Source of the DNA: an uncultured Actinomycetota bacterium
GTDB taxonomy: Bacteria > Actinomycetota > Actinomycetes > Streptosporangiales > Streptosporangiaceae
DNA length: 64,000 nt
Direction: 5' to 3'
NCBI GenBank assembly: GCA_963839095.1
Contig: CAWIUF010000004.1
Coordinates: forward strand, 669 to 64,668
Position numbers and translations under genes: made by a program. Positions 1 to 64,000 of this stretch are shown piece by piece. Position 1 is the stretch's first letter, and every line of letters starts with the position of its first letter. The notes beneath the pieces were generated by a model, which was given only the letters and a program-made list of their open reading frames with translations, made no database searches and was not told where the DNA came from.

Positions 1-93
1 GTCCGCCGCGATGGCGTCGGTGAGATGGCGGCTGAACTGTCCCGTGGCGCGCAGGTCATAGCGAGGGCAGGTGCGGCAGATCAGCAACGTCAT
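1..93 (-). CDS. 5' end of a small Cys-containing protein (DUF1636-like putative metal-binding protein); the rest lies left of the window
   Basis: ATG at 93-91 preceded by GGGGGGA. Reads MTLLICRTCPRYDLRATGQFSRHLTDAIAAD to the window edge. Family guess from memory only. Confidence 0.35.
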   Translation of the reverse strand, partial: MTLLICRTCPRYDLRATGQFSRHLTDAIAAD

Positions 94-186
94 GGGTGTC
101 CCCCCGGGGATCCGGCACGCGGCATGCCGGGCCGGGCGGGTGGCGTCCGGTCCGGCATGCTGGCGCGGTTATTTATTCGGGCGAGG

Positions 187-1491
187 TCAGGGCCGCTGCT
201 GGATGGTGGCCTGGGTGCTGCTGGTGATCAGCTCGTCCTGGTCCGGCGGCGGGGCGGGCTCGTCGCCTGGCTCCTTGTGGAAGCGGCCATCCTTCATGAT
301 GTAGTGGATCTTGTCGTGGTCTTGCAGGATGGTGATGTCGTCCAGCGGGTTGCCGTCGACCAGGATCATGTCGGCGAGGTAGCCGGGCTGGACCTTGCCG
401 AGCTCGTCCGGGCGCAGCATGATCTCCCCGCCCTGGGCGGTGGCGGACAGGATGGCTTCCATCGGCGTGAAGCCGAGGTGCTCGACGAAGTGCTGCAGGT
501 CGCGGGCGTAGGTGCCGTGCGGGGTCCAGGCGAAGCCGTAGTCGCCGCCGGGCAGGACCCGGATGCCGCGGCGGTGCATCTCGCGCAGCCCGGCGATGGC
601 CATTTCCAGTTCTTTCTTATAGCCGACGGCTTCGGCGGCTTCCTGCGGGAACCCGAAGGCTTCGGCTTCGTAGAGGGTGGCGATGAGCCAGTTCAGGCCG
701 GGGGCGACGAACACCCAGTCCTTGTTGGCCTCGAGCATGTCCATGCCCTCGGCGTCGGTGAAGCTGGCGTGGTAGATGACGTCGACGTGGTTGCGGACGC
801 ACATCTTGACGGATTCGGCGCTGCGGGCGTGGGCGCAGACGCGCTTGCCGCGGCGGTGGGCCTCGGTGACGGCGGCGGCGCATTCCTCGTCGGAGAAGTA
901 GGTGTCCTCGGCGTGCTGGGTGCCGGTGATCTCCTCGCCGGTCATGGACAGCTTGATCTGGTCCACGCCGATGTCGACGAGCTCGCGGACGGCTTTGCGC
1001 ATGCCCTCGGGCCCGTCGGCGAACTTGGTGATCGACTTGATCAGGGCGCCGCCGGTGACGGCGATCTCGGGGCCGTTGGCGAGGTAGCGGGGGCCGGGGA
1101 TGCGGCCGGCGTTGATGGCGTCGCGGCAGACCACGTCGAGGCGTTCCTTGGCCGAGGCGGCGCCCAGGCACATGGTGTAGCCGGAGTCGATGTAGGTGCG
1201 GGCGGACTCGATGCAGAACAGCAGGTGCTCCTCGACCGGCATGGTGCCCAGGCCGTCGAGGTCGGCGCTGTTGTTCCAGCTGAAGTGGGTGTGGGCGTCG
1301 CAAAGCCCGGACATCAGGGTGCGGCCGCGGCCGTCGATGACCCGGGCCCCGGCGGCGGCGTGCGGGTCGACGGTGCCGACCGCGGCGATCCGGTCGTTCT
1401 CGACCAGGACGTCGCCGGGGTAGGGATCGGCGCCGGTGGAGTCGAGGATGGAGACGTTCTTGAAGAGGACTCTTTCGGGGCTGACGGGCAT
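187..1491 (-). CDS. amidohydrolase family metal-dependent hydrolase
   Basis: 434-aa GC3-rich ORF with a DAHTHF metal-binding motif after an N-terminal beta-sandwich-like segment, typical of PF01979-type amidohydrolases. Confidence 0.85.
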   Translation of the reverse strand: MPVSPERVLFKNVSILDSTGADPYPGDVLVENDRIAAVGTVDPHAAAGARVIDGRGRTLMSGLCDAHTHFSWNNSADLDGLGTMPVEEHLLFCIESARTYIDSGYTMCLGAASAKERLDVVCRDAINAGRIPGPRYLANGPEIAVTGGALIKSITKFADGPEGMRKAVRELVDIGVDQIKLSMTGEEITGTQHAEDTYFSDEECAAAVTEAHRRGKRVCAHARSAESVKMCVRNHVDVIYHASFTDAEGMDMLEANKDWVFVAPGLNWLIATLYEAEAFGFPQEAAEAVGYKKELEMAIAGLREMHRRGIRVLPGGDYGFAWTPHGTYARDLQHFVEHLGFTPMEAILSATAQGGEIMLRPDELGKVQPGYLADMILVDGNPLDDITILQDHDKIHYIMKDGRFHKEPGDEPAPPPDQDELITSSTQATIQQRP

Positions 1492-1530
1492 GTCGGTGAC
1501 TCCTGTTACTTCGGGCTGGGCTGTTGCTGG

Positions 1531-2301
1531 TCAGAGGAACTTCAGCAGGTGGTCGGTGACGTCGCGGGCGGCTTCCAGGGCGGTCCAGTGCCCGATGCCG
1601 TCGATGACCGCGACGGTCGCCGAGCCGTGAGCCGCGGCGATGGCCTGGCTGACCGCGGGCGGGCCGGTCTTGTCGTCGCTGCCGGTGATCAGCAGCAGCG
1701 GCAGGCCCGGGTCGACCGGGCCGGGGTCGGTGGCGGCGGCCAGGGCCTCGCAGTTCCGGGCGTAGCCCTCGGGGTCCTGCCGCATGATGAGCTCGCGGAC
1801 GAACGCGGCGACTTCGGGCTTGTCCTGGCGGGTGGTCTCGGACAGGGCGTTGGCGACCACGCCGGGGGCGACGGCCGCGGTGCCGTCCTGGCGCAGGGTG
1901 GCGGCGCGGTCGCGCTGGGCCTGCCGGGCGGCGTCGGCCGGCTCGGCGACGGCGCCGAGCAGGACCAGGCGGGATACCAGGGCGGGGTGGCGGGCGGCCA
2001 GGGTGCGGACCACGAGCGTGCCCATGGAGTGGCCGACAACGGTGGCGTGGCTGACGCCGAGCTGGTCCAGCAGGGCGGCCAGGTCGTCGGCGTGCGAGCC
2101 GATGCTGATGCCGTCCGCGACCGGGGAGCGGCCGGCGCCGGCGCTGTCGACCCGGATCACCCGGAACCGTTCGGCGAGAGCCTGGGCCTGGACCTGGTAG
2201 AAGTTCGAGGTGCCGCCCAGGCCGTGGACCATCAGGACCGGCGGCCCGTCACCGTCGATCTCGACGGCGAGTTCCCGGGGGGTGCTGCCGTTGATGCGCA
2301 T
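1531..2301 (-). CDS. alpha/beta hydrolase (3-oxoadipate enol-lactonase-like)
   Basis: 256-aa ORF with an HGLGG oxyanion region and a GHSMG nucleophile elbow. Confidence 0.85.
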   Translation of the reverse strand: MRINGSTPRELAVEIDGDGPPVLMVHGLGGTSNFYQVQAQALAERFRVIRVDSAGAGRSPVADGISIGSHADDLAALLDQLGVSHATVVGHSMGTLVVRTLAARHPALVSRLVLLGAVAEPADAARQAQRDRAATLRQDGTAAVAPGVVANALSETTRQDKPEVAAFVRELIMRQDPEGYARNCEALAAATDPGPVDPGLPLLLITGSDDKTGPPAVSQAIAAAHGSATVAVIDGIGHWTALEAARDVTDHLLKFL

Positions 2302-2373
2302 GATTTCCTTTCCCGGCCAGCCCCGCGGCGTTGCGTGCGGGGCGGCCGTGTCAGTCGGTAACGGCTCGGCTGG

Positions 2374-3253
2374 TCAGGCGATGCGGTTGCGCTGGGTGCC
2401 GAGCCCGGTGATGGAGACCTCGATGGTGTCGCCGCTGGTCATGAATTTCGGCGGGTCGAAGCCGATGCCGACCCCGGCCGGGGTGCCGGTGGCGATGATG
2501 TCGCCGGGCAGCAGCGTGATGCCCGCGGAGATCGTCTCGATGAGCGTGGGGATGTCGAAGATCAGGTCCGCGACCGGCGCGGACTGGCGCGGTTCGCCGT
2601 TGACCCAGCTCTGCACCACCAGGGCGGTCACGTCGGTGATCTCGTCGGCGGAGACGGCGTAGGGGCCCATCGGGCAGTGGGTGTCCAGCGACTTGCCCAG
2701 CAGCCACTGCTTGTGCAGCCGCTGCAGGTCCCGCGCGGTGTAATCGTCAATTATGGTGTAGCCCCACACATGCTCGAACGCGTGCTCGCGGGCGATCCCC
2801 CGGCCGCCGCGGCCGATGATGACGCCCAGCTCGGCCTCGTAGTCCAGTTCCTTGGTAACGCCGTGGTGCGGGTCGATGTCGTCGAACGGGCCGGTGACCG
2901 AGGTGGTGGCCTTGGTGAAGATGACCGGTGCCTCGGGGAGGGCCTCGGAGCGGTCGGGGGTGTCGTAGCCGCTGCGGCCGAACTCCCGGACGTGGTCGCT
3001 GTAGTTCTTGCCCACGCAGAAGATGTTGCGGACCGGGCGGAGCGGGGCGTGCAGCCGCACCGAGTCCAGCGGGACGGCGGGACGCGATGCCAGCCCATCC
3101 TCCAGCGCGGGGCGGAACGGCGTCCCAGTTACCCAGGACGGCGGCCAGGTCCGGGCCGCCGAGCACGTCGGTGACGTCTCGGATGACGCCCTGATCCGGG
3201 TCAGCGACCCCGGCCCGGGGATCTTCCCCGGCGGTGAATACCGCTAGCTTCAT
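2374..3253 (-). pseudogene. fumarylacetoacetate hydrolase (FAH) family protein split over two frames
   Basis: The catalytic part (VRLHAPLRPVRNIFCVGKNY...) is ORF 2374..3060. A typical FAH N-terminal domain (MKLAVFTAGEDPRAGV...AAVLGNWD) starts at 3253 in another frame. The frames join at ~3112-3124 (..GNWD / PFRPALEDGLASRPAVPLDS..). A real frameshift or a sequencing indel. Confidence 0.7.
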
Positions 3254-3256
3254 GCT

Positions 3257-3392
3257 GAACCAATCTGAACCAATCGAGCCATTATGTTACGACTAGGTTT
3301 CGATGGTAAGCAGGCGCGTATCCGAAGTCGAGAGCTAGAGAGCGCAAATCTGAAAAATACCGCGCCGGGATATTGGTCTCGATTGGTTCAGA
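3257..3392. promoter_or_regulatory. divergent FAH/GntR promoter region with candidate GntR operators
   Basis: GAACCAATC occurs twice in tandem (3257-3265, 3267-3275). An exact 15-nt inverted partner pair is TCTGAACCAATCGAG (3264-3278) / CTCGATTGGTTCAGA (3378-3392), one next to each start codon. Confidence 0.5.
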
Positions 3393-4071
3393 ATGTAAGA
3401 TCGTTCTCGTGACCACCGTCGAGCAGACACTCCGGGCGCTACTGCAGGAACAGACCGCCAGCGGCGTCCTTGGCCCCGGCGGGAAACTGCCCACCGAACG
3501 CGACCTGGCCGGTCAGCTCGCCGCGCCGCGCAGCGAGATCCGCCGCGCCCTGGCCGGCCTCGAACGTGACGGGCTCATCACCCGCCAGGTCGGCCGCGGC
3601 ACCTTCCTCACCGAGACCGCCACCCGCCAGTTCAACGGGGCACCCCCCGACACCAGCCCCGCCGAGATCATGCAGGTCCGCCTCACCATCGAGCCGCCCA
3701 TCGCCGCGCTCGCCGCCCGCACCGCCAACCAGGCCGACCTGGACCGCATCACCGGCTATCTGGACGACGGCGGGAACAGCGACAGCTACGAAGCCTTCGA
3801 GACCCACGACACCCACCTGCACCGGGCCATCGCCCAGTCCGTCCACAACGGCCTGCTCATGAACCTGTTCGACGTCATGAGCACCGCCCGGTCCCTGCCA
3901 GTGTGGGGCAGCCTCAAACGCCGCACCTCCACCCCCGAACGTCGCAAGGATTACCACGAGCAGCACACCGCCATCGTCGCTGCCCTCACCGAACGAGACC
4001 CCGAACGCGCCCAGGCCCTCATGCGCGACCACCTCCGCCACGTCTCCGACGACATGCTCGGACGCCACTAA
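3373..4071 (+). CDS. GntR family transcriptional regulator (FadR/FCD subfamily)
   Basis: wHTH LPTERDLAGQLAAPRSEIRRALAGLERDGLITRQVGRGTFL followed by a helical FCD-like C-terminal domain. The real start may be GTG 3409. Confidence 0.85.
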   Translation: MVSIGSECKIVLVTTVEQTLRALLQEQTASGVLGPGGKLPTERDLAGQLAAPRSEIRRALAGLERDGLITRQVGRGTFLTETATRQFNGAPPDTSPAEIMQVRLTIEPPIAALAARTANQADLDRITGYLDDGGNSDSYEAFETHDTHLHRAIAQSVHNGLLMNLFDVMSTARSLPVWGSLKRRTSTPERRKDYHEQHTAIVAALTERDPERAQALMRDHLRHVSDDMLGRH

Positions 4072-4261
4072 CAGCAGGCTGTCCCGAACGCCTCGGCATC
4101 GTGCCTGGCGGGAACGCCCCTGGAGGCCTGACAAATCGCCGCGGCCTGGGATCAAGGTCACTGCGCATGGTTACGGTCATGGGGCGCTGGCCGCTCCACG
4201 CGTGGAACGGTCCGCGGAACGTCCCGCCGGATAATCCCAGCGCAATTCGAGTCACCAGTGC

Positions 4262-4377
4262 CTGACCGGCGCCATCGCTGCGGCTAGGCCCCACGGTGCA
4301 GGTGACCGGACTTCTTGTAAACGGGCTGACCGACGCTGAAACGGCGTGACCGCCAACTAGGCCAATATCGGGTGACC
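4262..4377 (+). repeat. array of five direct STGACCG repeats (iteron / arm-site-like)
   Basis: CTGACCGG 4262, GTGACCGG 4302, CTGACCGA 4326, GTGACCGC 4346, GTGACCTG 4372. Spacing is 40/24/20/26 nt, in non-coding DNA just left of repeat X copy A. Confidence 0.5.
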
Positions 4378-4521
4378 TGTAGCCATGGTAAAGACGACCG
4401 GCACCGAGATTTCACGGCAGATGCGGCAACTCGTCAACGTGGTCGCGGCCACCCGTGTGGGGTGCCGCGCGAGAGCGAGGTTACGCAAAGTAGCAGTCAT
4501 GCTGGGAGCAGGGACTCGGAC

Positions 4522-4637
4522 GTGGACCGGTTCGTGGAGCGGGTCACCAGAAAATCGCAGCGCCATGAGTGCAGTCAGTGCGATAACTCGCGCTATCGGT
4601 GCAGCTAGCGCGCATGATGCACGAAGCGGTACTTCTC
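4522..4637 (+). repeat. repeat X, copy A (~115 nt, starts GTGGACCGGTTCGTGGA)
   Basis: Aligns by eye with 7440-7552 and 9750-9840. Contains the GCAT-S-ATGCAC palindrome and runs directly into a tRNA 3' half. Confidence 0.6.
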
Positions 4638-4678
4638 ATAATCCGCCGGTCGTGGGTTCGAGCCCCACCCGCCCCACC
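4635..4678 (+). other. orphan tRNA 3' half (anticodon loop CTCATAA, T-arm GTGGG-TTCGAGC-CCCAC, acceptor CCGCCCC-A-CC)
   Basis: Canonical spacing runs from the anticodon loop to the discriminator. The upstream 5 nt (TACTT) cannot pair with TCCGC, and there is no GGGGCGG 5' acceptor strand or D-arm. Confidence 0.6.
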
Positions 4679-4845
4679 TCGCCGATTCCCAGTACAAGCG
4701 CGATTTACCGATGTCAGCGGGAGCGGGGGAGCGGGGGAGCGCGTCAGGTATGCCAGGCCGGGACGGCGGTCTTGGGGCAGATCGTCCGGCATGGTGGTCT
4801 CGCCTGCCCCCAGCTCGGCTAGGCCTAATCGCACGGGATAGTGCT
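4638..4845 (+). repeat. left copy of the ~200-bp direct repeat (tRNA 3' half + spacer + antisense 3' end of the 15207..16334 gene)
   Basis: Near-identical to 15109-15307 except for acceptor substitutions, one extra GAGCGGGG unit and a 1-nt indel. Its minus strand reads ..GLAELGAGETTMP.., a broken copy of the C-terminus ..GLAELWAGETTMPTICLKTAVPAWHT. Confidence 0.8.
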
Positions 4846-4975
4846 ATCCGAGGACCAAGATCCAGCACGCTGGCGTGCTCACTTTCTCCAGCGACCGCCT
4901 GCTGCCGATCGACCTTGCGATCCGGGACTGGGCCCGGCGCGACGAGGCGGTCGCCGAGCGCCCGCGGCGGGTGGA
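4846..4975 (+). pseudogene. orphan internal fragment of the TetR gene at 21373..22002
   Basis: 130 nt match 21626-21755 with a single mismatch seen by eye (gcgcCcgcgg vs gcgcTgcgg). There is no start and no HTH part. Confidence 0.85.
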
Positions 4976-4978
4976 TCG

Positions 4979-5006
4979 GAGGTCGACCGGCGCGCCGGTC
5001 GACCTC
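4979..5006. repeat. perfect 28-bp palindrome GAGGTCGACCGGCG|CGCCGGTCGACCTC
   Basis: Checked base by base. Lies 3 nt after the TetR scrap and 126 nt downstream of the phosphoesterase stop. Confidence 0.9.
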
Positions 5007-5131
5007 GCACAGCTGACCACGAGATCCGCAGCCCAGAGCGGCTGACGCTTACGGAGCCATATGTATACGGTCGAGCAGATCATTAGTCGAAGGGGCGATG
5101 GAGCCAAGTTTTCTCTGTAAGTGCGGCGGCT

Positions 5132-6592
5132 TCAGGACCGGGTAAGGTCGGTTGCCGGGTTCACCGGGAGGATTACTGATGGGCGGGGCGGCTGGCTGAA
5201 GTTGAAGTCGGCCGCCAGGTTGCCGAGGATTTTCACGTTCTCCCGGATGTCAGGTCGCGGGTCGGGACGTCCGTCGGTGCGGGGGTCGATCCGCTGGCCG
5301 TGCAGGAAGTCGTCTTCGATGAACTTGTCGTAAGCGTCGAACGACAGGATCTGGTGGTCGATCATGTCCTGCCGGGCGTAGGGGCTGATGACGATGCCGG
5401 GCACGCGGAGTCCGTAGCCGTTCTGGTCGACTGCCGGTGGTGGTACTTGGTCATAGAAGCCACCCCAGTCATCCCAGCTCAGGAAGATGGCGGTGGAGGA
5501 CCAGTCCGGGCCCTTCATGATCGCGTTGATGAGGCCGGTGACGTAAGTCTGGCCCGCGCTGACCAGGCCGGGCGGGTGCTCGCTGACCTTCCCCGACGGC
5601 GCGATCCAGGACACCGCGGGCAGTGTTCCGGTCTGCGCCGCCCGGTAGAACCCCGACAGGTCCTCGATGTTGCCTTCCTGATGGTCGGCCTTGACCGTGT
5701 TGAAATAGGGCAGCGGGTTCCAGATGCCCGGGGTCTTGGCGTTCTGCTTGACCGCCGCGCAGGTCATGGCCGTGTCGTCCTCGCAGTCCGGCTGGGTGCC
5801 TTTCATCACGTAGTACGCCCACGACACGTGGTTTTTGTACATCAGGTAGGTCAGGTCGGTCCAGGCATAGATCGGCGCCTTGGCGGCAGCCGCCTTCTTC
5901 TTGGGCGGACTGCCGGGGTTCTGCAACGCGTTCCGGCAGCTGGCGGGGTTGTTGTGCTGGGTGCAGTGCGCTGACCACTCTGACACCAGGAACAGGTGCG
6001 AGGGCAGGCTCCAGGACGCGTTGGGTTCGAACATGTGGTCCTGCAGCACGAAGTCCTTGGCGTAGGCCCAGTAGTTCGGGATCTCCTGGCCGTTGTGGTA
6101 GCCCATGACGTCGGACGTGCGGCCGGTTGTGCAAGCCGGGTTGTTGGGGTCCTTGCAGTTTTTGGTGGAATGTTCGGCCTGGCCGACGAAACCGTTCATC
6201 TTCCCGCCGTTGATGTCGGCCGTCGCGTTGGTCGCGCCGTGCGGCCCGCCGTGGTTGAGATCGGCGGTGTCGTGATAGGGCCGGTCGCAGCCGCCGGTCG
6301 CCGGATCAGGCACGCAGACGGCGGGGACGCCGTTGCTCATCGGAATGCCGTCGGCTCCGGGAAAGGTGCCGAAGTAGCTGTCGAACGAGCGGTTTTCCTG
6401 CATGATCACGACAACGTGCTTGATCTTGTGGATGCCCTGGGCAATGCTGCCTGCCGCCGTACTGGTGCTGGCGGCCGGGCTGGCGCTGGTGCAGGCTGCG
6501 AGGGTGAAAAGAGCCGTGCTGACCAGGACACCGAACGTGACGACCTTGGTCCGGTGCTCGCTAATTACCATGCGAGCATTCAAGACCATCAT
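5132..6592 (-). CDS. secreted phosphoesterase-family lipoprotein (phospholipase C / AcpA acid-phosphatase-like)
   Basis: 486 aa. Signal peptide with lipobox LAAC, and the [26 protein letters not shown] motif of the PLC/phosphoesterase family. Confidence 0.85.
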
Positions 6593-6859
6593 GCTGGGCG
6601 GCCTGATTCAGAACGCTGAGCGGTCTGCTTGATGCTGCTGCGGGTCGGCGGTGGGCCTGCCGTGAGCCGGCTGAGAACGCCGGGAGCGGCCTGTGCACGT
6701 CCGGCAGCCCGTGGATGAGCCGGACTGGGGTTGCGGTCACAGATCTTGGACCTGACCAGCTCGGCGCAGACTCGGCCAGGGCTAGGAACACCAGGGCCAG
6801 CAGCGTGGCAGCCAGCCCGCAATAGTCATTGCGGAGCCTGCCGTAGACCGCCGTGTTGT

Positions 6860-7128
6860 GACGTCAGGCTGTCGGTCCACTTCGTTACCATTGACCCTCA
6901 TGAGCGAACGCCCGCCGGCGACACCCAGAAAAGAAATAGCGGCCAGGTAGTAGCGGTGGTCGTGCCCATCGAGGAGTACCAGCAGCTGCGCCGGGCGAGC
7001 AAGAGCAGCAGGTCAACGAGGAGTTCGACGCTGCCCGGGCCAGCTACCTGGCCCGGCGTGAGGCCGGGGCGATCCGCTACGTATCGCACGAGGAAGCGGG
7101 TCGCCGCCTGGGCATGCCACCCCGGTGA
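6860..7128 (+). pseudogene. Phd/YefM-like antitoxin remnant
   Basis: ..RNSGQVVAVVVPIEEYQQLRRA in one frame continues as EQEQQVNEEFDAARASYLARREAGAIRYVSHEEAGRRLGMPPR* in another. No clean start. The stop TGA 7126-7128 overlaps the toxin GTG. Confidence 0.45.
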
Positions 7129-7370
7129 CCTATCAGGTCACCTGGGAGATTCAGGCTCTAGACCGGCGGCGGCTTCCTCCGCGATGATCCCGTCGGTGTC
7201 ACTGCGCTCAGGGGCACTGCCAGCTCGCCGGTGAGCCGCGGCCGCCGGAGTCGTTCCCGTACGGGTCGCCGGATCTGCGCCGCCTGCGAGCAGGGCGGTA
7301 CCGCGCCTTCTACACGATCGACGAAGAACAGCGGGTAGTCCAGATCGACCACGTTGCCCGCCCGCCGTAG
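7125..7370 (+). pseudogene. RelE/ParE family toxin with at least 2 frameshifts
   Basis: Pieces lie in three frames: VTYQVTWEIQALD.. / ..FLRDDPVGVTALRG.. / ..LAGEPRPPESFPYGSPDLRRLRAGRYRAFYTIDEEQRVVQIDHVARPP*. GTGA overlap with the antitoxin. Confidence 0.6.
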
Positions 7371-7439
7371 CCCTGGCCTATCAAGCCCCTGTCGGCGGTA
7401 ACGTTCTGTAGCTGGCATCCGGTGATCACCATGGAAGGC

Positions 7440-7552
7440 GTGGACCGGTTCGTGGACCGCGCTATCAGTGCAAACGGTGCAATCAGGGTCATCGGCGGCA
7501 CGGCTCCGCGGTATCCGTGCAGGTAGCGTGCATCATGCACGAAGCCGTACTT
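7440..7552 (+). repeat. repeat X, copy B
   Basis: GTGGACCGGTTCGTGGACCGCGC...GTGCATCATGCACGAAGCCGTACTT, immediately followed by a tRNA 3' half. Confidence 0.6.
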
Positions 7553-7596
7553 CTCATAATCCGCCGGTCGTGGGTTCGAGCCCCACCCGCCCCACC
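7553..7596 (+). other. orphan tRNA 3' half (same sequence as 4635-4678)
   Basis: CTCATAATCCGCCGGTCGTGGGTTCGAGCCCCACCCGCCCCACC. The downstream flank differs from copy A, and there is no 5' half. Confidence 0.6.
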
Positions 7597-7673
7597 CGCA
7601 GTTTCACCAGTGGTCGCGGCCACGCGGACGAGGACCTCGACGGTCGACCTGGCGCCGTCTCGTGCCGAATCGC

Positions 7674-8711
7674 TTAGCTGCGGAGGGCGTTACGGCAGAT
7701 AACCAGCGCCTGCTGGATGTCCGCGGAGCTGATGCCGTGATGGGTCACGAAGCGAACCAGGTCCGGGCCGTATTCTCCGCCGAGCAACCCCTGGTCCGAG
7801 CATCCGGTGAGGAAGTCGGCCGCGTGCATGTTCTTCAACCGGAAATACGCGATGTTGGTCTGGACCCTGCTGAGGTCACAGTCGATCCCCGGCATCTCGG
7901 CCATGCCCTCGGCCAGCGAGCGCGCGTTTTCATGGTCATCGGCGAGCCGCCCCGTCATTGTCGCCAGGGCTACCAGGCCAGCGGCGGCTAGGACACCGGC
8001 CTGCCGCATACCCCCGCCCAGCATCTTGCGCCAGCGTCTGGCTTGCCTGATCTTCCCCGCTGGTCCGCACAGCATGCTGCCGACCGGGCAGCACAACCCC
8101 TTGGACAGGCAGAACGAGACCGTGTTGGCGTACTGCGCGATAGCCCGGACATCCGCGCCGGTCGCGACGGATGCGTTAAAGATCCGGGCGCCGTCCACGT
8201 GCACAGCCAGGCCGCTGGAGCGGGCAGCCTCGGAAAGACGCCGCAGATCCTGCTCGGGCCAGGCGACTCCGCCGTGCCAGTTATGCGTGTTCTCGATAAT
8301 GACGGCAGCGGACAGCGGCTGGTGGTCATCGTCGGTCGGGCGGAGCGCGGTCAGGAGTTGCGCCGGGCTCAGTATGCCGCGCTCCGTCGGGACCTGCCGG
8401 ACCTGGATACCTCCGACCATCGCGGCTCCAGCCGCCTCGTTCAGGAACAAGTGGGAGTCAGCATCCGCGATGACCTCTTGCCCGGAACGAGCGTTGACGA
8501 GCAGCCCGAGCAGATTACCCATCGTCCCGCTGGCAACGAACAGGGCCGCTTCCTTGCCCATCCGATCGGCCGCCGTCTCCTCCAGCCGTCTGACGGTCGG
8601 GTCCTCGCCAAACACATCGTCACCGAGCGGTGCGCTCGTCATGGCCCGGAGCATGTCCTCCGTGGGAAGCGTCACCGTGTCGGAGCGCAGGTCAATCTTG
8701 CTCATGTCCAA
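7674..8711 (-). CDS. ltaE: low-specificity L-threonine aldolase (PLP-dependent)
   Basis: 345 aa. IDLRSDTVTLPT...GDDVFGEDPTV...FVASGTMGNL.., colinear with threonine aldolases. Confidence 0.8.
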   Translation of the reverse strand: MDMSKIDLRSDTVTLPTEDMLRAMTSAPLGDDVFGEDPTVRRLEETAADRMGKEAALFVASGTMGNLLGLLVNARSGQEVIADADSHLFLNEAAGAAMVGGIQVRQVPTERGILSPAQLLTALRPTDDDHQPLSAAVIIENTHNWHGGVAWPEQDLRRLSEAARSSGLAVHVDGARIFNASVATGADVRAIAQYANTVSFCLSKGLCCPVGSMLCGPAGKIRQARRWRKMLGGGMRQAGVLAAAGLVALATMTGRLADDHENARSLAEGMAEMPGIDCDLSRVQTNIAYFRLKNMHAADFLTGCSDQGLLGGEYGPDLVRFVTHHGISSADIQQALVICRNALRS

Positions 8712-9018
8712 CTCGCTTCGCGCGATAGGTCATCACTGCTGCCGAAGGCACTGACCCGAGGGCTCACGGGCCGGGGATGTTACCGATTTTCCGCCAGGGT
8801 ACGCGCAGTGCGGCCGCTGGACTTCGCTGCGGCTCCATCCCGGACCTCCCCTCGTGACTGAGGCATGAGCGAGGCCGGTTGCCGCCACGAGTTCCTCCCG
8901 GGAAGCCGGGGCGGGACCGGCAACCAGACGCACCGGGAGCGGGTCACCTTCGAGCACAAGATCGCGGTTCGTATGGTGACACGTTCGGCCCACTTTACGG
9001 TCGGCACGCCGTTCGGGG

Positions 9019-9414
9019 TTAGCTGATCCAGTTCACCTGGATGATGACCACGCGTTCGCCGCGGACGTCGGTCAGGTAGACGAGCATTAACGGGCCCCGC
9101 TGGACGGTGCGCAGTCCCGGCGGCTCGCCGGCGAATTCCCGCCCGTCGAGGAAGATCATCGATTCGCGGACGGTCAGTTCCTCGGCTACCTGACGGACCG
9201 CCTTCAGTGCGGCAGGTGGCAGCCCGCCGAGGAGGTCATCGTGACGATTCCCAGTGCCGCGGCCACCCGCGACCTCGCGGTAGGCCGCCTGGACGATCTC
9301 GGCGGCTTCCCGGACCGCCTGGTTCGGACGGCGGGGTCGGGGTCGGCGAGGGCTCGTTCGGTGGGTGCAGCTGGGCGGCGGCCGAGGGCCGCCGCTCGAT
9401 GGCGACGGCGGCAA
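9019..9414 (-). CDS. ORF with a RelE/ParE-like toxin C-terminal half; the N-terminal part is atypical
   Basis: The C-terminus ..FAGEPPGLRTVQRGPLMLVYLTDVRGERVVIIQVNWIS fits the RelE/ParE core. The upstream 9240-9640 region has overlapping open frames with no clean antitoxin. Confidence 0.4.
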   Translation of the reverse strand: MPPSPSSGGPRPPPSCTHRTSPRRPRPRRPNQAVREAAEIVQAAYREVAGGRGTGNRHDDLLGGLPPAALKAVRQVAEELTVRESMIFLDGREFAGEPPGLRTVQRGPLMLVYLTDVRGERVVIIQVNWIS

Positions 9415-9749
9415 CCCAGCGCTGGTAGAAGTGGCGGATGGGGAAGACGCTGTCCTCTTCCCCGCCTGGTGAAGGCGTCCTGGATCTCCTGGAAGAACTC
9501 CGGCAGCCGGGCCGGGGACCGGGGCGACCGCCTGGCGCAGAGCGGGCAGCGACAGGACGGCACGGAAATCAACGGCTGGTCACCCCGCGGGTACTCGGCA
9601 GTCACCCAGCCCGCCTCCTTGACGTCCAGCAGCAGAATAAGCCGTGCCGCGCCTCGAGGCGGAGTCTGGCATTCGCCCGCGCGGGGGGGGGCTGGGCGCT
9701 CGTGATGGCGTTACCACAGTAACAGGACGGGAGGATGCCGGCGCTTGCC

Positions 9750-9840
9750 GTGGACCGGTTCGTGGACCGAGCCACCCGTGCCAACGGTGCAATGAGCGCC
9801 ATCGGCGGCACGGCTCCGTGGCATCGGTGCTAGCTGTGCT
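9750..9840 (+). repeat. repeat X, copy C (no tRNA half attached)
   Basis: GTGGACCGGTTCGTGGACCGAGCC...ATCGGCGGCACGGCTCCGTGGCATCGGTGCTAG, about 80% like copy B by eye. Confidence 0.55.
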
Positions 9841-10045
9841 CGTTGTGCCGGGCTGCCGCCTTGGCGGGGGTCAGCGTGAACGCGGCCCAGAAGATCAGCG
9901 CGGCTACGGCGAAGAGCGCCGCTCCCCACTGGTAGCCGTGCGCGATAAGGATGATGCCCAGGATCAGGTTCCAGGCGCCGGCGGTGATGCGGATGCCGGT
10001 GACGCCGTGGGGGTGACGGTATCCCCATGACCGTGCTGCAGACAT
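9830..10045 (-). CDS. small two-TM membrane protein
   Basis: ATG 10045. MSAARSWGYRHPHGVTGIRITAGAWNLILGIILIAHGYQWGAALFAVAALIFWAAF.. has two hydrophobic spans and a GC3-rich frame. Confidence 0.5.
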   Translation of the reverse strand: MSAARSWGYRHPHGVTGIRITAGAWNLILGIILIAHGYQWGAALFAVAALIFWAAFTLTPAKAAARHNEHS

Positions 10046-10451
10046 CGCGTGCTCTCTTGCGAGCGGTGCCCGGCCTGTCCGGCCACCTGTCTCTATGCTC
10101 TTGCACGCCGGGCGGGGATCCATCATGCGACCACCCGAACCCCAGGTACGCCTACCACGATCCCGGGTCCAGCCTCCGGCAGCGCCGGTAACTGTTTCAG
10201 GGGCACCACGCCAGAATGGCCGTAGACGGGCTGCGGGTGCGGGATCAAGCTCAACGTCAAAAGGACCTCCGCCACCTCAACGTGAGGCGCTACGAGAGCT
10301 GGTACCAGGTGATCCTTGACGATTTCTAGACTTGATCCTCCGCCCTGTCGCTGGCCCCGGTCTAACCGCCGTGGAGCCGAACGCTCTGGGGATTTTCTGC
10401 CATAGCAAGGTAGAGACCATCATCCAGCTGCGGTAGAGGAGCCATCGGCAG

Positions 10452-11442
10452 ATGAGAGCAGGCAAAGCCAGCGAAGACAGCCGAGGGCACCGTCCCGTCA
10501 GTGGCGGCGCGACGACTGATGTCGGCCACGCGAGCGGCGTTGACGGGCTAATCGCCGCGAGGGTGGGCCTTGCGGACCAGCTGCGGGCCAGCGGCCGGGC
10601 AGGCCCGGCAGTGAGCGCCGTTTTCGGGATAGTTCCCCGGCACGCCTTCCTGTCTCAGATCGAAGCTGAGAACGCCTATCAGGACTCCGCCATCGTGATC
10701 AAGTCAGATGCCAGCGGCCTGCCGGTGGGCGCGTCCACCCAGCCCGCCATCATGGCGATCATGCTTGGCCAGCTCGGGCTCGCCAATGGGCAGCGTGTGC
10801 TCGAGATCAGTACCGGCACCGGCTACAACGCGGCACTGATCGCCGAGATCATCGGCGACCCGAATGCCGTCGTCACGATCGATGTCGAACCTGACCTGAT
10901 CGAGCAGGCACGTGTGAACCTGGCGCCAGCTGAAGAACACAGGAAGGCAAGGGCGATGATCGACACACTGATCCGGTCGGCTCCCCCGGACGGCGCGACC
11001 GATGGCCAGACTCCGGCTGCGGTCGAGGGGCGCCCGTCCGGGCTCGCCCGGCATGCGACGTCGGCGCCGGGGGCGGCTGTGGGCACTCCTGCACGCTCAG
11101 GCTCTGCTCGCGGCCCGGCCGCGGACGGGGCCGGCATCGAAGATGACTCGCGGCGTATGGCTGGCCCGGGGCAAGGTGACCCGTGGCTATCTAGCTGCTG
11201 CCGGTTACGCCGGCGGGCTGACCCAGCGCGGCGACTTCGGGATTGTTGTCCAGGGCTACGGCGCGGCCGGGACCAGCCTCGCTGAGCACCTGGCCCGGCA
11301 GGCGGCCGTCTGGGACCGGCTACGCAGGCCGGGCGCTGACAGTCTGGAACTTGCCGCCTATCCGGCAGGCACGCTTGTGAAGGCGCCCGGAGGCAGCGTG
11401 AGATCACACAGTGGTACGGCCACAATGGCGGCGTGGCGCTGA
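10452..11442 (+). pseudogene. protein-L-isoaspartate O-methyltransferase-like (PIMT family) gene with an internal deletion or frameshift
   Basis: The N-terminal half is good (..VPRHAFL..ASTQPAIMAIMLGQLGL..RVLEISTGTGYNAALIAEI..) and then breaks after ARVNLAP. A typical C-terminal tail (..RGDFGIVVQGYGAAGTSLAEHLARQAAVWDRLRRP..) is in another frame (ORF 11002..11442). Confidence 0.55.
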
Positions 11443-11450
11443 GGAGCGAT

Positions 11451-12006
11451 GTGGAATCAGACAGTGACCTGATTGAACGGTCAGTACGCGGCCGTCCCGA
11501 AGCGTTCGTTGAGGTGGTCCGCGTCACGAGGTTGCCATTCATGGCTTCCTCGCCCGCCGAGCGCGACGTCAGGATGCCGATGATCTGCTAGCCGAGGTAT
11601 GGATGCGCGCCTTCGCAGCACGGACCGGCTACGACCTGGGCTACAGCGACGCGCGGCCGTGGCTTTACGGGATCGCCCGGAATGTGCTGCGCAGCCACTG
11701 GAGAAACAGTAGCGGCGCATATTACGACGCCCCCGACGAGACAGTTGACCCTGTGGGACGACGTGAATGACCGGCTGGAATCTATCGGCCGGAGTACAAG
11801 CACTGGCGTCGGCGGTGCGGGCACTTCCGGCCGCTGAACGTGAAGTCCTGCTGCTCGTGGCGTGGGAGCAGCTCACGCCGGCGGAGGCCGCAAAAGTGCT
11901 TGGAGTTCCGCAAGGCACGGCACGGAGTCGCCTGCACCGGGCTCGAGCCGTACTGCGTCGCGTGCTCAGCGCACACGGCGCCGAGGGTGCTGAGGTGAAA
12001 AAATGA
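11451..12006 (+). pseudogene. ECF sigma-70 factor with at least 2 frameshifts
   Basis: GTG 11451 after GAGGAG. Region-2 text (DLIERSVRGRPEAFVEVV.. / ..LLAEVWMRAFAARTGYD..RPWLYGIARNVLRSHWR) and region 4 (ALPAAEREVLLLVAWEQLTPAEAAKVLGVPQGTARSRLHRAR) lie in different frames. Confidence 0.65.
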
Positions 12007-12254
12007 GCAGGGACAACGAAGAGCCCCAGATCACTGACCAGCTATGTGCAATCGGTCAGGTCGAGCCGCCCTCTGCCAGCGTGCTCGACGACGCGCGCGA
12101 AACGCTGTGGTCAGCTATTGCCGATGAAATGCTCGATAGCGGCCTCGCGGACAGGCAGACGACATCGGCAGGATCAGATGAGGATGGTCGCACGGCACGA
12201 CGACGCCAGCAGAACCGCTCGCAAAATATCGAGCGCCGCCTAGGAAACGCTTGA
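12003..12254 (+). CDS. short hypothetical protein in the anti-sigma position (probably truncated)
   Basis: ATGA overlap with the sigma stop. 83 aa, no TM segment. Confidence 0.35.
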   Translation: MSRDNEEPQITDQLCAIGQVEPPSASVLDDARETLWSAIADEMLDSGLADRQTTSAGSDEDGRTARRRQQNRSQNIERRLGNA

Positions 12255-12827
12255 TCATAACTGCCGCCACTCCCAGCGCGGGCGGTGTCTACGATCAGCT
12301 CGAGCTTTTGAGTCAACGATCAGTCGGAGTCGGGCATGAATAGCCCTAACGATCATGTTCGCCAGCGCCTATCCCTACGGATGGCCACCGATGCGGCCCG
12401 GTGGATCGAGACGGCGCCCGTCAGTGAGAACGACCGCCGCAAATCTGCTACAGCAACGCGGCGGCACTATTCGGCATCCCCAGGTAAGTCCACGTCACCT
12501 CGGGACCGATCCGATCCCGCCGCCCGCGCGTGACCACAAGCCGTGCAGCTCTCAAGCGAGCACAAGGCATAATCTGACCAAACGAGGTGGCTATCCCGCC
12601 TCCCTCAGCCGATTTGCCCCGGATGGTGCCGCCATGACCGGTCTGCCAGACCTGATCGGGCTGCTCACCGGGCCGACTGGACCCGCCTGTCCCTGTCGGC
12701 CGAGCTGCGCGCCGAATATGGCCAGGAGCCGCCCCCGCGCTCACCGTGCAAGTACCGGTCCCGCTGGTACCGCGACTGGCCGGGGCAGAGCCGGCCATGC
12801 CGAGCTGCCCGGCGGCGGACACCACGA

Positions 12828-13555
12828 TCACTCTGCGTGGCGCTGTTTATGATCAGGCACGCGAACAGCCGCTGCTCTCCCTCGGGCGATGCCGCACGGG
12901 GGCCGCCGTCGCAGCGGTTTAGATCCAGCTGTCCCACACTGCGGGAAGCGCGCGCGCATGCTCGCCGGTTTCCTGGTCCGCGGTTGCCTGCTAGGCCATT
13001 CATAGGTGAGCCTGGGCGAGATGGCGAAGCTGCCGCAAGCCGTGAGCTCTGGGTAGGACTCGGCCAGCCAGGGCAGCATCGGCGGGCCGCCCGCCCAGGC
13101 CGAGAAGGCGGGCAGCGTCACCTCGATGTCCCGCGGACCGCGCCGGGACCATTCAAAATCCAGCAGCCCCACGACGCGGCCGTCCTGGACCAGGACGTTA
13201 GCCGGGGTGCAGTCGCCGTGCAGCACCACATCCGCGTCCCGGCTGATCGTGAGCTGCCCGCCAGCAGTTCCGCCTCCCGCATCAGGCGGTCAACGTCGCC
13301 GCGGTAGCAGACCTGCAGCACCATGTCCCCGGGCAAGAACCACGTATCGTTCGAACCGCTCTCCACGAAGACCTCGTTGCCGGTGAGCCGCAAGCCCGCC
13401 AGCTTCGCGACCTGGGCTAGGCGACGCCGGGCGACCACCTCATCCCAGGGCCATCGCGGTATCCCGTCCACGACCGGCACACACCGCCGGGCAGGTTGTA
13501 CGGGCCCGTGAAGCGGGCGATCAGGTCCGCGTCCATAACATCGAACATTCCACAT
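12828..13555 (-). pseudogene. aminoglycoside/choline-kinase-type phosphotransferase (APH family), frameshifted
   Basis: HGDCTPANVLVQDGRVVGLLDFEW catalytic/Mg loop in ORF 12828..13229. The N-lobe (..LRLTGNEVFVESGSNDTWFL..) is in ORF 13118..13651. The frames join near 13240. Confidence 0.6.
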
Positions 13556-14115
13556 AGCGGCGGACAGCACCACGCCACCCAGGCAAGGCGAAAATATCCG
13601 GCCGGGCATGCGGCTCTCGCGGCGCGACGAGCAGGGAATCCGGTCACTCACTGTGACGGCTGTGGCATTGGCCGCATGACCGCCACTGGGCAGATCCGGA
13701 TGACCGTCTACAGTCCCGCGGGTCAGCGGCCGGCCGCAAGCCGGTTCCGGAGGGACGCAAAACGCTGTTGAGGCGCGGGGGCCTGGCCGTATCCGCCAAA
13801 GCCGCCGCGCGCTCTCACACCGGTGACGTGCGGTCCGTTCTCATGAACATCAACCGCGTCCCGCCGTGCCCATGTGCGGCTAAAAGTCACGAACGAAGTC
13901 ACCTCGCTGCGGTGACCCATCTGGTCGTCGGCGACGGCGGGCCTGGTGACCGCAGCGCCCGGCATGCCGCGGATAAATCCCATGTGCGGCAGGTGGCCGG
14001 GCATGGGCCTGTAGCGGGGGGCATTCGCCCTGGTTTACTATCCCCTGATGGCCGGTACGCGCTCCGGGTTGAGCGAGTCACGGCGGGTATGGGGGAACAC
14101 GGACAGGAGCGGCTG

Positions 14116-14962
14116 ATGCCATCAACCCCCCCGGACCTGAGCCTGACCCCGGACCCGGACGCCAGTCCCGGCCAGGCAGCCCAGCCGGGTTTTGACGTCT
14201 CCAGGGCTCACCCAGCCCGGATCTATGACTACTCGCTCGGCGGGAAGGACCACTTCCCGGCCGACCGCGAGGCCGCCGAGCAGGCCATCAGGGATTTCCC
14301 CGGGATCGTCTCCTCGGTCCGCGCACAGCGCGTGTTCCTCGGGCGCGTTGTCCGTTACCTCGCCGGCCAGACGGGCGTCCGCCAGTTCCTCGACATCGGC
14401 ACCGGGTTGCCCGCCGAAACAACACGCACGAGGTGGCCCAGTCCGTGGCGCCGGAAAGCCGGATCGTCTACGTCGACAACGACCCGATGGTGCTCGCGCA
14501 CGCCCGGTCGCTCCTGGCCAGCAGCCCGGAGGGTGCCACCGACTACCTCGACGCCGATCTGCGCAATAGCGGTGGGATCATCGAGCGTGCCGCTGCCACC
14601 CTGGACTTTTCCCGGCCGGTAGCGGTCATCCTGATCGGCATCCTCCACCTGATCGGCAACGAGGACGGGCCGCACGTGATCGTCCGGCAGATCATGGCTA
14701 CCGTGCCGTAAGGCAGCTGGCTGGCGATCCTCCACCCGGCCAGCGACATTAGCTCGAGCTAGACAAGATGACCAAGGGGTACAACAAGAAGTCCGCGACG
14801 TCGGCGACGCTGCGGAGCCGAGCCGAGGTGTCCGCGTTCTTCGACGGCCTGAACCTGCTCCCGCCAGGACTCGTGCACCTAGGCTGCTGGGTAGCTGGAA
14901 GCCCCCAGCCTGCTCCTGAGCCCGGCATGCCGGCCTGGACCGGGCTGGCATCCAAACCCTGA
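14116..14962 (+). pseudogene. DUF574-type SAM-dependent methyltransferase with a frameshift and in-frame stops
   Basis: ARIYDYSLGGKDHFPADREAAE.. then a frame change near 14420 (..SRIVYVDNDPMVLAHAR..). TAA at 14708-14710 and TAG at 14758-14760 interrupt ..VP*GSWLAILHPASDISSS*. The tail ..RSRAEVSAFFDGLNLLPPGLVHLGCW is in a third frame. Confidence 0.65.
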
Positions 14963-15108
14963 ACCTCGTTGGCCGGGTGCACGGTGCCCGGAGCGCACGC
15001 TGCTCTGGGCAAGAACCTCGGTGCGGGGTCCGGGGAGAACCAGAACAGGATGGGACGCTGAGGTCGGCCCTGTCGGCGGGTCGCACTCTGAGCGCGCGGG
15101 CCAGGCTG

Positions 15109-15149
15109 ATAATCCGCCGGTCGTGGGTTCGAGCCCCACCGGCCTCACC
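15109..15149 (+). other. orphan tRNA 3' half, variant (loop CTGATAA, acceptor CGGCCTC)
   Basis: Same anticodon-stem/T-arm as the other two. GAGGTCG at 15060-15066 could pair with the acceptor, but the 56 nt in between give no D or anticodon arm. Confidence 0.5.
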
Positions 15150-15307
15150 TCGCCGATTCCCAGTACAAGCGCGATTTACCGATGTCAGCGGGAGCGGGGG
15201 AGCGCGTCAGGTATGCCAGGCCGGGACGGCGGTCTTGAGGCAGATCGTCGGCATGGTGGTCTCGCCTGCCCACAGCTCGGCTAGGCCGACCCGCACGGGA
15301 TAATGCT
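15109..15307 (+). repeat. right copy of the ~200-bp direct repeat, contiguous with the intact gene 15207..16334
   Basis: See 4638-4845. Confidence 0.8.
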
Positions 15308-16334
15308 GCGGACGGTTCCACAGCGAGTAGACGTCCTGGCCGTCGCCCGTAGCCACCGCCATATGGGTCGAGGTGTCTTCGCCTTCCCTGACGCCCGAGG
15401 CGTAAAAGGCCACCAGGTCACCGCGTTGCAATCGCAGGGCAGGCAGGTCCGTCCACCGGACCTTCTCGGTGCCGAAGTCTGCGCCGAGGGTCTCGGCCCA
15501 GTACTCGCTGCCGCCCGCGGAGCTGCCGGAGCGGCTGTTCGCGGCGGCGACGAAGCCGGGGCGCAGCCGGGCCAGGGCCGCGGCGTACGGGGCCAGCTCG
15601 TAGCACATCAGCTCCACCTGGCTCGTGGACGGCGGCAGCGCGAGGTCCATATCGAGCATGGCGCCGGGCACTTCGGCCTCGCCGGGAGCGTTCGGCTTGC
15701 TGACCAGGTGCCAGCCCGGTTTCCGCGGCGAGGGTTGGGCCTGGATCTCGTCACCGGCCTCGACCAGGGTGGTGCGACCGGGGATGGTGTGATCTTCTCG
15801 CAGCGTGCCCTGGAAATAGAAGCTGCTGCCCCGGCCATCGGTCCGCCTGGGCAGGCCGTCCTCGCCGGTGATCAGCTCGACCTTCGACCGCGGTACTGGC
15901 CGGGGGCCGATGTCCGTTAGCAGGACGTCCCACTCGTCCGCATCGGGCCGGTACGCCTCCCCGGGTACCCGCACGGCGGTCCCCGCCCGGAGGATCTCGT
16001 CCTCCTCGCGGAGGCTGAATTCTTGCGTGGCCCGCCCGCGGTTCCGCCAGGCCCCCCCGGAACCCCAGCTGATGTTCGGCTTGTCCAGGAGGTATCGGTC
16101 GACGGCGGCGCCCAGCACCTCGTCCACCGAGCTCGGCGCCACCCACGCGGAGCGGGTGGCGCCCTGGCGCGGTACCGTCACCCTGAACCGCCCGTTCCGC
16201 TTCTCCTCGACCGTGACATGCTCGCCTGCCAGGACCGGGAAATCCTCGATCGTCTCGTCCCGCAGCAGCACGCCGGTCCACGGGAACACAAGCCGCTCGT
16301 GGCACGGCCCGGCCGAGGCCCCAGTTTCGGTCAT
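15207..16334 (-). CDS. hypothetical cytoplasmic protein: three SH3-like repeats plus a possible papain/NlpC-P60-like C-terminal domain
   Basis: 375-aa GC3-rich ORF with no signal peptide. Three similar ~55-aa segments (LRDETIEDFPVLAGEHV.., LREEDEILRAGTAV.., LREDHTIPGRTTLV..). The C-terminal part has Cys (ELMCYEL), GDLVAFY and THMAVATGDG. The domain call is inference. Confidence 0.65.
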   Translation of the reverse strand: MTETGASAGPCHERLVFPWTGVLLRDETIEDFPVLAGEHVTVEEKRNGRFRVTVPRQGATRSAWVAPSSVDEVLGAAVDRYLLDKPNISWGSGGAWRNRGRATQEFSLREEDEILRAGTAVRVPGEAYRPDADEWDVLLTDIGPRPVPRSKVELITGEDGLPRRTDGRGSSFYFQGTLREDHTIPGRTTLVEAGDEIQAQPSPRKPGWHLVSKPNAPGEAEVPGAMLDMDLALPPSTSQVELMCYELAPYAAALARLRPGFVAAANSRSGSSAGGSEYWAETLGADFGTEKVRWTDLPALRLQRGDLVAFYASGVREGEDTSTHMAVATGDGQDVYSLWNRPQHYPVRVGLAELWAGETTMPTICLKTAVPAWHT

Positions 16335-16451
16335 CGCATGCCTTCCCGCCAGGAAACGCCGCCCACCCGGAGAATTTCACCCGCGCCCGGGCCGGTCAAG
16401 ACAGCGGCGGCAAGCACAGGCGGTCGCGCACCGCGTTCTCCGGCCCGTCGA

Positions 16452-17413
16452 CTAGGCATTGTTCCCGTCGAACACGGCGACCAGGCGCGGGTCACCGAAG
16501 GAGGTCACGCGGATGATGCCCGCGCGGGTGACGGTGAGCACCACGACGCCGTAAGGCTGGAAGCCACCCTGGGCGTCGCGGACGTATTCCACGGCCGCGG
16601 GCTGGCCGTTCGCGCGGGTGGGGAACATGCGCCAGGTACCGGGCGGGCCAATGACGCGGTCGCGGAGGAAGGGCACGCAGGTTCTGACGCCGGCGAACCA
16701 GGTGCGCATCGGGGTTGCCTCCAGGACGGCGTTGCGCACCAGCAGCCGCTCCAGTGCGGCGGCGTCCGCGTTCTCGAACGCCGCGATGTACTGGTCGAGC
16801 AGGGCGCGGGCCTGCGGCGCCGCCGGCTCGGTGATCTGCTCGGCGGCGGGCGCCAGTTCCTCCATCCGCGCGCGGGCGCGCTGCAGTGCGCTCTTGACGG
16901 CAACCGTGGTGGTGCCGAGCATGACCGCGACCTCGGCCGCGGGAAATTCCAGCACGTCCCGCAGGACCAGAACGGCGCGCTGCCGGGGCGGCAGGTACTG
17001 CAAGCTGGCGATCAGGGCCAGCCGCAGCCCCGCGCGCGCGGCGACGATAGCCGCCGGGTCAGCCGGACGTTCACCACCATTGTGTCCGGTACCGGGTCCA
17101 GCCAGGTGATTTCCGGGTCAGCAGGCCGTGGGTACACTTCGGGATCGGGCTCGGGAGCGCCCAGGCCAGACGGCAGCATCCGGCGGGCGGGCTTGGCCAG
17201 AGCGGTCAGGCAGGCGTTGGTGGCGATCCGGTACAGCCAGGTCCGCATCGATGACCGGCCCTCGAACCCGTCGTAGGAGCGCCAGGCGCGCAGGTAGGTC
17301 TCCTGGACCAGGTCCTCCGCGTCGGACACCGAGCCGAGCAGGCGGTAGCAGTGCGCGAACAGCTCCCGCCGGAACGGCTCGGCGTACTCGGCGAATGCCG
17401 CGCTATCCGGCAC
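16452..17413 (-). pseudogene. ECF sigma factor with SnoaL-like C-terminal domain (SigJ/TIGR02960-like), one frameshift
   Basis: Region 2 is in ORF 17012..17413 (..DLVQETYLRAWRSYDGFEGRSSMRTWLYRIATNACL..). Region 4 plus the NTF2-like domain is in ORF 16452..17003. The frames join at ~17072-17080. Confidence 0.75.
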
Positions 17414-17416
17414 CGG

Positions 17417-17998
17417 TCACACCGGCCGGCCGAGGAAGGCGGCGAGCTGATCGGCCGGACCCGCCCCGGCGGGTGCCTGTGCCGCGGCGCCGAATGGGGC
17501 CTGCCCGTCCGGACCGCGGAGCGCATCGGTGATCGCGACCCTGGCGTGGGCGAGCAGCCGGTCCGCGAGTCCGGGGTCCAGGTCCGTGGGGCACCCGATG
17601 GCGCGGGCCAGGTCCCAGCCATGGGCGAACTGGTCCATCGCCGCCATATCCCGCACGACGGTGCCGGGAAACTCTCCGAACGGGAGCCGGACCATCGAGT
17701 CCAGCACCCCCTCCGCAGCGAACGCCGTGACGGCGATCCGGATGCCCTCTTCGTAGGCTCCGACGAAATCCCCGGCTGCGTAGTCGATGTCCGCGGGCCC
17801 GTCGTCTCCGGCCGCGGCCGCTTCCCCGGCTACGGCCGCCGCCCACCAGTGGGCGGTGCCGATGAAATGGTTGACCAGGCCGTGGACATCCCAGGAGACG
17901 CACGGCGTGGCCGCGGTCAGGTCACTGGGCCGGACCTTCGTCAAGACGTCCAGGGTGCTCTGCATGGCCTGGTTCAGCGGGCAATCCATTGCTTCCAT
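17417..17998 (-). CDS. DinB/mycothiol-maleylpyruvate-isomerase N-terminal-domain protein (TIGR03086-like)
   Basis: ATG 17998 after GAGAGG. ..ATPCVSWDVHGLVNHFIG..DQFAHGWDLARAIG... Its stop lies 3 nt from the sigma start, so probably co-transcribed. Confidence 0.7.
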   Translation of the reverse strand: MEAMDCPLNQAMQSTLDVLTKVRPSDLTAATPCVSWDVHGLVNHFIGTAHWWAAAVAGEAAAAGDDGPADIDYAAGDFVGAYEEGIRIAVTAFAAEGVLDSMVRLPFGEFPGTVVRDMAAMDQFAHGWDLARAIGCPTDLDPGLADRLLAHARVAITDALRGPDGQAPFGAAAQAPAGAGPADQLAAFLGRPV

Positions 17999-18196
17999 CC
18001 TCTCATCGGCGATCTGCCTACACTCCGGGCAGACCGGGCGAGAAAAGAAAAGGAACCGCTCGCTCCCCGGCTTCTTTGCATGCCCGCGAAGTGGGCGCCC
18101 GGCCCGGGTCCAGCCTGACGCGATCAAGCCGGGTCAAGACGCGCGTCGCCGACCCCAGCCCTAAAGAGGTGAGCTAGGCGCTATGCCCGCCTCAGC

Positions 18197-18391
18197 AGGG
18201 TCTTCGGGCTGTCCGGTCCCTTGATGTCCGTCAGCCCGCTCAGCGGGCCCGTACTCGCGGGGTTCCTGCTCTGGCTGGACCCGTTCGGCCTGGGCTGGCG
18301 CGCGGTGTTCCTGATCAACGTCGCCATGATCGGCAGGCTCATGGCGACCTCCTGCCGTTTTCGGCGGCCGTCGCCGCCCGGACGTTGCTGA
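18197..18391 (+). pseudogene. internal scrap of a DHA2-type MFS transporter
   Basis: ..LSGPVLAGFLLWLDPFGLGWRAVFLINVAMIG.. (the G..GP..GG..WRW.F.INVP motif region) with no start and no further TM segments. Confidence 0.45.
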
Positions 18392-18415
18392 GCGGGTAGA
18401 GATCGAACGGGGTGT

Positions 18416-19054
18416 TCACTCACCCCACCGCGAGGTCAGCGCCGCCTGTTCGATCGTTGTCGGGTGCCCCTCCTGGCCGCGTTCTCGCACCAGTTCGCCG
18501 GCGATGCTATAGCGGGGTGCGTTCTGGGGGCTGCGCCCGGCATGGCGGATGATCTCGTCGATCAGTGAGGTGACCATCCGCAGCCGGGGGTAGCAGGCGT
18601 GGACCGCCTGCCCCTGGGCATCGGTAATGAATTCCGAACCGGAGCCGAAGTCGATGCCTACGCCTCGCCTGGTCAGGTAGGCAAGGGGGCCGCGCCGCTC
18701 GGCGATGCCGGGCGAAGTGTGCAGGGCTATCGCCTCCCACACCAGGTCCACGCCGCGTGCGCCGACTCCGTTGTCGGTAAGGAACTTCGCGGCCATGTCG
18801 GCGCCGTCGACCTCGAACCGCTGGGTACCGCCAGCCGCCCGCGACGTACCGAGATCGTGCAGGACACACGCGAAGAACAGCAGGTCGAGCTCGGAGTCCA
18901 CCGCGGGCCGCAACCCCTCATGTTCCGCGAGCAACACCGCGAAAAGGTAGCTGCGCAGGCTGTGGTTGGCCACCGGCTCGGTTTCGCATGCACGGACGTA
19001 CTCGACCGCGCGGACGGCCAGCGGTGTGGTGGGGAGGGTGGGAACTGTATGCAT
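18416..19054 (-). CDS. HD-domain metal-dependent phosphohydrolase
   Basis: ATG 19054. ..NHSLRSYLFAVLLA...LLFFACVLHDLGTS.. gives the H...HD signature. Confidence 0.75.
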   Translation of the reverse strand: MHTVPTLPTTPLAVRAVEYVRACETEPVANHSLRSYLFAVLLAEHEGLRPAVDSELDLLFFACVLHDLGTSRAAGGTQRFEVDGADMAAKFLTDNGVGARGVDLVWEAIALHTSPGIAERRGPLAYLTRRGVGIDFGSGSEFITDAQGQAVHACYPRLRMVTSLIDEIIRHAGRSPQNAPRYSIAGELVRERGQEGHPTTIEQAALTSRWGE

Positions 19055-19124
19055 GGCATGACCGTAGCCAGCGGGACACATGACCGGCAGTGGCACGAAT
19101 GCCATTAGCCGATAGGATTACGCC

Positions 19125-20084
19125 ATGTCCGCGCCTCCCCGACTGCACCAGGTGGCGGTGCTGGCGCTGCCTGGTCTTCTGGCGCTGGATTTCGGCATCC
19201 CGGTCCATGCGTTCGGTAACTGGGACGGCGGCCCGTACGCGGTCACGGTGTGCGCCGAGATCCCCGGCCCGGTGCGGGTCGAGGGAGCTCCCGCACTGCT
19301 CATCGAGCACGGCCTCGAAGCGCTCGCAGAGGCTGACACGATCGTCGTGCCCGGCCAGGCACGCCCGGTCCCGCCGTCGGAGCGGGTGCGCGCGGCGCTG
19401 GCCGCGGCCGCCGCCCGCGGTACTCGCATGGTCTCCATCTGCACGGGTGCGTTCGTACTCGCTGCCGCGGGCCTGCTCGACGGCCGGCGCGCCACCACCC
19501 ACTGGCAGCAGACCGCGGCGCTGGCTCGCGATTATCCAGCGGTGACGGTGGATCCGCATGTGCTCTACGTTGACGAAGGCGACGTCCTGACCTCGGCAGG
19601 CGTGGCCGCCGGAATCGACCTGTGCCTGCACATCATCCGCACCGACGCCGGAGCTGTGGCTGCCAACCAGCGCGCGCGGGCGCTCGTCGCGGCACCGCAT
19701 CGTACTGGCGGCCAGGCCCAGTACATCGACCGCCCGGCCCTGTCCCAGCGGACCGGCGCGCTCGATGAGCTGCGCGCGTGGGCCTTGCGTCACCTCGCTG
19801 AGCCGCTCACCGTCGATCGAATGGCACGCCGGGCGTGCCTGTCCCGTCGCACGCTCATCCGCCGGTTCCACGACGAGACCGGCCTGCCGCCGATGCGCTG
19901 GCTGCTCGACGCCCGCATCGACCGCGCACGAGAACTGCTCGAAGCCTCCGACGTACCCATGGAGATCGTGGCCCGACTATCCGGGCTGGGTACCCCCGCG
20001 AACCTGCGAACCCTGTTCAAACGCCATACAGGCGTCCCGCCCAGCACGTACCGCAGCACATTCCACCGCCCCGCAGGGGCGTGA
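19125..20084 (+). CDS. GlxA-family regulator (DJ-1/PfpI-like domain + AraC HTH)
   Basis: HQVAVLALPGLLALDFGIP..ICTGAFVLAAAGLLDGRRATTHW.. plus a C-terminal AraC-type double HTH. Confidence 0.85.
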   Translation: MSAPPRLHQVAVLALPGLLALDFGIPVHAFGNWDGGPYAVTVCAEIPGPVRVEGAPALLIEHGLEALAEADTIVVPGQARPVPPSERVRAALAAAAARGTRMVSICTGAFVLAAAGLLDGRRATTHWQQTAALARDYPAVTVDPHVLYVDEGDVLTSAGVAAGIDLCLHIIRTDAGAVAANQRARALVAAPHRTGGQAQYIDRPALSQRTGALDELRAWALRHLAEPLTVDRMARRACLSRRTLIRRFHDETGLPPMRWLLDARIDRARELLEASDVPMEIVARLSGLGTPANLRTLFKRHTGVPPSTYRSTFHRPAGA

Positions 20085-20757
20085 GGGTGTGGCAGAACCG
20101 GTCACGCGAGGGAATAAGACGATGAGAGCTTCCGCGATGACCTGGCTCCATCGCTGGTAACCGGTGGCGGACAGGTGGAAGCGGTCGGATGCGAAGAAGT
20201 ACGGAGGCGGAGTTCCGGGCATGGTGACCCATGTCGTGCCAGGGTGCGCCGCGCAGATCTGCCGGGAAACGTCATCGAGGGCGGCGGCCCGTTCGCTCAG
20301 GTAGCGACCGAGGGTGGCCGGCATTGACGGGAATAGCGCGAATGGCGGTATACCGGCGACCACTACCTGGTCGGCGCGTTCCGTGAGGTCGTCCACGATG
20401 GCGGAGAGGTCGTCACGCCACTGGCCGGGACTGCGCCTGGTCATGACGTCGTTGCCGCCGGCCAGGAGCACGGCAACGTCTAGGTCCTCGTCGAGCTGCG
20501 GTAGGAGCCGGTAGCGGATTCGGCGGGCGGTGGCGCCGAACTGACCGGCGACCTGCCACTGGACGGGCCGCCTGGTATGCGCATTGATCTCGCGGGCCAA
20601 GGACCCCGTGAATCCCTCGTCGTGGTTGTTGACCCCGGACCCGGCCGCGGTGGACTCGCCCACCACGGCGATGCGCAGCGGCGCGCCCGGGGTTGCCCCC
20701 ACGGTGCCGCTGGTCGGGCCGGTCGCGGGCGGGGCCGGCCTTATCGTGGCGCGCATC
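19977..20757 (-). CDS. SGNH/GDSL-type hydrolase
   Basis: ATG 20757. Block I RIAVVGESTAAGSGV, block III LLAGGND, block V DRFHLS. The 3' end overlaps glxA by ~108 nt, so the C-terminal tail may be a frameshift artefact. Confidence 0.7.
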
Positions 20758-20797
20758 CATTTTCCTTGCGCGGCGGCGACTGGCAGCAAGAGCCGTT

Positions 20798-21301
20798 TCA
20801 CCGGCTCGCCCTGTCTGCGCCGGGGGAGTCGGCCGCCGCCCGGGCCGCGGCGTCGCGGAGCAGTCCGGGTACCACCCGGCGATGGACGGCGGACAACGGG
20901 GGCCACATGCTGCGGCCCAGGCACCGGTCGTAGTGCAGGAAGGTTCCCAGTGACACCCGCCCTTCGGCTGTCTGGACAACGAGATTGCAGCTCAGAAGCG
21001 CCGAAGCGGCCTCGAGCCGGATCCAGTCCTCGCCGCGTTCGCCGATCTGCCATCCGGCCACGGTGGCGGATGATCGCCCCCGGCTCAGTCGCAGACCGAG
21101 CAGCCCGCGCCAGATCAGCAGCTCCGTGAGGCTGGGGACGTTGCCGAACATCGCACGGGCCCATCGCTCCGGCGTTGCCTCCGTGTCCGTGGTCAGGGTG
21201 AACAGGTCGGCGTAGTCGACCTCGGGCAACGAACTGAGCGCGCGGAGGGATTCGGGAATGTCGTTCGTCCCCACGGCACTTTCGATCAGGCTGACGGCCA
21301 T
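20798..21301 (-). CDS. DUF2867-like protein
   Basis: 167 aa, divergent from the TetR gene. ..FLHYDRCLGRSMWPPLSAVHRRVVPGLL resembles the DUF2867 C-terminus (from memory). Confidence 0.55.
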   Translation of the reverse strand: MAVSLIESAVGTNDIPESLRALSSLPEVDYADLFTLTTDTEATPERWARAMFGNVPSLTELLIWRGLLGLRLSRGRSSATVAGWQIGERGEDWIRLEAASALLSCNLVVQTAEGRVSLGTFLHYDRCLGRSMWPPLSAVHRRVVPGLLRDAAARAAADSPGADRASR

Positions 21302-21321
21302 TTCGCGGTGTTCCCATCATG

Positions 21322-21371
21322 TATACGGTACCGTATAAAAGTAGGCTAGCAGATTTATACGGCAGCGTATA
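21322..21371. promoter_or_regulatory. two TetR-type operators
   Basis: Perfect 16-bp palindrome TATACGGTACCGTATA (21322-21337) and TATACGGCAGCGTATA (21356-21371), the latter abutting the tetR start. Confidence 0.65.
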
Positions 21372-21372
21372 C

Positions 21373-22002
21373 ATGAAAGTGGGGCGCATCGTGGGCGCGA
21401 CTCGCACGCCGCGTGACAGCTGGGTCGAGGCCGGGCTGGCGGCGCTGGCCGCCGGCGGCCCGGATGCCGTTCGCGTCGAGGCGCTGGCGAAGAAGCTCGG
21501 CGTCACGAAAGGCGGGTTCTACGGGTACTTCGCCGACCGCGACGCGCTGCTGGCGGCGATGCTCGATGCCTGGGAACGGGAGAGCATCGACGAGGTGATC
21601 GATCGCGTCGAGCGCGAGGGCGGGGATCCGAGGACCAAGATCCAGCACGCTGGCGTGCTCACTTTCTCCAGCGACCGCCTGCTGCCGATCGACCTTGCGA
21701 TCCGGGACTGGGCCCGGCGCGACGAGGCGGTCGCCGAGCGCCTGCGGCGGGTGGACAACCGGCGCATGGCGCTGCTCCGCGCGATGATCGGCACTTTCTG
21801 CTCCGATGCCGACGAGGTCGAGGCCCGCAGCCTGCTCGCCTTCTGCGTGGCGATCGGCGCGCACTTCCTCGCCGCCGGCCACGGCGACCGCACCCGCGCC
21901 CAGGTTCTCGCCCGCGCAGCCGACCTGCTGCTCGACCGCCCCGCCACGACCACGGCCGCCGGCCTGGCCCCTTCGCCGGAGGCTGACCGCGGAACCGGCT
22001 GA
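21373..22002 (+). CDS. TetR family transcriptional regulator
   Basis: ATG 21373. HTH ..VRVEALAKKLGVTKGGFYGYFADRDALLAAML... Confidence 0.85.
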   Translation: MKVGRIVGATRTPRDSWVEAGLAALAAGGPDAVRVEALAKKLGVTKGGFYGYFADRDALLAAMLDAWERESIDEVIDRVEREGGDPRTKIQHAGVLTFSSDRLLPIDLAIRDWARRDEAVAERLRRVDNRRMALLRAMIGTFCSDADEVEARSLLAFCVAIGAHFLAAGHGDRTRAQVLARAADLLLDRPATTTAAGLAPSPEADRGTG

Positions 22003-22339
22003 TGCCAGGATGCGGCCGCTTCCGGCTCGCGGGTCGGCTGGTGCCATTCGTCGAAGACGCTGCGGAGCAGGCGCATGGTCAGTTCCGGCGGGCCGGCCAG
22101 GATCTCCGACCAGTCGGCATAGAGCACCCGCAGCGCGTCGCCTTCCAGCGAAGCCCCTGCCGGGCCGGTCTGTGGCTCGGTCATCTCAGCGCTCCTTACT
22201 GGCCGGACGGCGACAAATGCCGGACGGCGACAATGTTGTGACCTACGGCACAACTGTGGGTGAGGCGCGGCGCCCGTGGTTGTTCCGATGTGGAACAGCG
22301 CGAACGGCCAATGTCGGCGGCAGCTGCCAAGCTGGGGTG

Positions 22340-23032
22340 ATGACAGCGATCACAACGCGGTGCTGGACCGAGGCCGGCACGACCTGGTTCGCCGTCAGCG
22401 TCGTAGGACCCGAGCTGGCGGCGCGGGCCGGGCACGTCCTGATGGACTATCAGCGCGACGGCGACGAATGGCGGCGCGGCTACCCGGCGGACACCCCGGG
22501 ACTAGATGCCTGCTGGCAGAACTTCGCCGGTTGCGCGGAGCCGATGCTGCGGCAGGCAGCCGGGCTGGAGCCCGTCCCCTGGCGCGCGGCGCTGCACGAG
22601 CTGTGCCGGCGCACCAGCGGGCGGGAGGCAGGCTGGTGGCTGGCCGGCAGCACGGCGCTGGCCGTGCGCGGCGCGGGAATCGAGCCCGGTGACATCGATC
22701 TGGTGTGCTCCGGTGACAGCGCCCGGCGCCTGGGTGCGATCTTCGCCGACACGCTCATCGAGCCGGTTGCCTATGACAGGAACAGCGACCTCAGCGATTA
22801 CTGGGGCCGTGCGTTCCCGGGTGCCCGGCTGGAATGGATCGGTGATCCCAAGGCCGGCGTCGACTCACCCGCGCCGACCGACTTCGGGCCCGTCGCCGCG
22901 TCGCGGCTTGAGACCGTGACGTGGGAAGGGTGGCAGCTGCGGGTACCTCCGCTTGACTTGCAGCGGGCCGTGAGCCAGCGCCGGGGGCTCACCACCCGCG
23001 TGGCACTCATCGACGCGCTCCTCAGGGAATAA
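22340..23032 (+). CDS. hypothetical protein with a nucleotidyltransferase-fold C-terminal domain
   Basis: ATG 22340. GSTALAVRGAGIEPGDIDLV matches the GS...D.D NTase signature. The upstream part of ORF 21806..23032 is antisense to or outside real genes. Confidence 0.55.
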   Translation: MTAITTRCWTEAGTTWFAVSVVGPELAARAGHVLMDYQRDGDEWRRGYPADTPGLDACWQNFAGCAEPMLRQAAGLEPVPWRAALHELCRRTSGREAGWWLAGSTALAVRGAGIEPGDIDLVCSGDSARRLGAIFADTLIEPVAYDRNSDLSDYWGRAFPGARLEWIGDPKAGVDSPAPTDFGPVAASRLETVTWEGWQLRVPPLDLQRAVSQRRGLTTRVALIDALLRE

Positions 23033-23234
23033 GCACCCAAGCCGGCGCGGTGCCGACCTCTAACTCTGCGAAATGTAGTATTTCAGTCACATCCGCACCA
23101 TATGCAACACGCCTCCCTGTGGCTTACACCGCTGGCTCGACGGCTGCCGCTGACCGGAGCAGGGAAAGCCGTTCCAGCTGATTAATGCAAGGGAATGATG
23201 GCGTGCGCTGAGCCGCCGGGGGCAAAATGGCCGG

Positions 23235-25132
23235 GTGACATCGGTCTGGCCCACAATGCCTGAGATGCTCGCCTTGCGTGACACGGATCCGCGCCAGGTG
23301 GGTGTCTACGGGTTGCTCGGCCGCCTGGGGGAGGGCGGGCAGGGCGTCGTGTTCCTGGCCGAGGGCCCGACCGGGAACCCGGCGGCGGTCAAGCTTATGG
23401 CGCCGACTACCGATCCGCAGGTCCGGAGCCGTTTCCTGAAGGAGGTCGCCGCCGCGCAGCGGGTCGCCCGGTTCTGCACCGCGCAGGTTCTGGACGCGGG
23501 GATCTTCGAACGGCGGCCGTTCATTGTCAGCGAATACGTCAACGGGCCCTCACTGGTCGAGGTCGTCGAGCAATTCGGGCCTCGCGGCGGCGCTGCCCTC
23601 GAGCGCATCGCCGTCGCCACGCTGACCGCGCTGGGCGCGGTGCATGCCGCCGGGATGGTGCATCGCGACTTCAAGCCGGGCAATGTCCTGCTCGGGCCCG
23701 ACGGGCCAGTGGTGATCGACTTCGGGCTGGCGGCCGTCCCCGGGATGACCACGGTCCTTTCCGGCGACGTCCTCATCGGAACTCCGGCGTTCATGGCCCC
23801 TGAGCAGCTGGCTGGCACCCGGGTGACCGCGGCGGCCGATATGTGGTCGTGGGCCGTGACGATGGTATTCGCGGGCACCGGCGAGCAGCCCTTCAAGGGC
23901 GACTCGCTGACCGCCACGGCCTACGCCATCCTTCATGCCGAGCCGCGTTTGGGCAGCCTTCCCGAACCACTGCGCTCGCTGGTCTACAAGTGCCTCGACA
24001 AGAACGCAGCGGGACAGGCCGTCGGCCCGCGGTGCGCTCGGCGAGCTGGTGGCCGCCGGAGCGCGGCTTACGGGACCGATGCCGCCCCCGGTCGCCGCGC
24101 CGTCCGCGGATGAGGAGACCCCTAGCCCGCAGCGTGCGCCGGTCATGCCGCCCAGACCGCGGCCCGGCAGCGTCGATGGCCTGATCAGCGCCCGCCCGGC
24201 GTCCGGGCCGGGGGTGGCGTCCGGATCCCGGTCAGCACGGCACGGGAGTCGTCATCGCACCCGGTGGCGCCGGCGGGCCCCGGTGCTGCTGGCCGCGTGC
24301 CTGCTGGCCATCGCGGTCGGCGTGCTCGTCGTTAGTCTCCCCCGGTCCGGCCCGGCATCGGACCAGCTAGCGGGCAGCCGTACTCCGGCGAGCAATCCAG
24401 TCGACGCCCAGACCGTGGCGAGGAACAAGGCCATCGCCTGGATCCTGCAGCAGGTCGACCGGGCCGCCCTCGTGTCCTGCGACCCCCAGGTATGCAGGGC
24501 CCTGGTCCGTGCGGGCTTCCCGTCCGGAAACGTGTCGCAGCTCGGGCCGGCGTCGAATGATCCGCTCGGCTCGGCTCTGGTGGTCGTCACCACGCCCGTC
24601 CGAGCTCAGTACAGGAGCCGGCTGGCTTCTGTCTACGCTCCGGCCATCATCGCCAGCTTCGGCTCCGGGGCCAACAGGATCGACATCCGCCTGGTCTATC
24701 CCGGCGGTGCCGCCGGCTACGACGCCGTTCGGCAAACGGACTTGCGCCACAGGAAGGCGGTCGGCGCCGAGCTGCTGGCGAACAGCCACATCAAGGCCTC
24801 GGCCGCGGCCAGGGCGCAGCTTCTCAGCGGCGATGTCGATCCCCGGCTGCCGGAGCTCCTCGCCTACATGGCCGACCGCCACCCCGTGCGCATCACGGAT
24901 TTCGTCGACCAGTCGCCTGGTGGCGGACCTGCCAGCCTGCTGCGGTCGGTAGACCTGGCCACGGTGGTCAGCGCGGCGCAGATGACTCGTGCCGCCTACG
25001 TCGGCTGGATGTACGCGCTCATCGGCCAGCAGCAAGCCGAGTATCGCCCCGCCTCCTGGCAGACAGCTCACGCTGCCTGCTGGCGGGTCCGTGCTGAGGA
25101 TCGAGTACGGCGCGCCGAGCCCGCTCAGCTAG
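23235..25132 (+). pseudogene. membrane Ser/Thr protein kinase with an extracellular domain, two frameshifts
   Basis: GEGGQGVVF..AVK..HRDFKPGNVLL..DFGLA..GTPAFMAPE kinase core. Frame change at ~23995-24010 (..CLDKN / DRPSARGALGELV). TM segment APVLLAACLLAIAVGVLVV. Second change at ~25055-25070, giving the natural-looking end ..LTLPAGGSVLRIEYGAPSPLS*. Confidence 0.75.
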
Positions 25133-25249
25133 CTGGGGTCCGGGCCTGGTCGGCCAGGACAGGGCCGGACGCGTCCCGCTGCGCGGCCGGAGCGCCCTCG
25201 CGCTCCCCTCCAAGTAGGCGCGAGGACGCTGCCGACCTGCAGCGCGTTG

Positions 25250-25440
25250 ATCTCGGTAAAGTTAGGAAGAAACAGGAAGACAACTCCTGCATTAGGCACT
25301 TTAGGTGAGCACAGATAGGAAGTAAAGAGTATTGACGAGATGAGTCGAGAAGAGAAGTGCAGCCCGGTATGGTTAGGAGTGGGCAGAAGAGCTAGAATTT
25401 TCTATCCTCTTCGGGTGGGGATGGTCATGTGGCTGGAGGC
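25250..25440. other. low-GC, purine-rich spacer with TTAGG repeats
   Basis: TTAGG at 25262, 25292, 25301 and 25373 (plus ATAGG at 25315). AGGAAGA repeated at 25264 and 25274. TTGACG at 25332. In strong contrast to the surrounding GC-rich DNA. Confidence 0.6.
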
Positions 25441-25475
25441 GCGACTAGCATCGGGTCGCGGGGAAGGGCGGTCAT

Positions 25476-25865
25476 ATGGCCGGTGAGGACTGGCAGCGGC
25501 TTGCCGATTACGTCATCGCACGCCGGGTCGAGCTAGGCATGCGGGACAGGCGGGCGTTTGCCGAGGTGACAGGAGTGACCGAGCGGACGCTGGGAAAGCT
25601 CGAGAACGGCCAGCACGTTTCCCCCAGCACGCTCGGCATGGTCGAGAACCGGCTCGGCTGGGCTCCGGGTTCGTGCCGGCGGGTACTCGCAGGCGGGGAA
25701 CCCAAGGCAGGGTCGCCGGATCTCGGGCAGGCCGAGTATGAAGACCCGACGCTGTGGCACATCGCGAGCACCCCGGGCCTGCCTCCCGACGTGGTTCGCG
25801 GCCTCGTCGCCCTGGCCCGGAACTGGCGGCAAGGCGGCGATGACGCTGACGAGCCAGCCCGCTAG
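25476..25865 (+). CDS. XRE-family helix-turn-helix regulator
   Basis: 129 aa. ..RRAFAEVTGVTERTLGKLENGQHVSPSTL... SD GGGAAGGG. Confidence 0.7.
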   Translation: MAGEDWQRLADYVIARRVELGMRDRRAFAEVTGVTERTLGKLENGQHVSPSTLGMVENRLGWAPGSCRRVLAGGEPKAGSPDLGQAEYEDPTLWHIASTPGLPPDVVRGLVALARNWRQGGDDADEPAR

Positions 25866-25922
25866 CTCACCTGGCCGCTGCATCCAGCCGGGGACCGGGT
25901 TGCGGCTGCCAGGACTCCGGGC

Positions 25923-26099
25923 TCAACGGCGCCTCGAGGGCGCGAGAAAGCCAAAGTAGAACGCCACGAACACCACGACGATCCCGACGTTCGCCAGCAG
26001 TCGCTCCCACAGCCGGCCTTCGAAGAACAGGACGTCGACGACGACCACGGTGGCCACCAGCACGAGCACGTAAAGCACGACGACTGGCCGTCTTCCCAT
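25923..26099 (-). CDS. small two-TM membrane protein
   Basis: ATG 26099 with SD AAGGGAGG. MGRRPVVVLYVLVLVATVVVVDVLFFEGRLWERLLANVGIVVVFVAFYFGF... Confidence 0.6.
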   Translation of the reverse strand: MGRRPVVVLYVLVLVATVVVVDVLFFEGRLWERLLANVGIVVVFVAFYFGFLAPSRRR

Positions 26100-26235
26100 C
26101 CTCCCTTGGTACTGCCAGCAGTCCTCCCTGTCAATCGGGTACAAGCCCCGCCGGACCCGGTAGATAAGGCATCTATTAGCCGGTTTCCGCAGGCAGAGCA
26201 GGCAGAGCAGGCGGGACGGCGGCTGCGACCAGAGC

Positions 26236-27270
26236 TTAGGAGACGGTTCCTGGCCGCAGCGTGGCGGATGTGCGCTGCGTGCTGATCATGCTCTGCGCCA
26301 GGGGCGTCTGCCAGTACAGCACGCTCCGGCCAGTCCGCCGGCTGGAGAGCAGGCCGTTGGCTTTCAGCACCGTCAGGTGCTCGCTGACCGATCCCGGGCT
26401 CTGGCCGAGCTCGCGCGCCAGCTGCGTCGTGGTGACCGGGACGGCGGCGCGTTCCAGGATCGCCGCCCGGGTCCGGCCGACCAGGGCGGCGAGCTGGCTG
26501 GCCGGCTCATGGTCGGGCGGTTCCAGGCCTTCCCACACCCGCCCGACGCCGTGCGCCGGATACGTGAGGCTGAAGACCCCTGGCTCGCCGTCCTCGATCA
26601 CGAGGACGGGGTAGCCGAAGACGGATGGCGTCAATATCAGCTGGGTCGCGCGGTAGGTTGCGCCCGCGTGGTGCGGCTTGTCCACCAGGAGGTCGTAGTC
26701 CCGCACGGTGGCCTCGGTATGCAGGTCGTCCAGCAGGGCGAACAGGCCGCGCTCGGCCATGGCGCCCACCCGGAACGCCACGTCTGCCTCGAGTACCGCG
26801 CAGATACGAGGCCAGTGCGGCGCGATCGCCGCGGTCCAGTATTCCCAGAGTTTCTCGGCGAGGATGCCCGGCCCGCGCGTGCCGGCACCCAGCAGGTCGG
26901 TCAGGGGAGCCGGACATGCCCGGTCACCCCAGGGCTGGGCCAGGTCGGCCATCAGCTCCTCGGGCGACAGATGCGTGATGTCCGTCAGCTGGTCCTCGAT
27001 GGTGACCCGGGCCGTATCCGCTATGGGCGTCAGGCATGACGGAATCCATTTCCCGGGCGGGGCCACCGCGAGCAGCAAGGGCAGATCGACGCCGCTCAGG
27101 CGGCTACGGGTCAGGTGCAGCCAGCGTGCATGGAGGTGAGTGAGATGCGGTCGCCCGAGGAGCCGAAGGCTGAGCGCCACCTCGCCCAGCGGCGAGAACG
27201 TGAACCGCGTGCGTCCCAGGGCCTCACCACTCAGCTGGAACGTGATCACCCGCTGCCTCCGAATCCTCAT
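26236..27270 (-). CDS. ArsR-type wHTH regulator with a long N-terminal domain (DUF5937-like)
   Basis: ATG 27270. C-terminal ..RAAILERAAVPVTTTQLARELGQSPGSVSEHLTVLKANGLLSSRRTGRSVLY... Confidence 0.7.
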   Translation of the reverse strand: MRIRRQRVITFQLSGEALGRTRFTFSPLGEVALSLRLLGRPHLTHLHARWLHLTRSRLSGVDLPLLLAVAPPGKWIPSCLTPIADTARVTIEDQLTDITHLSPEELMADLAQPWGDRACPAPLTDLLGAGTRGPGILAEKLWEYWTAAIAPHWPRICAVLEADVAFRVGAMAERGLFALLDDLHTEATVRDYDLLVDKPHHAGATYRATQLILTPSVFGYPVLVIEDGEPGVFSLTYPAHGVGRVWEGLEPPDHEPASQLAALVGRTRAAILERAAVPVTTTQLARELGQSPGSVSEHLTVLKANGLLSSRRTGRSVLYWQTPLAQSMISTQRTSATLRPGTVS

Positions 27271-27375
27271 CTCTAGGCTGACATGAAGTCCAGCTGCCTG
27301 GGTACCGGTGATGCCACCTTTCGGCTGCAGCCGAACCGTTGCCAGCAACGAGTTGCTCGACCCTAGGCTCCTCCC

Positions 27376-28209
27376 GTGAACACCATGGCAATAGCCAAAC
27401 TAGGCTCGACCGGCGCGGTGATCGACGTGACGCCCCACGAGGAGTTCATCGCCACCGCGGTCACGCTGGAGGACCTCGGGTACCCCGCGATCTGGCTCAG
27501 CGGCGGCCGGCTCGAGCGACTGGAGCAGGTCCTGGCCGTCCTGGAGGCCACCCGCAGCGCGAAGGTCGGCACCTCCATCATCGCCGCGGACCAGTTCGGT
27601 CCCGACGCCGTACTGGACCTTTACCGGCGGGCCGAGGCATCATGCCCCGGCCGGCTCGTCCTGGGGCTCGGCGGAGCGCACGGGCCCAGGCCGCTGGCGG
27701 TCCTCGGCGACTACTTCGACCGGCTTTCCGCCGTCCCCCCGGGGTCACGCCTGCTCGCCGCGCTCGGCCACCGCATGCTGGAACTCGCCCGCGACCGTAC
27801 CGGCGGGGCCCTGCCGATCCTGGTGACCCCGGACTACACGGCGTCGGCGCGTGAGATCCTCGGTGACGCCGTGCTCGTGGTGGAGCAGCTGGTCGTCCTG
27901 GAGGACGACCCGGCGCAGGCGCGAGCCCTCGCGGCGGGGCTTCTTCGCTTCATGCGGACGATCCCCGGTTACCCGCAGAACTTCCGCCGGATGGGGTTCG
28001 CCGACGATGACATATCCGGGCTCAGCGACCGCCTGATCGACGGTCTCGTGGCCTGGGGTGACGGCGCCGCGATCGCCAAACGGGTCGCCGAGCACCGGCA
28101 GGCCGGGGCCGATCACGTGGCCGTGATGCTGGTCAACCAGACGGATCAGCTGAACAGCTGGAGATCCCTCGCCGGTGCCCTCCTGGAGCCGGGGGAAAGG
28201 CAGCCATGA
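27376..28209 (+). CDS. luciferase-like (LLM class, probably F420-dependent) oxidoreductase
   Basis: 277 aa. ..TLEDLGYPAIWLSGG..LVLGLGGAH.. The pattern resembles TIGR03620-type LLM proteins. Confidence 0.7.
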   Translation: MNTMAIAKLGSTGAVIDVTPHEEFIATAVTLEDLGYPAIWLSGGRLERLEQVLAVLEATRSAKVGTSIIAADQFGPDAVLDLYRRAEASCPGRLVLGLGGAHGPRPLAVLGDYFDRLSAVPPGSRLLAALGHRMLELARDRTGGALPILVTPDYTASAREILGDAVLVVEQLVVLEDDPAQARALAAGLLRFMRTIPGYPQNFRRMGFADDDISGLSDRLIDGLVAWGDGAAIAKRVAEHRQAGADHVAVMLVNQTDQLNSWRSLAGALLEPGERQP

Positions 28210-28248
28210 CGACCTCGGCACCGCGCTGAGCACTGAGAAGGGATCAAG

Positions 28249-29037
28249 ATGAAGACGCCGGGAAACCTGCCCGCGATCGTGTCCCGCGAGGAGTGGCTCG
28301 CCGCCCGCCTGGAACTGCTGGCAAAGGAGAAGGAAGTGACCCGGGCCCGGGACCGGCTCAACGCGGATCGCCGCCGGCTGCCCATGGTCCGCGTGGACGA
28401 GCCGTACACGTTCGAGGGCCCGGACGGGCCGGTGGGCCTGCTCGACCTGTTCGAGGGGCGCCTGCAACTGGTGATGCACCACTTCATGCTCAGCCCGGAC
28501 TGGGACACTGCCTGCTCGAGCTGCTCCTCGGCCGCCGACCAGATCGGCCGGTTGCGCCAGCTGCACGTGCGCAACACCACGCTCGTGGCGGTGTCGCGCG
28601 CGCCGTACCCGAAACTCGCCGCGTACCGCGAGCGGATGGGCTGGAGGTTCCCCTGGTACTCCTCGTACGGGACCAGCTTCAACTACGACTTCCACGCCAC
28701 CCTCGACGACCGGGTCGCCCCGGTGCTGCTGCACTTCCGCACCGAAGCCGAGCTCGCCGATGCCGGGATACCGTGGACCGGCGGGGGATGGACCGAGGAC
28801 ATGCGCGGTGAGGAGATGCCGGGCATCAGCGCGTTCCTGCGGGTCGGCGACGAGGTCTTTCACACGTACTCGACGTTCGGCCGCGGCATCGAGGAGTTCC
28901 ACAACGGCTACCCGTGGCTCGACCTCACCGCCCTCGGCCGCCAGGAGGCGTGGGAAGAGCCGAAAGGACGCGCGGAACCACTTGGCCTGCAGGTCGGCGG
29001 TCCCGCCATGCGCCTGCCGGACGAGTACGACACCTGA
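28249..29037 (+). CDS. DUF899 thioredoxin-like protein
   Basis: 262 aa. ..SREEWLAARLELLAKEKEVTRARDRLNADRRRLPMVRV..CSSCS..FHTYSTFGRG... Confidence 0.8.
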   Translation: MKTPGNLPAIVSREEWLAARLELLAKEKEVTRARDRLNADRRRLPMVRVDEPYTFEGPDGPVGLLDLFEGRLQLVMHHFMLSPDWDTACSSCSSAADQIGRLRQLHVRNTTLVAVSRAPYPKLAAYRERMGWRFPWYSSYGTSFNYDFHATLDDRVAPVLLHFRTEAELADAGIPWTGGGWTEDMRGEEMPGISAFLRVGDEVFHTYSTFGRGIEEFHNGYPWLDLTALGRQEAWEEPKGRAEPLGLQVGGPAMRLPDEYDT

Positions 29038-29042
29038 TCAGG

Positions 29043-29654
29043 TCACTCTGCAGCCAGCCGGCTACCCGGGAACAGCCGGCGCGTGTTCGCGGCGAGAGCG
29101 CCGTCCACGGATCCAGCCGGGTCCCCGGCGCCCGCGAGCGCCTGCGCGCCCATCTCCACGACGAACTCAGGCGTGAACGGGTAGTCGCTGCCCGGATGGC
29201 GGGCGACGGTACCGTTGAGAACCAGGTTCACTATCGCCCTGGTGGTGTCGAAGAGGAACTCGATCATCGGCCGCGGCCGATTCAGCGACGTGCTCTCCCA
29301 GCAGGCCGGCGAGGTCGGGTGCACGAACACGCGCGCATGCCGTCGGTCGAGCTCGGCAAAGAGCGGCTCGAGGGCCGGGTCACCGAGGTAGGTTCCGCCG
29401 GCATTGGTCAGCAGGGCCACCCCGTCCACCCCGAGCTGGTCGTAGCAGTAGCGGATCTCAGCCAGAGAACCGTCCACGTCCGGGGTCGGCAGCGCCGCGA
29501 ACAGCCCGAACCGGCCAGGATGCGCTTCCGCGGCCCGATGACCCTCCTCGTTGACCTGGCGAGCGAGATCGCGAGCCGCCCCGTCGTCACCGAAGTGAAC
29601 GCCCGGCGATGAGATCGACAGCAGCGAGGCAGCGATGCCGAGGCGGTCCATCAT
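29043..29654 (-). pseudogene. amidohydrolase-2 (ACMSD-like) gene lacking its N-terminal metal-binding segment and part of the C-terminus
   Basis: Starts at ..MDRLGIAASLLSISSPGV.., so the usual preceding HxH strand is missing. ..VFVHPTSP..FLFDTTRAI.. is present, then a shortened tail. Confidence 0.55.
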
Positions 29655-29700
29655 CGCGACATGCCCGCGACGTTACTCCCGGAGACCGGGCCGGCGACGG

Positions 29701-29970
29701 TCAGCAGTGGGCCGCGCACAGCGGCTGATAGTGGGCTGCGTTGACGGAGTAAGGCCGGCCGGTGTCCGGGTGGCGCTGCTCATGCGGGTCGAGCCCGTCG
29801 TAACCCAGGTAGGTGGCGGGCTCGCTGCACACGGCGCACAGCCTGACCTTCGCGGTCTCGCGCCCGGCGCCGTTGGCCTCGTCCCGCCGGAACCGGATCC
29901 ACAGCATGAGGGAGAACACGGCGACGTGCAGTACCGACAACGCAATGATCAGGATCAGGCTGCTGCTCAC
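29701..29970 (-). CDS. small membrane-anchored Cys-rich (zinc-ribbon-like) protein
   Basis: N-terminal TM segment SSLILIIALSVLHVAVFSLMLWI, then CAVC...(38 aa)...CAAHC. GC3-rich. Confidence 0.5.
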   Translation of the reverse strand: MSSSLILIIALSVLHVAVFSLMLWIRFRRDEANGAGRETAKVRLCAVCSEPATYLGYDGLDPHEQRHPDTGRPYSVNAAHYQPLCAAHC

Positions 29971-30193
29971 GTCGCGGTTCCTCCCTGCCCGCTAAAACCA
30001 GCACCCGCCGCCGTTTCATCCGGCTCCACGGCGCGATCTACGTCACCCGCCGCCCGGCCTTCTGGCCGGTCCGTCCCGGGATGGCGGCTCCGTGGCCGAG
30101 ATGCGACACTAGTGCCTCTGTGGTGCGTTTTAGGAGACTGCCTGTGTCGGTAATCCGTAGTCCTCGACACGGACGCAGGACGGCCGGCGCCTG

Positions 30194-30919
30194 ATGACCG
30201 CAGATCCGTCGTGGGACATCATGCCGGTGGCCGATCCGGCCCTGCGCGACCGCAAGCGGCGGCGCCTGCTCGACCGCAGCCTGATGTGCGATCCGGTGGG
30301 CCTGGCGGAACCGTTGTATCAGCTCCGTGATCGGGATCAGGTCGTGCTGCCCTCCGCCCTGGACCGGATGAGCCGTGAGCTGCTGATCCGCGCCCAGGTC
30401 GCCATCGGCGACGCGCTCGATCCGGTCCCTGACGGTGATCCGGTCACCGACGGGGCGATGGAGTCCCCTGACGTCCTGGCGGAATCCACGCTGCGGTGGC
30501 ACGAGTGGCAGATCGCGATCGCCCTGCGCGATATCACCGACCTGCGGGCGGAATACGAACACAACGCGGCCGCGAGCACCGGGCCCCTGACATCCTCGGT
30601 CCTCGGACCGCAGCACCGTGCCCTGCAGCTAGCCCAGGACGCGATCGAGTCCAGGGTCACCGCGGTGGAACGCTACGCAGCGCAGGTATGCGCGGCCAGG
30701 GCCGCGCTGCGGGACCTGCACAACGCGCTGCGGATCTCGAACCTGAACGACAGCTACCTGGACCTCGTCGCCCGCACCGCCGCCGACGAGCATGCCGTCA
30801 CTGAGATCAGCGGCCTGACCGACCAGGCGACCGCGGCGGCGCAGGCCGTCCGCGACTCGATGCGACAGGTCGGCCTGGCCGCCGAGGCGCTGGCCCTGCC
30901 CGAACCAGCGGCCGGATAA
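30194..30919 (+). CDS. hypothetical, predicted all-helical protein
   Basis: 241-aa GC3-rich ORF, divergent from 29701..29970. No family recognised. Confidence 0.5.
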   Translation: MTADPSWDIMPVADPALRDRKRRRLLDRSLMCDPVGLAEPLYQLRDRDQVVLPSALDRMSRELLIRAQVAIGDALDPVPDGDPVTDGAMESPDVLAESTLRWHEWQIAIALRDITDLRAEYEHNAAASTGPLTSSVLGPQHRALQLAQDAIESRVTAVERYAAQVCAARAALRDLHNALRISNLNDSYLDLVARTAADEHAVTEISGLTDQATAAAQAVRDSMRQVGLAAEALALPEPAAG

Positions 30920-30935
30920 GGCCACCGGGGACCCG

Positions 30936-31141
30936 CTAGCGCCACTGCTCGCGCGGGAGCACCAGGTAACTCGCCTGCCCGCGTCCGAACGGCCAGTCCG
31001 TCCGCTCGTTCTCGACCAGGATGACCGCCAGGTCCTCGGGCCGCACGTACGATGCGCTCGGCCAGCAGTTCCGCCAGCCGGGCGTACGAACGCGCTCTTC
31101 GCCTCGGCGGTCCGGCCCGCCGAGAGCGTCACCCTGACCAT
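30936..31141 (-). pseudogene. 4-oxalocrotonate tautomerase-family gene with two +1 frameshifts
   Basis: MVRVTLSAGRTAEAKSAFVR / RLAELLAERI / VRPEDLAVILVENERTDWPFGRGQASYLVLPREQWR* in three frames. 206 nt, not a multiple of 3. Shifts at ~31078-31084 and ~31045-31052. Confidence 0.55.
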
Positions 31142-31219
31142 CGCCGATCGGCCCCGTGTCCCTCCTCGATGAGTTGACGCCCCCGGAACCGTCTTACCTT
31201 CGACAACGGGAGGTACACA

Positions 31220-31576
31220 ATGGGCGAGGTAATCGCGCATCTGGCGATGTCGCTGGACGGCTTCATCGCCGATCCGGACGACGGCTGCGAGGAGCTGTTC
31301 GGCTTCTTCTTCGAGAGCTCAGTCGAGTCCGCGGTCGCGAAGGCCCGCGAGCTGGCCGGCGACCAGGACATCAGCATCGCCGGCGCCACGATCACCCGCG
31401 GCTGCCTGGACGCCGGGCTGCTGGACGCGATCCAGGTCAGCCTGGTGCCGGTGATCCTCGGCTACGGGATTCCCTGGCTGGCCGGCACCCGCGGCCCGGT
31501 GCGCCTGTCCGACCCCATGGTGATCGAGGACCATGGCGTCACCCACCTCCGCTACCAGGTACGACGGGAGGGCTGA
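31220..31576 (+). CDS. short dihydrofolate-reductase-family (RibD C-terminal domain) protein, probably internally deleted
   Basis: VIAHLAMSLDGFIADPDDG.. N-terminus and ..IQVSLVPVILGYG.. C-terminus, but only 118 aa. Confidence 0.55.
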   Translation: MGEVIAHLAMSLDGFIADPDDGCEELFGFFFESSVESAVAKARELAGDQDISIAGATITRGCLDAGLLDAIQVSLVPVILGYGIPWLAGTRGPVRLSDPMVIEDHGVTHLRYQVRREG

Positions 31577-31579
31577 CTC

Positions 31580-32170
31580 ATGGGAGTCATCCGCGTGGAC
31601 ATGACCATCTCCCTGGACGGCTACGTCACCGGGCCGCGCGACAGCATGGACGACCCGATGGGCGCCGGCGGGTTCCGCCTGTTCAACTGGCTCGACCGGC
31701 GCGACGACCCGGGACCGAGCGGTCAGGTGTACGCCGAGACGATGGCCAGCCGGGCCGTCATCTCCGGCCGCCGCACCTACGAGCACGCACGTCGCTGGCA
31801 GGGCGACCACCACGACGGCGTGCCGATCTTCATCCTCACTCACCAGGTCCCGGACGAGCCGCCGCCGGGCAGCGTCCGCTACGCCACCGACGTGGGCGAG
31901 TGCGCGGCCCAGGCCCGCGAGGCCGCCGGTGACGGCGATGTGGTGGTGATGGGAGCCGGGGCCGCGCAGGCCCTGCTCCGGGCCGGGGAAATCGACGAGC
32001 TGGAACTGCACGTCGTCCCGGTCCTGCTGGGCCAGGGCCGGCGGCTGTTCGACCACCTGCCCGCCGAGTACATCGAGCTCAACCTGGAGCGCTGCCTGAC
32101 CACCCCGGACGTCAAGGACCCAGCGCAGCGCGTCACCCACATGCGCTACCGCGTCCGCTCGGGGGTCTAG
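31580..32170 (+). CDS. dihydrofolate-reductase-family (RibD C-terminal domain) protein
   Basis: 196 aa. IRVDMTISLDGYVTGP...ELELHVVPVLLGQGRRLF... Confidence 0.75.
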   Translation: MGVIRVDMTISLDGYVTGPRDSMDDPMGAGGFRLFNWLDRRDDPGPSGQVYAETMASRAVISGRRTYEHARRWQGDHHDGVPIFILTHQVPDEPPPGSVRYATDVGECAAQAREAAGDGDVVVMGAGAAQALLRAGEIDELELHVVPVLLGQGRRLFDHLPAEYIELNLERCLTTPDVKDPAQRVTHMRYRVRSGV

Positions 32171-32230
32171 CGCTCGCGCTAGCCGCCGCTAATCTCACCG
32201 ACAGCTCCGGGCCCGCCAGGACTACGCCGC

Positions 32231-32857
32231 TTACGCGGAGCCGTCGCCGGTGCCCGGGTCGATGAAGAAGTTGTCGCGGAACAGCCCGGTCGGGTCGTAG
32301 CGCCGCTTGAGCGCCCGGAGCCGGGTCAGGTGCCCGGGCGGGAACGCCCGCTCGAGCACCTCCGGGCCGGTCGCGGTCTCGAAGCTGAGGTACAGGCCCT
32401 CCATCTGCGGGACGAGCTTCTCCCACCACGAGTCGATCCCCGAAGCGCGGGAGCCGAACGCGGCCACGGAGAAGTTCGCCTCCCGCCACCCGTACGCGGT
32501 GGCGTCGGCGGCCACATCGGACACCGCCCCGCCTACGGCGCGGATCGCGCAGAAATACGAGGCGCCTGCCTCGAGCATCGCGGCGACCTCCGTCGCGAAG
32601 GCTGGCGTGAGGTGGCGGACCAGCCCGGAGCGCGAGTGCGGCTCGCCCTGGCCCTGCTGCGGCGCTTCGCTCAGCATCGCCTGCATGAGCTGGTCGTAGC
32701 CGGTCAGCGTGATCGACTGGTCGAGTAGCGGGGCGACGCCGGCGATGGGCTGCAGCCGCTCGATGATCACCTCGGAGTCGTCGGAGTCGACCACCAGCAG
32801 CGCCTGGGCCAGCTGCCGCCCGCCCTGGCGGATGCCAGCCAGCCGGAAATCAGCCAG
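32231..32857 (-). pseudogene. C-terminal half of an FAD-linked oxidase (BBE domain); the FAD-binding N-terminal half is missing
   Basis: ..ATAYGWREANFSVAAF.. and ..LRALKRRYDPTGLFRDNFFI.. (BBE tail). Homology starts at ~32857, abutting the ydbT-like stop at 32850. Confidence 0.6.
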
Positions 32858-34144
32858 CCGGGCCGCTAGCCTCCGCGCTGCGGGCCCTCCGGCCGAGGGC
32901 GGCCAGCTCGTCGAGGAGTTCCCGCGCCTGGTCCGCCGGGCGATCCCGGAACGCCGCGTGCGCCCGCCGCCCGGCCGCGTCACCGTGCACCGAGGCCAGC
33001 GACAGCCGCCGCTGCACCGGCCCCTGGGTGAACCGGACGCTCTGCAGCTTCTCCAGTTTCATGTACACGGTCTTCCTGGTCACCCGCCCGGTGACGGTGA
33101 CCGCCATCAGCTCGTTGTGCCCCGAGGCCAGGAAATGGTAGCTCAGCGGCGCCTTGATCCGCGCCCGGCCGGCGGCCGGGCCAGCTCCGGCCGGTCAGGA
33201 CCGAAGACCAGCCCGATCAGGTACTGCGCCTCGCTCATGGGGCCCACCGGGAGCAGGGCCTTGGTCAGGCCGCCGGCCTGCGGCCCGGAGTCCCGCCCGG
33301 CTACCCCCGCAACATCAACCACAAGACGACACCAGCCGAACGGGCGCCAGATCAGTGGTTGCACCAGCCGGACTGCCTGCACCCGGCGGAACGGGATCGT
33401 CTCTGCCACCGTGCTCAGCAGCCCGCGACGGATCCTTATCCCGTCGTGGGAGGTGGCCACCGTGAAGCCGTAGCGGCCCGTCAGCTGCCGCCAGGTCCTG
33501 GTCACGAGCCCGAGCGCGAACACGCCGAGGGTGGACTCCGACGCGAGGAACAGGGCGGGCGTCGCCTCGGCGGCGGCCACCGCGACGGCCGCCAGGGCCG
33601 CGAACCTGGGCGCGGCCCGCAGCAGCGTGGCCCCGATCACCCGGCCCGCCGGGACACTGATCACCGGGCGCTCGGCGGGCTCCGGGGCGGCCGGGTCGAG
33701 ACCGTGGTGCCCGGCCAGCAGCACGGTCCGCAGCCGGGCGGCCTCCCCGACGGTCAGGTAGGCCAGCCGGTCGCCACCCTTCCCGGCGCCGGCCAGCCTG
33801 ATCCGCAGGCACGCCAGGCCCAGGACGCGCGCCAGGAACGGCCGCACCACGTCGACCGCCTGGATCCGGGCCATCGGGAGCTGCCGGGAATCGCGGCGCA
33901 GCAGGCCCGTCTCGATGCGCAGGGTGGCGCCGTCCAGCTTCCACCGGGTGACCAGCCACCGGACGAAGCCGGCCACCACCAGCGCGGCGGCCCCCGCCAC
34001 CTGGATGACGTAGGCCCGCAGGCCGTCGGCCGTCACCAGGCTCAGCACGGCGATGCCGAGCAGGCTGGACAGCAGCCGTCCCGCGTTGATGAACGGCGAC
34101 AGCGGATGCAGGCGATGCCAGCCCGCCCCCAGTTCCTCGGTCAC
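32850..34144 (-). pseudogene. YdbT-like membrane protein with three bPH_2 (DUF304) domains, one frameshift
   Basis: GTG 34144 (GTGA overlap with ydbS-like). Two PH repeats with TM pairs are in ORF 33143..34573. The third (..MAVTVTGRVTRKTVYMKLEKLQSVRFTQGPVQRRLSLASVH..) is in ORF 32850..33107. The join is at ~33160-33170. Confidence 0.7.
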
Positions 34145-34635
34145 AGGCCTGCGGCCCTGGCCTCGCCGAGCACGGCGAGGCGGTCCCGCAGGCGCGCGGC
34201 CTCGTCCCGCTCCAGGCCGGGTATCCGCGCGTCGCTGGCGGCCGCCGCCGTGTGCAGCTGCACCGTGGCCAGCCGGAACGCCCGCTCGAACGGCCCGGCC
34301 GTGATCTCGACGTACTGCATCCGCCCGTACGGCACCACCGAGACCCGGCGGACCAGCACGCCGCGCGCCACGATCAGGTCCTCGTCCCGCTCCCGGTACG
34401 CCCAGGCCCGGTAGCGGCGCCGCTCGACCCACAAGACGACTCCCGCCGCCACGGCCACGACCGCCGCTGCCGCCGCTCCCGCCCAGGCGCCCACCGCCAT
34501 CCCGGCCGCGACCCCCGCGACCACGGCGAGCACCGGCCCCGCCACCGCTACCTGACTCAGCCGCATCCGCCACAACCGCGCCGAAGGGACCATCCAGCCC
34601 GGCGACGCGTCAGCAGCCATGACTAAACGGTACAC
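34141..34635 (-). CDS. YdbS-like bPH_2 (DUF304) membrane protein
   Basis: Two TM segments, then ..YRERDEDLIVARGVLVRRVSVVPYGRMQYVEITAGPFERAFRLATVQLHTA... Confidence 0.75.
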   Translation of the reverse strand: MYRLVMAADASPGWMVPSARLWRMRLSQVAVAGPVLAVVAGVAAGMAVGAWAGAAAAAVVAVAAGVVLWVERRRYRAWAYRERDEDLIVARGVLVRRVSVVPYGRMQYVEITAGPFERAFRLATVQLHTAAAASDARIPGLERDEAARLRDRLAVLGEARAAGL

Positions 34636-34710
34636 ATCCTCCAGACCCGGTTCCTTCTGAAAAACCCGGCGGGAGACTCAGCCTTTCCAGGACTGCCGCG
34701 TCATACAGTC

Positions 34711-35238
34711 GTGAGCGGACAGGCGAAGGCTCCCCAGGACACCTGGCGAGCACCGGACGATGTGGTGGCCGGGCTGTTCCGCGAGCACGGCCTCTCGCTG
34801 GTCCGGCTGGCGGTGCTGCTGACCGGGGACCGGGCCACGGCCGAGGATGTCGTGCAGGATTCCTTCCTCAGGTTCCAGCGCGCCCTGCCGCGGCTACGCG
34901 ACCAGGACAAGGCCCTCGCCTATCTGCGGGCCTCCGTCGTGAACGGGTGCCGGTCCGTGCTGCGCAGCCGGCGCCGGCTCCAGTTCGGGACGAACGAGGA
35001 TGGCCCGCCCGTCTCGTCAGCGGAGACAGCAGTCATAGCTGAGCAAGAACGCCGGCTGGTGCTGGCCGCGGTGAGCCGGCTGCCGGTGCGCATGCGCGAG
35101 GTCCTGGCGCTGCGCTACTACCTGGACCTGCCGTACGAGGAGATCGCCGCCGTGCTCGGCGTCACCAAGGGCACCGTGTCCTCGACCATGTCCCGGGCCC
35201 TGGCCGCGCTCGGCCGCGACCTGAAGGAGGAACTGTGA
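34711..35238 (+). CDS. ECF sigma factor (SigE-like subgroup)
   Basis: ..AEDVVQDSFLRFQRAL..LRASVVNGCRS.. and region 4 ..REVLALRYYLDLPYEEIAAVLGVTKGTVSSTMSRAL... Confidence 0.85.
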   Translation: MSGQAKAPQDTWRAPDDVVAGLFREHGLSLVRLAVLLTGDRATAEDVVQDSFLRFQRALPRLRDQDKALAYLRASVVNGCRSVLRSRRRLQFGTNEDGPPVSSAETAVIAEQERRLVLAAVSRLPVRMREVLALRYYLDLPYEEIAAVLGVTKGTVSSTMSRALAALGRDLKEEL

Positions 35239-36379
35239 GCAGGCTGGAGGACCGGCTGCGCGACGCCTACCACGACGAAGCAGGAGCCGTGACGCCCGAG
35301 AGCATCGTCGGCCTCGGCGCGGCGATAGCGGCCCAGTCGGCCGGGACGCGACGGCCGTCGCGATTCAGGCGAGCGCCACGGTGGGGCCGCTGGCTGACCC
35401 CGCTGGCGGCCGCCGCGGCCGTCGTCCTGATCGTGGTCGTGGCGGCGGTGGCCATACCGCACGGCACCGGCCAGCCCCAGGCCACCCCGGGGGCGCCGCC
35501 GACGTACCTGATCGACGACGCGAGCGGGGTGTCGCCGCTGCCGGTGCGCAACGCGGTCACGGGAGCCCTGGTGGCGCGGGTCACGGTGCCGCCGGGGTAT
35601 CCGGGCGGGAACAGCCGCACGTTCATCACGGGCGTCGCGACCGGCAACGGGCGGGACTACCTGGTCGCTGAGTACGCCAATCCCTGCCGGTCGTGGATCT
35701 ACCAGTTCAGCCTGGACCACGCGGGCCAGCCGTCCGCGCTGAAACCGTTCGCCGCCTTGCCGACCGTCCGGAGCGAGCTGTACGGCCTGACCATCAGCGG
35801 CAACGGGCAGCTGGTCGGCTTCACCACGACCGCCTGCATGGGCGCGAAGCCGCAGCCGAACTACGTAGGCGTCACGAACATCCGCACCGGGCGCACCACC
35901 CGGTGGACCGCCCCGGCCGGCAACTCGGTGGACGCCGTGTCCCTCACCGCGGACGGCAAGCAGCTCTGCTACAGCCTCCAGGGCGAGGGACCCCCGTCGC
36001 TGGTCCGGGTCATCCCGACGAATGCGGCTCCCGGCAGCGCCGCCGGTCTCGGCCGGACCGTGGCCACGCCCCGGGCCGGCCACTGGATCTCCTTCTCCGC
36101 CATCTCCGCCGACGGCAGCCAGGTCTACTTCTCCGATGTCCCCGAGTCGAACCTGGCTAACGGCCAGATCCGGGTGACGGACCTGACCACCGGGCGGTCG
36201 CGCGTCGTGTACGCACCCGCGGGGGCACCGGGCCTGATCGCACCTGATCCCGGCGTCCGGCACCTGCTGCTCCAGGTCGGAGCGCAGCCGCCGCAGCCAG
36301 GACGGCTGGTCCGGCTCGACCTGGCCACCGGGAAGATTACGGACCTGCCGTCCCGGCGGTTCGTGCTGCCCGCCGTCCT

Positions 36380-36389
<10 letters not shown>
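35235..36389 (+). CDS. single-pass membrane protein with a beta-propeller-like ectodomain, coupled to the ECF sigma gene
   Basis: GTGA overlap with the sigma stop. TM segment WLTPLAAAAAVVLIVVVAAVAI. Repeated ..DG..L.. strands resembling TolB-type blades. Confidence 0.65.
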
Positions 36390-39980
<3,591 letters not shown>

Positions 39981-39986
39981 TCCGCA

Positions 39987-40078
39987 CCTCCCGTTGTGGG
40001 AGGCGCCCTTGCGTCACGACGAATCGCACGGGACCGAGCGTGGCGGGTGTGTCACCCGTTGCAGCGCCTCTCGCTCCC
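39987..40078 (-). promoter_or_regulatory. candidate SAH (S-adenosylhomocysteine) riboswitch with an SD-sequestering hairpin
   Basis: RNA reads CGAGAGGCGCUGCAAC-GGGUG-ACA-CACCC-GCCACGCUCGG...CAAGGGCGCCUCCC-ACAAC-GGGAGG-N6-AUG. P1 is CGAG/CUCG, the internal hairpin is GGGUG/CACCC, and the 3' tail GGCGCCUC is complementary to GAGGCGC. These resemble remembered SAH-element blocks GAGGAGCGCUGC / CAGGCUCGG / AACGGCGCUC. Confidence 0.6.
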
Positions 40079-40175
40079 GAACCCAGGTTACAGTGTCCGG
40101 CCCCAATTTCTCGACCGAATTCTTGTGGCTAGCCACAACCAGCTGATCATGCGTGCGGCGCGGTGACGAACGCGG

Positions 40176-41348
40176 TCACAGGTCGCCCAGGTCGCTGAGC
40201 CTCATGGATTCCTGGTACCAGCGGTAGTACCAGCGGCCGATGATCTCCTGCTCGGACGGCACCAGCACCCCGCCGCGGGCGTAGGCGCGGGACTTCATGT
40301 TCGGCTGGCACCATTCCGACGCGGCGAAATCCTGCTCGTTGACCCGGTGGAAGAGCTCTACGGTGTCGCTCAGGTCGTACCCGGCCACCGTCGACGGCGG
40401 GAACAGCCACTCGCACACCACCGTGGTGACCTCCGCGCTCACCGGCTCGAACCGGTGCGCGATGACGTGATCGGGCAGCAGCGACAGGAAGCAGTTGGGC
40501 CGCATCACCATGCCGTAGTACTTGCGGTCGTCGTGGTCCTCCAGTCCCGGCAGCCGGGGCAGCACGGTGCTGCCGCTGACCGAGAACGAGTCCTTGTGCT
40601 CGGCGAACAGGTAGCCGTTGGTGTCGTAGGTGACGGGCGCGCCCCCGGCCAGGTTGCGGAACTGCGGCAGCGTGTCCACCAGCTCGGGGTGGATGGCGTT
40701 GCAGTGGTAGCACTCCTGGAAGTTCTCCTGGATGATCTTCCAGTTCGCGGTCACCGTGTAGTCCACCCGGTGGCCCACGACCAGGCCGGCCAGGCCGTAG
40801 CGGCCGAACTTGGCCCGGTCCCCGCCGAGCCGGAAATCCAGCTGCGGCCACACCAGGTCCTCCAGCGGCGCCGGCTCCTCGGCCAGGTTCAGCCAGACCA
40901 TGCCGTGCCACTGCCCCAGGTGCACCGGGTGCAGGCCGAAGTCGGCCTTGTCGGCGGTGCCCATCGAGCTCCAGTTGGGCGCGCTCATCAGGCTGCCGTC
41001 CAGCCGGTAGGTCCAGGAGTGGTACGGGCAGCGGATCGACCGGCCGACGTCGCCGCGGTCGGTCAGGCACAGCGTCGAGCCGCGGTGCCGGCAGACGTTG
41101 AGGAAGGCACGCAGCTCGCCGTCGCGGCCGCGGACCACGATGACGTTCTCGTTCCCGACGGTGACCCGCACGAAGCGGCCCGGCGACGGCACGTCCTCGG
41201 CCCGGCACACGTACTGCCACTGCCGTTCGAAGATGTTCCGCTTCTCCCGCTCGAAGATCTCGGGGTCGGTGTAGTACCGGCCGGGCAGGGTCGGCAGGAA
41301 CATCGTGGCCGGGGCCATGGTCATGGCTCGCTCCCTTCGCTGACTCAC
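40176..41348 (-). CDS. Rieske [2Fe-2S] oxygenase alpha subunit (VanA/GbcA-like, no beta subunit)
   Basis: CRHRGSTLC...CPYHSWTY Rieske motif and a C-terminal catalytic domain with ..ECYHCNAIHPEL... The start may be ATG 41324. Confidence 0.85.
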   Translation of the reverse strand: MSQRRERAMTMAPATMFLPTLPGRYYTDPEIFEREKRNIFERQWQYVCRAEDVPSPGRFVRVTVGNENVIVVRGRDGELRAFLNVCRHRGSTLCLTDRGDVGRSIRCPYHSWTYRLDGSLMSAPNWSSMGTADKADFGLHPVHLGQWHGMVWLNLAEEPAPLEDLVWPQLDFRLGGDRAKFGRYGLAGLVVGHRVDYTVTANWKIIQENFQECYHCNAIHPELVDTLPQFRNLAGGAPVTYDTNGYLFAEHKDSFSVSGSTVLPRLPGLEDHDDRKYYGMVMRPNCFLSLLPDHVIAHRFEPVSAEVTTVVCEWLFPPSTVAGYDLSDTVELFHRVNEQDFAASEWCQPNMKSRAYARGGVLVPSEQEIIGRWYYRWYQESMRLSDLGDL

Positions 41349-41422
41349 GCTAGCTACACGCTACGACGGGGGTCAGCCTGACCAGCAAAGACGGTATCCA
41401 GCTCCATTCCCGGCCGCCTGAC

Positions 41423-43657
41423 CTACAGGTCGAGGACGAGGCGCGCGGTGCACGAGCGGGATACGCAGATCATCATGCAGTCCCCGGCCGCGCGCTCCTC
41501 CTCGGTCAGCACCGAGTCGCGGTGGTCCGGCAGGCCGGACAGCACCCCGGTCTCGCAGGTGCCGCAGGTACCCTCGGCGCAGGACGACAGCACCCCGACC
41601 CCGGCCTCCTCCACCACGTCGAGGATCGAGCGGTCCGGCGGGACCGTCAGCCGCAGCTCGCTGCGGGCCAGTTCCACGTCGAAGGCCCCGGCCCGGACCG
41701 GCGCGCTCAGCGGCCGGGCGCTGAACCGCTCCACGTGCAGCGACCGGGGCGGCCAGGCCCGGCAGCGCTCCTCGACCGCGGCTAGCAGCGGCTCGGGGCC
41801 GCAGCAGTAGACCAGCGTGCCCGGCTGCGGCGTGCCCAGCACCGAGTCCAGGTCGAGCAGTCCCGTCTCGTCCTGCGGGGCTACCGTGACCCGGTCGCCG
41901 TACCGGGCCAGCTCGGGCAGGAACGCCATCGAGTCCCGCTGCCGCCCGCCGTACAGCAGCCGCCAGTCCGCCCCGGCCGCCGTCGCCGCCGCGATCATCG
42001 GCAGGATCGGCGTGATCCCGATGCCGCCCGCGATGAACTCATACCGCGGCGAGCCCGCCAGCTCGAAGTTGTTGCGCGGCCCGCGGACCCGGACCGTGTC
42101 ACCGGCCCTTAGCCGGTCGTGGACGAACATCGAGCCGCCGCCGCCCCGCTCGTCGCGCAGGATGCCCAGCCGCCACACGTGGCGGTCGGCCGGGTCACCA
42201 CATAGCGAGTACTGCCGGGTAGGCGCCCCGGACAGGATCAGGTCCACGTGCGCGCCCGGCGCCCACGGGGGCAGCGGGCTGTCCGCGACCTGGCGCAGGG
42301 TCAGCGCCGCCACGCCGTCCGCAGCCTCGTCCTTGCTCTCCACCCGGACGTCCGCCTCGAACTCCCGGGTGAGCACGGTCACGCTGACCGAGTCGCGCCG
42401 CACGGTCTCCACGTGCGCGTGATGCTCCGCAGCCGCGGTCGCCGGGAACGCCAGGTGCAGGTTGTCCCAGACGTACATGTTCGGCGTGGTGCGGTAGCGC
42501 ACCGGCGGGGCGGCGATCGTGTAGTCGCCGAGGACCGGCAGCGCCTCCTCCAGCGCGACCTTCGCCTCGAGGCGGGCCAGCGGCGCGCCGAGGCAGCCGT
42601 GCATCCCCTCGCCAAACCCCAGGTGCCGGAACCGCCCCCGGGTCACGTCGTACCGGTCGGGATCGGCGAACCGCCGCTCGTCGCGGTTCGCGGCCCCGTA
42701 GACCAGCACGACCCGCCCGCCGGCCGGGATCGTGACGCCGTGCAGGGTGACCTCGCGCGACGTCGTCCGGCCGACCAGCTGCAGGGGAGTGGCCAGCCGG
42801 ATCGCCTCCTCGACCGCGTCCGGGACCAGGGCCGGGTCCTGGCGCAGGATGGCGCGCTGATCCGGGTTCTCGGCCAGCAGCTTGAACAGCGTCCCGATCA
42901 GCCCGGCGGTGCTCTCCACCCCGCCCAGGAACAGCACCATCATCAGGCCGAGCACCTCCGAGGCGACCCCGAAGTCTTCCTCGGCGAACGGCACGCCGTC
43001 GATCTCGGCGGTGACCAGGTGGGTCACCAGGTCCCCGCGCGGGCGGGCGCGCCGCTCGTGCAGCAGGTCGATGAAGTAAGCCTGGATGCCGGCCGTGGCG
43101 GCCTTGGCCACCGGGGTGAGCCGGGAGTCGTCGGGCTTGCGGTCCTTGAGCTCGTGCACCCACCGGTTGAGCTGCTCCCGGCCCTGCGCGCGGGCGGCCG
43201 GCAGGCCGAGCAGGTCGAAGAACACCTCGTTGGGTGTCGGCCAGGCCAGTTCCTGGGCCAGGTCCACGGTGCCCCGGTGCCGCCAGGCGTCCACCAGGCC
43301 GCGCACCACCGCGCGGACGGCGTCCTCCCGCTCGGCGATCCGGTTGGGCAGCAGCTGCGGCTGGATCATCCGCCGGACCTGGTCGTGTCGCGGGTTGTCG
43401 ATGTCCGGCAGGAAGCCGGGGCCGCTCTGGTCCTTGGCGGTGTCGTCGATGTCGATGCCCTCGTAGGACAGGAACGTCTGCGGGTCCGTGGCGGCCGCCC
43501 GCACGTCCTCGAACCGGGACAGCGCCCACCAGTTCCACTTCTCGCTGTAGAACACCGGGGCCTCGTCGCGCATCCACCGGTACACGGTGAACGGATCAGC
43601 CTGGAACTCCCGGCTGAACGGGTCGTACTCCGTCACCTGCGTCGAGCTGATGCTCAT
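41423..43657 (-). CDS. self-sufficient cytochrome P450 fused to a phthalate-dioxygenase-reductase-like domain (FMN/NAD + plant-type 2Fe-2S)
   Basis: ATG 43657 after AAGGCGGGA. P450 part: ..GGVESTAGL.., EEAIR (ExxR), FGEGMHGCLGAPLA heme loop. Then a ~25-aa linker, RQYSL flavin motif, GGIGITP NAD motif, and C-terminal CAEGTCGTCE..C ferredoxin. Confidence 0.85.
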   Translation of the reverse strand: MSISSTQVTEYDPFSREFQADPFTVYRWMRDEAPVFYSEKWNWWALSRFEDVRAAATDPQTFLSYEGIDIDDTAKDQSGPGFLPDIDNPRHDQVRRMIQPQLLPNRIAEREDAVRAVVRGLVDAWRHRGTVDLAQELAWPTPNEVFFDLLGLPAARAQGREQLNRWVHELKDRKPDDSRLTPVAKAATAGIQAYFIDLLHERRARPRGDLVTHLVTAEIDGVPFAEEDFGVASEVLGLMMVLFLGGVESTAGLIGTLFKLLAENPDQRAILRQDPALVPDAVEEAIRLATPLQLVGRTTSREVTLHGVTIPAGGRVVLVYGAANRDERRFADPDRYDVTRGRFRHLGFGEGMHGCLGAPLARLEAKVALEEALPVLGDYTIAAPPVRYRTTPNMYVWDNLHLAFPATAAAEHHAHVETVRRDSVSVTVLTREFEADVRVESKDEAADGVAALTLRQVADSPLPPWAPGAHVDLILSGAPTRQYSLCGDPADRHVWRLGILRDERGGGGSMFVHDRLRAGDTVRVRGPRNNFELAGSPRYEFIAGGIGITPILPMIAAATAAGADWRLLYGGRQRDSMAFLPELARYGDRVTVAPQDETGLLDLDSVLGTPQPGTLVYCCGPEPLLAAVEERCRAWPPRSLHVERFSARPLSAPVRAGAFDVELARSELRLTVPPDRSILDVVEEAGVGVLSSCAEGTCGTCETGVLSGLPDHRDSVLTEEERAAGDCMMICVSRSCTARLVLDL

Positions 43658-43721
43658 CGTCCCGCCTTCGCGACCGCCCATCGTCTCGCCTGCGCTACCC
43701 GATTGGACAGGAATTAGAATT

Positions 43722-43739
43722 TGTTGGATCGTTCCAACA
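43722..43739. promoter_or_regulatory. 7-4-7 inverted repeat in the AT-rich P450/LAL divergent spacer
   Basis: TGTTGGA-TCGT-TCCAACA, flanked by GGAATTAGAATT. Confidence 0.45.
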
Positions 43740-43923
43740 GCATCCCTCCGCGGATAACCCATGTCAATACTCAGGCGATCCCATTTCCCTACCACGTCGC
43801 GCGGAATGACCACCCGGGCACCGCCGGCGATGAGCGCCCCCCGCAGTTGTCCCGGCCGCGCCCACCAGGCACGGAAACAGCAGCGACCAGGGCGCCGCCG
43901 GGAGCTCGTGTGATGATAGAGCG

Positions 43924-46734
43924 ATGGGGTCTGCCAGTGGGCAGGAGTCCGGTGCCATTGCTGCTGTCTCCCCGGGTGCGGGAGGAGTCGTTCCGCGTAT
44001 TGGGCTGTTCGGGCGGCTCGGGGCGCGGGCGCGGGTGACGGTGGTGTCGGCGCCGGCGGGGAGCGGGAAGACGGTGCTGCTGCGGTCCTGGATCAGCGAG
44101 GCGGGCCTGGAGGGCAGCGCCGCGTGGGTGCCGGTGGGGCGGGATGAGCGGGATCCGCAGCGGTTCTGGGCGTCGGTGCTGGGGGCGCTGCGCGGGACGG
44201 TTCCGGGGGCGGGGCTGGTGCGGGAGCTGACGGCGGCGCCGGACCTGGACGGGTGGGCGGTCGTGGAGCGGCTTTTGAAGGACCTGGCGCCGCTGGCGGA
44301 GCCGGTCTGGCTGGTGGTCGATGACGTCCACCTGCTGGGGCCCGACCAGGCGCTGCGGCAGCTGGAGCTGCTGATGATGCGGGCCCCGGATGCGCTGCGG
44401 TTCGTGCTGTGTACCCGGCATGACCTGCGGCTGGGGCTGCACCGGCTGCGGCTGGAGGGTCAGCTGGCCGAGATCCGGGCCGGGGATCTGCGGTTCAGCG
44501 TGGCCGAGGCGGGGGAGTTGTTTGCCGGGGCCGGGGTGGAGCTGGCCGACCCGGCGATGGTGATGCTGCATGAGCGGACCGAGGGGTGGGCGGCCGGGCT
44601 GCGGCTGGCGGCGCTGTCGCTGGCCGGGCATCCGGATCCGGGCCGGTTCGCGGCGGAGTTTTCCGGCAGTGAGCGGACGGTGGCGGAGTACCTGCTGGAT
44701 GAGGTGCTGGACCGGCAGCCGGAAGACGTGCGGCGGCTGCTGCTGCGCACCAGCGTGCTGGAGCGGGTGTCCGGCCCGCTGGCCGATGCCCTGGCCGGAG
44801 GCTCGGGCGGAGAGCGGGTGCTGCAGGAGCTGGAGGTGGCGAACGCGTTCGTGGCCTCGCTTGACGCGGGCCGTTCCTGGTTCCGTTACCATCGCCTGTT
44901 CGCCGACCTGCTGCAGCTGGAGCTGCGACGCACCGCGCCGGGGGAGGTCACCGGTCTGCACGGGCTGGCAGCGCAGTGGTTTTCGGAGCACGGGTTCCCG
45001 GTGGAGGCGATCCGGCACGCGCAGGCGGCGCGGGACTGGAGGCTGGCCGCCCGCCTGCTCGCCGGGCACTGGTCTGGCCTGCATCTGGGCGGGCAGGCCG
45101 CGACGGTGCACGAGATCCTGGCCGGGTTCCCGGCGGGGGCCGCGGCGGCGGATGCTGAGCTGGCGGCGGTGGCGGCGGCCGATGAGCTGGCGCAGGGATC
45201 ACTAGAGGCCGCGGAGCGGTATCTGGAGGTGGCGGCGCGCGGGGCGGCGTCGGTGCCGGCGGCCAGGCGCGGGCAGGCGCAGGTGCTGCTCGTGATCATC
45301 CGGCTGCTGGTTGCCCGCCACCGCGGGAACCCGCCGGCGGTGGCGGAGGAGGCGCGGCGGCTGCGGGCCGCGGCCGAGGCCCCGGAGGTGGCGCCCGGCC
45401 TGGGCGAGGAGCTGCGTGCGCTGGCTCTGATCAGCCTCGGCAGCGCCGAGTACGGGGCGGCCCGGATCGAGGATGCAGCGGCGCACCTGGAGCAGGGCGC
45501 GGTGCTGGCCCGCCGGGTCGGGCGGCCCTATCTGGAGTTCACCGGCCTGGCGTACCAGGCGCAGGTCGAACTCGAGCGGTCGTTCGCACGGGCGGCGGAG
45601 CGCGGCAGGCAGGCGGTCGAGCTGGCCGAACGGCACGGCTGGACCGACGAGCCGGCCGCTGGAAGCGCCTACATCGCACTCGCAGGCGCGCTGTTCTGCC
45701 AGGGGCGGCCCGACGAGGCAGAGCCCTGGGTCCAGCGCGCCGAGCGCACCGTCATGCCGGAAGCCGAGCCCGCGGTGGGGGCGGGGATCTGCTTCGTGCG
45801 CGGGCTGCTGGAGCTGGCGCGCGGCCGCTTCACCGACGCGCTGGCCGCCTGCCGGGCCGCCGAGCGGCTCTCGGGGCACCTCGCCGCCCCGCACGGCAGT
45901 TATTTCGTCACGTCGACGCGGGGATTGCTGCTGCACGCCCTGGTGCGCCTGGGCGCCATCGACCGCGCCGAGCAGACCCTGGGCGGCCTGCGTAACGAGG
46001 ACCGCGACCGCGGCGAGACCCGCGTCGCCGAGGCGGTGCTGCGGCTGGCCCAGGACGACCCGCGCGCGGCGATCGCCGCGCTGGCGCCGGTTCTGGACGG
46101 CTCCGCCCCCGTGGCCTGGCCGAACTGGCGGGTTAGCGTTTTCGTGCTGGAGGCGGTCGTCCGGGACGCACTCAGCGACCGGGCCGCCGCCTGGCGCGCG
46201 CTCGAGCGTGCCCTCGATATCGCCGAGCCCGATCGCATGCTCTTCCCGTTCCTCCTCTACCGTGCGCCGGGGCTGCTGGAGCGCCACGCCCGGGACTGCG
46301 CCAAACACGCGGCCCTGGTCTCGGAGATCCTCACCCTGCTTCCACCACTGGAGCCAGGCCCCGCGGAACCGGCCCCCGATGGGTATCCGGGGCCCAGGGC
46401 GGTACTGGGAAGCGGGGAACCCCCCCGTGGCGAAAGGTGGTCTGGGGGAGATCGTTCCCCCGAGCTGATAGAGCCGGTGAGTCGCAGCGAGCTGCGGGTG
46501 CTGCGTTACCTGCCGACGAATCTGTCGGCCCCGGAGATCGCCCGGGAACTGTCGGTGTCGGTGACCACCGTGCGGACGCACATAAGCCACCTGTTCGCCA
46601 AGCTCGGCGCCCACCGCCGCACCGAGGCCGTCGCGCGGGCCCGCGATCTGGGCCTGCTCGCACCATCCCCCGTGCGCCGCACTGGTCAGCCCCGCGCAAT
46701 CGAATTATGCCCGGGTCCACGCCGCTTGGCGTGA
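43924..46734 (+). CDS. large ATP-binding LuxR-family regulator (LAL/MalT-like)
   Basis: 936 aa. Walker A VVSAPAGSGKTVLL, a long helical/TPR-like middle, and C-terminal HTH ..LRVLRYLPTNLSAPEIARELSVSVTTVRTHISHLFAKLG... Confidence 0.85.
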   Translation: MGSASGQESGAIAAVSPGAGGVVPRIGLFGRLGARARVTVVSAPAGSGKTVLLRSWISEAGLEGSAAWVPVGRDERDPQRFWASVLGALRGTVPGAGLVRELTAAPDLDGWAVVERLLKDLAPLAEPVWLVVDDVHLLGPDQALRQLELLMMRAPDALRFVLCTRHDLRLGLHRLRLEGQLAEIRAGDLRFSVAEAGELFAGAGVELADPAMVMLHERTEGWAAGLRLAALSLAGHPDPGRFAAEFSGSERTVAEYLLDEVLDRQPEDVRRLLLRTSVLERVSGPLADALAGGSGGERVLQELEVANAFVASLDAGRSWFRYHRLFADLLQLELRRTAPGEVTGLHGLAAQWFSEHGFPVEAIRHAQAARDWRLAARLLAGHWSGLHLGGQAATVHEILAGFPAGAAAADAELAAVAAADELAQGSLEAAERYLEVAARGAASVPAARRGQAQVLLVIIRLLVARHRGNPPAVAEEARRLRAAAEAPEVAPGLGEELRALALISLGSAEYGAARIEDAAAHLEQGAVLARRVGRPYLEFTGLAYQAQVELERSFARAAERGRQAVELAERHGWTDEPAAGSAYIALAGALFCQGRPDEAEPWVQRAERTVMPEAEPAVGAGICFVRGLLELARGRFTDALAACRAAERLSGHLAAPHGSYFVTSTRGLLLHALVRLGAIDRAEQTLGGLRNEDRDRGETRVAEAVLRLAQDDPRAAIAALAPVLDGSAPVAWPNWRVSVFVLEAVVRDALSDRAAAWRALERALDIAEPDRMLFPFLLYRAPGLLERHARDCAKHAALVSEILTLLPPLEPGPAEPAPDGYPGPRAVLGSGEPPRGERWSGGDRSPELIEPVSRSELRVLRYLPTNLSAPEIARELSVSVTTVRTHISHLFAKLGAHRRTEAVARARDLGLLAPSPVRRTGQPRAIELCPGPRRLA

Positions 46735-46882
46735 ATGTCGCGACGACCTGGCCGCCTTCGGCCTTAGCGCCCGGCTTGGCCAACCACCACGCACGCTGGC
46801 CGCCTGGGTCCGCCCGGATTTTGCGCGCCTCGGTGGTCCAACCGCCGCCCTGGGTATCGCTTCAGCGAACACCTTGATCCCA

Positions 46883-46948
46883 GTAAATCATCACAACTGT
46901 ACGATGCAGACCCATCTAGCCGGGCACGACGCTTGGAAGTATCCCAGT
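46883..46948 (+). repeat. repeat R1, copy a
   Basis: TAAATCATCACAACTGTACGATGCAGACCCATCTAGCCGGGC..GGAAGTATCCCA. About 75% like 47640-47712 by eye. Confidence 0.5.
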
Positions 46949-47048
46949 AGAACAGGCAGGAGCATCAGGCAGCCACGCTTGTCCAGCGACTGCCCGGCAC
47001 TTGCCTCGCATATCGTCCTCTGATGAGGGCCGAGAAGGCAACGAAACT

Positions 47049-47267
47049 ATGGCTGAGCAGACCGGACCGGTCTGGTACGAGATCCGCGTCCGCGGACTCC
47101 TGGGCAAGACACTACTCGAGGCCTTCCCCGGCATGGGTGCGCGAGCTCACGAAAAGGAGACCGTGCTCTGCGGGCCAGTGGCCGACCAGGCGGCGCTGCA
47201 CGGCGTGCTAGCTGAGATCGAGGCGCTCGGCCTGGAGTTGCTCGAACTCCGCCGCACGCGCGATTGA
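47049..47267 (+). CDS. small conserved actinobacterial protein of unknown function
   Basis: ATG 47049. MAEQTGPVWYEIRVRGLLGKTLLEAFPGMGARAHEKETVLCGPVADQAALHGVLAEIEALGLELLELRR resembles a widespread ~70-aa family (..Y.L.V.G.L.....F.......T.L.G...DQA.LHG.L......G..L.....). Confidence 0.6.
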   Translation: MAEQTGPVWYEIRVRGLLGKTLLEAFPGMGARAHEKETVLCGPVADQAALHGVLAEIEALGLELLELRRTRD

Positions 47268-47299
47268 AACCATTTCTGATTTCACTTACCGGCCGGGAA

Positions 47300-47377
47300 G
47301 CGATATCCGGGGCTGACAGGTTCGTCGGCAGGTAACGCAGCACCCGTGTCTCGCTGCGGCTCACCGGCGCTATTAGC
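47300..47377 (-). pseudogene. inverted scrap of a LuxR HTH, copy of the LAL segment 46465-46541
   Basis: The minus strand reads ..APVSRSETRVLRYLPTNLSAPDIA.., ~88% nt identity by eye to the LAL C-terminal HTH. No upstream domain. Confidence 0.6.
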
Positions 47378-47393
47378 ACCCACTCGCTGACGG

Positions 47394-47640
47394 GTAGCCT
47401 TTTCTACTCCCGTCTGGACCCCTACCCCGTCCGGATCGCTTTCCGCGCCGGGCTGGAAGAGCCCGTCGAGTGGATCTTCGCCCGCGACCTGCTGTCGCGG
47501 GGCATCCAGGGCGCCAGGTCATCGGCGACGTGCAAGCGCGGCCGTCGCCTGGACCCGCGGGCGGCGAGCCAGGCAGCCAGGAAAGCGGCCACATCGACAT
47601 CGACGCCGAACTGAACAACCTGCCCAGCCAGGCGTCATAA
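47394..47640 (+). pseudogene. SsgA/SsgB-family (sporulation cell-division) gene remnant: N-terminally truncated, frameshifted, internally deleted
   Basis: ..LFYSRLDPYPVRIAFRAGLEEPVEWIFARDLLSRGIQG.. matches the SsgB core (..DPYAV...F....E.VEWVFARDLL..G). The tail ..ESGHIDIDAELNNLPSQAS* is in another frame. Confidence 0.6.
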
Positions 47641-47712
47641 GAAATCATCCCGACTGTATGACGGCGGCTCATCTAGCCGGGCGAGAGACTTGCAAACAGT
47701 CGGAAGTATGCC
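47640..47712 (+). repeat. repeat R1, copy b
   Basis: See 46883-46948. Begins at the SsgA-like stop codon. Confidence 0.5.
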
Positions 47713-47727
47713 ACGAACCGCTTAGCA

Positions 47728-47938
47728 ATTTCGCCATGGATGTCATCGACGCCGGCGCTCACAGCGCAAGGCGCCAATCATCTCGCGGAATCAGAACCAG
47801 CCCACTGCGCAGTGCCGGCTGAATCGCGGATCGAAACTACCGTCCGCGGCGAGTCGCCCACCCCGCACCATGCTTCACGCAACCAGAACAGGAGACCAGC
47901 TTCCAATGACATCGCTCAGCCAGCCCAAGACGCCGCCG
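47728..47938 (+). repeat. repeat R2, copy a (promoter/leader plus the first 11 codons)
   Basis: ~85% identical by eye to 48668-48879. Ends right after ATGACATCGCTCAGCCAGCCCAAGACGCCGCCG. Confidence 0.75.
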
Positions 47939-48610
47939 ACCGGTGAGCCTCCCTTCAAAGGCCCGAAAACGTGCGACGCGAGCGCGATGCTCGAAATCCA
48001 CCGCGCGCTGCGGCGCTCCTTCGGCGAAGCTACCAAGCTCATGGACGGGGTGGCCGAAGGTGACACGAAGCACGCGTCGGCCGTCGCCACGCAACTCAAC
48101 TTGATCTCGACCGCGCTCCACGCCCACCACGAGGGGGAGGACTCACGACTCTGGGACATGGTGAGCGGCCGGGCACCTGCCTGTGTCCTTCACGTCGACC
48201 GGATGAAGCGTCAGCACGCTGGCATGCTGGTGCACCTGCAAGACCTCGACCGGACCTTGCCTGCCTGGCGCGCCACCGCGGCGAAGGAAGCCGCCGGCCC
48301 CGTCCGCTCCGCGCTCCACGGAGTGTCCGCGGCACTGGCCGAGCACTTCCCGGACGAAGAAGCCACCATCGTCCCGGCCATGGAGCATGTGCTCACCCAG
48401 AGCGAGGAGAACTGGTTCGGCAAGCACGGCCGGGCTGCAACCCCTAAGGGTCAGCTATGGAACATGGTCGGCGCCATCCTCGCCGCCCAGCCCGACGGGG
48501 GCGCCGCCTGGCTGAAGAAGAACATGCCCGGGCCCGCTGCGCTGGTATGGCGATGGATCGGCGCCCCGCGCTACGCACGCTTCCGGGCAGCACTGGAAGG
48601 CCGCCGCTAG
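47906..48610 (+). CDS. hemerythrin (HHE cation-binding) domain protein
   Basis: ATG 47906 after AGGAG. ..MLEIHRALRRSF..LHAHHEGEDSRLW..HFPDEE... Confidence 0.7.
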   Translation: MTSLSQPKTPPTGEPPFKGPKTCDASAMLEIHRALRRSFGEATKLMDGVAEGDTKHASAVATQLNLISTALHAHHEGEDSRLWDMVSGRAPACVLHVDRMKRQHAGMLVHLQDLDRTLPAWRATAAKEAAGPVRSALHGVSAALAEHFPDEEATIVPAMEHVLTQSEENWFGKHGRAATPKGQLWNMVGAILAAQPDGGAAWLKKNMPGPAALVWRWIGAPRYARFRAALEGRR

Positions 48611-48667
48611 GAAGCGGCCCTCGGATCACCCGGCTGACCCAGCTTGTCATCAGCCAGGCTGTCGCCC

Positions 48668-48879
48668 ATTTCGCCGTGGATGTCGTCGACCCCGGCGCTC
48701 ACATACCCGAGGTGCCAGTCATCTCGCGGAATCAGAACCAGCCCGCTGCGCAGTGCCCCGCCAGTCGCGGACCGGAACGCGCCGTGCCCGGCGAGCCGCC
48801 CACCCGCACCATGCTTCACGCAACCAGAACAGGAGATCAGCTTCCAATGACATCGCTCAGCCAGCCCAAGACGCCGCCG
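48668..48879 (+). repeat. repeat R2, copy b
   Basis: See 47728-47938. Confidence 0.75.
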
Positions 48880-49170
48880 CTGTACACGCCCCGCGGGAAG
48901 AGTCTCGCCCTCGTGCTGCTGGCGATGACCCAGTTCGTGATCGTGATCGACGCCTCGATCGTCAACGTCGCGTTGCCGTCGATCGGCGCCGCCCTGCACT
49001 TTGCGCCAGGCTGACCTGTCGTGGGTCGTGAACGCGTAGGTACTCACCTTCGGCGGGTTTCTCCTGCTCGGCGGGCGCGCGGCCGACCTGCTCGGGCGCC
49101 GGCGCATGTTCATGCTCGGCCTCCACGCCGTGGTCGCGATCGGCCTGGCCGCTGGGGCCGCCATGATCAT
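48847..49170 (+). pseudogene. N-terminal remnant of a DHA2-type MFS transporter (frameshift + nonsense + truncation)
   Basis: MTSLSQPKTPP..LALVLLAMTQFVIVIDASIVNVALPSIG... Frame change at ~49003. TAG at 49037-49039 replaces the Tyr of ..VVNAYVLTFGG... Nothing after TM2-3. Confidence 0.7.
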
Positions 49171-49263
49171 CCGGGCCGCCCGCGGCGGCGGAGACCGGCC
49201 GCGTCAGCTCGCACGCTGCAACACCAGCAGGCCCATTCATCCATCAATAGAAAGCGAAGTATC

Positions 49264-49896
49264 GTGAAGTTTCTCGTCCTCGGAGCAACCGGGCGCACCG
49301 GCGTCCTCTTCATCAAGAAGGCAGTCGACCAGGGACACCAGGTCACTGCCCTCGTCCGGCGGGCCGACGCCGCCGTTGACCCGCGTACTCGAATCCTCAG
49401 CGGCGACGTCACCGATGCCACCATGATCGCGTCAGCGGCCCGAGGCCACGACGCGATCATCAGCACGCTCGGAGTGAAAAGCGCCCGCGAGACCCCAACG
49501 CTGGTCACCAACACCGTCCGCGCAGTCATCGCATCCGCGAAAACATCAGGCGTTGACCGTTTCGTCATCGTGTCTGCGTTCGGAGTCGGCGACTCCCTCG
49601 CCAAGGCCTCATTCCTCGTAAGCCCCCTATTCCGAACCGTACTTCGGAAAACCTATGCAGACAAAGCCGCCTCGGAAGTGCTCTTGAGGGCCAGCGATCT
49701 GAAATGGACCCTCGAATACCCCGGAGCATTGAACAACGGTGATAGCACCCGCTACAACGCCATTTCACTCGAGGACGTCACGAAATTGCCGATCTTCCCC
49801 TCAACCTCTCGCGCAAACGTCGCTGACTTCCTCCTCCGCTCCGCCGTGGAAGACACCTTCATCCGTCAGATCGCCGTAGTCACCGACGCCAAATAG
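49264..49896 (+). CDS. NAD(P)H-binding (NmrA/BVR-B-like) oxidoreductase
   Basis: GTG 49264. Rossmann motif KFLVLGATGRTG. 210 aa. Locally lower GC. Confidence 0.75.
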   Translation: MKFLVLGATGRTGVLFIKKAVDQGHQVTALVRRADAAVDPRTRILSGDVTDATMIASAARGHDAIISTLGVKSARETPTLVTNTVRAVIASAKTSGVDRFVIVSAFGVGDSLAKASFLVSPLFRTVLRKTYADKAASEVLLRASDLKWTLEYPGALNNGDSTRYNAISLEDVTKLPIFPSTSRANVADFLLRSAVEDTFIRQIAVVTDAK

Positions 49897-50347
49897 GTCA
49901 CGGCTCGTCCGTGTTATCGCAGGCCGCGAGCAGCGGATGATGCCCGTAGCCTTTGAAATTCGCTTCCGCGAGTCCCTTGTCGCTGTGCGCCTGCACGACG
50001 GTCGCGTCCAGCCGGATGCAGGCCACGCCCTCCAGCTGCCGGTCCGGGACCCGGACCGGTGCCAGGGGACCGGCCTGCGCCCAGGCGTGCCCGGCGTGCC
50101 CTGTTCACCGCGGCGGTGACGTTCCTGCGGGCGCGGTCCCCGCCGGACGCGGCCCCACCAGCCAGGCACAACACGCCCCCGCCGACACCAGCCAAGCCCT
50201 TTCCCGCTCATCACGCGACCAGAGAGGCTGCCCGATGGCCCATCGACGCCGGACGAGCCGGGGTCGGGATCATCTTCGTGGCACGCCCGACCGGCGATGG
50301 GCTACGCTCGTCATCAGTAGATCGTTCCAACTTGCAGGCTAGGGGAG

Positions 50348-51400
50348 GTGCCGATGCCGTCCCCGGCCGAGCCGCCGGCTTCCCGGCCCACCATCCGTGA
50401 CGTGGCCGAACGCGCCGGCGTCTCCAAGTCCCTGGTCTCCCTCGTCCTGCAGGGCTCGCCGAAGGTCAGCGCCGACCGCCGCGCCGCCGTGGACCAGGCC
50501 ATCGCCGAGCTCGGCTACCGGCCCAACGCAGCCGCCCGGACCCTGCGCGAGGGACGCAGCCGGGCGATCGGGGTGCTCCTCAACGACGTCCGCCACCCCT
50601 GGTACGTCGACCTGCTCGACGGGCTGATCTCCGTCGTGGAAGCCGAGGGCAGGCACCTGGTCCTCAGCGGCGGCGGCCGGCTCGACCGGCGCACCGACGA
50701 TTCGGTCCTGCGCGGCTTCCTCGGCCTCGAGGCCGACGGGTTCGTGCTGGCCGGCACCCAGGCCAACTCGCCGGTCATCGCCGAGATCGCCGGCGTCGTC
50801 CCCACCGTCGCGGTGGGCTGGCGCGATATCGACCTGCCGCGGGTGGACGCGGTGGCGAACGACGACCTGCTCGGCGCGACGCTGGCCACCCGCCACCTGA
50901 TCGACCTCGGCCACCGCCGGATCGCTCACATCTCCGGGCGCGTGTCCGGCACCGGCAACGTGGTCCCGAAGCTGCGCCAGCAGGGCTACGAGGACACCAT
51001 GCGGGCCTGCGGCCTGGGCGAGTACCTCAGGACCGAGTCGGCCGACTTCACCGAGGACGGCGGCTACCGCGCCACCGTGCGCCTGCTCAGCGGGCCGCGG
51101 CCGCCCACCGCGATCTTCGCCGTGGACGACCTGACCTGCGTCGGCGCCCGGTCGGCGGCCTCGGAAATGAACGTCGACGTGCCCGGCCGCCTCTCGCTCG
51201 TCGGCTACGACAACACCTACCTGGCCCGGCTGCGGTCGATCTGGCTCACCAGCGTCGACAGCGCCGGCTTCGACTGCGGCCGGCTCGCCGCCCGCACCCT
51301 GCTCGCTCGCGTCGCCGACCCGGGGCGCCCGGCCGGGCTGCACCTGCTGCCCCCCGCCCTGCAGGTCCGCGGCTCCACCGCCCCTCCGCCGTCAGGTTGA
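50348..51400 (+). CDS. LacI family transcriptional regulator
   Basis: HTH TIRDVAERAGVSKSLVSLVLQG..V.. plus a periplasmic-binding-protein-like domain. Confidence 0.85.
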   Translation: MPMPSPAEPPASRPTIRDVAERAGVSKSLVSLVLQGSPKVSADRRAAVDQAIAELGYRPNAAARTLREGRSRAIGVLLNDVRHPWYVDLLDGLISVVEAEGRHLVLSGGGRLDRRTDDSVLRGFLGLEADGFVLAGTQANSPVIAEIAGVVPTVAVGWRDIDLPRVDAVANDDLLGATLATRHLIDLGHRRIAHISGRVSGTGNVVPKLRQQGYEDTMRACGLGEYLRTESADFTEDGGYRATVRLLSGPRPPTAIFAVDDLTCVGARSAASEMNVDVPGRLSLVGYDNTYLARLRSIWLTSVDSAGFDCGRLAARTLLARVADPGRPAGLHLLPPALQVRGSTAPPPSG

Positions 51401-51541
51401 GGTATTTCTCCCGCCGCGCCGTGCTCCTGGATAACGAAGATGCAAGAACCGCCTGCGCTCATGGAGGAAAAGTGACATTCGCGGCCGACTTCCTCAGGCT
51501 GGATCTTCTGGCGCTCCCCTGGCGTTCCGGCCAGGCTCGGC

Positions 51542-52030
51542 GTGGGCCTCTACCTGAGGCCCGGAAACAACTCCAAGCCGCTGCTCCTGCTGGCGCCAGC
51601 CGCGGGTAACTCCGTCGAACCGCACGTCAGGTACGCGGTCGACCTGGAGCTCACGCTGGCCGACGGCATGGTGGTCAAGGATCTGGGACAGCTCGTCGTC
51701 ACCCGTGACCGGATCCTCGGGATGGTCACGTACGGCTCGGCCGGCCCGGCCACTCTGGACGCCGCGGCGGGGGCGGTCTACGCCTTCTCGGCCCCCTTGG
51801 ATGGCCTGCGATGCTCCGGGATCATCAAGAAGCGGCGGGGCGTTCCCGGCGGAACGTTCATCAGGCCGGGGAACGGCCAGCCGCCGGAGTTCGAACTACG
51901 GGTCATAGCGGTGCGGGGGAGCCTGGACGACGACGGGCGGCTGACCTTCGGTGTGTCGCTGGCCGACCTGGTGACAGCGCTCGCGCCCGGGTCGCGGAGC
52001 CTGGCGGATCCCTCGGCCGGCGGCTTGTGA
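51542..52030 (+). CDS. hypothetical protein
   Basis: 162-codon GC3-rich ORF (GTG start). No family recognised. Confidence 0.4.
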   Translation: MGLYLRPGNNSKPLLLLAPAAGNSVEPHVRYAVDLELTLADGMVVKDLGQLVVTRDRILGMVTYGSAGPATLDAAAGAVYAFSAPLDGLRCSGIIKKRRGVPGGTFIRPGNGQPPEFELRVIAVRGSLDDDGRLTFGVSLADLVTALAPGSRSLADPSAGGL

Positions 52031-52036
52031 GCGTGG

Positions 52037-52225
52037 TCAGCGCAGGATCAGGCCGCCGTCGGTGCACAGCGTCTGGCCGGTGAGCGCGGCCGCCGCGTCC
52101 GAGGCGAGGAAGGCTACGGTGGCGGCCACGTCATCCGGCACCAGCGTGCGGGGGAGGGCCTGCCGCGAGCGCACCTCGTCGAACGCGGCACGCCCCGGCC
52201 GGCCCGTAGCCCGCCACCACGACAT
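52037..52225 (-). pseudogene. C-terminal scrap of a short-chain dehydrogenase/reductase
   Basis: ..LVPDDVAATVAFLASDAAAALTGQTLCTDGGLILR* is the SDR tail. The Rossmann and catalytic parts are absent. Confidence 0.55.
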
Positions 52226-52314
52226 CAGCCCTCATGCCCGCTCCACCCGTCAAGCTTTCATCAGATGAAAACGACTTTCAAAGATTGATGTTACCTCACC
52301 CCTGCCATGCTTCT

Positions 52315-53073
52315 TTAAGACAGCCGCCCGGCGGGGATGAGCGGAGCCGTGGGCGGCAGCGGTGTGCGCCCGGCCCTGATCAGCGCGGATACGGACGCGA
52401 TGTGCAGCGCGAGCAGCAGCGGCACGTCGACCGTCGGGATCAGCGCGAGCGGCATCCCGCTGATCGGCGCACCGGACGGGGTGGTGTGAATCACCTGGAA
52501 TCCGACCAGGGCGCCCAGGGTCATGGCCACAACCAGGTCAGTGATGCCGAACGCGTTGAGCCACAGCGCGGCGCGGTGGCCGGTGCCCTGCGCCAGCCTA
52601 CGTACCACCAGTGGCGCGGCGATGCCGGTGGCAATGTCACCCAGGCCCGCGGGCAGGGCGAACAGCGCGGGCAGGTGGCCGAGGGCCATGGTGATCAGGA
52701 AGGTCACCGCAGCCACGCGGAACGTGTGCGGGAACTCCAGGCGCCCCGTCATGCCCGGTGCGGTCAGGGCGCGCGTCACGACCGGGATCCGGCGTAGTAG
52801 CAGCAGCAGGCCCAGGAAGCCGACCGCCGCGACCGGCATCCACGGCACCCCGTGACCGAGCCGCGTGTGGTACCAGCCGTGACCGGCGATCTCCGCACTG
52901 GCGGCAAACCAGCCGCCGAACACGATGGCCGCACCGCCGGCGAGCAGCGCCGCGCGCCGCCGGCCCAGGCTCGCGCGTATCGCGCCGCCGTACAGTACGA
53001 CGCAGGTCGCGGCCAGGGCCGCGATGACACCGGCGAAGGTGATCGCCCACAGATAGCCAGGCGGGTCATACAT
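52315..53073 (-). CDS. integral membrane protein (about 7-8 TM), unknown function
   Basis: ATG 53073 with SD GGAGGA. Multiple hydrophobic spans. Divergent from the HxlR regulator. Confidence 0.65.
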   Translation of the reverse strand: MYDPPGYLWAITFAGVIAALAATCVVLYGGAIRASLGRRRAALLAGGAAIVFGGWFAASAEIAGHGWYHTRLGHGVPWMPVAAVGFLGLLLLLRRIPVVTRALTAPGMTGRLEFPHTFRVAAVTFLITMALGHLPALFALPAGLGDIATGIAAPLVVRRLAQGTGHRAALWLNAFGITDLVVAMTLGALVGFQVIHTTPSGAPISGMPLALIPTVDVPLLLALHIASVSALIRAGRTPLPPTAPLIPAGRLS

Positions 53074-53094
53074 GACATCCTCCGATGCTCGAGT

Positions 53095-53133
53095 TATAGT
53101 ATCCAAAAGATACTATAATCAAGATAGTATCTT
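53095..53133. promoter_or_regulatory. candidate HxlR operators in an AT-rich divergent promoter
   Basis: TATAGTATC-CAAAA-GATACTATA (53095-53117) and AAGATAGTATCTT (53121-53133) share the ATAGTATC core. Confidence 0.55.
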
Positions 53134-53166
53134 CCAACTATTAAAGTGGAGAGCGTGACTCGGAAC

Positions 53167-53835
53167 ATGAGGACCTACGACCACTTCTGCATGGTCGCCC
53201 GCGCGCTGGAACGCGTCGGCGACCGGTGGAGCCTGCTGATAATCCGCGACCTCCTGACCGGCGCCAAGCGGTTCACCGACCTGATGGACCGCCTCGGCGG
53301 GATCACCCCCAAGACCCTCAGCCAGCGCCTGAGCGAGCTGGAGGAAGCCGGGCTCGTCGCCGTCGACCGGGAACCGGGCCGACGTGAGGTCTGGTATCGC
53401 CTGACACCAGCCGGAACCGACCTCGGGCCTGTCATCGACGAGCTCAGCTGGTGGGGGCTACGGCACGCCTGGCGCCGACCCCGGGACGGCGAGCCGCTGC
53501 ATGCCGAGCACCAGCTCCGCAGTGCCATCCGGGCCATCGACCACGCCGCCGCCGACCATGAGCCTGCCCGCTGGCACTTCCGCCTCGACGGCGCGGACTA
53601 CCTGGCCGAAAGCGACGGCCAGCACTGGACGCTCAGCGACCAGGTCCCGTCCGGCCCCGCCGACGTGACGATCACCGCGACCACCCGGGCGCTGACCGCT
53701 TTCATCTTCACCGGATCACAAGCCGGCCTCGACATCATGGGGGAACCCGGGGCGGTCCGGCGGTTCCGGCAACTGGTCAGGACCATGGCCACCGTCGTCC
53801 ATCCCGACGGGCAATCACCGAATGGATCCGCATAG
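53167..53835 (+). CDS. HxlR-type wHTH regulator with an SCP2-like C-terminal domain
   Basis: CMVARALERVGDRWSLLIIRDLLTGAKRFTDLMDRLGGITPKTLSQRLSELEEAGLV... Confidence 0.8.
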   Translation: MRTYDHFCMVARALERVGDRWSLLIIRDLLTGAKRFTDLMDRLGGITPKTLSQRLSELEEAGLVAVDREPGRREVWYRLTPAGTDLGPVIDELSWWGLRHAWRRPRDGEPLHAEHQLRSAIRAIDHAAADHEPARWHFRLDGADYLAESDGQHWTLSDQVPSGPADVTITATTRALTAFIFTGSQAGLDIMGEPGAVRRFRQLVRTMATVVHPDGQSPNGSA

Positions 53836-53861
53836 GCCTAACGGGTGCCGGCACAGAGGCG

Positions 53862-54476
53862 TCAGCGCAGCTCAATGCCACCGTCGGGACCCCCGAGCCG
53901 GGCGACAAGCGCGGCCCTGGCCGCTGGCCTGATCTCGACGTCCGCTCCGAGGGCGGCGAGCAATGGCGCGACCGACGGGGGATCGGGGTGCTCAAGGTGG
54001 AAGCTCTCGAGCGTAATCCCGGGAGGTGCTGAGCTGGCGGGATGCTCGGTGTCGCCCCAGCTGATCAGGAACGGGACCAGCCCGTCGGCCGTGGGGCTGA
54101 CCGTCATGCGCCAGTGAAGCACCGCTCCGGTCGGCCCGGTCCGCTGTCCGTCAGTCGCCTCGCCCGGGTCATAGCCGTCGCGGCGAGCCCGGGCGACCAT
54201 CGCGGCGATATCGTCGCAGGCCAGAGCCCAGCTGACCAGCCTGCTGCGGCTGATCCCGTCGATACCGAAGGGACGGGGCCCGGCGGGCCGCGGCTGGCCA
54301 GGATCGGCCGCGATGATTTCCAGGTACGTCTCCGGACCGAGCGCCAGCAGCGCGTTATGGGTGCCCAGCCCGGTGTGCCGGCCGCCGTCCTGGGCCCGGA
54401 CGCCGAGCCGTTCCTCCACGTCGTCGACCGCCGCCCGGAGATCCGGAACGGCATAGACCAGATGGTCGATCAGCAT
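53862..54476 (-). CDS. VOC (glyoxalase-like) family protein
   Basis: ATG 54476. IDHLVYAVPDLRAAVDDVEERLGV..GGRH.GLGTHNALLALG.. fits the glyoxalase-like domain pattern. Confidence 0.7.
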   Translation of the reverse strand: MLIDHLVYAVPDLRAAVDDVEERLGVRAQDGGRHTGLGTHNALLALGPETYLEIIAADPGQPRPAGPRPFGIDGISRSRLVSWALACDDIAAMVARARRDGYDPGEATDGQRTGPTGAVLHWRMTVSPTADGLVPFLISWGDTEHPASSAPPGITLESFHLEHPDPPSVAPLLAALGADVEIRPAARAALVARLGGPDGGIELR

Positions 54477-54816
54477 GCGGTCGTCACCCTCCACCGCTAT
54501 CACATCTGACCGCCCCGCGGCATTCCGGAGAGCTGCTGACTATCGCTCCGGGCATGTCCAGCCAGTGAGGGCGAGACCGGGGGCAGCCACGCCAGTCACA
54601 CCACCCTCATAAGAATATTTGTTTGAATTTCTCGTACTAGATGAAATCTAACTGCAATCTACGATAGTGTGTTCGACAAACATCCCGCCGAACGGGGTGA
54701 AGAGCACTTGGACCCGAGGGCAGTGTCCTGCCACCACCGACGCCTGGCGCGCCGCCATCCGGCGCCTTTCCGCGGCGCTTTCGTCTCTAGCAGCAGCTCC
54801 CCAAGGCAGTAGTCCG

Positions 54817-55311
54817 CTAAGGCAGCAGCTCGAGACGGCGGACCAGCTTGGCTACCTGGTTCCGCGGCCCGATCACGCTGATGGCCAGGGGAGCCAGGTC
54901 GCCCGGCTCGGTCTTGGCCAGTTCCCGCAGGTAGTCGTCGTACACCCGGGTCGCCTGGGCCGAGGCGGCCATATCGGCCGCGAGCAGCCGCCGCTCGATG
55001 GCCTGTTCCCTGATCGCACTCAGCTGGGCCGAGCCGGCCGCGAGGACCGAGCACCCCGCCCACGGCAGCCCCGGATGCCAGTGATCCGAAGCGTCCGGAC
55101 CGCCCGCCCCCAGCAGCCCGCTAACCCCGGGCGAGGTCGCGGCGGCGACGCACACGGCCGCGTTGACGGCCTGCCCGGGGGAGAGCGACTCGTCCACGAT
55201 CACGACCCACTTCAGCTTCGCCGCCCCGGTCCGCTCCCCGGTGCTCATCTCGTCAGGCGAGTAACCATGCACGCCCTGACCATCATCTTCCCGTATTTCA
55301 GACGCAGACAT
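54817..55311 (-). CDS. DUF2000 protein
   Basis: ..KLKWVVIVDESLSPGQAVNAAVCVAAA...RVYDDYLRELAKT..LAISVIGPRNQVAKLVRRLELLP matches the DUF2000 pattern (memory). Divergent from the Lrp regulator. Confidence 0.65.
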   Translation of the reverse strand: MSASEIREDDGQGVHGYSPDEMSTGERTGAAKLKWVVIVDESLSPGQAVNAAVCVAAATSPGVSGLLGAGGPDASDHWHPGLPWAGCSVLAAGSAQLSAIREQAIERRLLAADMAASAQATRVYDDYLRELAKTEPGDLAPLAISVIGPRNQVAKLVRRLELLP

Positions 55312-55352
55312 ACATGAATTCTAGATGCCTATGCGGCAGTCAATCTATATAA

Positions 55353-55367
55353 CCGAACATAGTTCGG
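55353..55367. promoter_or_regulatory. 6-3-6 inverted repeat CCGAAC-ATA-GTTCGG upstream of the Lrp gene
   Basis: Lies 14 nt before the ATG at 55381 in an AT-rich spacer. Confidence 0.4.
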
Positions 55368-55380
55368 CTACCCTGTCGAT

Positions 55381-55845
55381 ATGCCTGACCTGGACGAACT
55401 AGATACGGCGCTCCTGCGCGAACTGCAGCACGATGCACGGCGAACCAACCGGGATCTGGCCGAGGCGATCGGCGTCGCGCCCAGTACGGCGCTCGACCGG
55501 ACCCGGTCGCTACGCCAGCGCGGGGTGATCCGCGGCGCCCTGCTCGACGTGGACCTCGCCGCCATCGGCCGCCCGGTCCAGGCGCTGATCGCCGTCCGGA
55601 TCCGGCCGCCGTCCCGGCGCAACATCGAGGCCTTCCGCGACTGGGCGGCCCGGCTCCCGGACACCGTGGGCGTATTCGTCGTCTCCGGCAGCGAGGACTT
55701 CCTGATCCACGTCGCGGTGGCCGGCAACCAGCATCTCTACGCCTTCGTCATCGACAAGCTGACCGAACGCCCCGAGGTGGCCGACGTCCGGACCAGCGTC
55801 ATCTACGAGCACCTGCGCAACCACGCCGTCGCCCCGGAACCTTAA
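55381..55845 (+). CDS. Lrp/AsnC family transcriptional regulator
   Basis: LDELDTALLRELQHDARRTNRDLAEAIGVAPSTALDRTRSLRQRGVI.. plus a RAM domain. Confidence 0.85.
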   Translation: MPDLDELDTALLRELQHDARRTNRDLAEAIGVAPSTALDRTRSLRQRGVIRGALLDVDLAAIGRPVQALIAVRIRPPSRRNIEAFRDWAARLPDTVGVFVVSGSEDFLIHVAVAGNQHLYAFVIDKLTERPEVADVRTSVIYEHLRNHAVAPEP

Positions 55846-56498
55846 TGAGCTGAGCCCAGCGCGGGCTGCCGGAACGTGCCGGGAATCGGCAGGTCTCCGA
55901 ACTGCGAAAACGGCCACATGATGAGGAAGGCCCGGCCGACTACCTGGCTCTCCGGGATGGTCCCGTCGTCCGGCGCGGTGGTCATGTGCCCGCGGGAGTC
56001 GTCGGAGATCGCCCGGGCGTCGCCCATGACCCACAGCCGCCCGGGCGGGACGACGATGCTGAAACGCGGCACCGAGGGGGTCGCGCCGGGGAACAGGTAG
56101 GACTTCTCGTCCAGCGGGATCCCGTTGACCGTCAGCTTGCCGCTGTGCGTGCAGCACGCCACGTGGTCACCGGGCAGCCCGATGACCCGCTTGATGTAGT
56201 ACGTCTGCGTGCTGTAGATCCCGGCATCGGAGAGCACGTCGTCCACCACCCGCAGGAACGGGTTGCGCGGCGGCGCGGGATCCGGCGCGCCCGACATGCT
56301 GCCCCACGAGCCCCGCCCGCTGAACACCACGATGTCCCCGCGGCCGATGCCGCGGAAGTGGTAGACGACCTTGCTCACCAGGACCCGGTCCCCGGTGAGC
56401 AGGGTGTCTTCCATCGATGCGGAGGGGATCCGGTACACCTGCACGACGAACGCCTTGACCAGCAGCATGAGCACGATCGCCGCCAGCACGATGGCCAT
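55842..56498 (-). CDS. lepB: signal peptidase I
   Basis: IPSASMEDTL (Ser box), YIKRVIGLPGD (Lys box), GDARAISDDSR. A typical N-terminal tail (MTNDQRD...RKRSWRR) sits upstream in another frame (ORF to 56610), so a frameshift near 56500 is possible. Confidence 0.85.
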   Translation of the reverse strand: MAIVLAAIVLMLLVKAFVVQVYRIPSASMEDTLLTGDRVLVSKVVYHFRGIGRGDIVVFSGRGSWGSMSGAPDPAPPRNPFLRVVDDVLSDAGIYSTQTYYIKRVIGLPGDHVACCTHSGKLTVNGIPLDEKSYLFPGATPSVPRFSIVVPPGRLWVMGDARAISDDSRGHMTTAPDDGTIPESQVVGRAFLIMWPFSQFGDLPIPGTFRQPALGSAH

Positions 56499-56664
56499 TC
56501 AGCCGGCGCCAGGACCTTTTCCGCGTCCCGGCCGGGGCGGGGTTTTCCTCCGCCGCGGGGGCCTGATCCTTGTCCGGGGGCGCGCCGGGATCGCGCTGAT
56601 CGTTGGTCATGATTCCCCCCGGCCCGGACGGCGGCGGGTTTTAGTGTGTCATATCTTGTGATGA

Positions 56665-57243
56665 GTGGGCCCGAGTTTCTCCCGCGCCGAGCTCAGGTCG
56701 TTCACCGGCGGCACCCTCCCGGACCTGATCGATGACGGCGTCAAGCTGCTCTTCACCGGCATCAATCCCGGCCTGCGCAGCGTCGCCGTCCAGGGCCACT
56801 TCGCGCCGCGCGGCAACCGCTTCTACCCGGCCCTGCTGCGGGCCGGGATCACTGATCACCTGGTCGACGCGTCGGCCGGCCTGGCCGACGCCGACCGGGC
56901 CTACCTGCTCGGCCGCGGCATCGGCATCACCAGCCTGGTCGCCCGGGCCACCGCCGGCGCGGACGAGCTCGGCCCGGCCGAGCTGACCGAAGGAACCAAG
57001 CGCCTCACCCGGATCGTCAGGAAATTCCGCCCGCGGGTCGTCGCCATCCTTGGCATCACCGCCTACCGGACCGCTTTCGGCCTGCCCCGGGCCACGCCTG
57101 GCCGCCAGCCCCAGGACCTGGAAGACGCCCAGCTCTGGGTCGTGCCCAACCCCAGCGGCCGCAACGCCCACGCCCCCCTGGACACCCTGGCCGCCGCCTA
57201 CCGCGAGGTCGCCCTCGCCGCCGGCATCACCCCGGAACCGTAA
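56665..57243 (+). CDS. mug: G/U mismatch-specific uracil-DNA glycosylase
   Basis: GINPGL and VVPNPSGRN motifs, colinear with E. coli Mug. Confidence 0.8.
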   Translation: MGPSFSRAELRSFTGGTLPDLIDDGVKLLFTGINPGLRSVAVQGHFAPRGNRFYPALLRAGITDHLVDASAGLADADRAYLLGRGIGITSLVARATAGADELGPAELTEGTKRLTRIVRKFRPRVVAILGITAYRTAFGLPRATPGRQPQDLEDAQLWVVPNPSGRNAHAPLDTLAAAYREVALAAGITPEP

Positions 57244-57565
57244 CGAACCTCAGGCGGGCCCGGCGTGCGGCCGGCGCCGCCACCACAGAATCCGCCGCTG
57301 GCGCGACCGGGTCAGAGTAACCACCGCCGATGCCTGCCGCCCGTCCTCGGGTTCCGCCGCCATGGCCTGCGGCGGCCGGAACGGCGGGCGGGGCCGCCTC
57401 GGCTCGCGCACGCCAGCAAGTCCCGGTCCGCTCTTGCGGCGGACGAACGGGACGTGCTCCCAGACCCAGACGAGCCAGCGTCTCAGGCCGGCCCAGGGGC
57501 GGCGCGGCACCACACCACCAGGCTAGCTTTGGAAACCACCGTTCGGAACCCCTACGGGAGCGCGG

Positions 57566-58699
57566 ATGACCATCCAGCACGTGCGCGTCGCAGGCACCAG
57601 CTACCAGCGCGGCCTGCAGTACGGCCAGCAGGCCGCGGACCGCGTGCGGCGGTCGGTGCAGGCCTACCAGCGGACCTTCGAGCACTTCGCGGGGTGGGAC
57701 TGGGTCACGGTCCGGCGCGAGGCGGCCCGGTTCGAGGCGCCCGTCCAGGCGTTCCGGCCCGCCTACGTCGAGGAGCTGCGCGGCATCGCCGACGGCGCCG
57801 GCCTCGACCTGACCGACGTGCTGGCGATCAACGTCCGCACCGAGGTGATGTACGCGGCCCAGGCCCGCCACGCGGCCCAGGCCCGCCACGCGCCCCGGCA
57901 GACACCAAAGACACCGAAGACCCTCGCCGAGTGCAGCGCGTTCGCCCGCGTCCCGGCGCCGGGGCAGCAAGGTCCGGCGCTCCTCGGCCAGAACTGGGAC
58001 TGGCTGCTGCACTCGGCGCAGACCATCGTCGTGCTGGAAGTCCGCCAGGACGACGGCCCGGACTTCGTCACCGTGGTCGAGGCGGGGCTGCTGGCCAAGA
58101 CCGGGATGAACGCGGCCGGCCTCGGCCTGGCGACCAACGCGATGGTCACCGACGCGGACATCGGCGACCCCGGGCTGCCCTATCACGTGCTGCTGCGCGC
58201 GATCCTCGACTGCGCCACCGTCACCGACGCCCTCGCGGCGCTCCAGGGCGGCCCGCGCTCCTCCTCCGCCAACTACCTGATCGCCCACGCCAGCGGCAGC
58301 GCCCTCGACATCGAGGCCGCCCCCGGCGACTTCACCCGGCTCTACCCGCTCTACCCCGACAACGGCACCCTCCTGCACACCAACCACTTCCAGCACCCTC
58401 GCATCCACCCGGCGGACCTGTCCCTGTGGGCCATGCCCAGCAGCCAGGTCCGGCTGCAGCGCCTCCAGGCCGCCCAGCAGGCCAGCGACCCGAGGACTCT
58501 CGACGATTTCAAGGCCCTCCTCGCCGACCATGCCGACTACCCGCACAGCGTCTGCGCCCATCCCGAGCCGGCCGCCCACCCGCTCGAGCAGGGCCAGACC
58601 GTCGCCTCGCTGCTGATGGACCTGACCGCCGGCCAGCTCTGGCTCGCCGCGGGCAACCCCTGCCAGGTCCCCTACGAGCAGCTGACCGTCAAGCTGTGA
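57566..58699 (+). CDS. C45-family Ntn hydrolase/acyltransferase (acyl-CoA:6-APA acyltransferase-like)
   Basis: 377 aa. ..LAECSAF.. putative autoprocessing Cys, ..LLGQNWDW.., ..SSANYLIA... Contains an in-frame 18-bp perfect tandem duplication (57854-57889). Confidence 0.75.
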   Translation: MTIQHVRVAGTSYQRGLQYGQQAADRVRRSVQAYQRTFEHFAGWDWVTVRREAARFEAPVQAFRPAYVEELRGIADGAGLDLTDVLAINVRTEVMYAAQARHAAQARHAPRQTPKTPKTLAECSAFARVPAPGQQGPALLGQNWDWLLHSAQTIVVLEVRQDDGPDFVTVVEAGLLAKTGMNAAGLGLATNAMVTDADIGDPGLPYHVLLRAILDCATVTDALAALQGGPRSSSANYLIAHASGSALDIEAAPGDFTRLYPLYPDNGTLLHTNHFQHPRIHPADLSLWAMPSSQVRLQRLQAAQQASDPRTLDDFKALLADHADYPHSVCAHPEPAAHPLEQGQTVASLLMDLTAGQLWLAAGNPCQVPYEQLTVKL

Positions 58700-59646
58700 C
58701 CCTGCCCGCGCAGACCCCGGTTTCACTGGCCCGGCCGCGCGCCCTCCAGCCGGGGGACCGGGTGGCGGTGCTCTGCGTCAGCGGCCCGGTCGAGCCCGGC
58801 GCGCTGGCGGCCGGCCTGGATGCGCTGCGGTTCGCCGGCCTGGAACCGGTCACCTACCCGTCTGCCCACGACCCCGGCACCATGCGCCGCTACTTGGCCG
58901 GCGACGACGCGATGCGGGCCGGTGACCTGCGGTCCGCGCTCACCGATCCGTCCATCGCCGGGATCATGTTCGCCCGCGGCGGCTACGGCGCGCAGCGCAC
59001 CCTGGAGGCGATGGACTGGGACGGCCTGGGCCCCGAGGCCGGCCTCCCGCCCAAGGTGGTGGCCGGCTACTCCGACATCACCGCGGTGCTGGAAGCGGTG
59101 GCGGTCCGGCTCGGCTGGGCGTCGGTGTTCGGCCCGATGGTCGCCATCAGGGAGGGCGCGGCGCATTACTCGTTCGGCTCCTTGCTCCGTACCCTGATGC
59201 GGCCCGGGCAGGCCACCGTGATCCAGTACCCGCAGGCGGTCACCGTGGTCCCCGGCGCGGCCCGCGGCGTCACCACCGGCGGCACGCTCAGCCTGCTGGT
59301 CTCCTCACTGGGCACCGGCACGTCCCGGCCCGCCCGCGGCGGCATCGTGCTGCTCGAGGACGTCGGCGAGGAGGACTACCGCATCGACCGGATGCTGACC
59401 CAGCTGCGGCGCTCGGGCTACCTCGACGGGGTAGCCGGCATCGTGGCCGGCACCTTCACCGACTGCGGCCCGCCCGAGACGATCCAGGACATCCTGACCG
59501 AGCGGCTCGCCCCCCTCGGCGTGCCCATGATCGCCTGGGCCAACGTCGGCCACGGCGGCCAGGTCCAGGCCTTCCCCTACGGCATCGCGGCCGAGCTCGA
59601 CGCCGGCACCGCCACCCTGCGCCTGCTCGATCCGCCCCTCAGCTAA
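58696..59646 (+). CDS. LD-carboxypeptidase (S66 family, LdcA/MccF-like)
   Basis: GTG 58696 in a GTGA overlap with the C45 stop. ..[12 protein letters not shown].., ..[10 protein letters not shown].., ..GYSDITAV.. (Ser), ..LEDVGEE.. (Glu), ..NVGHG.. (His). Confidence 0.8.
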
Positions 59647-60716
59647 CCCGCGGAACGCATCCGCCGCGCCAGCCCCGCGTGCACCCGCCGCGGCCACAGC
59701 GGCCCGCCGTAGACGAACCCGGTGTAGCCCTGCACCAGCGTCGCGCCCGCCTGCAGCCGCTCCCAGGCGTCCTCCGGGGTCTCGATCCCGCCCACCGCGA
59801 CGAGCACCAGCCGGTCCCCGGCCCGCGCCCGCAGCAGGCGGAGCACCGCCAGCGACCGGTCCCGCAGCGGCGCCCCCGACAGACCGCCCGCCCCGGCCGC
59901 CGCCACCTGCGCGGCCGGGCTGGCCAGGCCGTCCCGGGCGATCGTGGTGTTGGTCGCGATGATCCCGTCCAGCCCCAGCTCGAGCGCCAGGTCAGCGACC
60001 GCGCCCACGTCCGCGTCGGCCAGGTCCGGCGCGATCTTGACCAGCAGCGGCACCCGCCGCCCGCCGGCCGTTGCATCGAGCGCCGAACGCACCGCCTCCA
60101 GCACCGGCCGCAGCCGCTCGGCCGCCTGCAGGTCACGCAGCCCCGGAGTGTTCGGCGAGCTGACGTTGACCACCACGTAGTCGGCCACCGTCGCCACCGC
60201 GCGCGCGCTGGCCGCGTAGTCGGCGGCCGCCTCCGCGTCCGGCACCGCCTTGGTCTTGCCGATGTTCACCCCCACCACCGGCCCGCCCCGCGAGCGCCGC
60301 AGCGCGGCCGCCGCGGCCGCCGCCCCGTCGTTGTTGAACCCCATCCGGTTGACCAGCGCCCGGTCCGCGGTCAGCCGGAACATCCGCGGCCGCGGATTCC
60401 CCGGTTGCGCCCGCGCGGTCACCGTGCCGACCTCCACGAACCCGAACCCGAGCGCCGCCAGCCCGCGCGTCCCGCGCGCGTCCTTGTCGAACCCGGCCGC
60501 CAGCCCGAGCGGCCCGGGAAACTCCAGCCCCAGCGCCCGCACCCGCAGCACCGGGTCCCGCGGTCCCAGCCACCGCCGCAGCAGCCACGCCGCCCCCGGC
60601 ACCCGCGCCACCCCCCGGATCACGCCAAAGGCCAGCCGGTGCGCAGTCTCCGCCGGCACCCTCCGTAGCACCACCCGGTACAGCAGCCCGTACACGCCCT
60701 CACCACCCCGAGGCAT
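59643..60716 (-). CDS. pyrD: dihydroorotate dehydrogenase (quinone), class 2
   Basis: ..[53 protein letters not shown].. and an N-terminal membrane-association helix. Confidence 0.9.
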
Positions 60717-60817
60717 TATGCCGAACGAGCCCGGTCCCCGCCCCGGCCCCCCGTCCCGTGGCTATTTTCCGGGCCAACCGGACGGCGGGAGCGCACCTCG
60801 CGTGGCACGATGAACGG

Positions 60818-61522
60818 ATGACCGGATGGGCCGTCTTGATTGCTTTCCTGCTCGCGCCGCTGGCGTGCTGGGCTCTCCTGGCCCGGACCAAGGTCCTGGG
60901 CTGGGCGTTCGCGATCGTGTTCGCGGCCTACGCCGTCACCGAAGGCGGCCTGATGGCGGGCGGCTGGCCGTTCCGCGCCGAGCCGGCCTGGCTGCTGGCC
61001 GGGCTGCCGGTGATGTCGGTCGTCGCGCTCGTCGCGGGCACCCTCATGGAGAGGCACGAGGTCAGCTCCTCCGATCCGGGGTGGGGGGCACGGGGCGCGG
61101 TCGGCCTGTTCGTGTCCACGTTCTACGGCCTTGCGGTGGTCGGCGGCGCCGCGATCCTGCTCGGCATATTCACGTCGCAGGCGCCCGCGACCCCCGCGGT
61201 TCCCATTGCCGCGGTGGAGCCGCTGGGCCCCGGGCTGGCCGTCACGCAGCAGGATATGAGCTGCGATGCCGACCGGGACCCGCAGTGCACCGCGGATCTG
61301 CGGGTCATCAGCACGTCCGGGCGCTCCGGCCAGGCCGTCCTGGAGAGCGTCCAGAGCCAGCTGACCCGGGCTCACGGCTGGCAGCTGATCTCCCGGGGCG
61401 GTACCGTGTTCGGCTGTCGCGAGTTCGACGGGCAGGACGTGTGGATGCAGTTCGGCCGCGTCCAGAACGGCGTGGAGATCAGCCTCGACAGCTCCCTGGA
61501 TCCGGACGACGTCGGCTGCTGA
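60818..61522 (+). CDS. membrane protein (4 TM) with an extracytoplasmic C-terminal domain
   Basis: ATG 60818. Hydrophobic N-terminal half. No family recognised. Confidence 0.55.
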   Translation: MTGWAVLIAFLLAPLACWALLARTKVLGWAFAIVFAAYAVTEGGLMAGGWPFRAEPAWLLAGLPVMSVVALVAGTLMERHEVSSSDPGWGARGAVGLFVSTFYGLAVVGGAAILLGIFTSQAPATPAVPIAAVEPLGPGLAVTQQDMSCDADRDPQCTADLRVISTSGRSGQAVLESVQSQLTRAHGWQLISRGGTVFGCREFDGQDVWMQFGRVQNGVEISLDSSLDPDDVGC

Positions 61523-61534
61523 GGGCGGCGGGCC

Positions 61535-64000
61535 CTACGCGACCAGCTCGGACTCACCGGTGAAGGCGTCCCACAGGGCGGCGTAGGTCCCGTCCGCGGC
61601 GAGCAGGTCGTCGTGCGTGCCGCTCTCCACGATCCGGCCCTGGTCCAGGACCACGATCCGGTCGGCGCGCGACGCGGTGGTCAGCCGGTGCGCGACCACG
61701 ATCGTGGTCCGCGCCGCGGTCAGCTCGCCGATCGCCCGGTTGACCGCCGCCTCGGCCGCCAGGTCGAGCGCGGCCGTGGCCTCGTCGAGCAGCAGGACGG
61801 CGGGGTCGGCCAGCTGGGCGCGGGCCAGCGCGATGAGCTGACGCTGGCCGGCTGACAGGTTGCGGCCGCGTTCGGTTACCTCGTGCTCGTAGCCGCCGGT
61901 CAGCCCGGTGATCATGTCGTGCGCGCCGGTCGCCCGGGCCGCCGCCTCGACCTCGGCGTCGCTGGCATCCGGCCGGGCGTACGCGATCGAGTCCCGCACC
62001 GTCCCGGCGAACAGGTACGACTCCTGCGGGACGACGCCCAGCTGGTGCCGGTAGCTGGCCAGGTCGTAGTCGCGGACGTCGGTGCCGTCCACCAGGACCT
62101 GCCCGCCGGTCGCGTCGTAGAACCGGGCGATGAGCTTGACCAGCGTGGACTTGCCCGCGCCGGTCTGGCCGACCAGCGCCACGGTCTCGCCCGGCTCGAC
62201 CGTGAGGTCGATCCCGTTGAGCGCGTTGTCGTCGCTCGCACCGTAGCTGAAGTCGACGTCACGGAGCTCGATCAGGCCGTTGAGGTGGCCGGGCTCGACC
62301 GGCTCGGCGGGGGCCGGCGTGGAGGTGCCGAGGCGCAGCAGGTCGGTGATCCGGCGCAGGCCCACCATGGCCTGCTGGTAGCCGTCGAAGACCTGGGAGA
62401 GCTGCTGGACCGGGGCGAACACCATGTCGATGTAGAGCAGGTAGGCGATCAGCGCGCCCGTGGTCAGCGTCCCGTTGTGCATCTGGCTGGTCGCCAGGAC
62501 CAGCACCAGGGCGCCCGCGATCGTGGACAGGGTCTGCACGAACGGGAAGTAGAGGGCGATCAGCCGCTGGGCCCCGAGCCTCGATGCCCGGAACTTCTGG
62601 CTCAGCGCGCCGAACCGGTCCCGGTTGGCCTGCTCGCGCCGGAACGCCTGGGTTACCCGCAGCCCGGCCACGTTCTCGGCGAAGTCGGCGTTGACGGCGG
62701 CGACCCGTTCCCGGGATTCGCTGTACGCCCGGGCCGACTTGGCCCGGAACACCACGGTGGCCACCACCAGCACCGGGAAGATGCACAGCACCGCCAGCCC
62801 CAGCTGCAGGTTGATGATGAGCAGCGCGGCGAGCACGCCGAAGAAGGTGAGCACCGAGCTGACCATGGTGACCAGCCCGGTCTGCAGGAACGAGGACAGG
62901 GCGTCCACGTCGGTGGTCATCCGGGTCATGATCCGGCCGGACTGCTCGCGTTCGTAGAAGTCCAGGCCGAGCCGCTGGAGCTGGGCGAAGAGCTTGACCC
63001 GCAGCGAGTACAGGAGCCGTTCGCCGTTCCGCCCGACCACCATCGTCTCGGCCGCGTTGACCACCCAGTCGGCCAGCACGATGGCCAGCCCGATGAGGGA
63101 CACCAGGACGATCGCACCGAAGACCTTGGTCTGCACGCCGTGGTCGATGCCGTTCCTGACCAGCGCGGGCAGCGCCAGCCCGGCCACCGCGTCGAGGCCG
63201 TCCAGCAGCAGCCCGATGACCAGCGCGGCGGCCAGCGGCCGCAGCAGCCGGCGCAGGCTGAAGTGCCGGTCCCCGGCCCGCGCCTGGTTCACGTCCACGT
63301 CCGGCCGGTCGTCGGCCGGCGGCAGCGCGTCGACCTGGGCGAGCAGTTCGGGGGAGGGGGGCAGGCTGGTGAACGCCGCGGTGACCGGGCCGACCGCCGC
63401 GTTCGCCGTCGCGGCCCGGTGCCCGCGGCGGCCAGCCCCGGCCGAAGCGGCCGCGGACATGGCGCGATCGTCGAGTACGTCTTCCACGGTGCGGGTCCGC
63501 GGCCGGATCGCGGGCGCGTCGGCCGAGCCCTCGTCCTCGGCATCCACGATGAGCTTGCGGTACAGCGCGCACCGCCCGGCCAGTTCCTCGTGGGTGCCGC
63601 TGTCGGCGACCCGGCCGTTGTCCAGGACCACGATCCGGTCGGCCAGGTTCAGCGTGGACCGGCGGTGCGCGATGATCAGCGTGGTGCGGCCGCGCATCAC
63701 CTCGCGCAGCGCGGTGTGGATCTCGGCCTCCAGCCGCGGGTCGATGGCCGAGGTGGCGTCGTCGAGCACGAGCAGCCGGGGGTCGGTGACCAGCGCCCGG
63801 GCCAGCGCTACCCGCTGCCGCTGGCCGCCGGACAGGGTCAGGCCCTGCTCGCCGACCATGGTGTCGTAGCCCTGCGGCAGCCGGGTGATGAACTCGTGGG
63901 CCTGGGCCGCCTGGGCCGCCGCCAGGACCTGCTCGTCGGTGGCGTCCGGCCGGCCGTAGGCGATGTTGGCCCGCAAGGTATCGGAGAACAGGAAGCTGTC
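61535..64000 (-). CDS. fused ABC exporter (TMD-NBD-TMD-NBD); the 5' part lies beyond the right edge
   Basis: One continuous frame runs from the end of an NBD (LSGGQRQRVALARAL..LDDATSAID..) through a ~70-aa linker into a second six-helix TMD and NBD (GQTGAGKST, LSAGQRQL, LLLDEATAALD). Confidence 0.85.
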   Translation of the reverse strand, partial: DSFLFSDTLRANIAYGRPDATDEQVLAAAQAAQAHEFITRLPQGYDTMVGEQGLTLSGGQRQRVALARALVTDPRLLVLDDATSAIDPRLEAEIHTALREVMRGRTTLIIAHRRSTLNLADRIVVLDNGRVADSGTHEELAGRCALYRKLIVDAEDEGSADAPAIRPRTRTVEDVLDDRAMSAAASAGAGRRGHRAATANAAVGPVTAAFTSLPPSPELLAQVDALPPADDRPDVDVNQARAGDRHFSLRRLLRPLAAALVIGLLLDGLDAVAGLALPALVRNGIDHGVQTKVFGAIVLVSLIGLAIVLADWVVNAAETMVVGRNGERLLYSLRVKLFAQLQRLGLDFYEREQSGRIMTRMTTDVDALSSFLQTGLVTMVSSVLTFFGVLAALLIINLQLGLAVLCIFPVLVVATVVFRAKSARAYSESRERVAAVNADFAENVAGLRVTQAFRREQANRDRFGALSQKFRASRLGAQRLIALYFPFVQTLSTIAGALVLVLATSQMHNGTLTTGALIAYLLYIDMVFAPVQQLSQVFDGYQQAMVGLRRITDLLRLGTSTPAPAEPVEPGHLNGLIELRDVDFSYGASDDNALNGIDLTVEPGETVALVGQTGAGKSTLVKLIARFYDATGGQVLVDGTDVRDYDLASYRHQLGVVPQESYLFAGTVRDSIAYARPDASDAEVEAAARATGAHDMITGLTGGYEHEVTERGRNLSAGQRQLIALARAQLADPAVLLLDEATAALDLAAEAAVNRAIGELTAARTTIVVAHRLTTASRADRIVVLDQGRIVESGTHDDLLAADGTYAALWDAFTGESELVA

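Follow-up and report, generated by a model that had tools for sequence, protein, structure and literature searches.

A probable decayed tandem accretion array of tRNA-targeting integrative elements in an uncultured actinobacterium

The window analysed here, 64,000 nt of DNA from an uncultured Actinomycetota bacterium (GCA_963839095.1, CAWIUF010000004.1:669-64668), begins with a conserved block at 10–4070 that encodes, by Pfam, an amidohydrolase (190–1530, minus strand), an alpha/beta hydrolase (1534–2373, minus), an FAA hydrolase (2377–3243, minus) and a GntR/FCD regulator (3310–4068, plus). In this lineage the variable region is bounded on the right by ORF 15207..16334 (minus), an intact gene of 375 aa with no Pfam family. 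It matches P0001 along its entire length at 94% identity and has 12 homologues, all of them metagenomic. Two long genes between these edges are intact: a phosphoesterase family gene (~5132–6607, minus; PF04185 profile positions 1–353 of 356, E 8e-62) and a beta-eliminating lyase resembling threonine aldolase (~7674–8729, minus; PF01212 profile positions 1–286 of 288, E 6e-96). Both had been read as intact in an initial annotation of the locus, and Pfam shows them to be full length.

The same annotation described broken TetR, yefM/parE, PIMT-like, ECF sigma, APH and DUF574 genes, and partial Pfam profiles, frame breaks and tblastn matches bear this out. A TetR/AcrR C-terminal scrap (4842–5042, plus) has no Pfam match and is 82% identical in tblastn, over 45 residues, to annotated TetR/AcrR genes. 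At 6848–7390 (plus), a Phd/YefM-like antitoxin and a ParE toxin are both pseudogenes, identified from a ParE Pfam fragment and, for the antitoxin, a weak family assignment. This module is 84–90% identical to intact pairs in L109, L122 and L058, and its coding part has seven indels relative to L122 and L109. The RelE/ParE-like module at 9019–9666 (minus) belongs to no Pfam family and is 85–90% identical at the nucleotide level to L085, L083, L026, L108, L008 and L007; its toxin-like ORF (9019–9240) is intact and 93% identical in amino acids to the relatives' modules, and the upstream partner (9241–9666) has been destroyed by 11 deletions of 1–2 nt. A PCMT-like methyltransferase pseudogene (10437–11370, plus) spans PF01135 profile positions 6–122 of 210, and only residues 21–196 and 377–446 match the intact L062 homologue in tblastn. 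The ECF sigma factor pseudogene (11480–12003, plus; Sigma70_r4_2, E 3e-15) has region 4 in frame at 11767–12003 and its upstream part in another frame of the six-frame translation. An aminoglycoside/choline kinase-type (APH) fragment (12831–13289, minus) covers only PF01636 profile positions 167–207 of 239, and a Methyltransf_19 (formerly DUF574) pseudogene (13657–14619, plus) only PF04672 profile positions 4–83 of 268. Two further suggestions, a ROK/MarR-like scrap at 8733–8993 and an IS701-like transposase tail at 10195–10321, found neither a Pfam nor a tblastn match and are not retained. Across ~7 kb of flanking DNA indels are nearly all intergenic, with only about two single-base indels in coding sequence. 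GC content is 3–7 points lower in the island (0.63–0.70) than in the flanks (0.68–0.73), and the GC3 of the two long intact genes (0.83–0.88) overlaps that of the right flank (0.85–0.89).

A direct repeat of ~200 bp had been proposed to bound this region, and it is real. Aligning 4635–4845 with 15106–15307 (211 versus 202 nt) gives 193 matches and nine mismatches; the copies also differ by an 8-nt indel, which amounts to an extra GGGAGCGG-type unit, and by a single-nucleotide indel. The repeat starts, as proposed, in a tRNA anticodon loop (CTCATAA in the left copy, CTGATAA in the right), which comparison with 61 intact genes from other genomes identifies as that of tRNA-Met(CAU). From there it runs through the variable loop, the T arm and the acceptor 3′ strand into a 57-nt spacer and then, in antisense, the final ~33 codons of ORF 15207..16334, close to the ~55 nt and ~30 codons first estimated. 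The right copy is contiguous with the intact gene and the left copy is an orphan, also as first described. The att core, however, ends after 44 nt; the remaining 167 nt comprise 37 nt, the spacer and the gene tail. A by-eye reading of the 37 nt behind the cores as a P′ remnant found no support from nhmmer or blastn. The left extension (4679–4845, plus) carries substitutions unique to it and a 1-nt insertion; at the sites that differ between the copies, the right copy has the state of L001 and L002. In the right extension (15150–15307, plus), homology to these two relatives begins at 15186. Since 167 nt beyond the core cannot arise by integrase crossover, a secondary duplication is needed, with the left extension as a secondary copy of 15150–15307 that includes the orphan 3′ fragment of the ORF.

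The two repeats are not the only att-like sequences present. The tRNA-Met(CAU) 3′ half (positions 32–73 plus CC) occurs three times in the window, at 4635, 7553 and 15106, always on the plus strand, and the 31-mer ATAATCCGCCGGTCGTGGGTTCGAGCCCCAC has three exact occurrences against none expected from shuffled sequence. Ahead of the tRNA pieces lies a conserved arm of ~200 nt, which the initial annotation lacked in both its Met-type and its Thr-type form. There are five arm matches, all on the plus strand (nhmmer E from 3e-68 to 3e-12), four of them Met-type, starting at 4473, 7334, 9697 and 15083. Copy 1 (4473–4634; E 2.7e-50), recovered also as repeat families D2 and D4 and by motif search, carries CGTGGACCGGTTCGTGGAGCG at 4521 and leads into a core (4635–4678) identical to the consensus of the intact genes. 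Copy 2 (7334–7552; E 3e-68) is the best preserved, and its core (7553–7596), likewise of consensus sequence, was absent from the initial annotation. Copy 3 (9697–9853; E 9.5e-28, model positions 61–222 of 273) has no core. Copy 4 (15083–15149; E 3e-12) consists of an arm tail (15083–15105) and a core (15106–15149) mutated to CTGATAA and, in the acceptor strand, to CCGGCCTCACC; L001 holds a more decayed version at the equivalent place. The fifth match is a degenerate Thr-type, attR-like junction at 4162–4345 (E 5e-14), in which an arm containing CGTGGAACGGTCCGCGGAACG runs to CTTGTAAACGG, the first nucleotides of the tRNA-Thr(TGT) 3′ half; alignment with the L124 attR and tRNA-Thr shows the core decayed past that point, and the arm matches L124 10727–10912 at 73.5% in blastn.

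Every core is preceded by an arm and none by a tRNA 5′ half. The units 4679–7596 and 7597–9853 keep their att sites and have no recombinase. The first two cores are pristine, the third copy has none and the fourth is reduced to an arm tail and a mutated core, a gradient of decay that would point away from the expected tRNA side. Repeat analysis of the window detected neither target-site duplications nor terminal inverted repeats around the arm and half-tRNA units. No tRNA was detected in the 64-kb window by ARAGORN or Rfam. Nor does the window contain htpG, the gene that usually lies just upstream of tRNA-Met in relatives. The earlier view that no recombinase survives was upheld: the scanned island ORFs contain no PF00589 domain, and tblastn with the relatives' integrases found no remnant in the window.

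The conserved left block had been taken for native flanking DNA. It is syntenic in L124–L129 at 78–94% identity, with homology stopping at ~4070 in all six. In L124 its equivalent lies between a tRNA-Thr(TGT) with P′ arm and integrase (1138–2816) and a Thr-type arm with half tRNA (10788–10942), and in L128 the 3′ end of an integrase sits immediately upstream of it. Judged by its placement in these relatives, the block at 10–4070 is cargo of a Thr-type integrative element rather than native flank. On the other side, ORF 15207..16334 is syntenic in L001–L003, with a right flank 92–95% identical; homology ends at 15186 in L001 and at 15248, inside the gene, in L002 and L003. Beyond these synteny breaks the content differs in every relative. 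An empty site had been suggested as a check, and none is present in the six left-block relatives or the three right-flank relatives. Such a comparison cannot work with these flanks, because the left one is itself island cargo.

Arm and core recur in dozens of genomes. A scan of public actinobacterial genome bins, with matches mostly in Streptosporangiaceae but also in other Actinomycetota, recovered 48 junctions in which an arm of this family adjoins a half tRNA, alongside the 61 intact tRNA-Met(CAU) genes. Same-strand runs of two to four arms are common, with the arms ~0.7–5.7 kb apart at several loci (e.g. L015, L022, L025, L103 and L109). An intact tRNA stands at one end in L007, L019, L085, L113 and L124, and a tyrosine recombinase beside the att site in L073, L099 and L124. 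In L073, L099 and L115 the order is intact tRNA-Met, P′ arm with the CGTGGACCGGTTCGTGGACCG motif and a 500-aa tyrosine recombinase; the relatives' recombinases combine PF00589 with a GntR-type HTH. The complete element at tRNA-Thr in L124 has arms and an integrase homologous to those of the Met-type family. A GTGGACC-N6-GTGGACC motif is found in both the P and P′ arms and is a predicted binding site of the integrase. With annotated integrases of plasmids or phages the family integrase shares less than 30% identity; GenBank phages gave only distant matches to its catalytic domain, and IMG/VR gave none for either the arm motif or the integrase, so that a prophage reading finds no support in these searches. 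The cargo recurs as well. In many relatives the Phd/ParE module adjoins the arm and the RelE/ParE-like module sits ahead of it. A fragment at 12511–12794 (plus; blastn, tblastn and nhmmer) preserves the upstream region and N-terminal ~75–90 codons of a gene for a conserved ~570-aa protein with no Pfam family, at 78–81% identity to L016, L018, L022, L032, L084 and L120 (blastn); in relatives this gene starts ~275 nt past arm plus core.

The recurrence of arm and half tRNA, together with the integrase behind intact tRNA-Met genes in relatives, leads us to read the region as decayed integrative elements accreted in tandem. We consider it probable that ~4.1–15.2 kb is the old, distal part of such an array, built by elements of one tyrosine-integrase family. 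The recombination core would be the 44-nt tRNA 3′ half, which extends from position 32 in the anticodon loop through the acceptor end. The target would here be tRNA-Met(CAU), apart from a single tRNA-Thr(TGT) variant at the left edge. Excision and integration by the family integrase are predicted from sequence. Each integration (attP × tRNA) would rebuild the tRNA beside the incoming integrase and deposit the element's P arm and a half-tRNA copy at the far end; the next element would enter the rebuilt tRNA and displace older ones outward. These would then shed integrase and cargo through deletions and frameshifts, probably in this order of events, and leave integrase-less, att-bounded remnants, that is, cis-mobilizable elements (CIMEs). 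Toxin-antitoxin modules beside the P arm would last longest, possibly retained by selection. The initial proposal of integration at a tRNA 3′ end followed by accretion and decay thus holds in its core idea, given the 48 junctions elsewhere and the intact tRNA-Met, P′ arm and tyrosine integrase found there, but fails in its single-island borders, its native left flank and its treatment of the whole repeat as att. A Met-type array directly after a Thr-type junction is not the product of simple accretion at one tRNA, so a deletion or rearrangement must be assumed. It also counts against the array that the 64-kb window is without tRNA, integrase or htpG, and that the 167-nt extension falls outside the integrase mechanism.

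The longest and most similar repeat pair does bracket the region, and both copies begin in the anticodon loop, as expected if a single ~10.7-kb genomic island had integrated once at a tRNA 3′ end, with the 200-bp repeats as attL and attR. We regard this as improbable. Arm and core copies lie both inside the supposed borders (7334–7596, 9697–9853) and to their left (4162–4345), neither repeat copy is joined to a tRNA 5′ half, the 167 nt past the core include a truncated gene tail that integrase crossover could not duplicate, and L124 carries the DNA taken for the left flank as island cargo. In the tandem array, the two repeats would instead be the first and last Met-type cores, lengthened by a later duplication of 167 nt that did not involve the integrase. 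That segment may have been copied by Campbell-type homologous insertion of a circle carrying it, or by repair of a break with the right copy as template and end joining as the final step.

Only slightly less improbable is a partial assembly artefact, in which a metagenome assembler joined co-occurring strains at the arm and core repeats, so that no single genome would contain the array or the orphan left gene tail. The closest relatives are without exception metagenomic contigs, arms and cores are 80–95% identical repeats with exact stretches of ~45–55 nt, and two isolated single-base frameshifts (3118 and ~17064) in otherwise conserved flank genes could be sequence errors. However, same-strand arrays of like kind occur in independent assemblies of many other genomes. 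Nor is the truncated gene tail accounted for by misjoining at repeats, because the junction at 4845/4846 falls in none. Indels are also clustered in specific modules while ORFs of 1.0–1.5 kb between them stay intact, which argues against a generally error-rich assembly. A unit of ~250 nt that is highly conserved, present in many copies per contig and usually without a nearby integrase might even be a small self-spreading non-autonomous repeat, MITE-like or SINE-like and derived from a tRNA, rather than an integration scar. This we judge very improbable: all copies in an array share one orientation, tRNA identity begins exactly at the anticodon loop, like the att cores of tRNA-targeting integrases, and the same arm motif recurs in the P′ arm directly upstream of the integrase beside intact tRNAs. 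L124 has a complete element with tRNA, integrase, arm and half tRNA, and neither target-site duplications nor terminal inverted repeats accompany the units.

Tandem accretion is itself well known; the element family, from uncultured soil actinobacteria, is uncharacterised. Accretion with decay to CIMEs has been described for ICESt1/ICESt3-related islands of Streptococcus thermophilus and for IMEs in general (PMC5704250, a review citing Pavlovic et al. 2004 and Bellanger et al. 2011). The history published there has three steps, in which an element integrates, decays and is followed by a new integration at the regenerated site, and it fits the anatomy of the window. Those islands and the window alike have several direct att copies in one orientation, and internal units that keep att sites and lack integration and transfer genes. 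ICESt1/ICESt3-type elements, however, target the 3′ end of a protein-coding gene, fda, in Firmicutes, whereas the array here targets a tRNA in an uncultured actinobacterium; their cis-mobilisation was shown experimentally, whereas activity of the present array is predicted from sequence. As far as the window extends, the array has also lost both its integrase and the end nearest the tRNA. AICEs share with this family actinobacterial hosts and a tyrosine integrase acting on the 3′ part of a tRNA, and tandem AICEs at one tRNA are separated by an att of ~44 bp (PMC2440964), the core here also being 44 nt. AICEs carry replication (RepSA/RepAM/Prim-Pol) and FtsK/SpoIIIE-like transfer genes with int and xis; none of these replication or transfer genes appeared among the Pfam hits for the scanned window ORFs or among the sampled genes after the integrase in the partly sampled elements of L073, L099 and L124. 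With this and a divergent GntR-HTH integrase, AICE membership is not established.

There is, finally, an outside chance, which we rate above the other alternatives, that the arm and half-tRNA units are the working ends of integrase-less cassettes of 1–3 kb, moved at tRNA-Met and tRNA-Thr by a trans-acting family integrase. Typical cargo would be a toxin-antitoxin pair or the conserved 570-aa protein. Like integron cassette arrays, in which toxin-antitoxin cassettes are also common, the window holds short (1–3 kb), recombinase-less units in one orientation, split by a recombination site. That site is a tRNA half with long arms of the attP/attR type, in contrast to attC. Integrons pair IntI with attI and Pc, whereas this family has a tyrosine integrase next to a tRNA and att sites with long arms. 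The simplest explanation of the units is that they were left by deletion within larger elements, and not captured as integron cassettes are. Were they nevertheless such cassettes, they would represent a tRNA-anchored, integron-like cassette system in uncultured Streptosporangiales, whose integrase would switch from one tRNA to another simply through exchange of the 44-nt core, with the arms kept.

Alignment from the first common base confirmed the two direct repeats reported by the initial annotation: 4635-4845 (211 nt) and 15106-15307 (202 nt) share 193 identical bases and differ by 9 mismatches, one 8-nt indel in a GGGAGCGG-type run and one 1-nt indel. A 31-nt piece of the repeat has three exact copies in the window, compared with none in 100 shuffles, and a third half-tRNA copy at 7553-7596 had been overlooked. 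Scanning one genome per species with this 31-mer returned at least 117 stretches. The 117 loci taken up for analysis (handles beginning with L denote loci or contigs of these other genomes) come mainly from genome bins of Streptosporangiaceae and further uncultured Actinomycetota. In at least 61 places among the matches listed, the 31-mer belongs to an intact gene, GGGGCGGTAGCTCAGCCGGTCAGAGCAGCGGACTCATAATCCGCCGGTCGTGGGTTCGAGCCCCACCCGCCCCA, and makes up its 3′ half; ARAGORN identifies this gene as tRNA-Met(CAT), and the tRNA-Met(CAU) sequence opens GGGGCGGTAGCTCAGCCGGTCAGAGCAGCGGACTCATAATCC.... The half-tRNA copies in the window are 44 nt long: they start at position 32, where the anticodon loop begins, and end with the discriminator base followed by CC. 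In the whole 64 kb, neither ARAGORN nor Rfam detected a tRNA or any other known RNA.

Upstream of both the 4635 and the 7553 copy lies a homologous arm that starts with CGTGGACCGGTTCGTGGA(C/G)CG and ends ...GGTACTTCT at the anticodon. An arm profile made from 44 arms of other genomes matched the window five times, always on the + strand: at 7334-7595 (E 3e-68), at 4473-4678 (E 3e-50), as an arm without a core at 9697-9853 (E 1e-27), as a Thr-type arm at 4162-4320 (E 5e-14) and as an arm tail plus core at 15083-15148 (E 3e-12). Among the matches listed, the same arm family precedes at least 48 half-tRNA copies in other genomes. The arms in the window have no Rfam or ARAGORN match, and a structured RNA or tRNA-like gene was rejected as their identity. 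Elsewhere, an intact tRNA-Met (for example in L073, L099 and L115) is followed by a P′ arm with the same CGTGGACCGGTTCGTGGACCG motif as the arm, and then by a gene for a ~500-aa tyrosine recombinase combining PF00589 with an internal GntR-type helix-turn-helix. This arrangement is standard for elements that have integrated at tRNA 3′ ends: one end carries the rebuilt tRNA, the P′ arm and the integrase, and the other the P arm and the displaced copy of the tRNA 3′ half. Tandem arrays are the rule for this family, since several of the loci fetched (for example L015, L022, L025, L103 and L109) hold two to four arms on the same strand, typically spaced by 0.7-5.7 kb. At two array loci tRNA genes lie near the arms: a cluster of four in L083 (2375-2731; tRNA-Lys(TTT), tRNA-Ile(TAT), tRNA-Met(CAT) and tRNA-Ile(GAT)) and tRNA-Ile(TAT) in L085 (4173-4249).

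The region is an ordinary decayed accretion array of a widespread, previously undescribed family of tRNA-targeting integrative elements. The initial annotation had proposed integration at a tRNA 3′ end followed by accretion and decay within a single island at 4522-15307; the kind of process holds, the borders do not, as att copies lie both inside and outside them and the block to the left is cargo. In such accretion, an element integrates and decays to an att-bounded remnant (CIME), and the next element enters the regenerated site, a process that has been published (PMC5704250). Tandem AICEs at one tRNA-Arg have a 44-bp att between them (PMC2440964), and the core in the window is likewise 44 nt. 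From left to right, the cores of copies 1 (4473-4678) and 2 (7334-7596) are pristine, that of copy 3 (9697-9853) is lost and that of copy 4 (15083-15149) is mutated, a gradient as expected if the newer elements lie nearer to a tRNA on the left. Some absences do not fit the array reading: the window has no integrase, in agreement with the earlier remark that no recombinase survives, no tRNA-Met 5′ half and no htpG, which in relatives usually lies upstream of tRNA-Met.

Gene decay between the repeats is uneven. The phosphoesterase and the beta-eliminating lyase (annotated as a threonine aldolase) are full length as first described, and the PCMT, ECF sigma, APH and Methyltransf_19 genes are indeed partial or frameshifted. 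Of the small scraps initially proposed, tblastn against plasmids confirmed only the TetR fragment; the ROK/MarR-like scrap and the IS701-like tail gave no match, and ten small ORFs had no Pfam match at E up to 1. At 6848-7390, the Phd/ParE pair carries 7 indels; intact arm-side pairs in L109, L122 and L058 are 84-90% identical to it. The module at 9016-9666 has counterparts of 85-90% identity in at least six other loci. Within it, the toxin-like ORF at 9019-9240, whose protein matches no Pfam family, has no indels and 93% protein identity to relatives, and in the adjoining 400 nt, compared with four mutually agreeing relatives, 1-2 nt are missing at 11 separate places. Retention of the toxin-like ORF beside a destroyed upstream partner is unusual for a toxin-antitoxin pair, except where a silent or inactive toxin is involved. 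In the flanks (~7 kb), indels relative to relatives are almost all intergenic. The 12511-12794 scrap represents the opening part of a conserved 570-aa gene found after arm and core in several relatives. It was considered as the native downstream flank of tRNA-Met, a reading rejected because the gene occurs twice on one contig, each time past an arm and core (L018 and L084). The gene, whose ~570-aa product matches no Pfam family, is a recurrent unit of arm arrays and starts ~275 nt past arm and core in L018, L022, L032, L084 and L120.

The left flank, taken initially as native DNA, proved to be island material, as the same block sits inside a complete element in contig L124. Window positions 10-4070 encode an amidohydrolase, an alpha/beta hydrolase, an FAA hydrolase and a GntR/FCD regulator, a block syntenic in six metagenomic contigs at 78-94% identity; in all six, homology ends directly past the GntR stop codon. 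In L124, the order is tRNA-Thr(TGT) (1138-1212), a P′ arm containing CGTGGAACGTTTCGTGGAACG, a 504-aa integrase with 74% DNA identity to the Met-type integrases, the left block with four further genes, and an arm and tRNA-Thr 3′ half (10788-10942). In contig L128 the 3′ end of an integrase adjoins the block on its upstream side. The window arm at 4162-4345 is of the Thr type and ends in CTTGTAAACGG, the start of the tRNA-Thr half, the rest of the core having decayed. Window positions 1-4345 are thus best read as the distal part of a Thr-type element; any surviving integrase and tRNA of this element would lie immediately beyond the window edge. Up to ...GGCCGTACTTCT at the anticodon, the arms of the two types, Thr and Met, are homologous, and only the 44-nt core differs (TGTAAACGGC... 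versus CATAATCCGCC...). The pair may be a natural example of core replacement redirecting an integrase family from one tRNA to another. Compared with L124, L125 and L126, the FAA hydrolase gene has one additional base close to its 5′ end, at window position 3118; the long ORF is still open, and its N-terminus may differ from those of the relatives.

On the right, contig L001 is 94% identical to the window from 18067 down to 15186, where it has a further-decayed arm tail and core start at the matching spot and a full arm and core 2.9 kb away. Contigs L002 and L003 (92-95% identical) break off earlier, at 15248, within the 375-aa ORF 15207..16334 (− strand): their homologue is cut at that point and fused to the initial part of an arm (L002 3544-3668, L003 1868-1992), giving a 341-aa product (protein P0005). 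This remnant and these fusions argue that att material beside the ORF is old in the lineage. Homologues of the ORF are rare and without exception metagenomic, and the more distant ones (48-75% identical) have no arm nearby. The homologue in L004-L006, 75% identical and longer (536 aa), overlaps an AbiEi_4 antitoxin-like gene at that gene's end, which hints that the family may be a toxin or defence partner. The neighbouring sigma-factor gene at 16455-17416 (− strand) is split into two frames by a 1-nt deletion at ~17064, either a real pseudogene or a sequence error; in L001 and L002 it is one intact gene of 330-337 aa.

Only the first 44 nt of the repeat are att core. The other 167 nt comprise 37 nt of no traced origin, ~20 nt of spacer common to L001 and the last ~33 codons of the ORF, and an integrase crossover cannot duplicate such a truncated gene tail. 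Where the copies differ in the gene tail, the right one agrees with L001 and L002, which marks the left as a duplicate in decay; the point at which the left copy meets unrelated DNA, 4845/4846, is not within any repeat. Two routes to the extension are plausible: a circle carrying the segment could have inserted by homologous recombination, or a break could have been repaired with the right copy as template and then sealed by end joining. A P′ arm remnant was also considered for the 37 nt that follow cores 1 and 4, on a by-eye likeness, a reading dropped because nhmmer with a P′ model and short-word blastn found none there.

A further misfit is that the Met-type array directly follows the Thr-type junction, an order that would require an assumed deletion, or an assumed rearrangement involving homologous elements of two tRNA loci. 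Alternatively, the att repeats are spots at which a metagenome assembler could have joined strains, and the window may come from a metagenome assembly, since its closest relatives are metagenomic contigs only; against such a joining error, similar arrays are present in many independent assemblies. Base composition was of little help as a test of island origin. The proposed search for an empty site with the original flanks yielded none among the recovered relatives of either: the six left-flank relatives do not connect to the right flank, and the right-flank contigs recovered contain neither an empty site nor an adjacent tRNA. A genome-contig scan with the protein of ORF 15207..16334 gave no relative, nor did exact-protein look-ups with it and the GntR regulator give a match. 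Further along the window, 32872-34638, 26239-29033 and 44005-46061 match, at 73-86% identity, genes situated no more than a few kb from arm and core in L049, L122 and L077. A hidden core was sought at 32.8 kb, beside the gene that follows arm and core in L049, and none was found.

A prophage origin was rejected, with no IMG/VR match for the integrase or the arm motif; against annotated phages and plasmids the integrase gave catalytic-domain matches only, below 30% identity. As the sampled parts of the elements contain no replication or transfer genes, the family was filed neither as AICE nor as prophage, and on sequence comparison it is none of the known ones. No new principle is involved: ordinary island turnover accounts for the 11-kb pseudogene patch, and its apparent flanks can be island material too. 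The analysis defines the att anatomy (a 44-nt tRNA-half core, a ~200-nt P arm and a P′ arm with a common GTGGACC-N6-GTGGACC repeat motif) of an integrase family that is so far uncharacterised and is common among uncultured actinobacteria of soil and peat. This would aid genomic-island annotation in actinobacterial genome bins, and the family could yield site-specific integration tools for Streptosporangiales.

Follow-up and report, generated by a model that had tools for sequence, protein, structure and literature searches.

A predicted self-sufficient class VII-type P450 of a widespread actinobacterial family next to a GbcA/Stc2/CntA-type Rieske oxygenase gene, probably the remnant of a separate cassette

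The Rieske oxygenases GbcA (glycine betaine), Stc2 and CntA consist of an alpha subunit only, with a Rieske domain and a PF00848 catalytic domain, and the GbcA and CntA enzymes use PDR-type reductases (GbcB/CntB). In the self-sufficient P450s of the CYP116B type (P450 RhF/CYP116B2; CYP116B46, 6kbh; 6laa) the heme, FMN/NAD and [2Fe-2S] domains follow each other in one chain. Where a role has been assigned to CYP116B members, it lies in 2-hydroxyphenylacetate catabolism (PMC8449657, PMC11889516). CYP199A35 of Amycolatopsis and its reductase form a two-component P450 system (PMC10838780). The Streptosporangiaceae locus described here lies in a window of 64 kb (the whole stretch of DNA that was analysed) and carries a P450-reductase fusion gene followed by a gene for a Rieske oxygenase (Table 1). 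We consider it probable that these are two unrelated units lying side by side, an autonomous P450 fusion under LacI-type control and the Rieske remnant of a separate cassette.

Table 1. Features of the P450-Rieske locus and its surroundings (positions are those of the window).
Feature	Position	Strand	Details
metH (cobalamin-dependent methionine synthase)	36380..39980	-	Broken by four +1 insertions; downstream neighbour, outside the module; Pfam matches in pieces
Beta-less Rieske monooxygenase, GbcA/Stc2/CntA type	40176..41324	-	382 aa from ATG 41324; ORF extends to GTG 41348
Self-sufficient P450-PFOR fusion gene	41423..43657	-	Single ORF, 744 aa and stop
PFOR-type reductase domain	41426..42367	-	FMN motif RQYSL, NAD motif GGIGITP, plant-type [2Fe-2S]
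Plant-type [2Fe-2S] motif of the reductase domain	41450..41581	-	C-x4-C-x2-C...C (CAEGTCGTC...C)
Interdomain linker	42368..42442	-	About aa 406-430, ...AEHHAHVETVRRDSVSV...; HVETV motif conserved in fused and split orthologues
P450 heme domain	42443..43657	-	aa 1-405; I-helix GGVEST, EEAIR (ExxR), FGEGMHGCLG
Promoter-like sequence and putative operator	43722..43767	-	TTGACA (43767..43762) - N17 - GATGCT (43744..43739), overlapping LacI-type palindrome TGTTGGAACGATCCAACA (43739..43722)
Window-specific insertion, ~6.5 kb	43771..50283	.	Separates the P450 promoter from the LacI gene
LAL (MalT-like LuxR) regulator gene	43924..46734	+	AAA_16/AAA_22, TPR_MalT and GerE; on the insertion
LacI-family regulator	50348..51400	+	Pfam LacI and Peripla_BP; conserved divergent neighbour, displaced by the insertion

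The translated fusion ORF is uninterrupted and carries the P450, flavin, NAD and iron-sulfur motifs of Table 1 in a single frame. Pfam assigned p450 to residues 88-371 (E 2.1e-19), NAD_binding_1 to 541-629 and Fer2 to 663-734. A heme domain with the Cys-ligand loop and the ExxR motif is followed in the same polypeptide by a C-terminal PDR-like reductase, in the class VII order heme-flavin-FeS. Residues 7-744 were colinear with two complete class VII structures, 6kbh (E 2.9e-130) and 6laa, and residues 437-744 with phthalate dioxygenase reductase (PDR, 2pia). More than 100 full-length homologues share 60-93% identity with the fusion. The alignment with the independent assemblies L003 and L004 contained no indels across 2235 nt, and the in-frame junction between P450 and reductase is therefore not an assembly artefact. 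The natural fusion, the domain calls and the CYP116B-like layout proposed in the preliminary description were all confirmed. The linker varies in length, being 13 aa shorter in L008, and the reductase start codon of split orthologues falls in the linker region.

Among solved structures, the reductase domain scored highest against 6kbh (283 bits) and 6laa (247 bits), followed by PDR 2pia (198 bits), and it was 46% identical to the reductase of CYP116B46. The heme domain shared only 28.3% identity with that of CYP116B46. As the CYP nomenclature asks for at least 40% heme-domain identity to CYP116 members for the family and at least 55% for the subfamily, membership of CYP116 (subfamily CYP116B) was rejected. 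The best solved relatives of the heme domain were CYP130, CYP125-like enzymes and CYP199A4 (~190-200 bits), and CYP116B structures were absent among its 60 best PDB matches. The fusion combines a reductase domain homologous to CYP116B reductases with a heme domain of a different CYP family. From the colinear alignment and the reductase identity, NAD(P)H would be expected to reduce FMN, from which electrons would pass to the C-terminal plant-type [2Fe-2S] cluster and on to a heme, either in the same chain or in a partner subunit; turnover driven by NAD(P)H alone, with no redox partner added, is predicted. In contrast to CYP116B, the family of the fusion is actinobacterial, usually LacI-linked and often found beside sugar- or cyclitol-type genes. 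The fusion is a new class VII-type P450 of this widespread family and otherwise ordinary. The family is a large, untapped and uncharacterised set of single-polypeptide P450s for biocatalysis; 1641 homologues reached E <= 0.001 in the set of candidates that was scored.

A LacI-family gene lay within 600 bp of the fusion in 54 of 73 assessable loci, and in close relatives orthologues of the LacI protein of the window (80-91% identity) are encoded directly upstream of the fusion. The GTTGGAACGATCCA motif of the window palindrome, preceded by TTGACA, was also present upstream of the orthologues in L002-L018, and other genera have different CG-centred palindromes at the same place. An adjacent LacI-family gene in most loci and a CG-centred palindrome in the promoter are what would be expected of a LacI-repressed catabolic gene. 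The palindromic form, position and conservation of the sequence in the P450 promoter of the window suggest that it is a LacI operator. Native control would be exerted by a LacI-family repressor on the CG-centred palindrome, which overlaps the -10/+1 region. Promoter and operator appear intact here, and the insertion that brought the LAL gene has moved the repressor gene ~6.6 kb away. In L003, L004, L006, L007, L008, L025 and L080, homology to window positions 43631-43740 runs straight into homology to 50284-50382, with intergenic regions of 220-440 bp. The insertion is heterogeneous in GC (0.756, then 0.66) and carries internal direct and inverted repeats.

The divergent LAL/LuxR gene is present as described. 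Its product has the N-terminal AAA/NTPase domain, MalT-like TPR and C-terminal GerE HTH common to LAL regulators, and its match to the NCBIfam MalT model was below the cut-off. The idea that this gene marks an inducible module was not supported, since none of the 80 orthologous loci has a LAL homologue next to the P450 and the gene lies on the insertion that separates the P450 from LacI. The only match, at 35% identity in L029, was ~7 kb away. The conserved synteny expected of a cognate P450 regulator was lacking, and the insertion is absent from the seven loci above. The fusion is best annotated as a self-sufficient P450 of the class VII type from a family other than CYP116, probably regulated by LacI and outside any Rieske or LAL module.

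Gfo/Idh/MocA genes occurred in 44 of the 80 loci and AP_endonuc_2 genes in 40; no sugar or cyclitol genes were found in the window. LacI control, together with the Gfo/Idh/MocA and xylose-isomerase-like TIM-barrel genes that recur nearby in other genera, points to a sugar- or cyclitol-like substrate, which the P450 may, for example, hydroxylate or O-demethylate. These neighbourhood statistics offer a testable substrate class.

The Rieske protein matched the Pfam families Rieske (5.2e-21) and Ring_hydroxyl_A (PF00848, 1.1e-40). It contains the cluster motif CRHRG...CPYHSW and an iron-site-like H-x4-H within YHCNAIH, and its closest solved structures were 3n0q, stachydrine demethylase Stc2 (3vca) and carnitine monooxygenase CntA (6y8j). 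No beta-subunit gene follows, the next gene being metH. A beta-less alpha subunit thus lies directly downstream of the fusion on the same strand, as the preliminary description stated, at a distance of 74 nt from the fusion stop if translation starts at GTG 41348 or of 98 nt if it starts at ATG 41324. The ATG, with GAAGGGAG as a putative RBS just 5' of it, is the more likely start. The CxH...CxxH Rieske domain, the PF00848 domain and the absence of a beta subunit place the protein with GbcA, Stc2 and CntA, its best relatives among solved structures and NCBIfam models. The assignment to a VanA/GbcA/CntA type stands in this part only. VanA was rejected, as the catalytic domain is PF00848 and there was no VanA_C or VanA-type Pfam match and no VanA NCBIfam match. 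The GbcA equivalog was likewise rejected (NF058607, 216.6 bits against a cut-off of 670). Unlike in GbcA, Stc2 and CntA, a Cys/Met-type PLP enzyme is the conserved partner in the cassette to which this Rieske protein belongs.

Of the 80 loci, each standing for one species, just 3 had a Rieske gene within 10 kb of the fusion. In L004 and L078, whose fusions are 90% identical, metH is directly next and there is no Rieske gene; in L008 and L025, whose Rieske copies share 93-94% identity with that of the window, a 1.33-kb segment with an opposite-strand gene of 439 aa lies between fusion and Rieske gene. The cassette runs PucR - DAO flavoprotein - Rieske - Cys/Met-type PLP enzyme, and OpuAC or oligopeptide ABC transporters frequently accompany it. 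It was seen in L081/82, L088, L089, L093 and L009/L084, and with a Rieske ferredoxin and FdR in L083 and L090, the L083 context including an OpuAC-type transporter and the DAO flavoprotein. Where the full cassette neighbours the P450, the PucR regulator lies between the P450 and the Rieske gene. The loci form an erosion series from the full cassette (L093, L009/L084) over a chimeric PucR/DAO remnant (L091) to loci that keep nothing but the Rieske gene (window, L008, L025); DAO, PucR and PLP partners were not found in the 64 kb of the window. The adjacency of fusion and cassette recurs in the metagenomic lineages L009/L084, L091/92 and L093, so that the figure of 3 of 80 understates how common it is in this clade.

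The Rieske gene is probably a leftover of this separate, eroded, PucR-regulated cassette, and not a partner sharing the reductase of the P450. It would be the surviving member of a cassette that in some Streptosporangiaceae follows the P450 and has eroded stepwise, and whose substrate is most likely an N-methylated or quaternary amino compound. Deletions have left the gene 98 nt behind the P450, and the two are now probably co-transcribed; no terminator-like site was found between them. The locus is a clear case of insertions and deletions producing a suggestive, probably accidental gene adjacency. In at least two lineages (window/L008/L025; L091) the Rieske gene stayed intact while PucR and DAO decayed, always near a P450-PFOR gene, and its retention there could reflect a gained function tied to that neighbour.

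It is also conceivable, if unlikely, that the locus is decaying, that the Rieske gene, perhaps with everything around it, is turning into a pseudogene, and that the adjacency has no function. The four +1 frameshifts in metH next door and the loss of the cassette partners DAO, PucR and PLP enzyme are consistent with decay, as are Rieske dN/dS values (0.29-0.43) somewhat above those of the neighbouring genes (0.13-0.30). However, the Rieske ORF is intact, with the cluster Cys/His motifs and the iron-site-like H-x4-H preserved, and it has no frameshift against L008. Its dN/dS of 0.24-0.43 is far less than 1 and resembles the values of copies still embedded in a cassette, as under purifying selection.

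The PFOR domain of the fusion might also reduce the orphan Rieske protein in trans, deletion of the intervening genes having created an operon of two oxygenases and one reductase. We regard this as rather improbable. The window holds no separate reductase or ferredoxin gene, as had been noted: seeds for a PDR-type reductase, Fer2, a Rieske ferredoxin and a ferredoxin reductase of the glutathione-reductase type gave no tblastn match at E<=1 other than the two genes themselves, fusion and Rieske, and Cys-motif scans for small ferredoxins gave out-of-frame matches only. This absence from the visible part of the genome would fit a shared reductase, as would the short same-strand gap, the PDR-type reductases of the related GbcA and CntA, and an intact Rieske gene under purifying selection whose partners were lost beside the P450 in two lineages. 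In addition, a CYP116B PFOR domain has been reported to pass electrons between molecules, to other proteins (PMC12126322).

Against sharing stand the partners of the homologues. The preliminary description held that this oxygenase class works with exactly such a PDR-type reductase, but none was encoded in any of the Rieske-homologue contexts examined. Instead, the two Streptomyces homologues with linked partners (L083, 75% identity; L090, 60%) are accompanied by a Rieske-type ferredoxin and a Pyr_redox_2/Reductase_C reductase of the glutathione-reductase type, so that a dedicated reductase, named beforehand as evidence against sharing, does exist in other genomes. Cassettes far from any P450 (L081, L088, L089) also have no linked reductase, which indicates that unlinked partners are normal for this clade. 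Moreover, the opposite-strand gene splits the pair in the closest relatives L008 and L025, PucR intervenes in full-cassette loci, and 77 of 80 P450 orthologues lack a Rieske gene nearby. Electron transfer from the fusion to the Rieske protein is unlikely; the latter most likely receives its electrons from a ferredoxin and a reductase encoded elsewhere, like the many relatives without a linked partner. That a few Streptosporangiaceae have kept an orphaned GbcA/Stc2-like Rieske oxygenase behind a self-sufficient P450, with one fused reductase serving both, seems more doubtful still. If true, it would be a natural case of a single fused reductase for a heme and a non-heme iron oxygenase.

The distribution of the fusion bears on its age. 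P450 and reductase were fused in one frame in ~67 of 80 orthologous loci, and paralogues at 46-50% identity are likewise fused. Fusions without a Rieske gene occur in Streptosporangiaceae, Pseudonocardia, Geodermatophilus, Nocardioides, Nostocoides, Actinomycetospora and others. In split orthologues (L065, L068, L069, L072, L077, L079), which also lack a Rieske gene, the P450 gene is followed by a gene for a three-cofactor reductase, with overlapping stop and start. Separated genes, for which orthologues were to be searched according to the preliminary description, thus exist, but in the NJ tree the split and stand-alone forms nest within fused clades and are derived. The split orthologues share the logic of two-component systems of P450 and PDR/BenC-like reductase, of which the guaiacol demethylase GcoA/GcoB is presumably a comparable case, while the window enzyme represents the fused state. 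Fused, split and tandem P450-P450-reductase variants together offer a ready natural series on the effects of linker and fusion state on electron transfer.

The fusion is ancient and probably autonomous, far older than the Rieske adjacency. The proposal that a VanB/GbcB-like reductase gene once serving the Rieske oxygenase was captured recently by the P450 gene ahead of it, for which only today's gene order and a PDR-like set of domains speak, is already contradicted and has next to no chance of being correct, given the fused paralogues, the many genera with a fusion and no Rieske gene, the derived split pairs and a reductase domain closer to those of CYP116B than to the reductases of Rieske systems.

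The neighbouring metH reads in five frame segments against the intact 1202-aa MetH of L008, with single-base insertions near 39025, 38612, 38358 and 37261.

Translation of the ORFs and Pfam assignment confirmed the arrangement given in the preliminary description, namely a P450-reductase fusion followed by a Rieske oxygenase gene on the same strand, with a large LuxR/MalT-like (LAL) regulator gene divergent from the fusion. The window has a G+C content of ∼70% and the real genes have a GC3 above 0.9; its closest relatives are metagenome-assembled Streptosporangiaceae genomes. The fusion protein contains, in order, I-helix GGVEST, EEAIR, FGEGMHGCLG, a ∼25-aa linker, RQYSL, GGIGITP and CAEGTCGTC...C, and Pfam assigned it the domains p450, NAD_binding_1 and Fer2. 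For the Rieske gene, the likely start lies behind the RBS GAAGGGAG, resulting in a protein of 382 aa and a 98-nt gap to the fusion. The nearest solved structures of this protein are 3n0q, the stachydrine demethylase Stc2 and the carnitine monooxygenase CntA, and its score was far under the NCBIfam GbcA cut-off. A 13-nt palindrome (GGTCAGGCTGACC) located 5' of the gene was rejected as an operator, as it is not conserved in the closest relatives, L008 and L025. The claim that the window holds no separate reductase or ferredoxin was also borne out: tblastn of the 64-kb window returned no further reductase of the phthalate dioxygenase reductase (PDR) type, no Fer2 or Rieske ferredoxin and no glutathione-reductase-type ferredoxin reductase, and Cys-motif scans of the window yielded no small ferredoxins.

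Coordinates of the genes discussed (window positions) and of the split forms in other loci (locus positions)
Feature	Coordinates	Strand	Remarks
Fusion gene	43657..41423	-	single ORF, 744 aa
Rieske gene	40176..41324	-	ORF start GTG 41348; likely start ATG 41324; Rieske + Ring_hydroxyl_A (Pfam)
LAL-type regulator	43924..46734		divergent from fusion
Hemerythrin-domain gene	47870..48610		within insertion
LacI-family gene	50348..51400		orthologue of the divergent neighbour in relatives
metH (cobalamin-dependent methionine synthase)	36380..39980	-	five frame segments
Split loci L065, L068, L069, L072, L077, L079	∼11200-11300 each; L069 ∼5430		separate P450 and reductase ORFs

Class VII P450s are defined through CYP116B (PMC12126322). 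Residues 7-744 of the fusion align end to end with both class VII P450s whose full-length structures are solved, 6kbh (CYP116B46) and 6laa. The reductase domain shares 46% identity with its CYP116B46 counterpart, and it scored higher with CYP116B reductase domains (283 and 247 bits) than with stand-alone phthalate dioxygenase reductase (198 bits). In contrast, the heme domain shows only 28% identity to CYP116B46 and scored better with CYP130, CYP125-like and CYP199A4 structures; CYP116B structures were absent from its top 60 structure matches. Judged by architecture and reductase ancestry, the fusion belongs to the class VII type; under the 40% nomenclature rule it falls outside CYP116. In the literature, no description of its P450 family was found, including in the genera concerned, and nothing specific on characterised non-CYP116 fusions between a P450 and such an FMN/NAD/[2Fe-2S] reductase part (PFOR).

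The distribution of the fusion was investigated by a protein search; of the candidates scored, 1641 homologues reached E ≤ 0.001. Nearly all of the top 120, from many independent assemblies, were full-length (∼745 aa) with 70-93% identity and had all three Pfam domains of the fusion. Scanning species-representative genomes resulted in 80 loci with fusion orthologues (L001-L080), around which neighbourhood counts vary with the tblastn thresholds. P450 and reductase were in one frame in ∼67 of the 80, including the cultured Pseudonocardia charpentierae, Geodermatophilus siccatus, G. obscurus and Nostocoides japonicum, and fused paralogues with 46-50% identity were present in L032, L035 and L050. 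An assembly artefact, considered in view of the metH frameshifts nearby, was rejected, since the gene is indel-free against L003 and L004 and ∼67 loci are fused. The fusion is genuine and of old standing, and is predicted to act autonomously. Its age and distribution, together with the affinities of the reductase domain, contradict the earlier proposal that a VanB/GbcB gene had been captured by the P450. One related protein from a JGI metagenome (P0092, 1158 aa) has two tandem P450 heme domains followed by one PFOR domain, all on one chain. Some database relatives of the fusion (L025 at 11701-11703; proteins P0100 and P0120) are frameshifted within the reductase and have aberrant protein calls. 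The likely cause is long-read assembly error in metagenome-assembled genomes with isolate names starting with MFD.

A stop codon between P450 and reductase, the observation that would have spoken against a natural fusion, was found in six orthologous loci. Here the P450 ORF ends at a stop within the linker, where the reductase ATG also lies, with stop and start overlapping, and the reductase ORF uses another frame than the P450 ORF. The hosts are Geodermatophilus ruber, Modestobacter marinus, a Blastococcus and three metagenome-assembled genomes (one Frankiales, one Frankineae and one binned as Chloroflexia). Three Modestobacter loci (L066, L067, L074) have the P450 alone, without reductase. 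In a quick neighbour-joining tree rooted with a fused paralogue, the split and stand-alone forms all fall inside fused clades and are therefore secondary fissions. The change from fused to split or back takes one single-base indel in the linker.

DNA comparison showed that in seven close relatives the upstream region of the fusion directly adjoins a divergent LacI-family gene. In the window, an insertion of ∼6.5 kb (roughly 43771..50283) separates this region from the LacI gene; it contains the LAL gene, the hemerythrin-domain gene and internally repeated sequence. Through two direct repeats 941 nt apart (47728-47938 and 48668-48879), one 5' region with its N-terminus (MLHATRTGDQLPMTSLSQPKTPP) occurs twice, ahead of the hemerythrin-domain gene and ahead of an MFS-like ORF that looks truncated. 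There is also a 78-nt inverted repeat, with arms in the LAL 3' end (46464-46541) and at 47300-47377. The LAL gene had been read as a sign of an inducible catabolic or tailoring module; this could not be upheld, as a LAL homologue adjoins the P450 in none of the 80 loci (the sole match, at 35% identity, is ∼7 kb from the P450 in L029) and the adjacency in the window was produced by the insertion. Of the 73 loci that could be assessed, 54 have a LacI-family gene ≤600 bp from the P450. The conserved partner of the fusion is LacI, neither LAL nor Rieske. Upstream of the fusion, TTGACA-N17-GATGCT overlaps the palindrome TGTTGGAACGATCCAACA (43739..43722), which is kept at the equivalent position in L002-L018; in other genera the site is occupied by different palindromes, likewise CG-centred. 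The site was rejected as a terminator and reread as a predicted LacI-type operator, because it is upstream of the gene and conserved there. This layout of promoter and putative operator is as expected for LacI-type repression.

A Rieske homologue was present ≤10 kb from the P450 in only 3 of the 80 loci; in L004 and L078, with fusions 90% identical to that of the window, metH is directly next. Around Rieske homologues elsewhere (L081/82, L088, L089) a cassette recurs, composed of a PucR-type regulator, a DAO flavoprotein, the Rieske oxygenase and a Cys/Met-metabolism PLP enzyme, often accompanied by OpuAC or oligopeptide ABC transporters. In some Streptosporangiaceae (L009/L084, L093) the P450 is closely followed by the complete cassette, and L091 is intermediate, with a chimeric PucR/DAO remnant ahead of an intact Rieske gene. 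In the window, L008 and L025 only the Rieske gene is left, and no DAO, PucR or PLP enzyme gene was found in the window. L008 and L025 have 1.33 kb with an opposite-strand 439-aa gene (weak lipase-like match) between P450 and Rieske block; the window is without this segment, with a 7-bp overlap at the junction. A 357-aa plus-strand ORF in the L008 interval was discarded as spurious (no Pfam match, Gly/Arg/Val-rich). The close spacing of P450 and Rieske gene is derived and arose through erosion of the neighbouring cassette.

That one reductase serves both oxygenases, as the preliminary description had considered, appears improbable. There is a report of electron transfer in trans from a CYP116B PFOR domain (PMC12126322), the orphan Rieske gene was retained, and no terminator-like site was seen between the two genes, which are probably co-transcribed. 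However, unlinked partners are the norm in the Rieske clade and the linked ones are of a different type: in two Streptomyces genomes (L083, L090) the oxygenase gene is directly followed by genes for a Rieske-type ferredoxin and for a reductase with Pyr_redox_2/Reductase_C domains, and none of the Rieske-homologue contexts examined contained a PDR-type reductase. Nothing specific on a natural reductase shared by a P450 and a Rieske oxygenase was found in the literature. Purifying selection still acts on the Rieske gene (dN/dS 0.24-0.43); the corresponding values are 0.15-0.30 in the fusion and 0.13-0.21 in LacI. The Rieske block (40162..41418) has 94% DNA identity to L008/L025 with a dS of 0.125, compared to 90-91% and 0.22 for the fusion P450 and a dS of 0.33 for LacI, a lower divergence that hints at more recent exchange of the block between lineages.

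Within 10 kb of the fusion orthologues, Gfo/Idh/MocA oxidoreductase genes were present in 44 of the 80 loci and xylose-isomerase-like TIM-barrel (AP_endonuc_2) genes in 40. These genes, PhyH dioxygenases and one to three LacI neighbours recur around the P450-PFOR family (L085, L087 and 44 of L001-L080), a neighbourhood resembling a sugar or cyclitol catabolic island. The neighbouring genes suggest a sugar- or cyclitol-related substrate for the fusion, although no Gfo/Idh/MocA or AP_endonuc_2 genes are in the window itself.

Against its orthologues in L008, L025, L004 and L078, which are intact single ORFs of ∼1200 aa, the metH gene has four insertions of a single base (+1), near 39025, 38612, 38358 and 37261. 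It is either a recent pseudogene or a local assembly error, so the window has to be read with assembly quality or ongoing decay of genes in mind; the fusion and the Rieske gene are unaffected. An ECF sigma factor gene (16452..17416, minus strand) appears to be broken in two: region 2 is in ORF 17416..17012, and region 4, with a C-terminal extension, is in ORF 17117..16452, which overlaps the former in another frame. Comparable overlapping ORF pairs at 23199..25308 (plus strand) and 32231..33194 (minus strand) suggest further frameshifts in the window.
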